In this document: positions 1 through 64,000 of the stretch, in pieces | How positions within the stretch are numbered: the stretch's first letter is position 1 | Layout of the letters: each line of letters starts with the position of its first letter | From: Octopus vulgaris | Lineage: Eukaryota | Reading direction: 5' to 3' | DNA length: 64,000 nucleotides | NCBI GenBank assembly: GCA_951406725.2 | Contig: OX597814.1 | Coordinates: 115,196,001-115,260,000, forward strand | Translations under genes and position numbers: made by a program | The notes under the pieces: generated by a model | The model's input: only the letters and a program-made list of their open reading frames with translations | The model's database searches: none | Told to the model about the DNA's origin: nothing

Positions 1-27
1 TATGTCTGTAAAGATTTATGTAAATAA

Positions 28-68
<41 letters not shown>

Positions 69-135
69 ACCTCGTGTGTACCGTTGGCGATTTTTTTCCT
101 CTGTCTTCCCTTCTCTGGATCTTTCCTTCTCCTCT

Positions 136-170
136 GTTTCCGACGAAGAGCTCCGCTCGAAGCGTTAAAC
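136..170 (+). ncRNA. Minimal type I hammerhead motif (variant core) in a ~200-bp element (about 66-265) flanked by (TA)n
   Basis: GTTT-CCGACGA-A-GAGC tcc GCTC-GAAG-CG-TT-AAAC: stem I GTTT/AAAC, stem II GAGC/GCTC; U4C and A15.1G changes. Confidence 0.65.
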
Positions 171-261
171 CCTCCTTCTTTCCTGAGCGTCCAATAATAC
201 TATATTTGTTCCACGTCCTCGCGTTGTTGAGTTTTTTGTGCTTTCTTGTTTGGATTAACTT

Positions 262-316
<55 letters not shown>

Positions 317-739
317 GAGATTAGGTACTTAAGTTCAACCACCATGTCAGTCCGGTATTATCCGCACAGCTCGAAGTAAGGTGAATAATTTTCATGTGTG
401 TGTGTGTGTGCGTGCGTGTATATATAAATTCAGGATTTGACCGTTATTTGAGCTTCCACTGAATTTCAGGAATCAGAGAATCCAAAGAGCTTGAAACTCT
501 GGTAGCACGCAAATTGTCGATTTATACAAACACAGCAACAAACTTTACATCCTACATTGGTTATTATTATGAACATCCCCAAAGAAAACTAAAATAAAAT
601 GTTACTGAGCGCCACCGGTTTATTGGAAGGAACGATAACTCTTCAGCTGATGTTTCTTGTGTACCATTGATGCTTAAATAGCTTTTGAAAAACTTAAATT
701 TCAATTAAATTTACTAATAAGGCAAATATTATCTTGTGA

Positions 740-960
740 GTTGTACTGATGACCACCCTGCTAGGGCTTTACTCTCATTTAACGCATCACTGCGGGCTGG
801 AAGAGGCCTCGTGGAAGGCCCAGTACCAGATGGCTAGTCGCTGTTTGGGAAGATCTCCAAAGGCTCGATGTCACCTTGGAGGATGCAGAAGGGCTGGAAT
901 GGTATTGCCAGCGATGGAGAGCACTGAATTTGGTCAGTTCTACACATGATGTCTCTGAAA
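740..960 (+). mobile_element. RTE-clade LINE 3' fragment
   Basis: Frame starting at 789 reads TAGWKRPRGRPSTRWLVAVWEDLQRLDVTLEDAEGL, the C-terminal R.RGRP..RW motif of RTE ORFs. Confidence 0.6.
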
Positions 961-2424
961 CCATTTACCGGTGATGAGTCCCAGCCACATCAAACAAGTG
1001 CAAAAAGCAGCAGTGTGTGTGTGTATGTGTGTATGTGCGCGCGTGTGCGCGCGCATGTGTGTGTGTGTGCGTGTGCGTGTACACGTGCGCACGTGTGTAT
1101 TCATAACTTAGTAAGTCGTTAAGTAGAATTCGGAAACAAATAACCAAATAAAAGTAGTGTTTTGGTTCGATACGGTTGACTAAATAACAGTGAAATCAGT
1201 GCTCAAGCGTAACCACAGTCCAGTAACTCAAACCACTTAAATAATAACAGACTATGTACTATTTCACCTGCGACGGACCGGCGTCCCGTCCAGTGGGGAA
1301 CCTATACGCTAAGAAAACTGGGAAACCGGCCCTTATGAGCCAGGCATGGCTCGAGAAGAAACAAACATGTACTATTTATACCAACTGTATCTACTTGGAA
1401 TAATTTAGTAGTAGTTCGAGTAGCTGTAAACTTAAAACACTAAAATATGTGTTCAACGTCTGAAATACATGACTTCAATTCAACAGTAAATTTGCTTTAA
1501 ACAAAAACGAGAACTAACATTAAACAGTCTTATTTATCGTAATCGAAATCTTTACCAACTCGAATGTTAGCAATGGCAGTATATGTTTCACAGCATTCTC
1601 ATCTCCAGCTCCCATCTTGACTTAAACTAAATTAAGATTGCTGGATGGGGATTGCGTTAGTGTTTAGTTATATGAGTGAAAATGTATTATGTTTATATAA
1701 ACATTGATGTGTATCGAGCGATGTAAAATAATGACAGCGCACTAAGATATATTGAAAAGTAACCTTGAATGTAAGGCTTTATCAGATTCTACCGGGTAGA
1801 GTCGTAGATACATAAAACAAACAAATCAAATCTTGTTTACATTCATAAAGTGTATTCAAATATGGAGTAGACATTCAAAAGAACTTCAACAAAAACAAAA
1901 GAGAATAAGACTTGTTAGGCTCCTTGATTAATAATGTAAGGTTTCGGTTCTTGCCCAAGCTAAATCGTATGTAATCTCTCCCCTTCTGCTTTTTTTCTCT
2001 TATATGTTGACGTTGTATGATATTTTTGGTAAATATAATTGAGAAACTGTTTCGTTCTTACTGAGGAGTATAAGTATATTTATGTTCGTTTATTATTTAT
2101 TTCTTTGGAAGCTTAAATTTCGTATCACAATATATGAACGGAGAAGACAGCAAAAAGAGAAGGAAAAAAACGGAAACATGTTTCTAATATTTTAAGAATA
2201 AGACACACAAAACAAAATGTTATTAATTCTTTTTATATGAGCCTCTGCCATCAAAGGGGAAAAGATATTGTTGTATCTGCCAATATGTTTCAAATCAATG
2301 TCTACGAAAAATAGAAAAAGTTATGAACATCCAAAATCACATTTACTGTCTATCATATATCCGATGTACTTAACTAAGAAATACATATAGTTCCAACCCA
2401 GTCATTACCGTCAGTATAAAAAGG

Positions 2425-2458
<34 letters not shown>

Positions 2459-2989
2459 CATGCAACGAAAACTTGAATTAGTCCAACTTAACATGTAACC
2501 AACAGAGATCAATGTTCTGTTCTCTAAAGATTTACTTAATGTTTGTATCGATATTCTAATATTCTATGTTAGACTTTCGTACACATATTTTGTATATAAA
2601 CTTTGCCATACTTCTTTATGTTTAACGATCAATCTTTGAAATGCTTAATAAAAAAAAAACTAAGCTTATAACCAATGCATTCTCATTAATATCTGCAATA
2701 TAGTTGTAATTTAAAAGTTTAAAAGAAAAATTGAATTAAATCTTAGTATAATCGATTCTAAGAATCAATAAGTAGTGCGAGTTGAGGGTATATTCTAAAG
2801 GTAAAATTTGCATTTATTATTTAAATAATATGGAGTAAATATTAATTTCGTTTCGACCTTCTTTAGTGTCTGTGTCACTGGATTGTCGTTTAAAAAATTG
2901 TTCTTTTTAAGTAGACAAACTATAATCAATTATTTCTCTTGCATAGTGTTTCGATTAGGGAGCAAATATTTAAAAAAAAGTGGGAGTAG

Positions 2990-3200
2990 ATTGGTAGCAC
3001 AATTAGAAAAGACACCAAATGTGGCGAAAAGTGCTTTACAGTGGAAACCGGATGGATATAGAAGGAGAGGTAGGCCTAAGAACTCGTGGCGTAGATCAAC
3101 ACAAAAGGAACTAGAGAAAGGGGGACATTCATGGCAGAAGCGAAAAATTATGCGACATGGAATTCAACTATAAGTGACCTATACTCCGCGTTGGAGTGTT
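2990..3200 (+). mobile_element. RTE-clade LINE 3' fragment
   Basis: ORF 2883-3173 ends with ALQWKPDGYRRRGRPKNSWRRSTQKEL. Confidence 0.7.
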
Positions 3201-3609
3201 TTTGCTTTTATTTTCTTTCCATGCAGCTCAGTTTGTAAATGGGAAGAGCCAATATACATAAATAAAGTGCTGAACAATGTGTATGCGTTTGTCAATGTAA
3301 AAGACTACTGAAATTTTAAATACCAACTGGATATCAGTTCAAAATTGTTTCCCCGATATCTTTTTAGCATTTGTTAAGAATGCAATTACGATTAATAAAA
3401 AATCTTTAGTTTTCCTTTGCCTTTGCCCAGTGTGAGAATCGTATAAAAAATTTAACACTTTGTGTATTGTAGAAGTGTAACTAATTTATTGTACATAAAT
3501 TTTAACAAAATCTTGTGGGCCCCCAGCAGAGCCATATGGATCCTGGTTGAGAACCACTGTCTTATACTCTGTTCAGTTAGTTTTAAGTGACACACAACGT
3601 TCAATCTTC

Positions 3610-3665
<56 letters not shown>

Positions 3666-4183
3666 TTGCGTGTGTGTCTGTGATATGGTTAGCAGTTTGA
3701 GCGCTTGTAAAGTTCACTTCTTTATCACGAGGATCTGCTTTCAATCCTTGTGCGCGGCATTTTGAGGATATGCCTTTTGCTATAGTTTTGGGTAATCCCA
3801 AGAATTGTGACTGAAAGTGGAACGGATACTGTGAAGTTAACCTTAAAATGAACTGTACCAAATTATTGAAAAGACCATCCTTGTCACTTCCAGTTTCACA
3901 CAACTTATTCCACGTGTAAATATGTCTAATTTCTGAATTTCTCTCACATCGCGAATAATTATACACGCATCAAGTGATCATATTACTAATGATATATTAC
4001 TAATGATTGTTATTGATATGTTTGAAAGTTCAATAATCATCACTTTTCCTCTATCACACATTAAACGAACATGACACGAATTGAGATATTTCTGACGTCA
4101 TTTATGATTTTTATTCCAGTAAAAGTATATTCAGAACTTGTACATTGTTTCTGAAAATCAGGAATATATCTGCAATATATATT

Positions 4184-4763
4184 GATTTCAAATTTTGGCA
4201 CAAGGCCAGAAAGTTTGGGAATCGGGCTAAGTTGATTACAGCGACTCCAGTGCTGTGCTGGTACTTTGATGTCATTTGACAGTTCTAATCTATATTTTAC
4301 TACGGTCCGTTTAGAACTATTTTTTGCATACTGTAGGTATTACGGTAAATTAAATTGTAGTAGCTTCAGCTTAGCAGGATTAAACGCTCTATTTTGTTTG
4401 GGAATGCAGTATAGAATATTGTGAATATTCTATGAATTGTGAATATTGCGCCTTTTCTAAAGCAAGAAATTGTGAAATGCACACACACACACACACATGC
4501 ATACATATATCATCAGAAGAATTCTATCACTTCTTAACAACAGTTATAGTGTTGGTTTCAAATTTTGGCACAGTGACAAGATCGGTGGGAAGGATTTAGT
4601 TAATTGCATCGACCTCAGTTCTCTACTGGTACTTATTTCATCGACCCCGGAAGGATGACAGGTAAAGTGGACCTCGGCGGAATTTGAGCTCAGAGCTTAA
4701 GGACGGACGAAGAACCGCTAAGCATTTTGCCCGGCCTACTAACGATTCTACCAGCTCGCCGCC
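4184..4763 (-). mobile_element. SINE family 1 insertion with 20-bp target site duplication
   Basis: ATATATCTGCAATATATATT occurs at 4164-4183 and 4764-4783. A full copy at about 4550-4763 has head GGCGGCGAGCTGGTAGAATCGTTAG and B-box GAGCTCAAATTCC; an extra tail fragment lies at 4184-4270. Other family 1 copies: about 6870, 8110, 30520, 35805, 37822, 39903(-), 44350, 55771, 56012, 63945. Confidence 0.8.
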
Positions 4764-4835
4764 ATATATCTGCAATATATATTAGCAACAAAAGTCTCTG
4801 GTACGTCAACCCATTTCATAATATTTTTCGAAAGG

Positions 4836-5235
4836 CATGCGTATGTGGTTAAGAAGCTCACTTTGCAACCACGTGGTTTCGGGTTCAATCCCACTGCATG
4901 GTGCTTTCGGTAAGTGTCTTCTATTATAGCCTCGTGCCGACCAACGCCTTGTGAGTGGATCTGCGTAAGTTTGTGGAAGTCCGTCGCATATGTGTGTGTG
5001 TGCGTGTGTGTTTGTATTCGTGTCAGCGCACGCGCATATCTGTGTGCATGACATCCCCCACCAAGGCTTGATAACCGGTATTGGTTTGTTTTCATCCACG
5101 TAACTTAGTGGTTTTTCAATATATGTACCATACTTTAAAAAAGTAAGTACTAGGGTTGATTTGCTCGACTAAGTCCTTCATGGTGGTGCCCCAGCATGGG
5201 CGCAGTTCAATGACTATAACAAGTACAAGATAAAA
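4836..5235 (+). mobile_element. tRNA-derived SINE family 2 (CORE-like centre, CR1/L2-like tail)
   Basis: A-box-like TGTGGTTAAG, B-box GGTTCAATCCC, tail GGTGCCCCAGCATGG shared with the LINE 3' end at 50941-50965. Other copies on the minus strand at about 32190-32545, 32650-32875, 38390-38550 and 54740-55160. Confidence 0.75.
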
Positions 5236-7174
5236 TAAAATTATTCTTGGTTGTTTATTTTGATGGTTGAGTTTAACAATGTTTGCCTATCCTTGATACG
5301 GGTATTATTTTATTTTACTATCTTCTGTCTGATTAATTAAATGCATTATTGAAATTTTTTGTGCTCGTCATTGCAAAAATGTAATTCTGTCAAAATAAAA
5401 ACAATTTAATTTAAATGATTCGTTTGTATAAATATAAAACAATATGAAACAAAGCATTTCATTTTGACAGATTTTTTTTTTAATTTAGAAAACATTCAGC
5501 TAAGAAAATAATACATTATTATCAAGCATTTACTGATAATGAAAACAGGAAAGCTATTGTGTCCGACCAATTAATTAAAAATTCTTTAATTACATGGTTA
5601 ATGATTTGCTACTTTTCTAAGGACTTGAACAATATTATGTTGGAAGTAGGTGGAGGTATTTTCTTGTAGACTAGACACAGATAAGTTTGCACATTTCAAT
5701 TACTGCGTAAATATATTGATATATTTCGAGTTCTATGAATAATTAATAAATTATTCGCTTAAATAATAATTGGCGTATTACACCGTTAACACATGAAAAC
5801 ATTTCATTCTGGAGACTTCGAATATGATTTTAAATAAAAATTGAAAACGTAAAAAATAATTAACATTATAACTGGTCGCTTAAACAATTAAAATTTTGGC
5901 AATTCTTCTGGATTATGAATACAGTAAAACATACTCAGCATTACAAATGGTTTCTTAATTAAAACTGAGGTCATTTTTTTGGATTATGAATACGTTAAAA
6001 CTTAGTTAACAAGTATGTTAACCAATAGAAATTGAAACAATTCTTCTGGATCATAATTTTGCTGCAACTATCTTTATCAATAAATATTTGTTTCAGCTTC
6101 TTGAACAAAACTTTTCTTGGAATATTTTGATTTCGAAGCACCCAATGAATATCCAGATGAATATGTGTAAATGAAATTATAATTTCTTTGTAGAGCACAG
6201 ACCATATACAATAAATATAATAGTTTAGCCGTCACTTGCAAGCGAGAATGGCCAAATAGCTTGAACCATGCTTTTCGCTAATTTTGGTGTTGTGTCTATG
6301 CAGTCACGATCAGACATGGGCACTCTCTCGTCTCTTTCACTTTTAACACTGTGGACGTGACTTCTGAAAGGGGTAAGAGTACACCAGCAATTAGGCTGGA
6401 ACTTATTTTCAGCTGGGTAAACAAGAACAACGTGAAATGAAGTGCTTTGCTCAAAGACAACGCATCGCTCTGTCCAAAAATCGAATCTACTAACTTGTAA
6501 TTATGAACCCAATATCCTAACGCTTGAATTAGCGCCTACGCGAATAGGGAAATATAGTTGAGTTCTTCTTTGTAGTTTTATGTCAGTCTGAGAACAAATA
6601 AAATATCGATTTCTAAAATGGCATAAAGCTACCAAACAATCAATTAAATTCATCCTTGGACATCACTATTGCTCATCCTACTGAGTTCAGACTAAATAGA
6701 AGCTAAAGTCAAGACCGAATCCCAAGGCATTGTGCACAACGAACGTTTACGAATCTATCAATCTGTGAAACTAATACAATAATTACTAACTTCGAAATGA
6801 CTGAAGTAAAGTGAATTGTAATAATTTTATGAACCTGGGCACAGAACTTTTCTTAATTTGATTTGCTGAAGGCGACAAGCAGGCAGAATCGTTAGCGCGC
6901 TGAATAGAATGCTTAGCGACATTTCTTCTTGTTCTTTACATTCTAAGTTCAAATCCCGTCGGGGACAACTTTGTCTTTAATCCTTTTGAGGTCGATAAAA
7001 TAAGCACCGATCTAGTAATGGTGTTGATGTAACCGTCTAACGCCCTTCCGCTAAAAGTGCTGACCTTGTGCTAAAATTCAAAATATTTCTTTTTTTTGCT
7101 GGAATTTTTTTTGGCCAGAGAAGAGCAATCACCAGTATTTAATATTCTTCTTTGTTTTGTTTTATTTTTTGCAG

Positions 7175-7666
7175 GTGGTTGAACTACTTCTTGATAGATG
7201 CAACTCCACAACTATCCATGAAGCACTCTTGCAAGCTATTAGTGCTGGTCACGAAAATATAGCTGAAACCATTCTGAAACATCCCAAATATAAAGACATC
7301 AAAAGAGAAAATAAACGTTTTGGAGAAACAGACTACTTCTATAACCAGACAAGCGAAGATTCACCATTTTCCTCCGATATCACACCGCTTATTTTAGCAG
7401 CAGAACGTAACCAGTTTGAAATAGTTCAACTATTGTTATTAAGAGGTGACACTATTCAGAAACCGCATCACTATTACTGCGCATGTCAGGAATGTAATAA
7501 CAAGTTGCAGTTCGACCAATTGAGACTTGCCAAAACAAGGCTCAATGCATACCGGGGTTTAGCAAGCGGTGCATACATATCCTTATCAAGTAAGGATCCG
7601 GTTCTCACTGCATTTGAACTCGCTCAAGAATTAAGAGATGTAGCACGGGTCGAGAAATATTTCAAG
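7175..7666 (+). CDS. TRPC: TRPC-family (canonical TRP) cation channel, internal exon A: ankyrin repeats and TRP_2 Cys/His domain
   Basis: Acceptor ttttgcag|GTG, donor AAG|gtaaat, 492 nt, phase 0/0. Translation includes DITPLILAAERNQFEIVQLLL, KPHHYYCACQEC and RLNAYRGLAS..YISLSSKDPVLTAFEL..EL, typical TRPC N-terminal motifs. The symbol is family-level only; upstream exons lie outside the window or were not found. Confidence 0.96.
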
Positions 7667-7718
7667 GTAAATTATATATTATATTGCATTATTCAGTTCT
7701 ATATTTAAGAGACGAGGA

Positions 7719-7871
7719 ATTATGTACATTAAATTGACGGATATTTGTCCTCATCTTGTTTATTGTTAACACAACTTTTCGGCTGATATACCCTCCAGCC
7801 TTCATCAGGTGTCTTGGGGAAATTTTGAACATGGGTTCTCATTCCCAAGGTATTTTTCGATCTTGGTGTTG

Positions 7872-7919
<48 letters not shown>

Positions 7920-8070
7920 TCACTGCCTGGAGTCGAACTCGGAATCTTGGGGTTAGTATCCCGCGCTCTTAACCACTACACCATATGCCCGTGGGCATAT
8001 GGCATACGTTGTGTTAACAACAAACAAGTTGAAGACAAATATCCGTCAATTGTAAATAATGTAAATAATG
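7719..8070 (-). mobile_element. tRNA-headed, hammerhead-tailed SINE-like element as a head-to-head inverted dimer
   Basis: Minus strand: tRNA-like head 7990-7921 (A-box TGGTGTAGTGG, B-box GAGTTCGACTCC), (AAT)n linker, HHR 7812-7769. Central palindrome CCATATGCCC-gt-GGGCATATGG at 7981-8002. Outer arms about 7733-7776 and 8006-8051 are inverted repeats. Confidence 0.8.
7769..7812 (-). ncRNA. Minimal type I hammerhead ribozyme motif
   Basis: Minus strand ACAC-CTGATGA-A-GGCTG gagggtatat CAGCC-GAAA-AG-TT-GTGT: 4-bp stem I, 5-bp stem II, intact CUGAUGA and GAAA. The sister arm at 8006 reads ACGTTGTGT, implying an ancestral palindromic stem III (GAAACGTT). Confidence 0.85.
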
Positions 8071-8479
8071 TTTATTGTATTATTGTTTATTATTGTTGTA
8101 TTTGTTGATGAAGCGGCGACCTGATATAGTCGTTAGTGAACCGAACAAAATGCTTAATGGTATTTCTTCCGGCCCTTTACACCATAACTTCAAATTCTGC
8201 CGGGATCGATTTCACCTTTTATCCTTTTGGGGTTAATAAAATAGGTACCAGTTGAACACTGGGGTCGATGTAATCGATTTAATGACTCCTTCAAAAATTG
8301 CTGGCTTGGTGGCAAAATTTTAAACCATTATTTTGTTGTTGTTGACTAGTTTCAGGTTAAACATGACAAACAAGACATATGAACAACGAGACAGCATCTT
8401 CCGCTTTTTTAGGGTTTTACCTATCCAAGACAGCTTTAGCAAGACTTTTGGATATTTCATATTCAAACACTAAACAGTA

Positions 8480-8700
8480 TCCGTGGTCATTACATATCCA
8501 AAACTATAGATAATATTCTTGATCATTATAAACAATATCGTTGGATATTACATATGCCAGACTATCAATAATATCTGAACATTACAAACAATATTGTTGG
8601 ATCTTACATATCCAAAACTATAGATATCTTCGAACATTACAAACAATATCGTTGGATATTACATATGCCAGACTACGTTAATATACTTAAGCATAATATA
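8480..8700. repeat. Minisatellite, ~55-bp unit, about 4 copies, alternating A/B variants
   Basis: Recurrent TTACATATCCAAAACTATAGA and TTACATATGCCAGACTA variants, each followed by CATTACAAACAATATCGTTGGAT. Confidence 0.8.
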
Positions 8701-9157
8701 TCTAAGCCTGCATCAGCGAAGCTTCCCTTGTCTCTTCAAAACAGTAGGGCGTGATTTAAGAGAGATTTATCAGCGTCTGCTAACAAGTCGAGCAATAAAC
8801 AGGGGCACCGGTTTTGGTTTATAGCTGTATACCATGCGGGTGATATTTCGTAAGAGCCGTTTGATTTAGTAAACATTTCTGATAAAAGTGTGCTAAGTTA
8901 ACCATATACTATAGAAAAGCTTAACTTAGACTCTTTTAAAACGTGACCTGCCTAGCAAAGCTGCGGAAGGTTGATGAGTTCGACTTAAGTGTACTCGGCA
9001 AGAGGCAAGTATTGTTCATGAACGCTATAGAATTGTATCCCGAATGGAATTTTAGACACTTTTACAAGTTCTCTCTGTTTACTTCTCTCTCTCCCTCTCT
9101 CTCCATGTAGGTATGAGTGTATTTATATGTGTGGGGTGTTGCTTTAGTTTACACACT

Positions 9158-9210
<53 letters not shown>

Positions 9211-9324
9211 TCACATATATGTTTGTGTATATATATATATATATATGTGCGTGTGTCTGTGTATAGGAAAATATGTAACACGCACACAATTTTTTTTACA
9301 TATATATATTTTCACATATATGTT

Positions 9325-9355
<31 letters not shown>

Positions 9356-9413
9356 GTGCGTGTGTCTGTGTATAGGAAAATATGTAACACGCACTCAATT
9401 TTTTTTACATATA

Positions 9414-9445
<32 letters not shown>

Positions 9446-9978
9446 TATATATATACACACAGACACATATACATTTGCTATGAGTGAAATAAACCTTTTC
9501 CCTCTTCATTCTATTTCCTCAATTTATATATAGATTATATATATATAAAAAAAAGATTTCTTTAAAATGATAAACGGATAAATCAAATTTTCTTTACGAT
9601 AATCGTATTTGATTTCGTCGCTATCAGACTGTGGCACACTTCTTTATTCTCTCAAACTGCAAATAAAATAATTATATCAAATATAGAACTCCTTCATAAA
9701 AGTATCCATTCAAATAATAGCATGCGCTATATATGCTTGTGTGAGAAAATGTGTATGTCTGAGTGTATATTTATATATGTGTGTGTGTGTGGAGAGTGAG
9801 AGAGAGAAAGAGAACATCTGAAGTGAAAAATATAGGGTGATATCTTTAAACTATATAAACGTGACCTCTGCATGACAGATCACAAAATCGCTAGAGGTCT
9901 GAAGTTGATGGGTGTGTGTGTACGTGTGCGCGTGGATGTTTCTGTGTTTGTATATGTATGCATGAATGTGTGCCTATA

Positions 9979-10057
<79 letters not shown>

Positions 10058-10705
10058 GGGAGAGAGCTAGACAAACAGATAGATACATATTTGCATATAT
10101 TATATATATATATATACATATACGTATATACATACATATATATAAATATATGTATATACATATGCACACATATATACAAACACATATATATACATATATA
10201 TATATATATATAAATATATATATACGTGTATATATACATATATTTTATATATACATGTATATATTATATACATACACATTTACATATATATATATATATG
10301 CATATGTATTATATATATATATGCATATATATATTATATATATACATACATATTATGTATATACATACATACACATACATATTATGTATATACATACACA
10401 TATACATACATACACATACATATATATACATATATGCATACATATATATTGATATATATTATATACATACACATATGCATATTATATATATACATACATA
10501 TATACATACATATACATACATATATATACATATATATACATATATATATATACATACATATATACATATACACATATATACATACATACATATACACATA
10601 TATACATATATAAAGGGAAAGTTTACGAAAGTAAACAAATGACGAAGGCAAGTGGAGTACAAACAAACAAATGTATTAGTATAGCGCTCAGGAATAGAAA
10701 AAGTA

Positions 10706-10739
10706 TTTTACGTTTCGAGCCAACGCTCTTCGACAGAAA
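10706..10739 (-). ncRNA. Minimal type I hammerhead motif (A6U variant) in an element spanning about 10612-11440
   Basis: Minus strand TTT-CTGTCGA-A-GAGC gttg GCTC-GAAA-CG-TA-AAA. Homologous to 43425-43605, 66-265 and 35590-35790. Confidence 0.7.
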
Positions 10740-11549
10740 GATACACAGAAAAAACAAGGAGAGAAACAAGGAAAGAAAAAAATGCGTGTAGGAGCTAACA
10801 ATCTATCATGGCGTCCTGACTTCGGACAGTTGTCAAACGCGAGAGGGACAGTAGGGGGAATAACAGGGTCAAGTGACTTCCAATTAGAAGGTACCCCCAA
10901 AACAAAGGTGCGTGTGTGAGTAAGAGAGTATGTGTGTGCGTGTGAAAGAGGGCTGGTGGTCTGGATGTGTGTGATTATGTATGCGTGGGTGTGGAGATGT
11001 GGGGATGGGTGTGTGGGTGGTATATTGTGATGATATATGTGTATGTATGTGTAGGTGTAAAGATCTGGTGATGTAATGTGTAATGTTGTATGGTGTAGTG
11101 TAGTGTGGTATGATGTTGTGGGGGAGATGGGGGCGAGAGTGGGGAAAGCACAGGTGGGGTGTGGGTTCGGCAGGGGGGTGGGATAGAGTGGGGGTTGTGG
11201 GTAAGTAGAGGGTGAGGTTAGAGATGAGGTATGTGGGAGAGGGGTATGAGATATGGGTGAGGTGTGTAGAGATGGGTGGGGGAGAGTGGGGGAGGGGTGG
11301 GAAGGATAGGGAAGGTGGAGTAGGGGTGGGTGGGTTTATGGGGAGGGGAAGGTGGGTATATGAGGTGAGAGAGGAGGAGAGAAGAGAGGGGGACGGGGAA
11401 TGGGGGAGATAGGGGGAGAGAAGAGAGGGGAGGGGGAATACATATATATACATACATACACATATATATATATATACATACATACATATATATATATATA
11501 CATACATACATATATATATATAGACATACATACATATATATATATAGAC

Positions 11550-11588
<39 letters not shown>

Positions 11589-11941
11589 CTTATATATACA
11601 TACACATATATACATACATACTTATATATACATACACATATATATATATAGACATACACACACATATATATAGACATAAACATATATATACATACATACT
11701 TATATATACATACACATATATATATAAAGACATACACACATATATATATAGACATAAACATATATATACATACATACACATATATATACATACATACATA
11801 TACATACATATACATATATATATATATATACATACACACATACACATACATACATATATATATACACACACACATATATATACACACACACATATATATA
11901 CACACACATATATATACACACATATATATACATATATATAT

Positions 11942-12027
<86 letters not shown>

Positions 12028-12033
<6 letters not shown>

Positions 12034-13708
12034 CTCACAGAAACGCATCTTGAACCCGATATAGGTGATGCAGAAATACACATGCCGCAATATGCAGTCA
12101 TACGCACAGATAGAAAAGGGAGGAGCCATGGTGGAGTTGCAATGTACACCCGAGATGACCTCACGCCCCAGGTCCTGTTGTCATATTCAAACTCAGTGTG
12201 TGAAACTCAAATTGTACACATAAGACAACTGAATATCGTCATATGCACTACATATCGCCCACCAGATGCCCCAAATCACTCAGGCATGTTTGACGACTGC
12301 CTAACAAAAATAGGAGAAGTCCTCACCAACCTTGAACAACACAACAGTGTATTCTTCATGGGTGACTTTAACCTCCCCAATGTGGTATGGCCTGGGGGGG
12401 GGGGCAGATGCTCCCAGGGATAACACACCATCAGCAGGCACAGGCAGAGTCCCTGCTCCATCTCACAAATGCCTCTTTCATGGAGCAAATAGTTCTGCAA
12501 CCAACAAGGGCAGCTAATATACTGGATCTCTGCTTCACAAACAATATGGATATTATCCATAATGTTAATGTGATGCCGACAAAGATCTCGGATCACAACA
12601 TAATAGAGCTGTCTATGTATGGAACAAAAGCCCCCGTAGACACACAGCCTATACGAAGCATCCACCTTCTCTCCAACTTAAACTTTCATAAAGCAAGCTG
12701 GAAGTTGATTGAGAAAGAGATCCTCAAACAGGATTGGCCTAAATGTCTCTCCACACCGGACATAAACATGAAACACAAACACTTCATGTCCATAATACAA
12801 GCCATATGTGACAAATATGTCCCAGTGTGCAGGGCCAGCACATACAAAAACAAAAACAGGATCCCTAGAGAAAGGAAAATTCTTATGAGACGACGGACAA
12901 GGATTGCTAACCGCCTGAGCAAGCACACCAAAAGTGGTAAGAAGTCTCGGCTCGAGAGAATGCTAATGGAAACTGAGAAAAGTCTGCATCAGTCCCATGA
13001 AAAGGAGAGAGCAGATAAAGAAGCTTGGGTAATAGAAAATATAAAATCAAACCCTAAAGCTTTCTTTAAGTTTGCCAAAGAGACAGCCACAGTGCACCAG
13101 AGAATAGGACCTCTCTTCCAAAAGATGGCTCTCTCACAGGAAATCCCACGAGGATAAGTGAAATACTGAACGAACAATTCCAAAGTGTGTTCACTACACC
13201 TTTAGGACACAGGCAAGTAAACAACCCAGAAGAATTCTTTGCCACTTTACCTGCGGCCAAAGAGGCAAAAATTGAGTACATCAACATCGAAGATGATGAT
13301 ATCACACTAGCCATAGATGAGATTGACACAAACTCAGCTGCTGGACCTGATGGATTCCCAGCGATCCTTCTCAAATCGTGCAAACGAGCCCTTGCAAAAC
13401 CGCTACAGCTTCTTTTTCAGAGCTTTCTTGTAAGTGGTAAGCTCCCAGTCAAATTGAAAGAGGGGGCAATATGCCCTATCCATACGGGAGGTAGCAGAGC
13501 AGATGCTAAAAATTATAGGCCTATCTCTCTGACCTCACACATCAGCTAAGTCATGGAACGAATAGTCCATAAGAAACTAATCATGTTCCTTTAAGAAAAT
13601 GACTTGCTGTTTGACACCCAGCATGGATTTCGACCAGGTAGAAGCTGCCTAACACAGCTCCTGCAACAGTCATAGGTGTTGAAACAGCTACTGAATGGCT
13701 CAAATGTG
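12028..13708 (+). mobile_element. CR1/L2-group LINE copy B, 5' part (AP endonuclease to start of RT), frameshifted
   Basis: ALTETHL, YRPP, GDFNLP, LDLCFT, SDH endonuclease motifs, plus GPDG and NYRPISLTS. Highly similar to 48072-49732. Confidence 0.93.
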
Positions 13709-13760
13709 TATATATGTATGTATATATATATGTATGTATGTATATATATATGTATGTATG

Positions 13761-13791
<31 letters not shown>

Positions 13792-13856
13792 ATATATACA
13801 TATGTATGTATATATATACATATGTATGTATATATATACATATGTATGTATGTATG

Positions 13857-13921
<65 letters not shown>

Positions 13922-13962
13922 GTATGTATTTATATATATATATATATATATACATATGTATG

Positions 13963-13993
<31 letters not shown>

Positions 13994-14012
13994 ATATATA
14001 TACATATGTATG

Positions 14013-14043
<31 letters not shown>

Positions 14044-14286
14044 ATATATATACATATGTATGTATATATATATATATATATATATACAAAATTAGAGAAT
14101 GGAGAAACATACTTAAATCAATAAAACATCAACTATCCGATGATACTCAATCCATACTTTAATACACCATTACATAGGAGTAAAGGCAATATATAAAATG
14201 AAATGAGATATACAGTAATAGTAAAAGTAAAAAGATAAAGAGATATAAGTAAAAAATTACAAATACAATATGCAAATAAATCAAAA

Positions 14287-14394
14287 CTGACAGCTGTTTC
14301 GGCAGTGAGGACAGTCATACCTCATTTAACCTATAAGCCATAAAGGCAGGTATAAATGAGGCATTAACAAAGATGCCCCACGGCCTCTTCAGAG
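14287..14394 (-). ncRNA. Type I hammerhead motif with enlarged stem II (left arm of the palindrome)
   Basis: Reverse complement of 17784-17891. Confidence 0.75.
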
Positions 14395-17300
14395 AATTAA
14401 ATTAAATTTGTTATAATAGTGAAAAATATTATATAATCATATACATATAAATATAAAAATATAAAAAAGTAAAATATAAAAACTTATACATCATAATGCT
14501 ACACTTGTATAATATAATACACATTTGTACAAAAAGGAAGGTAACCAGAACAAAATAAAACAAAATATATAACAGTGTATATATAATATTAATAAGTACC
14601 GATATCATACATATTTAGCTAATAGTTTTTTTTATAAAAAAAAAGGGCTAACACATATGGAGATGAAAAATAATAATAATTAAATCCGTGGTACAGTTCA
14701 TAAAATTCTAAAGCTATAAAAGTTAATAAAAATTACTATTAATAATAATTATAATAATAATAATAATAATAGTAATAATAATAAAAAATAATAAAAATAG
14801 ATACAGTTAAGTTATCACCAAGTCCATCCTTCCAAGATCGAAATAACTATGAGTTAAGAAATGCTGACCACTAGGTAAAGAAAATTTAGATTAATTCGAT
14901 TGGCTATTGGTTTGAAATTTAAATCACAAAAGAAAATTATACGGTTGGTTAGTCAGGGAACGCCAATATTCACACACGCATCTACAGATCAATCGCACAT
15001 ACACACATAGTTATATGTATATACATACACTTGTACATATACATAATCATAAGCAACAACTAACACTTAGATAAACAAATAGGGAAGCAACCATGCTAAC
15101 ACTAAGTCCTTCAAAATTATAACTGAGCCTCAATAACAAAAAAAGAACCATCCATGCATTCTATAAAATATTTAATTAAGATATAAATGTATTTTTAAAT
15201 ATCAGTATGTTACTAATTCAGATAATTATTTCATGGGTAACTTAAAATTTATAACACCGGTTTGTTGCAGAGTAAACATACGGTTGTTAGGTTTATCGTA
15301 AGTTTGTTATGATTTAAAGTACGCTAAATTATAAAATATAAAATATAAAATATATTAATTTAGATATTATAAATAAGTCACTTATTAACTTAATAAATAT
15401 AGTGCCAAAATATACCAGTTTAGGCAATAAAAAATAGAGGGGGAAGTATTAATGTAAACGCTTATGAGAACATCACAGAAATTTTAAATAAATTTTATAT
15501 TATAAAGACTTAAGATGAAAAGAGATAAAATAAATAAAAAGGAATAAATACGAAGGAATAAATACGGTTATACACATAATTATAAGTACAAACTAGTATA
15601 TATGTATTCATATATTATTAAAATTAAATAAAAATAAATGATAGATATGTATGTATAAAACTACACCAGTATAAGTAAATAAGTAAAGAATAAATAGGTA
15701 ACAAATTAAATGACTTGATATGTATGTAAACATCCACACTTAAATAGGCAAATAAATAAATAAATAGAAGACTAGATGCAAATATTGATAATATTACAAT
15801 AAAATGGGAAATAAATAAAAATAAATAAAGTGAATATATATATTTTATATTGTTGAAAGTAAATATGTATGGAAGGATAGTTTAAAGTACAGATCCAGAG
15901 GACTATAGATATAAACTAAATATATGAGGCTGGTAACAATTATAAAGCAAAATGCATGTAAATGAGAAAATGAAAAAAATGAAAAGGTTTATCAGTGAAT
16001 AGCATAAGATACAAATTAAGGTGAGTACAAAAAGACCAAATATATAATAAAAACCTTCCAAATCAGCACATACAAAAAACCCATAATCTCAACCTGGGTT
16101 TTTTGTATGTGCTGATTTGGAAGGTTTTTATTATATATTTGGTCTTTTTGTACTCACCTTAATTTGTATCTTATGCTATTCACTGATAAACCTTTTTCAT
16201 TTTTTTCATTTTCTCATTTACATGCATTTTGCTTTATAATTGTTACCAGCCTCATATATTTAGTTTATATCTATAGTCCTCTGGATCTGTACTTTAAACT
16301 ATCCTTCCATACATATTTACTTTCAACAATATAAAATATATATATTCACTTTATTTATTTTTATTTATTTCCCATTTTATTGTAATATTATCAATATTTG
16401 CATCTAGTCTTCTATTTATTTATTTATTTGCCTATTTAAGTGTGGATGTTTACATACATATCAAGTCATTTAATTTGTTACCTATTTATTCTTTACTTAT
16501 TTACTTATACTGGTGTAGTTTTATACATACATATCTATCATTTATTTTTATTTAATTTTAATAATATATGAATACATATATACTAGTTTGTACTTATAAT
16601 TATGTGTATAACCGTATTTATTCCTTCGTATTTATTCCTTTTTATTTATTTTATCTCTTTTCATCTTAAGTCTTTATAATATAAAATTTATTTAAAATTT
16701 CTGTGATGTTCTCATAAGCGTTTACATTAATACTTCCCCCTCTATTTTTTATTGCCTAAACTGGTATATTTTGGCACTATATTTATTAAGTTAATAAGTG
16801 ACTTATTTATAATATCTAAATTAATATATTTTATATTTTATATTTTATAATTTAGCGTACTTTAAATCATAACAAACTTACGATAAACCTAACAACCGTA
16901 TGTTTACTCTGCAACAAACCGGTGTTATAAATTTTAAGTTACCCATGAAATAATTATCTGAATTAGTAACATACTGATATTTAAAAATACATTTATATCT
17001 TAATTAAATATTTTATAGAATGCATGGATGGTTCTTTTTTTGTTATTGAGGCTCAGTTATAATTTTGAAGGACTTAGTGTTAGCATGGTTGCTTCCCTAT
17101 TTGTTTATCTAAGTGTTAGTTGTTGCTTATGATTATGTATATGTACAAGTGTATGTATATACATATAACTATGTGTGTATGTGCGATTGATCTGTAGATG
17201 CGTGTGTGAATATTGGCGTTCCCTGACTAACCAACCGTATAATTTTCTTTTGTGATTTAAATTTCAAACCAATAGCCAATCGAATTAATCTAAATTTTCT

Positions 17301-17783
17301 TTACCTAGTGGTCAGCATTTCTTAACTCATAGTTATTTCGATCTTGGAAGGATGGACTTGGTGATAACTTAACTGTATCTATTTTTATTATTTTTTATTA
17401 TTATTACTATTATTATTATTATTATTATAATTATTATTAATAGTAATTTTTATTAACTTTTATAGCTTTAGAATTTTATGAACTGTACCACGGATTTAAT
17501 TATTATTATTTTTCATCTCCATATGTGTTAGCCCTTTTTTTTATAAAAAAAACTATTAGCTAAATATGTATGATATCGGTACTTATTAATATTATATATA
17601 CACTGTTATATATTTTGTTTTATTTTGTTCTGGTTACCTTCCTTTTTGTACAAATGTGTATTATATTATACAAGTGTAGCATTATGATGTATAAGTTTTT
17701 ATATTTTACTTTTTTATATTTTTATATTTATATGTATATGATTATATAATATTTTTCACTATTATAACAAATTTAATTTAATT

Positions 17784-17891
17784 CTCTGAAGAGGCCGTGG
17801 GGCATCTTTGTTAATGCCTCATTTATACCTGCCTTTATGGCTTATAGGTTAAATGAGATATGACTGTCCTCACTGCCGAAACAGCTGTCAG
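17784..17891 (+). ncRNA. Type I hammerhead motif with enlarged stem II (right arm of the palindrome)
   Basis: CT-CTGAAGA(17786-92)-GGCCGTGGGG...CCTCACTGCC-GAAA(17878-81)-CAGCTG-TC-AG. Core intact, palindromic stem III CAGCTG, GUC cleavage triplet. Internal hairpin CTCATTTA.ACCT/AGGT.TAAATGAG lies inside stem II. Stem I is short and imperfect. Confidence 0.78.
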
Positions 17892-18267
17892 TTTTGATTT
17901 ATTTGCATATTATATTTGTAATTTTTTACTTATATCTCTTTATCTTTTTACTTTTACTATTACTGTATATCTCATTTCATTTTATATATTGCCTTTACTC
18001 CTATGTAATGGTGTATTAAAGTATGGATTGAGTATCATCGGATAGTTGATGTTTTATTGATTTAAGTATGTTTCTCCATTCTCTAATTTTGTATTATTAA
18101 TTTACGGTAATATTATTACCCTTACCCATTTAATACAATAGATGAACTGATTGCTTGACAATTTCTAACATCTATGTATTAATTTTGTTGGGTACCTATC
18201 TAGCAGTATATTGGATATATATTATCCCATGGTGGGTTGAATTTTCAACCCCTATCTCATTTTATAA

Positions 18268-18301
<34 letters not shown>

Positions 18302-18349
18302 GGCCACAGCTCGTGAGCTGAAACTAGAATCAATCAATCATATCATATG

Positions 18350-18420
<71 letters not shown>

Positions 18421-18424
18421 GGGG

Positions 18425-19470
<1,046 letters not shown>

Positions 19471-19481
19471 TATATATTTTG

Positions 19482-19754
<273 letters not shown>

Positions 19755-19809
19755 TATATATATATATATATATATATGTTTATATATGTTTATATATATA
19801 TATATGTAT

Positions 19810-19869
<60 letters not shown>

Positions 19870-19871
<2 letters not shown>

Positions 19872-21104
19872 ATCTCGACTTTGCAAAAGCCTTTGAAAAG
19901 GTCGACCACGGTATGATCTGTCACAAACTGCATGGTCTCGGCAAAGGCGGAAAACTTGGAGAGTGGCTGCACAACTTCCTAAAAGACAGAAAACAGGCAG
20001 TTGTGAGCAATGGAGCCACCTCCAAGGAAACACAAATAACAAGCGGTGTCCCACAGGGCACTGTCTTGGGGTCACTGATATTCATAGTGGCCCTTTCAGA
20101 CATGCCTTCAGTTGCTACGATGACCACCCTTGCTGGCTATGCAGATGATACAAAAGTCTCCCACGCATTACAAAACCCTGAAAATATTGCGCATCTGCAA
20201 CATGAGTTGGATACAATATACAGGTGGGCTGAGGACAACAACATGCAGTTTAATGCAGGTAAGTTCCAGGCCCTTGCACACAAGGGTAAACGACGTAAAG
20301 ACTGGATACACTAGCCCAGGAAGAATTACAATCCCTGAGTTAAAATCAGTGCGTGACCTGGGCATTCACATGAGCAATGATGCATCTTTCTAAGTGCATA
20401 TTGCTAATCTGGTGATAAAATGCAGACGGCTAGCTGGATGGATTCTCCGAACTTTCAGAACGAGAGAGAAAGAGACACTGATGGTCCTATGGAAAACATT
20501 CGTCCTTAGCCGCTTGGACTACTGTGGTCACCACACAATATAAGACTAACAGCAGAACTCGAAGCAATTCAGAGAAGCTACACAAAGAAAATCGTCTCAA
20601 TACAAAATATCAGCTACTGGGAAAGACTGAAGGTATTAAACCTCTTCTCCCTAGAGCGGAGGCGGGAGAGATATGCGGTGATATACATCTGGAAAATCCT
20701 GGAGGGTCTTGTCCCAAACTTTGGCATTCAAAGTTACCCCAACCGCAGAACGGGGCGCCACTGCATGGTGCCAAATATTCCAACATCACCATCAAAATAC
20801 AGGTCCAGATACTGCAACAGCTTACGTTTCAGAGGACCACAGCTCTTTAACATCCTCCCTAAATGCCTGAGAGATTTACATGGTGTGGATGTGGGTTTCT
20901 TTAAAACTAAACTGGATTTCTTCTTGTCGGGAGTCCCAGATGAACCTACCTCACGACAAGAGACGCAGATGCGGGCAGGATCTTCGAACTCCCTTGTTGA
21001 TGAAGTGCCACGTATCAGAGGTGGATTCACAAATTAGTGTAGCTCATTCAGCGGTGGTGCCCCAGCATGGCCGCGGCCTTCGAGCTAAAGCATTTTTTTA
21101 AGGA
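19870..21104 (+). mobile_element. CR1/L2-group LINE copy B, 3' part (RT and 3' UTR)
   Basis: [18 protein letters not shown] motifs. Resumes within a few bases of where 12028-13708 stops relative to copy A; contains stops and small deletions. Confidence 0.93.
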
Positions 21105-21247
21105 TATATACAAATGTATATATATACATATATATATATATACATACATATATACATACAGACATACATATATACATGTTCCACGTCCTCGCGTTGCTGT
21201 GTTTTTTTTTTCTCTTTTTTCCTGTGTTTTCTTGTTTGGATTAACTT

Positions 21248-25760
<4,513 letters not shown>

Positions 25761-26286
25761 TTTTTTTATACCTGCATATATATATATTGCTTATGTGTGT
25801 GACAGTTAAAGCATAAAATCACAAGTAAAACGTAATCTCTTTGACAGCCCAAGGCTATTCATTACCATTGAACTTAACTATGAATACATATAACAAACAG
25901 CTGATCTGCTGTAGATAAAAGAAAGAAACGAAGGCACGAAATGTCAGCTTTGCTGGAAAAAAATCTATCGAAGAGAAAAATATCAGGAGCCAAGTCACGT
26001 GATACTAGATGCTAAATATGCCCAAGAATTTTAGTTTCAAAGAGTAAAAAAAGAAAGCATTGCGAGCTTCCTGCTTTTTGTTGTTTTTCTTGTATTTTTT
26101 CTGTGCTAAGATTAAGCTTGGATCTCTCGTATGTGTGTTTATTGGTTTGTTCTGTTCCTCAAAGTGTCAAATAATTGTAAAATATGTTGTTAGATGCGAA
26201 ATAATAAATCTATTTTTAATAACTGCGAACCCCCATGTAAACACATGCAGATGACTAGCCAGCTAGTGCGTTTTTCCAGTAATGCG

Positions 26287-26339
<53 letters not shown>

Positions 26340-26591
26340 CGTAAGATATACATAGGGTAGCGAATATTTTTAGAAATTTCACCACCAGTGGCCTAGCATG
26401 TATAAAAAGTCAATAGACAACATATTCTCAATATAAAATAGTGTACATTTAAACACAAGAGAACACTACCTTCAACAGCTCGTTTTTACATGCTAGAAGC
26501 AGCAGTCGAAACGACCAAAACCACATTTTACTGCATTTTTGGAAGGGAATGAAAAGTAAAAACTTTCACTTTGTTATATTTTTACGGTTAA

Positions 26592-26640
<49 letters not shown>

Positions 26641-26655
26641 CATAGATATATATAT

Positions 26656-26724
<69 letters not shown>

Positions 26725-26726
<2 letters not shown>

Positions 26727-27737
26727 TGTTTCTTTATTAGCCACACAGGGCTGCACACAGACAGGACAAATTACAAGGTAGAGCTTTTCTTTTGGAGGTA
26801 AAAAAAAGGGGGTTTGGTTTTCGATCAAAAGGGATCGTAAAAGGAAAGAAAGAGGACAAAAAAGGGGGGGATAAAATTTTATAAAAAAAAGGTGGTGGGG
26901 AAAGGGAAAGGAAAAAATAATTGATCAATAGGTATCGTTATCACAGAAATGTCAATATAAAGTGTAAAGGGGAGGACAGGTGAGGTTTACCCGTGGAAAG
27001 AAAAGCCTACGGAAAAGACCACGGTAACCTCGGTCAATGAAGTCACATATTTATATTTCTTTTTTTGCAAATAAGCAACTCTCTGTATTAATTTTTACGG
27101 TTCATAGAATCATAGTCAAGGTGGCTTCGTCATTCATACGTGCCATCCTTGCTACATTCACCCATCTTTTTTTAAAACATTCACTAGACAAAACTTGCCT
27201 CTCTATTCTCGCTTTCCTCTTCAAGTGATACTTGAAGAAATTGATGAGAGATTGACCAGAGAGGAAAGTGTTTATCTCTAATCCTTTCAGGCGCGTCCAC
27301 CAGATACATTCTTTCGCCATAGCCACAAGTATGATAAAAATAGCTCTTCCTTCCCGTTTGAAGGAAGGAGGCGTGGCGATATTAACGATAGACTCGGCTG
27401 ATAAACCGAACGTCCCACACGTGACAGCAGTCGTTCGACATAAGCCCACAGGTCGGAGATTGTTGGACACTGCACGATTGCGTGCAGAGCGGTTTCGTCG
27501 CTCTGCCCGCATCTCGCGCAGGTCGGCCCCGTGTTTCTCGAGCCATGCCTATAGAGCTTATCCCGAACGGGTAGCGCTTCTCGGTAGCACCGCCAGGCCA
27601 GGGATCTCTGGAAGTTATCCATAGGTCCCGGCCCGAATGTCGTTTCAAACAGGCGGGTCAGGTATTCTTCGTCGACGCCCAGGTTTGCCCCAAGATCGTC
27701 GTCGTACCTCCCCTCCACTAATCCCCTATAGAATGCT
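26725..27737 (-). mobile_element. Tx1/L1-group non-LTR retrotransposon, 5'-truncated copy 1
   Basis: SLAWRCYREALPVRDKL...CARCGQSDETALHAIVQCP (zf-RVT-like CCHC C-terminus). The 3' end GTGGCTAATAAAGAAAC runs into (TATC)n; (GATA)n on both sides. Confidence 0.85.
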
Positions 27738-27820
<83 letters not shown>

Positions 27821-27824
<4 letters not shown>

Positions 27825-28513
27825 CTTCCTTTATTGGCCACACAGGGCTGAACACAGAGGGGACAAATATAAATGTAGAGCTTTTCTGTTCAAAATGAAA
27901 GAGAAAAAGCGGAAAAATAAAAAAAACAAGTAAAATTCCGATCAAAAGGGGTAGGGAAAACAAAGGCGATCAAAAGGGATCGTGTATCACAGAAGAAATT
28001 TTTAAAATGTAAGAAGCAAGATTAGGTTTATCCGTTGAAAGAAAAGCCTACAGAAAAGACGGTAACCTCAGGCAGGGCGGTAATAAACACTTGAGAGCAA
28101 AGTGCACTCTTTCGATTTATAGGATCATGCTCAAAGTGGTTTCGTCGCTCGCACGCACCATCTTTGCTACATTCATCCACCTTTTTTTTTTTTGAAACTT
28201 TCACGAGACAACACCTGCCTCTCCATTCTCACATTCCTTTTCAAGTGGTGCTTGAAAAAGTTCATGAGCGACTGGCCAGAGAGGTAAGTGTTTGTCTCTA
28301 ATCCTTTCGCTCGAGTCCACCACACACATTCTTTCACCATGTCCACCAGTACGATGAAGACTGCCTTGCCTTCCCGGTTAAGGGAAGGTGGCGGAGCAAC
28401 TTCCAAGACAGACTCGGCCGACAGGCGGACTCGTCCCACATATGACAGCAGCCGTTCGGCATAAGCCCACCACAGGTCCGAAATAATTGGACAAATGTTT
28501 TTGTCGCTCGTGC
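27821..28513 (-). mobile_element. Tx1/L1-group copy 2 (5'-truncated)
   Basis: Homologous to copy 1 (KECVWWTRAKGLETNTYLSGQSLMNFFKHHLKR). The 3' end abuts (GATA)n at 27738-27822. Confidence 0.85.
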
Positions 28514-28522
28514 AAGATAGAT

Positions 28523-29530
28523 AAGTTTCTTTATTAGCCACACAGGGCAAACTGAGAAGGGACAAAATACAATGTAGAGATTTTCTTTTCGAAAATAGAA
28601 AAAAAATGAGAAAAATAAAATTCCGATCAAAGGGATCGTGAGAAAAAAAAACGATCAAAAGGCATGGTGTTTCACAGAAAAAATTTTAAAAGTGTGAAAA
28701 GCAAGATCACGTCAACCTCAGGCAGGGAGGGATTAAACACTTGAGACCAAAGTGCTCTCTCTCTTTTTTCGATTTACAGGATCATGCTCAAAGTGGTTTC
28801 ATCACCAACACGCACCATCTTTGCTACACTCACCCATTGAAACATTCACGAGACAAAATTTGCCTCTCTATTCTCAGCTTCCTTTTCAAGTGGTACTTGA
28901 AAAAGTTCATGAGCGATTGGCCAGAGAGGTAAGTGTTTGTCTCTAATCCTTTCACTTGAGTCCACCACACAGATTCTTTCACCATGGCTACCTGTACGAT
29001 GAAGACTGCCTTGCCTTCCTGGTTGAGGGGAGGTAGCGGAGCAATTGTCACAATAGACTCGGCCGACAGGCGGACTCGTCCCACACGTGACAGCAGCCGT
29101 TCGGTTTAAGCTCACAGGTTGGACACTGCACGAGTGCGTGCAGAACGGTTTCATCGTTCTGACCGCATCTCGGACAAGTCGGTCCGGTGTGTCTCGAACC
29201 GTGCCTGTAATGCTTATCCCGAACGGGTAATGCTTCTCAGTAACACTATCAGGCTAGGGATCTCTGGTAATTGCCCATAGGTCCCGGCCCTAAAGCTGTC
29301 CTGAACAGGCGGGTCAGGTGTTCCTCGTTGTAGCCCAGATTCTGCCCGAGAGCGTCATCGCACCGCCCTTCTACTAATCCTCTATAGGACGCCTTTGTGG
29401 AATTCAAGTCGCACAGGTTTGGTCCCGGACGGCAGAGTTGCTTGAGAGCAACGCGGCACTCACGGTGCCATTCGCCTAGCCTCGGTCTCTGTTTGATCCA
29501 CGACTGCAGTTCGGCCAAAGAGACGAGCTG
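28523..29530 (-). mobile_element. Tx1/L1-group copy 3 (5'-truncated)
   Basis: Homologous to copies 1 and 2 (ORFs 28830-29084, 29249-29518). The 3' end abuts a short AGATAGATA. Confidence 0.85.
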
Positions 29531-30049
29531 CGGGATGGATGGATGGATGGATGGATGGACGGACGGACGGACGGACGGACGGACGGTCGGACGAACGGAT
29601 GGATGGATGGATGGTTGGTTGGTTGGTTGGTTGGTTGGATAAATTTGTGTATTCTACAGATTATTAATGGCATAAATTTTGTCAATTCTTGATGAATGAC
29701 ATCACCTAGGTAGGCGTTAAATGATACATATTCAGCCATTGCTACGTAGCAAGTACACCTCCGAAATAATGATTTAGCTATAAAGCCAAATTTTCTTATC
29801 TTTGATTGTATAATAAATTCATTCGTTCTGAATACATTAATTTTAATCCACTTTTTTAATCCACTTAGTTACTGTGAATATTTTCATTATTATTGAAATT
29901 AATTTCAATATTGGAGGAAAATTGTAATCATTTGTAGAGTTATTTGAAACAAGGTTTCCTCATCTCATGATACACTGGTGTGCTGTAAAATACATGTATT
30001 TAACGTATAACATTGAAAGAATTGACGATAGTCTATGTTCTAATTATGC

Positions 30050-30400
30050 TAAAAACTACGGCTTTAAGTTCAATATAATATTAAAGTCTAGTTTTTTAAA
30101 AACTAGCGTTCAGTTTTTGGACTCAAAAGTTATGTTTTCTGGAGGCAAAATAATGACAGATTTATTTTGCAAAACCCCGTCATCCCACATTTACCTCTGC
30201 CGCTGCTCTGATCATCCACATTATATATTTCGGTTAAATCCGAAATCCTAAATTTTGAGAATAAAACGGATTTGTACTGACATAGGGGATTATTGGAAAC
30301 ATGCAAATGCTTTATGTCAAACGCGGTTACATTGAATCATGATTAAAGGAAATCGCAAATGACAGCGAAAATTAAGAAAGTCAAACTTCTACGCATAATT
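30050..30400 (+). mobile_element. Penelope-like element RT C-terminal fragment, decayed
   Basis: VQFLDSKV...IMTDLFCKTPSSHIYL..CSDHP.Y....PKS*ILRIKRIC matches the PLE FLD..TD...KPT....YL...S.HP...R..RIC pattern. Confidence 0.7.
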
Positions 30401-30448
30401 TTACTGGAAGTTGGATTAGGCTCCTACCGCCTTCCTTTCGTAGGATTA

Positions 30449-30480
<32 letters not shown>

Positions 30481-31736
30481 GTTGTTGTTTTTGTGAGAGC
30501 AGCATACATCATGAAGTGACACTAGAATCGTTAGCACGCCGGTTAAAATGCTTAGCGGCATTTCGTCCGTCTTTACGTTTCGAGTTAAAATTCCGTCGAT
30601 GACGACTTTGCCTTTCATCAATTCGGGACCGATAAAATGAGTACTAGTTGAGCATTAGGGTCAACTAAACCCCTCCCTGAACTTACTCTCCCTGTGCCCA
30701 AATTTTAAATCAACACTATAACTGCCGCTATGAAGTTATAGAATTCTGCTGAAGATGTGTATATATATATATATATAAGTTCAGTAAAAATTTAGATTCA
30801 GTTGAATATGGTACTTAAGTTAAAGGCTCCAGAATTTGGTATGGTATTATCCATATAATTCAAAATGGGGCGATTACAATCAAAATAAGCAACAAGGATA
30901 TCCAGAGGTAATGCAGTACGATCGTTTCATGCGACTCCATTTAATTGAACAATGAAAGTATTACATCAGTTTTAAAATGTAGAGCAAAGTCTCTTGCTTT
31001 AGAAAAAGCGCAAATTTCACAATATTCCATACCGCATTCCCAAACAAAATAGAGCATTTAATTCTGCTGAACTTAAGCTACTACAATTTAATTTACCATA
31101 ATCCCTATAGAACGTAGAAAATAATTCTAAATGGACCGAAGTGAAATATAGATTGGAACTGTGAAATGACATCAACAGCTTCTTTCGAGAAAATATGAGC
31201 ATGAAAACTGCCATTTAAAACCTCATAATTACCTGGTTTAATATGTGCATAAGATATATTATCAATTTTACTGTTCCTAATTGTACACCTGACATAAATA
31301 AAAAAAAAAAAGGAAGAGAATCAAACGTTATCGATATTCCGATCTATTTTATTTAGAGGTCAATATATTTTATATCACATAAGATAGTTTTACATATGCA
31401 TGCATCCCATCAAGCAGTTTTTTTAATAGACAGAACAAACACATGCTATACACACACACACACTCAATCGCATACACACGCGCAAATACACATATGCATA
31501 CACTTGCACGCATATATGCATATATTTATGTGTGTGAATCAGTTAGATGTGCATATATGTATATATACATTTATATAGGTGTGTGTGAGTGTGTGTCTGT
31601 GCGTATGCTCGTACCTGTGTGTGTATGCTCGTGCCTGTAAGTGTATGTTTGTGCATGTATGTGTATGCTTGGGCATGTATGTGTATGCGCGCGCATAATT
31701 TAGACTATATATATATATTAGTCTGAACTATTACGA

Positions 31737-31772
31737 CTGTCTGATGAACAGTTACATGAAACAGAGTAACAC
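31737..31772 (+). ncRNA. Decayed type I hammerhead motif, same family as 54408
   Basis: TGT-CTGATGA-ACA gtta CAT-GAAA-CAGAG-TA-ACA. Stem II is broken by two changes consistent with CpG decay of ACG/CGT. Confidence 0.55.
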
Positions 31773-31825
31773 TTTGTGAAGCTTTTCGGCTTCAATAAAA
31801 TAGGATGTGTGTGTGTGTGTGTATG

Positions 31826-32112
31826 GAGGCGCATTGGCCCAGTGGTTAGGGCAGCGGACTCGCGGTCGTAGGATCGCGGTTTCAATTCCCAGACCGGGCG
31901 TTGTGAGTGTTTATTGAGCGAAAACACCTAAAGCTCCACGAGGCTCTCGCAGGGGGGTGGCAACCCTGCTGTACTCTTTCGCCACAACTTTCTCTCACTC
32001 TTTTTTCTGTTGGTCTGCTCGCTTAGCCAGCGGGGTGGTGTTATTTGAAGGCTAAAACAATGCGAAGCGCATTGTGACCAGCGACGTGTAGCAACATCTG
32101 ATAGCCTGGTCG
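31826..32112 (+). mobile_element. tRNA-derived SINE family 3
   Basis: Same head and body as 18425-18770 but a different 3' module. Confidence 0.8.
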
Positions 32113-32357
32113 TTGAGTTAAGCTGAGGATGACAAGTATAAGTTATAATGAATTCGTTGAAGATGTAAGACTCTTCCTGAAGTTATATATTTTTATATTC
32201 TTTTATTCTTTTTATTCTTCTACTTGGAGAGGAACAAATCGACCCCATAACTTGTTTCTTAAGCCAAGTACTTAGTCTATCATCTCTTTTGACGAACCGC
32301 TAGGTTATAGGAACGTCAACACACGAACACCGACTGTCAAGCGGTGATGGGGGAACA

Positions 32358-32412
<55 letters not shown>

Positions 32413-32957
32413 CGGCCTTCTTTCAGTTTCCGTCTAACAAGTTCAATCACAAGGCTTTGGTCAACCCGAGGCTATAGTAGAAGACATATGCTCAAGGTGC
32501 CACGCAGTGGGACTGAACCTGAAACCATGAGGTTGGGAAGCAATTTATAATATATATATATATATGTACGGATGTATGTGTATGTATGCATGTAAGAATT
32601 ATTTTATTAGCAGGAAGATCTGCAGAAGTAAATTTGGGTTATCATGGGGACGTAAACAAACCGACATCGGTTGTTAAATGATGGTGGGGGGACAAACACA
32701 GTCACATAAACATATATATATACAGACACACGGCTTCTTTCAGTTTCCATCTACCAAATCCACTCACAAGGCTTTGGTCGGCCCGAGGCTATAGTAGAAG
32801 ACATTTGCCCAAGGTGCCACGCATTGGACTGAACCCGGAACCATGTGATTGGTAAGCAAGCTACTTACCACACAGTTACTTCATATGTATATATAAAAGT
32901 CATTAAAGCAAATTTATATACTCTGTTCATGCTGAATAATATACAATATATATATAT

Positions 32958-33005
<48 letters not shown>

Positions 33006-33025
33006 ATATATATATATATAAATAC

Positions 33026-33060
<35 letters not shown>

Positions 33061-34276
33061 ACTAAAGTCAGCATCAGCATTGCTAGAAATAAGAGTCAAA
33101 CCAACTCTTATAATATACAATGTGCTGCTTTACATACCAATTTTGCGTAGAAGTGCATCTTGTCAGTAAACGTATTCGTACAACTGAACTCGTATCTCTG
33201 TATGTGCTTGTGTGCCTCAATAGACGCTGTAAGGTCTCGCATAGGTAACATTATTATGAAATGAAAAACTTCGGTCAAATGCCATTCATTTCGTTTATAT
33301 TTGTAAGCTGCTTTTTGCGCTCGTACGAGCATTTAGACTCACTGCTGTGTTTACTAGTTTACATATTCGTCTCAATCTTTCTCTTTCATGAACTTTTGCA
33401 TATATTTTCAACAACATATCAATAAAACTAGTTTTGTTTATATATATTCTTTTAATCAAAGTTAAATAATTCGCCCACTCTTCATCTGCATCAAGAATAT
33501 AACAATGCTACATAATTTATATAATAATGATAGATAATATTCTCGTGGTGGGAATATTTGATGTAAATGGAGTAATATCATTTCGTATGATGGCTATAAA
33601 TAACTGCGTGACGTTTTCTATTGACAAAAAAAGAAATTAAACGTAATTAGAATGCTACCATAACTGTTTAGAATGAAAATCTGATGAGAACTCGACAGCT
33701 ATATTGATTTGTTGGAACTTGAACTACTATCAGCTCCAAATGTCACAGTTATATATACATGGTTAATGCTCAGATTGGTTCTCTATTAAAAAAAAAATTT
33801 GAAATTGATCCAGCTGGCGAGTAATTAAGGCAACAGATTAAGTATATTCAGAAGAGACCGAGAGAGAAAATAAAACACTGTAAAATGAGAATTTTTTTTC
33901 TTCTCGTAACGTTAGGTGAATTCAAAAGTAATGTTATTAATGCCTATTTCTGTAATGTGAGTTCGATGATATTTTGATCATACGAAATGGTTTTAGTTTG
34001 TTAGTTTCTTATATAAGATTGATTACTGTAGGGGAGATGAGAGTGTGTGGGTGGGTGAGTATGTGTGTGCGCGTGCGTGTGTAATTAGTGCTACAGTTTC
34101 CACTTTCATAACAGACATCTTGTTTCTTTCAATTTCCTATCAATATCGTCCTCCCGTTCTCGCCTACTCTCCCCCTCTCTTTCTCTCTCTCTTTCGTATT
34201 TCTTTCTCAGTATATACTTGCTCACATGCCACACACGCATACATATATTTACGCATATGCAACAGTTATGTATGTG

Positions 34277-34309
<33 letters not shown>

Positions 34310-34320
<11 letters not shown>

Positions 34321-35106
34321 TGAATTTGTGTGAGTGTCTGTCTCCTACGATTTAGATTCCTAACTACTCCCACATTTTGCGGTGCAGTTTAACCAAATTC
34401 GGGTATCTTATAGTCGTGATTCATATCGAGCTCTTCTGGGTATTAGCGCGCGTCTACGATGAGTCTACGATTTTAAAAATAATATACCATAATCTTTTTT
34501 CCATTTTAAGGCATATTTTATCCGTGTGTCGATGGCGGCGGAGTTGGCGTCCATGCTCACACCTGCACCTGTGTTGCTTCTCCCCCTTCTTCCCTCCCTC
34601 GTGAAGCTGTGGGGAAGGGAGTGTAAGAAAATCAACGTCGTAAAGCGTTGTCAAGGAGACCAGCGTTCTTTTAGAACAACGACTTCATGGCTTGAAGTCG
34701 CCAAAACAGAAATCGCTAAAAAAGCTGAAACAGATCCACAAAAACGGCAAAAATCGCCACACAGGGCAGGTTTCCTGTGCAAACAATTTGCACAACCGAA
34801 TGTTTTAGTTGTTGCACAAATCTTTATATATAAAAGTGAAGTTGTGTGTCTGTCTCCTACGATTTAGATTCCTAACTACTCCCACATTTTGCGGTGCAGT
34901 TTAACCAAAACCGGGTATCTTATAGTCGTGATTCATATCGAGCCCTTCTGGGTATTAGCGCGCGTCTACGATGAGTCTACGATTTAAAAAAAAAATTACC
35001 ATCATTTTTTATTCCATTTTTAATGCATTTTTTTGCTATAACTCTCTAAAAATGCTTATATAGTTATTTCCCTTACAAACCCGAGCAACGCCGGGCGATA
35101 CTGCTA

Positions 35107-35107
<1 letters not shown>
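34310..35107 (+). mobile_element. Non-autonomous Helitron, composite of two related 5' ends with one terminator
   Basis: Inner unit A|TCTTTATATATAAAAG at 34821 to hairpin CCCGAGCAACGCCGGG (35080-35095) and CTAG|T at 35107. Its first ~190 bp are repeated at 34310-34505. Confidence 0.82.
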
Positions 35108-35151
<44 letters not shown>

Positions 35152-35154
<3 letters not shown>

Positions 35155-35504
35155 ACTAAAGTCAGCACCAGCATTGCTAGAAATAAGAGTTAAAGCATCT
35201 CTTATTCACGGGAAAAGCACTTATCTACTAACTGACAAGGGAGACAACTAGCTGCAGCAAATGAGTGTCAGATAATCGATGATTTCAGATTAGATTAATC
35301 TTCATCCGTGACACTCCGTTGCCTAGGGTTAAATTGAACTCGCCTTGTCAGTTTATAGAAAAGACCACAGCAATCAGAGGCTGATTCGGCTCGTGGCTAA
35401 GAATTGTTTTGACTGCTATTTCTAGCACAATTGGTGCTGATTTACACCCTTGGTGCTGATTTACACAATTGGTGCTGATTTACACCCTTGGTCACTTTAG
35501 TGAC
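35152..35504. mobile_element. MITE-like foldback element
   Basis: Termini GTCACTAAAGT and ACTTTAGTGAC. Nested inverted segments CAGCACCA/TGGTGCTG, TGCTAGAAATA/TATTTCTAGCA and ACTGACAAGG/CCTTGTCAGT. A second left end lies at 33058. Confidence 0.7.
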
Positions 35505-35664
35505 GATTGTACTTGTGCATTTCGGATTTTAAATTGCGACCAGCCACCTTAATAATATATATACATATATTATATATACACATTTCAAAATGTAACCACA
35601 TGTGAATCGTTGCCGATTTTTTCCTCTCCGTCTTCCTTTTCTATTAGACTTTCCTCTGTCTCCT

Positions 35665-35698
35665 TTTTCTGAAGAAGAGCTTTGCTCGAAACGTAAAA
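35665..35698 (+). ncRNA. Minimal type I hammerhead motif, intact core
   Basis: TTT-CTGAAGA-A-GAGC ttt GCTC-GAAA-CG-TA-AAA; palindromic ACGT stem III, weak 3-bp stem I. Lies in a ~200-bp element at about 35590-35790. Confidence 0.75.
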
Positions 35699-35981
35699 CA
35701 CCCTTTCTTTCCTTCCTTGAGCGTCTGCTAATACTTTACATTTACCACGTCCTCGCATTGTTGTTTTTTGTGCTTGTTCTTCGTTTTTTTTTGGGGGGGG
35801 GGAGTTACGTCTGCCATTATGTTCTGAGTTCAAATTCCGCCGAGGTCGACTTTGCCTTTTATCCTTTCGGGGTCGATTAAATAAGTATCAGTTATGTACT
35901 GCGGTCAATGTAATAGACTTAATCCCTTTGTCTGTCCTTGTTCCCCCCCCACCCGTGTTTAGCCCGCTGTGGGCAATAAAG

Positions 35982-36038
<57 letters not shown>

Positions 36039-36829
36039 GTATATGTATGTATTTATATATTCAGTGAATGACTTTAAGAGCTGCTCAGAGAAGTGTGTTC
36101 ATCTGGAACAACTTCTAACACTCTAAAAATATCACAGTGGGGTTACTGATAAGTATTCATATATTTTAGACAGCGCCCAAAGTAAAGCCACTTGCCTGTC
36201 TGACAGGAAGTCGCTCATCAATACATTCTAACCTGCTTTTCTTCTGCTGCTCTCTTCGGTGCTAGCTGCTGTACCCAGGTACTTCCGATTCACTTGTCTC
36301 TTCTCTCGTTATTCATATTATATTGGCACACAGTCTGTACCCCTACGCTGACTCCGCATCAACCACTGCGATCAGTAATTTCTTAGTAGATCGTGGGCCC
36401 TCATCTCACTGTATGTGTCTTACCCCGAGGTCATCATTTAAAAGTTATTCAAGAATATTAACCGAGTCAATCTCACGGTTCTCAGAGGGCCTGCTCAGGT
36501 CAGTGATACAGCCTCTTTCTCCAGTTTAAATCAATAAAAATACATATATCAAAGTGAGAAAGGAGCAGTTATTTTTAAAGCTTACCATCTTTTCAACTCC
36601 TGATATCGATCCTGTTAAAACATTAACATTCTTCCCCGAAGAAATTTCGTTAAGATTTAGACAATATGAAATTCGTTTTTTTCTTCTTTTTATTTGTTCA
36701 ACTATTGTTAAAGTATATGATCTTTAAACTAACTTCAACATCTCATAAAGTTCTTGGATAATATATAGTTCCTCTATCAGTGTCGTCGCTATCACGATTA
36801 TCCTCATCTTGTATTATTATTATTATTAT

Positions 36830-37777
36830 CGTTTGATGAAATCTCTTAGCTTATTTTTCTGGGTATCAAGAAAAGTGTGTGCTGTCCATAGCCAACAGAC
36901 TAAGGTAACACTTGTTTACTGGTCATGCTTCAAGAACTCTGCGAAAAATATTACAGTTCCAAGCAATGCTGATTTTTGTAGGTGTTCTACCTTCACACTT
37001 GTACCAATCAGCCATGTTGATAGTTTAGTGCTGATACTTCCAAGTGCAACAATTACTATTGGTACCACGTCTACAGTCCTTATTGAACATAACCTTCGTA
37101 TTTCCCCCTTCAAATCGTAGTTGTTCAGGTTTTCTTCTTTCTCTTTGATTCTGTTGTCACCGGGACATACTGTGTCATTTATCATGCATGTTCTTTCGTT
37201 TTTATCCACCACAACAATGTCCGGTTTCCGATGTCTCTTCCGGTAATGCACTGAATCACTGAATCTCTCAGGTTTTTGCAATTCTCGTTCTCGGTGACTC
37301 CTTCTGGGGTTTTCTCATACCACGTCTTTGCTCTTCTTAGGACGTGAATTCCACAGAACTCCCAACGGATCATTCTTGCCACATTGACATGTCGTCTTTT
37401 ATATTTGTGTTGAGCCAATTTCGGGCATTCGCTAACGATGTACCATACCGTTTCACCGCTCTCACCACACATTCTGCATTTGTTGCTGTCCATAGTGTTG
37501 TCACATAGTTAGTCCTTAACGCTTGTTCTTGTGCTGCGAATATAAGTGCTTCTGTCTATCTTCAGGTCACTTCTCCTCACCCATACCCACTGGTCTTCTA
37601 TATCTGTCTTGGCGTTCGTATCTCTTGCAAAACTGACCGTATTTTTTCTCCTTTCATGCTGTTCCTTCTTTTCTGTTCTTTTCCTCTCAGCGTTTTCTTT
37701 TCTTTACACAATTATCAGTTTTAATGATGCCGGACATCTTCACATGTTTCAGCAATGATTCCATGGTATCTTTAACA

Positions 37778-37780
<3 letters not shown>
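36830..37780 (-). mobile_element. R4/Dong-type non-LTR retrotransposon 3' fragment (restriction-like endonuclease)
   Basis: CRMCGESGETVWYIVSECPKLA...YKRRH (CCHC), RKPDIVV.DK (PD..D), VVPIVIVALG, LQKSALLGT. (TAT)n on both flanks (36812-36829, 37781-37810). Confidence 0.85.
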
Positions 37781-37808
<28 letters not shown>

Positions 37809-39364
37809 TTTATTATTTATTAAGGCAGCGGGCTGGCAAAATGTTTAGCAGCATTTCGCCCGTCTTTACGTTCTGATTTCAAATTCCACCGAAGTCGACT
37901 TTGCCTTTCATCCTTTCGGGATCGACAAAATAAGTACCAGTTGGAAGCCGGGATCGACGTGTTCAACTAGCCACCTTTCCCCAATATTCCAGGCCTAGTG
38001 CCTACAGTAGAAAGGACTATTCTAGTTGTTATTTGCGGTGCTAGAATTATTTTCTACGCACCGATTCTTTACATTAATTTATTTCTCATTAATACCACTC
38101 AGTGAAATGCTTATCAGATTATAAATATTATTCATACAGAATCGACAGATTGATTGATAAAGTAACTTGAAAATGGAAAGTGAAGTAAATCGAAGTTTAA
38201 TCTCCTTAAAACCTTTGTCCCCATTTGGAAGGGCAACGAACGTGACCTTTTTCAGGACATCAGAGACTGGAGAACGGGAAGGAGAAGGGAGAATACGTCA
38301 TCCCCGGGCTGAAGACCTTGGCTACATGCATGCAACAATATGGACTTTACTAATGGCACCCCATACCAAGAACTGAAAAGGTCCTACCGACGGCCTTCTC
38401 CACATTTCCGTCAACCTAATTTTACTCACAAGGCTTTTGTCAACAAGCAGTTATAGTAAAAATACATTTGCCCGTGGTGTCCATAGAGGGACAGAACCCG
38501 AAACTACAAAGATGCAAATCAAACGTCTTAACCCCACCCCCAACCATACCTGCACTAACTACAAACCGTAAATATATCGATAAATTAGAACATATATTGT
38601 GTAGGTAATCAGTTTACGCCGTGATATTCCAAACATATTAAGTGTCTAAGACTAAAATCTTCTAAATGACATTTATCCGATAACATACGCAAAAACTTCA
38701 CAAAGTACTTCATTACTTTCTCATCCAACTGCTCCGCATGATCTTTATGTTTAGCGATTCTGTAAGGTTGGTGGTTGTGCCGAGAGGTTACCAGGTTCCA
38801 ATCTAAATCTGCTCATGCACTGAAGAATTAGCTCGAAATCTTTAAAATGACGATCACATTTGAGAGGTGGTAAATCACTAATCCCTTCTGACATTTACTA
38901 ACTAATAACATAATCATGTTAATTCTTCGAAATCCAAATCATTGATTCCTATGTTTACAGAGAAACATTCACTAGTAAAACAAAGTGATATATCGGTTTT
39001 AAGGAGATTAAACTTCGATTTACTTCACTTTAGATTCTCAGGCAACTTTATCAATCAGTCTGTCGATACAGTATCAATAATATTTATAATCTTAGATAAG
39101 CATTTGACCGAGTGGTATTACATATTTAGGAGAATGTCTAATCTGATAGTGAACTAGTGAACCATTTTATACACAATCTACGACACACACACATACACAC
39201 ACACATATCGTTTTCTTTGAAACAAACACAGGAAATAGATCTCAATATGCAAGAGTATATGTCACTTAAGTCTCGGGTTTTTAGTCATGTGAATTTATAA
39301 CCGAATAAAATAACATAGGCGCAATTATCTATTGAGTTGTATTACTTTTAGATATATAAACATT

Positions 39365-39667
39365 CTTGTCGCCCTTTTCAAGCCTAGTTAGGCTCATGGG
39401 CCCGATTTCCCGGTTTTTGTGGCATATGTGTCCCCCACCTAACTTGACGGGACGCCAGTCCATCGCAGCGTTACTCAACAAACAGGAAGAAAGATGAAAG
39501 TTTGGAAGAAAGAGTACAACAGGGATCGCCACCACCCCCTGCCGGAGCCTGGCGGAGCTTCAGGTGTTTTCGCTCAATAAACACACACAACGCCCGGTCT
39601 GGGAATCGAAACCGCGATCCTCCGACCGCGAGTCCACTGCTCTAACCACTGGGCCATTGCGCCTCCA
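39365..39667 (-). mobile_element. tRNA-derived SINE family 3
   Basis: Same head as other family 3 copies. The 3' module CTGCGATGGACTGGCGTCCCGTC also occurs alone at about 1268-1365. Confidence 0.8.
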
Positions 39668-39802
39668 CATATATATAAATATAGAACATACAAACGATAA
39701 AGGAATAAAATATGCAATATACTAACAGAAATTAATATGAAGTTCTTTATACACGTTATTTGTCCAGCAATTTGAGGTTAATGTTGCACTATACGAATAT
39801 AT

Positions 39803-39841
<39 letters not shown>

Positions 39842-39843
39842 AG

Positions 39844-39875
<32 letters not shown>

Positions 39876-40802
39876 CGTAATGTAAGATTTGTAAAGTATA
39901 TTGGTTTCCAATTTTGGCACAAGGCCAGCAATTTAGGGAATGGTGGAAGTCGACTATATCGATTCCAGAGCTCAAATGGTACTTGCTTTATCGACCCCGA
40001 AAGGATGAAAGGCAAAGTTGACTTCGGCGGAATTTGAACTCAGAACGTAATGACGGATGAAATGTCTCTAAGCATTTTGCCTGGCGTGCAAACGTTTCTG
40101 CCAGCTCGCCGCCTTAGAGTTGCAAAAATAATATAGTTTACGCATTATCTGCTATAGTGAAGGTGTTTTGCTCAATGGTCATAGCGTTGGGCTCACAATC
40201 ATTGAGGTAGTGAGTTCGATTCTCGGAAGGGGCTATGCAAGACACCTTATTTCATGTTGCTCCTGTTCGCTCAGCCAAACTGTATCGACCTTTACCTTAT
40301 CCCTCGGATAACGTCGGTGGCGTGGAGAGAGGAGACTGGTATGCATGGGCGACTGCTGGTCTTCCATAAACAACCTTGCCCGGACTTTTGTCTCGGGAGG
40401 AAACTTTCTGGGTGCAATCCCATGGCCATTCATGATCGAAGGGGGTCTTTACCCTTATCTGCTATAGAACTCAGTATGTTGGCTGGAGTGGATGGATATG
40501 TTTATTATATCAAAAGTTGACAAGCTACTCTCTTGGACGAAGCGCTTCACTTGGAGTAAACTGCCAAATTTTGATATATTGAAAACGTATGTATATGTAT
40601 ATATGTGTGTGGGTGTGTTATTGGGTATAGCCTTTCGTAAACTTTACCCTGAGTGTTCATAATTATTGCCTAGATAATCTGCATAAATTGAACAGAAATG
40701 AGCTCAGCGAAATAACTTGGATAGGGGTATGTATATGGACAACAACATAGGAGTATCACAGGTTTTTCAAATACCATACAGCATCAATTCTTGAATTCAT
40801 AA

Positions 40803-40843
<41 letters not shown>

Positions 40844-41165
40844 GTAGGTAGGTAGGTTGACTGACTGACTGACTGACTGATTGATTGATCAACATTATGC
40901 AGAGTTATAGCAGGTTATGTATTATAAGTGTAAGTCAAACTGCGTCAGAAAACAATACCTTGGTTTCAAACCTGCTTCAGCTGCTCTATCAGATCTCAAA
41001 GCATGGCGCGTGAAATTCGGCAGACAGAAACTGTTTGGAAGGGAAACAGTTCCAATGCACTACATGATAGGTTTCTTCCGTCACCCGGTTCGACGCCACA
41101 ACAAAATCACCTCCCACCCTTATTCGAAGTGTCATCTGCGCTGTACTTCTGACAAATGCATTATA

Positions 41166-41580
41166 AGGGCAGCGAGCTGGCAGAATCGTTAGCACGCCAG
41201 GCGAAATGCTTAGCGATATTTCATCTGCCGTTAAGTTCTGAGTTCAAATTCCGCCGAGGTAGACTTTGCCTTTCATCCTTTCGGGGTCGATAAATTAAGT
41301 ACCAGTTACGCACTGGGGTCGATGTAATCGACTTAATCCGTTTGTCTGTCCTTGTTTGTTCTCTCTGTGTTTAGCCCCTTGTGGGTAGTAAAGAAATCGG
41401 TATTTTATCTGTCTTTATGTTCTGAGTTCAAATTCCGCCGAGGTCGACTTTGCCTTCCATCCTTTCGGGATCGATTAAATAAGTACCAGTTACGCACTGG
41501 GGTCGATGTAATAGACTTAATCCCTTTGTCTGTCCTTGTTTGTCCCATCTATGTTTATCCCCCTATGGGCAATAAAAAAA
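41166..41580 (+). mobile_element. SINE family 1, tandem dimer (one head, two body-plus-tail units)
   Basis: Repeated GTTCTGAGTTCAAATTCCGCCGAGGTCGACTTTGCCTT.CATCCTTTCGGG...AAGTACCAGTTACGCACTGGGGTCG...TGTTTAGCCCC...AAAGAAAT. Confidence 0.85.
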
Positions 41581-41671
41581 TTATTATAAATATTTAATTC
41601 AATTTGAGAACATTTTATTTTACCTGATGCTATTCATGAATTTTTATGAGGATTTTGTCTTTATTTTTCAG

Positions 41672-41848
41672 AATGATTATCTCTCATTAGCTGACCAGCT
41701 GAGTCAGTATGTCGTCAAATTGCTCGATAAAGTACGAGGACATGACGAGCTTGAGATATTGTTGAACAAAAGTGGACAGTCCAGTGAAGATGAAACATAT
41801 GAACTCCTATCACGTTTGAAAATGGCAATACAGTTCAACGAGAAAAAG
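41672..41848 (+). CDS. TRPC: TRPC exon B
   Basis: tttttcag|AAT ... AAG|gtaatg, 177 nt, phase 0/0. NDYLSLADQLSQYVVKLLD...LSRLKMAIQFNEKK continues EKYFK from exon A across a 34-kb intron. Confidence 0.95.
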
Positions 41849-42104
41849 GTAATGATAATTTAGAAGATCGTTGGGTCATCTTTAATGTGTTAATTATTTA
41901 TATAATATTGTCTGAGATTGTTACGAACGATAGAAAGCTGTTTGGATTCTCACATTTATTTTTTTAATCTCTGATGTAACGGCCGTCGATACCCACATAA
42001 ATTTTTTTTATTTAAAGATGCCATTTGGTATATTTCTGTAAAACCAGTCGATTAAATCGTTTGTCATCGTAAAAGAAGTCTTGCAATTCAGAAGTTATTA
42101 TCAG

Positions 42105-42605
42105 TTCCCGCCGGATCGACTTTGCCTTTCATCCTTTCGGGGTCGATTAAATAAGTACCAGTTACGCAGTGGGGTCAATATAATCGGCTTAATTTGTTTG
42201 TCTGTCCTTGTTCGTCCTCTCTGTGTTTAGCCCCTTGAGGGTAGTAAAGAAATAGGTATTTCGTCTGTTTTTACGTTGTAAGTTCAATTTCCGCTGTGGT
42301 CGACTTTGCCTTTCATCCTTTCGGGGTCGATTAAATAAGTACCAGTTACGCACTGGGGTCGATATAATCAACTTAATCCGTGTGTCTGTCCTTGTTTGTC
42401 CTCTCTGTGTTTAGCCCCTTGAGGGTAGTAAAGAAATAAGTATTTCGTTTGTTTTTACGTTCTAAGTTCAAATTCCGCTGAGGTCGACTTTGCCTTTCAT
42501 CCTTTCGGGGTCGATAAAATTAAGTACCAGTTGCATACTGAGGTTGATCTAATCGACTGGCTCCCCTTCCCCAAAATTTCGAGCCTTGTGCCTAGATTAG
42601 AAAAG
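42105..42605 (+). mobile_element. SINE family 1, tandem trimer of ~183-bp units
   Basis: Units joined at AAAGAAATAG|GTATTTCGT (about 42255 and 42438). Confidence 0.85.
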
Positions 42606-42762
42606 AATATTTACTATAAAACTGATCCGGTTCTTGACTGAAGATTAGAGGCTTCGAATGACCCGTCCGTTTTTTGTATCGTCTATTTGAATGTTTTGCA
42701 TTCTTGTCCCATTTTGTATTTATATATATATTTTTTATACATATATATATGTGTGTGTGTGT

Positions 42763-42800
<38 letters not shown>

Positions 42801-43353
42801 CGGAGAATAACAGTAACACAAACAAGAAGGTCTGTTAAGCCAAACGAGATTTTTTTTTCTACGAACGCTATTGTTTGAGACGCTAGAGAGAACAGATTAA
42901 CGTCTCTTCCTGTCTTTTACTGTTTATATTTTGTACTGTCGTTACTGTCCTGTTTTTGTAACCATTTTTACCCCTCCGCAAAAAAATCTCAAATTTTATT
43001 TAATTTGATTTTCGCGGGAAGGAAAATTTCATTGAAGTCATGTATCGCCTTGACCTTCGAAACGTGGAGTAGATGAAATTAAGGCGACTGAAGAAGGGGA
43101 ATTTTCCTTGTTTTGTATGTCCTGTACTCTATTTTTTCGTTGTTTTAAAAAAATGTCCATTTCCTTGGTTTTGTGTTTATATTTTCGTTTCTCATTGTCT
43201 TCGACGTTTTTTTTTTTTGGTGTCCTGTACCCATATATGCATGTATATATACATGTAGAGGTAGGTGCGTACATATATGTATGTATATATGCATATATTT
43301 TATTTATTTATTACATGACAGAACGCAGCATCCCTTTCTAAGTAAGATTGTTC

Positions 43354-43433
<80 letters not shown>

Positions 43434-43506
43434 GAAAAAAGACAAAGACAGGTGGTATAGAAAACAAACAGATGTATTAGTATAACGCTCAGGAATTGAA
43501 AAAAGT

Positions 43507-43542
43507 CTTTTACGTTTTGAGCCTAAGCTCTTCCACAGAAAG
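43507..43542 (-). ncRNA. Decayed minimal hammerhead motif in element about 43425-43605
   Basis: Minus strand CTTT-CTGTGGA-A-GAGC ttag GCTC-AAAA-CG-TA-AAAG; A6U and G12A. Confidence 0.55.
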
Positions 43543-44563
43543 GAACACAGAAAGAAACAAGGAGAGAAAAAAATGTGTGTAGTGGCTACCGATCTATCAT
43601 GGCGACTGATAGATATCATATATATAATGTATTATAGGTATATATTATATATCACGTTGTCATTTTCAGATACATTTCTCATGAGATGTTGTGCTTTTTA
43701 TTTATACACATTTCGTAGAATCGAATTAAGTACATTGTCTTCATGTTGCCGACCTGCATCGAAATGTAGAAGTTTGTATTTTACACACACACTGTGCAGC
43801 GTAATTTAAAACAACATGATCGAATGTCTATCCATAGTGTCAGCATATTCTGTAATCTATATAGGTCACATGTTTCTGCTGTACTTTTAGAAATTTGCGG
43901 AAACAGGCACGAGTCACGCACTGCATTCAAGTGACATTTACTTTCCAGTCACTGCTATAAGAATCTATAATAGCGGCTCTGTATTCACCTTTTGATCTCG
44001 ATAGTCTTTTATTCATCACTTCTCCAGTGTTTCTTTCACTTATTAACTTTATATTTTTCCTATAAAAAGTAACCCTTCATTTCCAGTTACTCAATGATTA
44101 AAGTTATTTTTTGTTACATATGCCAGCATCCTAGGAAGTCGAAATCATTGTTTTGTGGTTTTATTTTCTAAAATTCTATTGATTTTTTTAATGTCTATTT
44201 CTTTAAATTTTATATTTTCCAAGACATTTATAACATATATACTTTTATCTATAAATTCTAATTGTAGCTCTTCTATCCTACCTTTGCTCTTCTTCATTAT
44301 ACACAGCCTATAAAAGCTTTCTGTTGGTCCATATATTTGTTATTCGTAAAGTAGCGAGATGGCAGAATCGCTAAGCACGTCGAGCAAAATGCGTAGCGAC
44401 ATTTCGTCCATCTTTACGTTCTGAATTCAAATTCCACCGAGGTTGATTTGGCCTTTCATCGTTTTGGAGTCGATAAAACAAGTATCAGTTGAGTACTCGG
44501 GCTCATATAATCGACTTACCCTTTCCCCAGAACTTGCTAGCTTGTGCCAAAATTTGAAACCAG

Positions 44564-44609
<46 letters not shown>

Positions 44610-45188
44610 CACAACTAAATACCATATGAAATATAAAATATATATATACCATTTAAATACTAAGAGCTTCTGAATCAGCCTGTGCATTAAGTGTGTGATA
44701 TACCAGCTAAAATTATGCAACTGCGTAAGTAAGCAGGTAATGGGAAAATTATAATAGCATATCTTGTGCTGAGAGACAAGGGCATCTGCGTGGTCACTCC
44801 GTCAGCTAGAAATAGCAACCGCCTACCTCAAATCATATGTTAAGATACAGAATGGTTACGGCTAGAATGTCTTCTCAGTCAGAGCTCACCTGAGTTCAAA
44901 CAATTTTCTTTATACGGATTAGAAACGAAACGCTTAAGCAGAGAGTACAAATATAAGCTCGTCACCAGTTCGAATATACTTGAGACATACTCGAACCTGC
45001 AAGAAAGCCTTACACTGTATTTTGCCAGGTACAAAAATTCCCATTATAGACAAATAGGTGTAAACACACCAGGTAAGTTCGCAGCACACCCTACTCACGC
45101 TGATGGATGACTGCATTTCGAAATAGTTATCTCCTCTTCAGCATCAAAATTTTTCTTATGTTTATCTTTGCTTTCTTTTCTGTTCCAG

Positions 45189-45353
45189 TTCGTTGCACAT
45201 CCCAGTTGCCAGCAGAAACTTGTTAGTATCTGGTATTCGAATTTTCGTACTCTAGAAAGGTCAAACTGGATAACACGAATTATGATTATGACTTTAGTCA
45301 CAACCACATATCCAATCCTCGCAATAGTGTATTGGTTTGCACCTAAATCCAAA
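45189..45353 (+). CDS. TRPC: TRPC exon C (pre-S1 region)
   Basis: ttccag|TTC ... AAA|gtaagt, 165 nt. FVAHPSCQQKLVSIWY...YPILAIVYWFAPKSK matches the TRPC KKFVAHP.CQQ.L..IWY motif. Confidence 0.95.
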
Positions 45354-45478
45354 GTAAGTCGTTTTTTTAAACACCACATTTTGTTTCAATATTTCTACTA
45401 ACTTTGTGTCTCGCTCTCTTTCTCTCTATCTGCATCTCTTTTTTTCTTGCTATTTACATCTCTTTCTCATTCTCCCTT

Positions 45479-45556
<78 letters not shown>

Positions 45557-45669
45557 TAAAAACATTGATTAGAGAACATCAAATTCGAGTCAACGACTTT
45601 ATATAGCATCACGCTTCCATGCATTTGATCATATATAAACATTACAATAGCCTTCAACATATATATGTG

Positions 45670-45719
<50 letters not shown>

Positions 45720-45872
45720 ATACATATATAGACACACACATATATATATATACATATATATACACACACATATATATATATACATATATATACACACATA
45801 TATATATATATACATATATATACATATATATATACATATATATACATATATATACATACATATATATACATA

Positions 45873-47497
45873 CAGTTGCGGCCGAAATGTTCAGAACGGC
45901 ATTGTTTTCGTCAGAAAAGTAGGTATAAGTTTTTATCAAAGTTGTTTTACATTCTATAATTTTCACAGACAATAAATACGATATTAATTTTTATTGTCTG
46001 CGATTTTTGTGTAATTTGAGAGGATAATACAAAAGTTATGGATGATTTAGTGATTTACTGCAAAACCAATGCCGGCCAAAATGATCAGAACGGTTGAAAA
46101 AATAACAAAATAATCAAAAATGACAGAGAATACTGGAATTATTTAATATTTAGTGTGAAGCCCTGTAGCTTCAATCACACTCTGACATCTTCGACTGCAT
46201 GAGGAAATTAAAATTTCAATTTCTTGCTGGGTGATCTTATTCCATTCTTCCTGAAGGGCATTCCATAATTGCTCAGTTGTTTTAGGATTTCTGGCTTTCG
46301 AACGTTCTCCTAGAATATTCTACACATTTTCAATAGGATTGAGATCTGGGTTTTGAGCTGGCCAATCCATACAATAACCTTTTCAGCCTTGAGGAAGTTC
46401 ATGACCACCTTAGCCTTGTGACATGGGGCATCGTCCTGCATGAATATGGGTGGTCGCTTAGTTGAATTTCTCAGCACAGGCAAGACATGATCTTTTACAA
46501 GTTGTTTATAAACTCCTGCATTTAACTTTCCATGTAATCGCACCAAAGGGCCCACATCATCTCCAGATATCATTCCCCAAACCATGACACTTCCTCCACT
46601 GAATTTAACACTAGTCTTAAGGCATTTAGGCAACAATTTTTCACCTACATTTCTACGAACGTACCTTTTCCCATCTGAACCAAATAACATAAACTTAGAT
46701 TCATCACTGAAATGCACCGTTTGCCATTTTTCTTGAGACCACAACACATGTTCGGTTGCAAATGTAAGACGACACTTTTTATTCTTGGAGCTGATCAGTG
46801 GCTTCACTGCAGGTGCTCTTGCTTGTAGGTCACGTTCAACTAAACGACGAGACACAATTTTTCGAGATAAAGTTTTCTTCAATACAATGTTCATTTTCCG
46901 AGAAACAGCAGCAGTTTTAAATCTGTCCTTTTTAACCAACTTTACCATAGCACGATCTTCTCTCTTGGTCGTTTTTCTTGGCCTACCTGTAAACTTTCTT
47001 GCTTCACACGAACCACAATCATCGTAGACCTTAAGAATACCGTGTACAACACTTTTTGACTTGTTAACAATCTTTGCAATAGATCCAATACTTAAATTAG
47101 CCTTCCTTCGAAGCTTAATAATCTGCTGAGGAATTGGTAACGGAGTAAGGGGCATTATATTAACAAAGTACACTGCCAATATTCTTACTAATGTTTAGTA
47201 AACGAACCGTCACGTAAAAAAATTCAAAACATTAGAGTTCGCCGGTTAAATATACTAAAACATGGAGTAAAAGGAACCGTTCTGATCATTTTGGCCGCCA
47301 TGGGTTTGGCAGTAAATCACTAAATCATCCATAACTTTTGTACTATCCTCTCAAATTACACCAAACTTTCAGGCAACAACAAGTAATATCGTATTTATTG
47401 TCTGTGAAAATTATAGAATATAAAACAACTTTGTTAAAAAATTATATCTACTTTTCTGACGAAAACAATGCCGTTCTGATCATTTTTGCCGCAACTG
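45873..47497 (-). mobile_element. Tc1-family DNA transposon, IR/DR type, full length but inactive
   Basis: TA|CAGTTGCGGC ... GCCGCAACTG|TA. ~220-bp TIRs, each with outer and inner direct repeats (GGCCRAAATGWTCAGAACGG). Confidence 0.95.
46143..47179 (-). pseudogene. Tc1 DD34E transposase, frameshifted
   Basis: GRPRKTT, FSDESKF, FMQDDAPCH. After a frameshift near 46370 it reads MDWPAQNPDLNPIENV* (34 residues between D and E) and continues to ...GLHTKY* at 46143. Confidence 0.92.
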
Positions 47498-47520
47498 TAT
47501 ATATACATATATATATATAC

Positions 47521-47552
<32 letters not shown>

Positions 47553-47945
47553 ACATATATATATACATATATATATACACATATACATATACATATATAT
47601 ATACACATATACATATACATATATATATACACATATATATATACATATATACATATACATATATATATACATATATATATACATATATACATATACATAT
47701 ATATATACATATACATACATATACATATATATATACATATATACATATACATATATATATACATATACATATATATATACATATACATATATATATACAT
47801 ATATAAATATACATATATATATACATATATACATATACATATATATATACATATATACATATACATATATATATACATATATACATACATACATACATAC
47901 ATATACATATATATATACATATACATATACATATATATATATATA

Positions 47946-47986
<41 letters not shown>

Positions 47987-48012
47987 TATATATACATATA
48001 CATATATATATA

Positions 48013-51003
48013 CATTCAGGAAAATCTCATTCCTGAGAGACCTTGTGACATGCAATCAAGCTATATGCATAGCACTCACAGAAACGCATCTTGAACCCGA
48101 TATAGGTGATGCAGAAATACACATGCCGCAATATGCAGTCATACGCACAGATAGAAAAGGGAGGAGCCATGGTGGAGTTGCAATGTACATCCAAGATGAC
48201 CTCACGCCCCAGGTCCTGTTGTCATATTCAAACTCAGTGTGTGAAACTCAAATTGTACACATAAGACAACTGAATATCGTCATATGCACTACATATCGCC
48301 CACCAGATGCCCCAAATCACTCAGGCATGTTTGAAGACTGCCTAACAAAAATAGGAGAAGTCCTCACCAACCTTGAACAACACAACAGTGTATTCTTCAT
48401 GGGTGACTTTAACCTCCCCAATGTGGAATGGCCTGGGGGGCAGATGCTCCCAGGGATGACACACCATCAGCAGGCACAGGCAGAGTCCCTGCTCCATCTC
48501 ACAAATGCCTCTTTCATGGAGCAAATAGTTCTGCAACCAACAAGGGCAGATAATATACTGGATCTCTGCTTCACAAACAATATGGATATTATCCATAATG
48601 TTAATGTGATGCCGACAATGATCTCGGATCACAACATAATAGAGCTGTCTATGTATGGAACAAAAGCCCCCGTAGACACACAGCCTATACGAAGCATCCA
48701 CCTTCTCTCCAACTTAAACTTTCATAAAGCAAACTGGAAGTTGATTGAGAAAGAGACCCTCAAACAGGATTGGCCTAAATGTCTCTCCACACCGGACTTA
48801 AACATGAAACACAAACACTTCATGTCCATAATACAAGCCATATGTGACAAATATGTCCCAGTGTGCAGGGCCAGCACACACAAAAACAAAAACAGGATCC
48901 CTAGAGAAAGGAAGATTCTTATGAGACGACGGACAAGGATTGCGAACCGCCTGAGCAAGCACACCAAAAGTGGTGAGAAGTCTCGGCTCGAGAGAATTCT
49001 AATGGAAATTGAGAAAAGTCTGCATCAGTCCCATGAAAAGGAGAGAGCAGATAAAGAAGCTTGGGTAATAGAAAATATAAAATCAAACTCTAAAGCTTTC
49101 TTTAAGTTTGCCAAAGAGACAGCCGCAGTGCACCAGAGAATAGGATCTCTCTTCCAAAAAGATGGCTCTCTCACAGGAAATCCCACGAGCATAAGTGAAA
49201 TACTGAACGAACGATTCCAAAGTGTGTTCACTACACCTCTAGGACACAGGCAAGTAAACAACCCAGATGAATTCTTTGCCACTTTACCTGCGGCCAAAGA
49301 GGCAACAATTGAGTACATCAACATCGAAGATGATGATTTCACACTAGCCATAGATGAGATTGACACAAACTCAGCTGCTGGACCTGGTGGATTCCCAGCG
49401 ATCCTTCTCAAATCGTGCAAACGAGCCCTTGCAAAACCGCTACAGCTTCTTTTTCAGAGCTTTCTTGCAAGTCAAAATGCTCCCAGTCAAATTCAAAGAG
49501 GGCGTAATATGCCCTATCCATAAGATGCTAAAAATTATAGGCCTATCTCTCTGACCTCACACATCAGCAAAATCATGGAACGAATAGTCCATAAGAAACT
49601 AATCATGTTCCTTGAAGAAAATGACTTGCTGTCTGACACCCAGCATGGATTTCGACCAGGTAGAAGCTGCCTAACACAGCTCCTGCAACACTATGACTGG
49701 GTGTTGAAACAGCTACCAAATGGCTCAAATGTGGATGTAATATATCTCGACTTTGCAAAAGCCTTTGATAAGGTCGACCATGGTATGATCTGTCACAAAC
49801 TGCGTGGTCTCGGCATAGGCGGAAAACTTGGAGAGTGGCTGCACAACTTCCTAAAAGACAGAAAACAGGCAGTTGTGAGCAATGGAGCCACCTCCAAGGA
49901 AACACAAATAACAAGCGGTGTCCCACAGGGCACTGTCATGGGCCCACTGATGTTCATAGTGGCCCTTTCAGACATGCCTTCAGTTGCTACGATGACCACC
50001 CTTGCTAGCTATGCAGATGACACAAAAGTCTCCCACGCAATACAAAACCCTGAAAATATTGCGCATCTGCAACAGGAGTTGGACACAATATACAGGTGGG
50101 ATGAGGACAACAACATGCAGTTTAATGCAGGTAGGTTCCAGGCCCTGCGCTACTGGCACACAAAGGTAAACGACATGCAGACTGGATACACTGGCCCAGG
50201 AAGAATTGCAATCCCTGAGTTAAAATCAGTGCGTGACCTGGGCATTGACATGAGCAATGATGCATCTTTCCAAGTGCATATTGCTAATCTGGTGATAAAA
50301 TGCAGACGGCTAGTTGGATGGATTCTCCGAACTTTCAGAACAAGAGAGAAGGAGACACTGATGGTCCTATGGAAAACATTCGTCCTCAGCCGCTTGGACT
50401 ACTGCTCCCAACTATGGTCACCAAACAATATAAATCTAACAGCAGAACTCGAAGCAATTCACAGAAGCTACACAAAGAAAATCGTCTCAATGCAAAATAT
50501 CAGCTACTGGGAAAGACTGAAGGTATTAAACCTCTTCTCCCTAGAGCGGAGGCGGGAGAGATATGCGGTGATATACATCTGGAAAATCCTGGAGGGTCTT
50601 GTCCCAAACTTTGGCATTCAAAGTTACCCCAACCGCAGAACGGGGCGCCACTGCATGGTGCCAAGGGTTCCAACATCACCATCAAAATACAGGTCCAGAT
50701 ACTGCAACAGCTTGGGTTTCAGAGGACCACAGCTCTTTAACATCCTCCCTAAATGCCTGAGAGACTTACATGGTGTGGATGTGGGTTTCTTTAAAACTAA
50801 ACTGGATCTCTTCTTGTCGGGAGTCCCAGATGAACCTACCTCACGACAAGAGACGCAGATGCGGGCAGGATCTTCGAACTCCCTTGTTGATCAAGTGCCA
50901 CGTATCAGAGGCGGATTCACAAATTAGTGTAGCTCATTCAGCGGTGGTGCCCCAGCATGGCCGCGGCCTTCGGGCTAAAACATTTTTAAGGATTTAAGGA
51001 TTT
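48013..51003 (+). mobile_element. CR1/L2-group LINE copy A: near-complete ORF2 (APE + RT) with lesions, 3' UTR and short tandem tail
   Basis: ORFs 48045-49523 (endonuclease) and 49575-50927 ([24 protein letters not shown]). Frameshift near 49472 and a small deletion near 49522 relative to copy B. Tail TTTAAGGATTTAAGGATTTA. Confidence 0.95.
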
Positions 51004-51386
51004 ATATATATACATATATATACATACATACATATATATATACATACATATATACATATACATACATATATACATACATGCATATATACATACATACATA
51101 TATACATACATATATACATATATACATACATATATACATACATGCATACATACATATATACATATATACATACATACATACATATATACATACATACATA
51201 TACATACATACATATACATACATACATATACATACATACATATACATACATATACATACATACATATATATACATACATACATATACATACATACATACA
51301 TACATATATATATACATATATACATACATATATACATACATACATATATATACATACATACATATATACATACATACATACATATA

Positions 51387-51420
<34 letters not shown>

Positions 51421-52868
51421 CATACATATATACATACATACATACATACATATATACATACATACATATATACATACATACATATATACATACATATATA
51501 CATACATATATATATATACATACATATATACATACATATATACATATATATATATATACATACACACAAATTTATATACACGTACATATGTGTGTATATG
51601 TGTCTGAGTGTGTATGTATACATACATACACAAACATACCAAGACATTAATATATATGCTCAGTTACCTTTTTCATTTATTTATCTATCTATATATCTAG
51701 GTATTGCGTATATAATTACGTATTGTCCTCTCTGTGTATTGATGTATTAAACAGCGATTTACTGAACTCCCACTGTCTTCGATTTATCCTTAAATCTTTA
51801 TCTATCTCTACATTCTTTTAAATGTTTATAGTTTACATATAACAGACAATGCTTGGCATTAAGAGCTACTAATCAAATGAAATGTGTAAGCTTAATTTAA
51901 TCCAACACTCTTCGCTCGTTCCAAAATATTTTTCTTTGTTAGTTTTACGTTGTGGTGGAAATGCACTTAAGTTAAGCTAAGTAATAACGGATTCCATTCT
52001 GTAATTGAAAACAACCTGTCCATTGAGCTTATAACAAGAAGCATTAATATTGAGATTGCTACAAAAATATCCGGTTACATCTTATCATGCTTTTTGAAAA
52101 TTTTTGATGAATATGTAATAAGTAAAAGAATCGTAAAATGATAGTAAAGAAATATAAATTAAAATATCTTTAAAGTTTCATTTTTTTTGTTTTTGGTTTG
52201 TTTGTTTTTGTTTTAGATTCTGAAATATAGATTTTTCAAATTGTGAAAGCATATTATTGTCAAATAATTGATGTGTTTAGAAATAAGGGTTGGGACGGTA
52301 GCACAAGTTGTAAATTAGATGATGGCGATAAATTTGAGAACAAAGATTGATTCTCAAATGGTATATCTTTGCTTCCTGTATATTTACAACCAGAAATACA
52401 TTTGAAAAAAAAATTAGGAGAGAATTCCCGACATAGAAGTGGTTGATGCTACCCCGTGTTTCAAATGAGAATTCTTTGCCTGTGAACCAAGCTGTGATAC
52501 TTTCAACGTTTTGGTATTTTGCCATTCAATTTCATTTAAAAAAGAAATTGTGTGCATGCGCGTGCACACGGAGCGTGTACGCGCGTGAGTATGTATGCCA
52601 TGTGTTAATATATGTGTGTGTGTATATATTCGTCCATGCATCTGTTTCTCTGTACATACACACACACACACACACGTGGATTTATAATTCGATGAGAAGA
52701 TGTATCAAATTGCGTAATAGCAATCGCTTTGTTTTTCTTCGTTTTAAACATTTATTTACATTTCGATTGGTGATTTAACTATGGCTATTTAGTATATAAG
52801 TACATTATAAGTTTATTATGAAAGCATCTATAATAGTCATATAAATAAATCCTTTTACATATCACACC

Positions 52869-52922
<54 letters not shown>

Positions 52923-52964
52923 CACACGCGCGCGCACTCTAAAATTAAACGATTAGACAGACAT

Positions 52965-53082
<118 letters not shown>

Positions 53083-53225
53083 GTGTATATGTATAGTCAT
53101 AAATAACTTGATTAATAGATAGAAAAATGAACAACAGTTTTTTAAAATTCCTACATCCGCTTTAATTATAAGTCGTGCAATCTAATGTGTGTTTTCTTTT
53201 ATCCTTTTTTCCTCTATTTTAACAG

Positions 53226-53484
53226 TTACAGAAGATCCTACGCTGTCCGTGTATTAAGTTCATTGGCCACACAATGATGTTTGTCGTGTTCCTCATAATG
53301 ATCATAATTTCCACATTCACTGAACTCCCAGATGCAAAGAAATCGTTACTATATAAAATACCCAAAGCAAATAGTAGCTATCAGTATTTCAGAAACATTA
53401 CCTCGTCGCCTTACCCCAAAGACTTTGTGATCCGAACATATGAACCGGAAATCATACATATTTTAATTTCAATATGGATTGTTG
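53226..53484 (+). CDS. TRPC: TRPC exon D (S1, extracellular loop, start of S2)
   Basis: ttttaacag|TTA ... GTTG|gtaagt, 259 nt, phase 0/1. LQKILRCPCIKFIGHTMMFVVFLIMII...EIIHILISIWIV-G. Confidence 0.92.
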
Positions 53485-54407
53485 GTAAGTTTCTTATATA
53501 TTTCAAGCTGCTACCCAAGCAAGCCGAGTTTGCGACTCGGATTCTATTCCAATTGGAACTTATTTCTCTTCTTTCACAAACCTAATTAACTTGTACCGAC
53601 ATGGACATTAAAAAAATTCAATTTGCTGTCTCTTTTAAAATGGTTTTAAAGTTTAGCCTGGAGAAACTGTTCTAAACATGGTGGATTGTGAAACGTCATC
53701 TGCCAAAGTTTGCCCTGGAAGATTGCTCTCAATGTTAAATTTAAGCAATACTTGAGTGTTTTTTTAAAATATATTTTGAGAATCACACTTGATTGGTAAA
53801 AGAAAGAAAAAAATGATAATTTAAGTTATTCTTGGAGAAAGTACTCAACAGTTACCGCCCCAGACGATTTTGGTGAATTTTTAGCGGAAAGAATACGTCA
53901 CGTGTTTCTATGGAACCAAACTGATTAAAAGTTGATCTGTTCCGTTTGAGATTTTTAATTCAAACACATTTATTAAAATCTTGCCAGTCTCGAAACATTC
54001 TGTATAGCATAACAATGCACCAGTAAGAACACAAGAAAGTAAACAGCCTTGCTATGCGGATTTGGTTCCCCTTTCACAGGCGTCTAGTATGAAATAAAGT
54101 GTTAAACACTAACGGTATACAAATTAATAACTCCAGCTCGCCGATGCTACCAGATTTTATGGGTCTATAGAGAGAATGGTTACTTGCTTCTATGGATTTG
54201 GTCAACGTTGCAAACACCTCTGATGTGGGCCCCCAATACGGGTCGAAAATCGATTAAAGCTTTTCATTACTCTTTTCAACGAAGAATACACACACACAGA
54301 GATACATATATAAGTACATACATGTGAAACAAGGTGGAAAAAATAGTATTCGAATACCGAAGGTAGAGTAGTATGCTTTTAATAACGCTATAAAAACATC
54401 GATCACA

Positions 54408-54446
54408 ACTGCCCGACGAACGAGGACGTGAAACTCTGAGTAACAG
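54408..54446 (+). ncRNA. Type I hammerhead motif at the tip of a long hairpin (54377-54480)
   Basis: CTGC-CCGACGA-ACG agga CGT-GAAA-CTCTGAG-TA-ACAG. Flanks AAAAACATC..TCACAA and TTGTGATGTTTTT extend stem I. Confidence 0.7.
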
Positions 54447-55333
54447 TTTTGTGATGTTTTTTTACAGCTTTAATTAAAAAAAAAGTGTATATGTATATAT
54501 ATATATATATAAACGTTGTGTCCTTGAGCAAGACACTTTATTTCACGTTGCTCCAGTCCACTCAGCTGGCAAAAATGAGTTGTACTTGTCACGCTGATTA
54601 TCCCCGAGAACTACGTTAAGGGTACACGTGTCTGAGGAATGCTCAGCCATTTGCACGTTAATTTCACGAGCAAGCTGTTCCGTTGATCGTATCAGCTGGG
54701 ACCCTCGTCGTCGTAACCGGCGGAGTCTTTTAATATATATAAAACTTGTTTCAGTCATTAGACTTCGGCCATGCTTGAGCACCGCCTTGAAGAATTTTTA
54801 GTCAAATGAATTGACACCAGTACATATTTTTAAAGCCTGGTTCTTTTTCTATCGTTTTCTTTGCCGAATCGGTAAGTCACGGGGACATAAACAAACCAAC
54901 ACCCGTTGCCATGCGATGGTGGGGACAAACAGACACAAATACACACACACACACACATGTATTCTTTTATTTGTGTCAATCTTTGACTGTGGCCATGCTG
55001 GAGCACCCCCTTTAGTCGATCGAGCAAATCAACCCCAGGATATATTCTTTGTAAGCCTAGTACTTATTCTATCGCACTCTTTTCCGAACCGCTAAGCTAC
55101 AGGGACGTAAGCACACCAACATCGGTTGTCAATCGATGGTGGAGGGACAAACACACCCACACAAACGCACATATATATATATATATACATACATATATAC
55201 ATGTATATGTATATATGAATTTCTGCTGTTAATGCCGAAAGTGAAAAAGATTTAGGTCAAAACAAAGGCAATGAGAATGTCGAGGTAACTACGATCAATT
55301 TGCAACATAAGAATTACTGGCACAATTTTTGCA

Positions 55334-55690
55334 ACAAGTTGAAAGTTTTGATATTTTGGAATTATCAGAAATACTTCGGAAAGCATCAAAACAATAAAAA
55401 TTACAATTGTTGTTGCTGTTAACATAAGTTCGCTGGAAAACGTAACAATGTGTGGACTTAGTGTGAACACTTCATTTAGATCTCGAGGCTTCTGCGGAGG
55501 TTTCATTTGGTTCCAAGAAACACTGTTTTTTCTCATTATTATTATTTTTATTATTGAGTCTAGGACATTTAGCCCTCGTGGTCACTAACCTTACAAGGAA
55601 AATTACCTATGAGGACAGCAGATGATGATTTAAAGCTTCTTAATATATTAGAGATGGGGTAATTAACCATGGGTGTAATTGTCCTAGAGG
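55334..55690 (+). repeat. ~350-bp segment duplicated at about 58912-59255
   Basis: Shared ACAAGTTGA...TATTTTGGAATTATCAGAAATACTTC...ACACTTCATTTAGATCTCGAG...TCTAGGACATTTAGCCCTCGTGG...GTAATTGTCCTAGAGGA. Confidence 0.9.
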
Positions 55691-56230
55691 ATAGTTGTTG
55701 TCCGGGGCAATTGTCTTTTGGGTGGTAATTTTTCTGGGGGTAATTGTTTTGATACGATTAATATTATTATTAAGGCGACGAGTTCACAGAATTGTCAGCG
55801 CGCCAGACAAAAATACTTAGCGAAATTTCTTCCGGCTTTACATTCTGGATTCAAATCCTGCCGAGGTCGACTTTGCCCTTCATCCTTTCGGGGTCGATAT
55901 ATTAAGTACCAGTTGTGTACTGGGGTCAATATAAAGGACACTGGCGTCAATATAATATCCTCCTCCCCAAAGTTTGAGGCCTTGTGCCTTTAGCAGAAAG
56001 GATTATTACCATGGCAGAATCTTTAGCATACCGGGCAAAATGCTAGCGGCATTTCGTCCGTCATTATATTTCTGAGTTCAAATTCTTCCGAGGTTGACTT
56101 TACCTTTCATTTTTTAGAGGTCGATTAAGTGAGTACCAGTTGAGTACTGGGGTAGAAGTAATCGACTAGGCCCCTCTTCCAAACTTCTGGCCTTATGACT
56201 ATAGTAGAAAGGGTTATATTTATTACCAGC

Positions 56231-56464
56231 TAAGACGGTGATCTGACAGAAACGTTAGAACGCCGGTCGAAATGCTTAGCCGTATTTCGTCTGCCGCTAC
56301 GTTCTGAGTTCAAATTCCGCTGAGTTCGACTTTGCCTTTCATCCTTTCGGGGTCGATTAAATAAGTACCAGTTACGTACTGGAGTCGATGTAATCGACTT
56401 AATCCGTTTGTCTGTCCTTGTTTGTCCCCTCTATGTTTAGCCCCCTGTGGGCAATAAAGAAATA
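56231..56464 (+). mobile_element. SINE family 1 monomer with 16-bp TSD and Tx1-like tail
   Basis: TATATTTATTACCAGC at 56215-56230 and 56465-56480. Confidence 0.88.
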
Positions 56465-56529
56465 TATATTTATTACCAGCATTCGTTTTGTTGCATCAAA
56501 GGTTAATTTTTTCTTCTTCTTTTTCACAG

Positions 56530-56669
56530 GTATGCTCTGGCAGGAGATGAAGCAAGTCTACGCTGCAGGCATTCACAACTACTTTGACTCTTTGTATAAT
56601 TACTTGGACTTCGCCGTCCTTACACTTTACATAACCTCATTTACATTGCGCTATTTAAGTATTATTAAG
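56530..56669 (+). CDS. TRPC: TRPC exon E (S2-S3)
   Basis: ttttcacag|GT ATG ... AAG|gttagt, 140 nt, phase 1/0. GMLWQEMKQVYAAGIHNYFDSLYNYLDFAVLTLY matches the TRPC W.E.KQ....G...Y....N..DF pattern. Confidence 0.94.
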
Positions 56670-57427
56670 GTTAGTACAACATGGAATCATTTCTGTCGTT
56701 CTTTCCTCATGCATGCACCAAGAACCATAGAACACTTATTACATACCCATTTAATACACATATAATATATATACATATATACAGTGTGTGTGGGGGGGTG
56801 TACAAAACTCCAGATCATAAGCATCGTTGTACCTAAGCGAAATACACACACGCACATGCATATATATCTATAAATTTCATTGAGGTGGTAACACTGGAGT
56901 TTACTCTGTTAAGCTCATCCACGGTTCCAAGATATCAGACAGACGGTAATCCGAAAATTGTCATATCAAACACGTGCCCGAAAATCCCTAAAAGTCTTCA
57001 GAGTTTCTACAATTATAGCCAAGGACAATGGAGTAAGTCCTTTTATTTCATTATATTACAATTGCTTCCTCGAAAATTGAGGGCCACTATCGTTAATTAA
57101 ATTTTTCCTTGTAAATAGCTTCTTTTCACGATTCTGAAGAATCTTCGATTTTGTGTCAACGACATCTCATGAATCAATGGTTTCATATATATTATTGCAC
57201 TAAAATATAGTAACGTTCATGAGATCGATTATCGAGGAAACGATTGTACATCAATGAAATGAAAGGACTTGCTCAATCTATTCTATTTGGTTATAGATAT
57301 ATTATATTGCATTGCAATATATTATATCATATATCATACAATATTATATTAGAAACGACATAGAGACATACAGGTATATAGAATATTGTACAACGTAAGT
57401 TCTTAATTTATTAAAGTTTTCTCAGCC

Positions 57428-59570
57428 TCCAATTAAATTGACGCATATCCCACAGTTGGGTCTTCCGCATTTGTTTTACTGACGGCTTCTGTGTTGTTGC
57501 TGAGCGTATTCGGGCTTGTGTTAGGAGACTTTTCCTAGATTTGGGTTGTCACTAGCTTTTTATGATGATGTGTGTTTAGAGGAATAAGTTCATTCTGTGG
57601 TCTTTTTTTAGCAGGGGAATGTTATGAAAATATAGAGAAACTTAAAGAATTCCAAGCACTTCTAAACGGACTTGACGTAAACATTCAATTCACGATGGAA
57701 TATAGCCACCAACAACTTCACTTCCTCGACATCCTCATTAAGAAATCTAACAACGTAATAGAAACAGATATATACTATAAGCCCACAGACTGCAAGCAGT
57801 ATCTACCGTTCAACTCGTGCCACCCCAGACACACCAGAATGAATATCCCCTTCAGCCTAGCAAAAAAGATTTGTACTATAGTTTCTAATGCAAACACCAG
57901 AGACACACGACTACATGAACTAAAGGATACACTCATCACCAGGAACAACCCACCTTCACTAATTGACGTATGCTTTCACGTGGCCTTCAATTCAAAATCC
58001 AGAAATTCAGATATCCCAAATTAAGAAAAATTTACAACCAAAATTATTACCATACATCTCCACACACAACCCTCTCAACAATGATGCCTTCGACACCATC
58101 CTCCAAAACATACCCCTGCTAAAAAAAAGGACCACAGAATGAACTTAATCCTCCAAACATACACCATCATAAAAAGCCAGAGACAGCCCAAATCTATGAA
58201 AAGTCTCCTAACACAAGCCCAAATACGCTCAGCAACAACACAGAAGCCGTCAGTAAAAAAATGCGGAAGACCCAACTGTGGGAAATGCGTCAATTTAATT
58301 GAGGGATCAGAGTTCTCCTTCAAACAGGGACAACGTTTCACAGTGAAAAGCAACTTCACATATGCTTCGGAGAACATTATATACGCACTAACTCGGTGTC
58401 AAGAGCAATACATAGGCCACAGAAAATTCCCAAAAACAGAAAACTAGTATTCAGCCAACACATCGACATTTGCGCCAACAGCAAAAATCCAAGCTTCAGA
58501 ATTTTTCCCCCTCTACCAATTCAGGGAAAACACCACCTGTAGCCAACGAATTAGTAAAGAGACTCTCTTTATTACAAAATACAGACCCCTTTTGAGCGCG
58601 CCTACAACAAACTACATATCCATCACGGTCTTAGAATAACTCAAACACACACGCAAGTATTAAAAATGATACACTCAAGAGATTCCCATGAATTCATTTA
58701 AAAACAGTCCCAATCTCTGCAATAATCCATAACGAACCACTTTTCAGTCACTTGACCATTTAACACTCTAAAACTATCATACCACCAACATTCCTTCTTA
58801 ATCTCCTTTCTCTTTCTCCTTCGTCTTCTTCTTCTCCGCCACATCCTTCCTAACTGTACCACTATTGCTGTTTAGAATAACACCTACGCAAATTTTATAA
58901 ACAAAACAGTCAACAAGTTGATAGCTTTAATATTTTGGAATTATCAGAAATACTTCAGAAAACATCAAAACAATAAAAATTACAATTGCTATTGTTATTG
59001 TTTAACACAAGTTCACTGGGAAACGTAACAAAGTGGATTTAGTGTTGACACTTCATTTAGATCTCGAGACTTCTACGGTGGTTTCATTTGGTTCCAAGAA
59101 ACATTGTTTTCTTCTTTTTCTTATTATTATTGAGTCTAGGACATTTAGCCCTCGTGGACACTAACCCTTCAAAGACAAGTACCAACATATGATTTAAAGC
59201 TTCTTGATAAATTAGAGAGGGAGTAATTAACCATGGCTGTAATTGTCCTAGAGGACAAGAATTCAATCACTACTACCATCCACAACGGGTCAATTTCAAG
59301 GCACTTGACCATTTAACATACTACTATCATGGCACTCCCGCATTCTTCTTCTTCTCCTCCTCCTTCTTTTCTCCTACCAAGAATTCACAACGAGGAAAAT
59401 GCCCCTTGTATTTGCATACTATGCAAATATTCTTTTTAAACACTTTTCTTTTAATTTTTCCAAAATTTTATTGTTTTCCATACTTAAAGTTGAAAAAGAG
59501 TGAACGACTGAAACCGGTACTGAAATGATCTTTAGCATTTTCTACCTTGACTTTTTTCCATATATACATT
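57428..59570 (+). mobile_element. Penelope-like element: RT C-terminus, GIY-YIG endonuclease, 3' region with decayed HHR, and an inverted 5' segment
   Basis: IQFTME...LHFLDILI...ETDIYYKPTD..QYLPFNSCHPRH...NIPFSLAKKIC; CGRPNCGKC...NIIYALTRCQEQYIG. 57428-57623 is the reverse complement of about 58107-58303. Decayed HHR AAG-TTGAAAA-AG-AGT gaacg ACT-GAAA-CCGG-TA-CTG at 59487-59522. Confidence 0.88.
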
Positions 59571-59643
59571 TACGTATATATATATATATATATATCACGA
59601 ACTGTCAAAACCTATGCACTGTGCATGTGTGTGTGTGTGTGTG

Positions 59644-59688
<45 letters not shown>

Positions 59689-59808
59689 TATTTTATGGTT
59701 TATAAAACATACCCGCGTTTCGGTCGATTAACTTATGGGATTACATAATTGCTTGTTGAAGCATTGTGTGTGTGTGAGAGAGAGAGAGTACGTAGTTGTA
59801 CGTATAAA

Positions 59809-59864
<56 letters not shown>

Positions 59865-59921
59865 TAGCATATTACTTAGAAATGGAAGGGTCTCGCTAAA
59901 ATGTATATTTTTTTTCCACAG

Positions 59922-60021
59922 GTGCGCATCTCATTAGAATATTTTGCTTCAAACGATTCCTGGACGCTATTATTTAATAAGGATAAAACTGCCGAATCAT
60001 ACTGGTACTGGTTGCTTGCAG
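59922..60021 (+). CDS. TRPC: TRPC exon F (S3-S4 loop), absent from the ORF track
   Basis: tttttccacag|GTG ... GCAG|gtaaac, 100 nt, phase 0/1, open in the expected frame: VRISLEYFASNDSWTLLFNKDKTAESYWYWLLA. Supported by splice signals and phase rather than a strong motif. Confidence 0.75.
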
Positions 60022-60780
60022 GTAAACATAAGTATTTTATATATTATAGTTATAAATCTGCAGGCAGCTAAAACTGTTACATATATATAAATTACAAAAA
60101 AAAGCACCTTTTATCAATCCAAAATGAAACACCATTCTAGATAGTGTAATTTCAGTTTTCATTTTGAATTGATATATATATATCTATCGGATAACGGCTT
60201 CTTGTATTACCTCTTCTTTGTGCATGTATCATTTACATATGTGTGTTTAATATCTTTTACAAGGAAAAGGTTGGCAGTGACTTCGAAGTTTCAGGTTGCT
60301 TATCTTCACCAAACTGATGAAAGGAAATGAGTCGATACTTCGAAGACAGTCGACTCTTGCTCTTATTTTTATGTTTAACGAGTATCGCAAACAGCAGTAG
60401 CTTTCTTCAACCGAATACACGTCGTTGATTACCCAAATATGACAACTTTAACACGAAATAACTTCTAAAACAGGAAATTTTGTCAAAAATGTTCAGAGTA
60501 AACCGTGTTCTACGTGAGAAATTCTACCAGTTTCAAACTGTTTAGTTAAAAATATAATTAAAAAATCTGTGATTAAGATGGAATAGATCCAGTATCGATT
60601 GAGCATTGGAGTCGACGTAATTGAGTATCCCAGCCTCTCCTCAAAATTTCAGGTCTTTTGCCCTTGGTAGAAAAAGTTATTGTTGTAAATTAACGATCTC
60701 TGATGGTAGATTGCTACAAGCAACTGAACAAAGTCATCGCTGTCCAATGTCTTAAAATGAAAGTGCTACAGTATTTTTTA

Positions 60781-61357
60781 TTTCTTTATTACCCATAGGG
60801 GGGGGGGTAAACATAGAGGGGATAAACAATGACAGACAGGCGGATGAAGTCGATTATATCAACCCCAGTGAGTAACTGGTACATGTTTAATCGACCCCGA
60901 AAGGCAAAGTTGACCTCGGCGGAATTTGAACTCAGAACGTAACGGCAGACGAAATATCTATTTCTTTGCTACCCACAAGGGGCTAAACACAGAGAGGACA
61001 AACATGGACAGACACACGGATTAAGTCGATTAGATCGACCCCAGTGCGTAACTGGTACCTAATTATCGACCCCGAATGGATGAAAGGCAAAGTCGGCCTC
61101 GGCTGAATTTGAACTCACAACGTAGCGGCAGACGAAATACCTATTTCTTTATTACCCACTAGGGGCTAAACACAGAGAGGACAAACAAGGACAGACATAG
61201 GTATTAAGTCGATTATATCGACCCCAGTGCGTAACTGGTACTTAATTTATCGACCCCGAAAGTCGACCTCGGCGGAATTTGAACTCAGAACGTAACGACA
61301 GACGAAATACGGCTACGCATTTCGCCCGGCGTGCTAACGATTCTGCCAGCTCGCCGC
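60781..61357 (-). mobile_element. SINE family 1, tandem trimer
   Basis: One head at 61357 and three body-plus-tail units joined at ACGAAATAYCTATTTCTTT (plus strand, about 60950 and 61135). Confidence 0.85.
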
Positions 61358-61495
61358 GCATGTATTACGGTGTACGATGATAACCAGCAACGATCTGTGG
61401 TCTTGTCTCAATTATTGACATCTTTATTGCTTTAGTTTCTAGTCTTTCTTTTTTGTTTCTACCACTTTATATTATTCTGATATGATCATCTAGGG

Positions 61496-61804
61496 CAGAG
61501 GTTATCAAACTTTTGGGGCCACCGCCCCCCACCCTCATGGCCACATAATACCCTCAACACCCACCTCTGTTTTTATGCATAAATTTTTAAAATTTATACT
61601 TTTTTCTAATTTATATGTACTATGAATCATTTGATATTTAAGATAATATATAATTTGTATATGATACTATAATAATATTATAAATTCATAAACGTCTCCC
61701 AATGCCTCCTTTTTCTCTACCACCACCTTAGACACCAGCACCCACCCGGACCCCTCAACGCCCACCGTGGGGGGGGGGGGTAGCGCCCACTTTGAGAACC
61801 TATG
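61496..61804. mobile_element. hAT (Charlie-type) MITE
   Basis: TIRs CAGAGGTTATCAAACT and ACTTTGAGAACCTATG; 8-bp TSD ATCTAGGG / AACTAGGG (7 of 8 match). Confidence 0.8.
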
Positions 61805-62983
61805 AACTAGGGTAATTAGGGTAATTGACAATGAGAACGATAATAAAGGAGAGGATAACGATATAGATAGAGAGGGTGGTTCAAGAAAGAGGTACGATGG
61901 TGAATATAGATTGGAAGAGAGAGAGAAAGATAGAGAGAGATGATTTATAATCAATGTGTTGTAAACAGAAGGAAAGAGAAATACAGATAGAGGGGAGGGT
62001 GATCGAGAGAGAGGAGGAAAAGAGAATGATGAAGATAGAGGAGTAATAAAAATTGGTGAGAAGAGAAAGAGAGGGAGGGGTGATAAAGGGAGGTCGTGTA
62101 ATGAAGGAAGGGAGAAAATGATAAAGAGAGTGAAAACGGGAAAGTGTCAGACATAACAGGAAGTGGTAAAGAATGAGAAATAGTGTAATAATGGAAGTGG
62201 GAGAGTAATCCCCAGAGGCAGGTGGGAAGCCGGGTGATAAAAGACCAGAAGCAGAGGAATGAAATGGCGGGAGTAAAAAATGAGTGACAGCCATAAATAA
62301 AGGAAAGATAATTAGGGTCAATATATAAAGAAATGGGGTAATTAAATTTGACGTTTGTCTTGCTTGTATTTGACAGATTATTGGGGAAATGCTAAATGTT
62401 AATGGCAGTGTAAAGGTTCGATAATCTACTGAATAAAATTCTCATGGACACAGTCAGTCAACCATTCCTTTCAAGAACATCAATCTCTCCCTCTCTCTCG
62501 CTCGCTCTCCCCCTCTCTTTTAACTCATCTCGGTAGCTTGTTTGCTTGTTATTTATATATATATATATATATATATATCGACGTACGTATGTTATTTGAG
62601 TTTAATTTAAGCTCTTGACAGAGTTCAGACCGGTTGCTAACAAAACAAGACTTTTTGTGTTAAGACAGTTCCTAGCGTTTGTGGCCATATGGTTGAGTTG
62701 GTGCGTTGGTTGAACTGTCCTCCGCAATTCCCAAATTTTATTTTGGTTCACGGGAGCAACTGCCTTCCGAAGCCTCATATTGTCGTTAATTGCTCGAAAT
62801 GAAGAGTAGATTGGCAGCCGACAACTGATGAAGGGTCATTCTTTATGTTACTTGTCTTGTTTTCCATTTGTTTCTCTCGTTGTTCGCATACCCAAGTTTG
62901 CCTTTGTATTTCATGTTGTTCACGTTTTGTGAGATCCTGTACCCATATATGCATATATACATACATATATACGTATGTATGTA

Positions 62984-63031
<48 letters not shown>

Positions 63032-63067
63032 TGAACGCCACGCATCCATTTCCAAGTAAGTTTAAAG

Positions 63068-63118
<51 letters not shown>

Positions 63119-63766
63119 TATGAATTGGTAATATCTGTAAGTTGATGATTGAAATGAATTTGCTCCTCCAATTTCTATTTTACATTCAATATTTTACCTT
63201 CCAATATTTTACCTTTGCCCATCTAATACAATAAATGAATTAATTGCATTGCAATTATAAGCATTTATATATTTGGCATTTGGGTGCTTCACCAGCAGTA
63301 TATTGGATAACTGATATCCCATAGTGGGTTACACTCATAACCCCTATCTCACTTTGTACTTTTAAGTTAATTTTTTGAGGAATTGCATTGCTAATTGCTT
63401 ATGTACATGAAGTATCTATTCAATACTTTAAGTGTTGTTAGTATAAGTGAGTGCATTCAAGTATAGTACATCAATTCCTCAGGATGAATATTGCTGGTAA
63501 AATGGAAAAGATTTGGATCAATTCACCAATGAAAGATATACCCATACCTACCAGGGACCACTATACTAAGGAGCTTATATATATATATATATATATATAA
63601 ACAAGTCAAATTGCGATAAAATAAAATTAATTATTATCGCTGGTGAAACTAGCTCAGGCCATATATTATTCATATATCAGTACATTAAAGGCGAAATATG
63701 AGCTAGAAACACAGAAGCTAGATAAATTTAGTGAAATGAAAATAAAAACATTTACTAACTCGGTTC

Positions 63767-63840
63767 CTCTTAGACTGCAGTTTCGTTCTTTTCATCAATA
63801 AATATAATTTATTTGCTCAGGGAGAATTCATCGGTATGAG
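63767..63840 (-). ncRNA. Type I hammerhead motif with extended stem II
   Basis: Minus strand CTCATA-CCGATGA-ATTCT...AGAAC-GAAA-CTGCAG-TC-TAAGAG: palindromic stem III, stem I 5 of 6 pairs, U4C core, first stem II pair mismatched. Confidence 0.7.
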
Positions 63841-64000
63841 CCCTGTTGTTCTGAGATCCTAACTCACTAGAAGCATATATATATGTATGGCTTTGTTAAG
63901 CAGTGCCTATTTTTACAATTCTGTAAATAATAATAATAGTGTAAAGTGGTGAACTGACCGAAACGCTGGCACGCCGGGCGAAATGCTCAGCGGTATATCG

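Follow-up and report, generated by a model that had tools for sequence, protein, structure and literature searches.

The 64,000-nucleotide stretch of Octopus vulgaris DNA analysed here (the window) contains, at positions 14084–18270, a 4-kb palindrome with a hammerhead motif in each arm, and the question it raises is whether this is a real genomic feature and, if so, what kind of event laid it down. Alignment of the arms (14084–16083 and 16095–18094) confirmed the original prediction of two near-identical sequences of 2.0 kb with an 11-nt gap between them: they differ by two substitutions (14266/17912 and 14320/17858) and two single-base indels, both in A/T runs, across 2002 aligned columns (99.8% identity), and the alignment extends to 14080/18097. 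The arms are, as had been proposed, very AT-rich (GC 23–24%) and non-coding, since no stop-to-stop frame lying entirely within the right arm exceeds 72 aa (among 21 frames of at least 35 aa listed). No internal repeat and no tandem units of 170–400 nt were found within an arm, so that the accompanying description ‘retrozyme-like’ was not supported.

The right arm reads in the sense direction on the + strand, with 1.7 kb of T-rich non-coding body, the hammerhead and 205 nt downstream of it, while the left arm is sense on the − strand; each corresponds to a 5′-truncated copy of an element’s non-coding end. The spacer at 16084–16094 (− strand) represents extra 5′ bases of the left copy. Base 16095 is common to both copies at the junction, and the two are 12 nt out of step. 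Past the symmetry, the right arm alone continues for 176 nt (18095–18270, + strand; predicted as about 180 bp), and this one-sided tail, which the left arm lacks, ends just past two small hairpins that are also predicted in a related copy near 63 kb. The block is indeed bounded by (TA)n: on the left lies a (TA/TG)n microsatellite (13705–14088), the likely target, and on the right a (TA)15 target repeat (18270–18299), with a few bases (TAT) common to the left microsatellite and the end of the left copy. An inverted 5′-truncated copy with a one-sided tail is the usual unit described for Penelope-like elements (PLEs; PMC8557442, PMC3846280). We consider it likely that the whole block is a single recent insertion of a PLE, probably of the Hydra clade, in which two 5′-truncated copies of the non-coding end were placed head to head in a (TA)n tract.

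The microsatellite in which the block sits splits a host LINE, and is expanded at the LINE break point. The 5′ part of this LINE (12031–13703, + strand) is 95.9% identical to a copy at 48072–49728 and the 3′ part (19874–21092, + strand) is 95.0% identical to 49746–50982, so that the LINE is collinear across the block and, in intact-copy coordinates, restarts 18 bases past the left break (49728 to 49746). An alternative is that a single PLE copy was already in place and became duplicated there through fold-back DNA repair or replication, without reverse transcription. Near-identical arms around a short centre loop would also be left by fold-back repair, and unstable microsatellites are abundant in the region, which also contains an inverted LINE piece at 19056–19458; however, only element sequence is duplicated, up to (TA)n and a short common motif, and head-to-head copies with a one-sided tail are a regular PLE product (PMC8557442, PMC3846280). 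We therefore think doubling in place improbable. The small element at position 7.7 kb of the window belongs to a different family, its sole match to the arm being of (AAT)n type.

The original prediction had placed the tail in a dispersed family on the strength of its resemblance to 63120–63360. That resemblance was upheld (18022–18266 against 63119–63358, 71.8% identity, E 4e-26), and it forms part of an older family copy (63110–63576, + strand) that has a (TA)n tract on either side, matches the arm end and tail at 72% identity and is followed by the start of a reading frame. Words sampled from the arm were present at 62–78% in 20 of the 24 sequencing runs listed, from 7 studies; none of the runs containing the arm is recorded as RNA. 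Four runs were compared over 16040–18275: contig runs X1, X3 and X5, and raw-read run X23. Contigs that leave the reference at 16095–16097 were seen by eye, in all three contig runs, to extend across the spacer’s complement and to share the sequence that follows, for 112 letters in X1 and 207 in X5; upstream of the centre, the sequence of these longer copies was read over 30 letters only. The spacer is thus the element’s own sequence, and the centre is the meeting point of two 5′-truncated copies. The head-to-head inverted duplicate that had been proposed is supported. The 4-kb palindrome as the element’s fixed unit was accordingly rejected, since other copies continue through its centre.

The 3′ ends of the family vary too. 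An X5 contig passes 18271 with sequence like 63365–63395, whereas one from X1 terminates in (TA)n at 18263, and family copies are thus dispersed with variable 5′ and 3′ ends. Summed contig depth was higher over the hammerhead and the sequence downstream than over most of the body (in X5, 1276–12698 against 4–594 outside one microsatellite-like peak, figures that should not be read as copy numbers), the pattern that an abundance of shorter copies would produce. In X23, just 5 of 2727 reads reached at least 95% identity, and this individual therefore seems to be without the subfamily altogether. The near-absence of matching reads from X23 is an observation that sits less easily with the PLE explanation.

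An assembly artefact, with one inserted copy turned into two by a fold-back (chimeric) long read, was also weighed. The 99.8% identity of the arms, with two of their four differences in A/T runs, would suit such an origin, as would the absence of the centre junction from the pieces and joints listed and the failure of X23 reads to cover the centre. The head-to-head junction was not seen among the pieces or joints listed (longest pieces only) for any contig run, but this is uninformative, because a contig spanning the junction would be short and would lie straight on the reference. Mirroring by a fold-back read would have extended to the tail and flank, whereas here only the right arm goes beyond the point at which the left arm meets (TA)n; two of the differences are plain substitutions; and the arm sequence recurs in those 20 runs from 7 studies. 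Because the host LINE restarts almost exactly at the break, the tail and flank are not mirrored and two differences are true substitutions, we judge an artefact unlikely.

The preferred reading, a single PLE insertion, draws on several further likenesses. As in EN+ PLE insertions, an inverted 5′-truncated copy adjoins the 5′ end and the tail is one-sided; a type I hammerhead motif lies on the sense strand near the 3′ end, in the pseudo-LTR, as expected of an EN+ PLE; the insertion lies in (TA)n at the palindrome, at the 63-kb copy and at one X1 contig end; and the 63-kb copy holds a frame start that resembles, by eye, that of Hydra proteins. The ‘Penelope-like’ part of the original prediction was supported. 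Nearly all published Hydra families prefer (TA)n (PMC8557442), a target that is not exclusive to the clade because other clades use it too.

The frame start comprises 31 codons (63484–63576, + strand; probable start Met at 63502), resembles the N-terminus of Hydra-clade PLE proteins, and is cut off by (TA)n, the 63-kb copy ending upstream of the region of the RWK motif. Compared by eye, the peptide shares 11 of 19 residues, ungapped, with the published N-terminus of Hydra-1_Ajap, and the Met at 63502, the second in the peptide, lines up with the published start of Hydra-1_Obim (PMC8557442). A gene model of Octopus sinensis begins with the same peptide, with 21 of 31 residues identical. Protein searches with the 31-residue peptide returned no PLE protein: one search yielded no candidate, another gave three matches, namely two unrelated long repeat-rich proteins and the octopus gene-model N-terminus, a follow-up search with that gene model gave only host EGF/phosphatase proteins, and Atlas matches for the peptide were uninformative. 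In the window, tblastx of the arm detected the 63-kb copy and, apart from it, nothing but low-complexity noise. Neither a reverse transcriptase nor a nuclease gene of the family was recovered, and the arm copy has no such frame. The protein link to PLEs thus comprises 31 residues of a different, 72%-identical copy, compared by eye, which, together with a stem III that is not diagnostic (see below), counts as an observation against the PLE explanation. In view of its departure from the short elements and compact hammerheads of the Hydra clade (see below), we class the element as Hydra-like and not as a proven member.

We propose that insertion would begin with the element’s GIY-YIG nuclease nicking both strands of the (TA)n tract. 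Reverse transcriptase would then prime two cDNAs at different internal sites on the RNA, equivalent to positions 18094 and 18270, the gap between them becoming the tail. In a lizard PLE studied in vitro, both strands were nicked and extended, and the tail corresponded to the stretch between the two reverse transcriptase start sites (PMC11167929). The left cDNA would stop after about 2 kb, fold back over the 11-nt loop with a 1-base foothold and be copied back, and the folded strand might then pair with the right cDNA, which would be the source of the tail and of the right junction. Fold-back is assigned to the left rather than the right cDNA because the + strand reads left cDNA, 11-nt loop and then its own complement, and fold-back of the right cDNA could not produce this spacer. 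Two full cDNAs joined at the centre could possibly yield the same product, although both would have to stop within 12 nt of each other. Both substitutions fall in the outer 237 nt of the arms (chance about 1.4%, noticed post hoc and based on two events only), which fits the use of a second template there. The divergence of 2/2002 corresponds to about 0.14 My (0.02–0.5) under a calibration of JC 0.09 = 25 My (PMC13282606), an estimate that conversion between the arms or polishing may bias, and agrees with the youth originally ascribed to the block.

Each arm contains the series CUGAAGA, 85 nt, GAAA, CAGCUG and UC (pattern scan), facing outward as the original prediction had it, with the full core found on the + strand (17786–17889) and on the − strand (14392–14289). 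In the right, type I motif the core occupies 17786–17792, stem II 17793–17877, GAAA 17878–17881 and stem III 17881–17888, with predicted cutting after C17889; the left motif (14289–14392) differs from it at one position and carries the better-pairing stem II allele (−38.2 versus −32.7 kcal/mol). The conserved type I core is present (CUGANGA, GAAA and UH, with G10.1–C11.1 and A15.1–U16.1), and even a loose hammerhead match arose in just 1 of 2000 Markov resamples of the arm. None of the variant sites listed for the runs fell within 17786–17889.

Stem II was as enlarged as claimed (about 80 nt predicted, 85 nt found) and folded far better than shuffles, with z = −5.0 (right) and −6.5 (left) and equally good shuffles in 0 of 200. 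It had been described as branched, but folding predicted an unbranched rod of 31–33 pairs with bulges, the alternative side hairpin having a pair probability of at most 0.001. Stem III is an 8-nt palindrome, and stem I has only 2 contiguous pairs. The active fold of a monomer is predicted to lie 6.5 kcal/mol above the minimum, with the CUG of the core mispaired with stem III; a dimer-ready fold lies 4.3 kcal/mol above the minimum per copy, against −11.1 for the 8-bp duplex (predicted). Because the monomer core is predicted to mispair in this way, cutting by the hammerheads would require either dimerization through the palindromic stem III or the assistance of a protein. At 14084–18270 itself they are predicted to be inert: the two motifs are on opposite strands, and in any host transcript reading through the block the sense motif would be locked up in 2 kb of duplex. 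The hammerheads are thus predicted to be passengers that mark the pseudo-LTR. An independent palindromic element or retrozyme of non-autonomous type, releasing a unit-length RNA from transcripts by means of its two outward hammerheads, would draw on the intact cores and on the stability of stem II, but is already largely refuted and highly improbable, because motifs on opposite strands could not work on a single RNA, because other copies continue across the centre, and because there is no tandem unit such as the 170–400-nt tandem repeats reported for animal retrozymes (bioRxiv 10.64898/2026.07.22.740005).

The hammerhead was also sought elsewhere. Rfam gave no hammerhead among the 150 of 417 window matches listed, and none in 17700–18000. 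A pattern scan for the same hammerhead found 0 in viral contigs and 0 in metagenome contigs. A looser pattern occurred, in the 54 of 64 parts of the metagenome set that were covered, at no fewer than 119 loci, none matching the arm or the 63-kb copy by BLAST; the ACAGCUGU stem III was present at 43 of these loci, from two assemblies, as part of an unrelated repeat family, and stem III is therefore not diagnostic of the PLE family.

Of described elements, the closest are the Hydra-clade PLEs, including Hydra-1_Obim from Octopus bimaculoides and Penelope-13_HM (Craig et al. 2021, PMC8557442), with which the octopus element shares the (TA)n target, a sense-strand type I hammerhead near the 3′ end, an ACAG/CUGU-type stem III (found in 4 of the 26 published Hydra hammerhead rows), an N-terminal protein motif that is similar by eye (in the 63-kb copy), and a precedent for a kilobase-scale inverted 5′-truncated copy, that of Penelope-13_HM being 966 nt. 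Departures from the compact hammerheads and short elements published for the clade are considerable. Here, GAAA follows CUGANGA after a span of 85 nt, as against 12–26 nt in the 26 published Hydra rows and about 53 nt at most elsewhere in the same table (by eye); stem III has no loop here, whereas published Hydra rows have 1–3 nt; and stem I is of 2 bp, the non-coding body is at least 1.7 kb and about 500 nt separate the cut site from the start codon. Published Hydra elements are 1080–3045 bp long, generally under 3 kb (PMC8557442), and a non-coding body of at least 1.7 kb counts, alongside such lengths, against the PLE explanation. Because its hammerhead and N-terminus differ by eye from those published for Hydra-1_Obim, the octopus element belongs to another family.

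The typical PLE unit (Arkhipova et al. 2013, PMC3846280; Frangieh et al. 2024, PMC11167929) has the same head-to-head layout, small 5′-end offset, one-sided tail and AT-rich target, but its arms are described as about 0.2 kb rather than 2.0 kb and its tail as about 30–40 nt rather than 176 nt, and no coding part is kept here. The unusual length of the tail, which ends short of the frame start, likewise speaks against the PLE explanation. Pen1_Av provides a parallel for the long body, having captured a 0.9–1.5 kb non-coding spacer before its 3′ pseudo-LTR (PMC3846280). The Drosophila virilis Penelope hammerhead (Cervera and de la Pena 2014, PMC4209133) is also of type I, with a palindromic helix III, a 2-bp helix I and an irregular helix II; helix II is given as 6–8 bp in the PLE hammerheads described there, compared with about 31–33 predicted pairs here. 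The same source expects PLE hammerheads with a palindromic helix III to act as dimers with low activity, and reports opposite-strand hammerhead pairs 100–700 bp apart in Schistosoma. Animal non-LTR retrozymes (Cervera and de la Pena 2020, PMC7229834; bioRxiv 10.64898/2026.07.22.740005) resemble the arms in being non-coding, in having a type I hammerhead and in their relation to PLEs, but are described as direct tandem repeats of 170–400 nt, whereas the octopus block is an inverted pair of 2-kb truncated copies.

The palindrome is most probably a real feature that known PLE behaviour explains, and it comes from an octopus family that is Hydra-like, has an oversized stem II in its hammerhead and is apparently undescribed. 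Its geometry is textbook for PLEs, so the palindrome itself requires no new biology. In the literature, we found no report of a PLE hammerhead with so long a stem II, although the family may already stand in Repbase, Dfam or an Octopus vulgaris repeat library. Published hammerhead descriptors favour short helices, and the presence, in a young family, of an intact core joined to a stem II of 85 nt suggests that PLE ribozymes are undercounted when such descriptors are used. The long-stem hammerhead offers a simple construct for asking what PLE hammerheads do, and a nearly unmutated 2-kb inverted insertion offers a clean record with which to distinguish fold-back from twin-priming origins of PLE inversions and tails.

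More tentatively, these copies may belong to an undescribed and currently spreading octopus lineage of Hydra-like PLEs with a multi-kilobase non-coding body, in which stem II is a conserved 85-nt rod forming a domain of its own, perhaps as a landing site for the element’s protein or as a dock for dimers on which cutting depends. In this reading the insertion also records its mechanism, since the orientation of the spacer, the one-sided tail and the position of both substitutions in the outer 237 nt would indicate a fold-back cDNA finished on a second cDNA. This broader interpretation is speculative and we hold it as a doubtful possibility; were it true, Rfam and short-helix descriptors would miss such ribozymes. 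The tail hairpins, in which 2 of 37 predicted pairs compensate between the two copies and the z-scores are only −1.6 and −1.8, are a lead only as to conserved structure.

Upstream of the palindrome lies a host-gene exon (7175–7666, + strand) that encodes TRP_2 and ankyrin domains of a TRPC-type channel. Exon-like frames near 53.3 and 56.5 kb resemble TRP by eye but gave no Pfam match, so we infer that the palindrome, downstream of exon 7175–7666, lies within an intron of the host gene. A-to-I editing is extensive in cephalopods, and the palindrome, if real and transcribed with the TRPC-type gene, would form a 2-kb duplex RNA that is a likely substrate for it.

Immediately upstream of the end of the tail, the one-sided extension to the right of the palindrome, two small hairpins were predicted at 18213–18255, and the same pair was predicted at 63305–63347 in the 63-kb copy, an older relative of the arm end and tail, with one compensatory pair between the copies. 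These hairpins are a candidate reverse transcriptase (RT) start signal, although the suggestion is weak on its own. To the right of the palindrome lies a nested stack of insertions (18300–19471). It comprises the 3′ tip of a LINE, a SINE-like segment and a LINE fragment in inverted orientation, the last of which fuses two far-apart LINE parts (49319–49527 and 50691–50884 in the coordinates of the intact LINE copy in the window).

P0003, a MEGF10-like Octopus sinensis gene model, opens with the frame start of the palindrome's element family (residues 1–40); its first exon is thus either mis-predicted or borrowed.

A decayed Penelope-like fragment at 57569–58447 belongs to a different family from that of the palindrome. 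Its RT-thumb-like frame gave Atlas matches of 0.97–0.98 to PF26215 clusters. Behind it comes a second frame, whose Cys-rich, GIY-YIG-like and Neptune-like character was recognized by eye. The small element at 7711–8070, with inverted ends of 57–62 nt that are 85% alike, is another stub of the Penelope-like type but is unrelated to the palindrome arm; near 7780–7811 its − strand carries a hammerhead that is short-stemmed and decayed (z = 0.3), and the element also has, as judged by eye, a tRNA-like part. Also unrelated to the palindrome element is a type I hammerhead repeat family in metagenome assemblies ERZ1740055 and ERZ1740069 (L002, L012 and L087, plus 40 further loci). Its motif occurs in two forms, both closed by a stem I of 6 bp: L087 carries the short canonical form, and in the second, which apparently arose by internal duplication, ~86 nt separate the cores.

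Other mobile-element frames in the window are a nearly intact LINE frame with endonuclease and RT domains (48012–50927), carrying a single break near 49520, and a Tc1/mariner-type transposase frame on the − strand (46310–47194).
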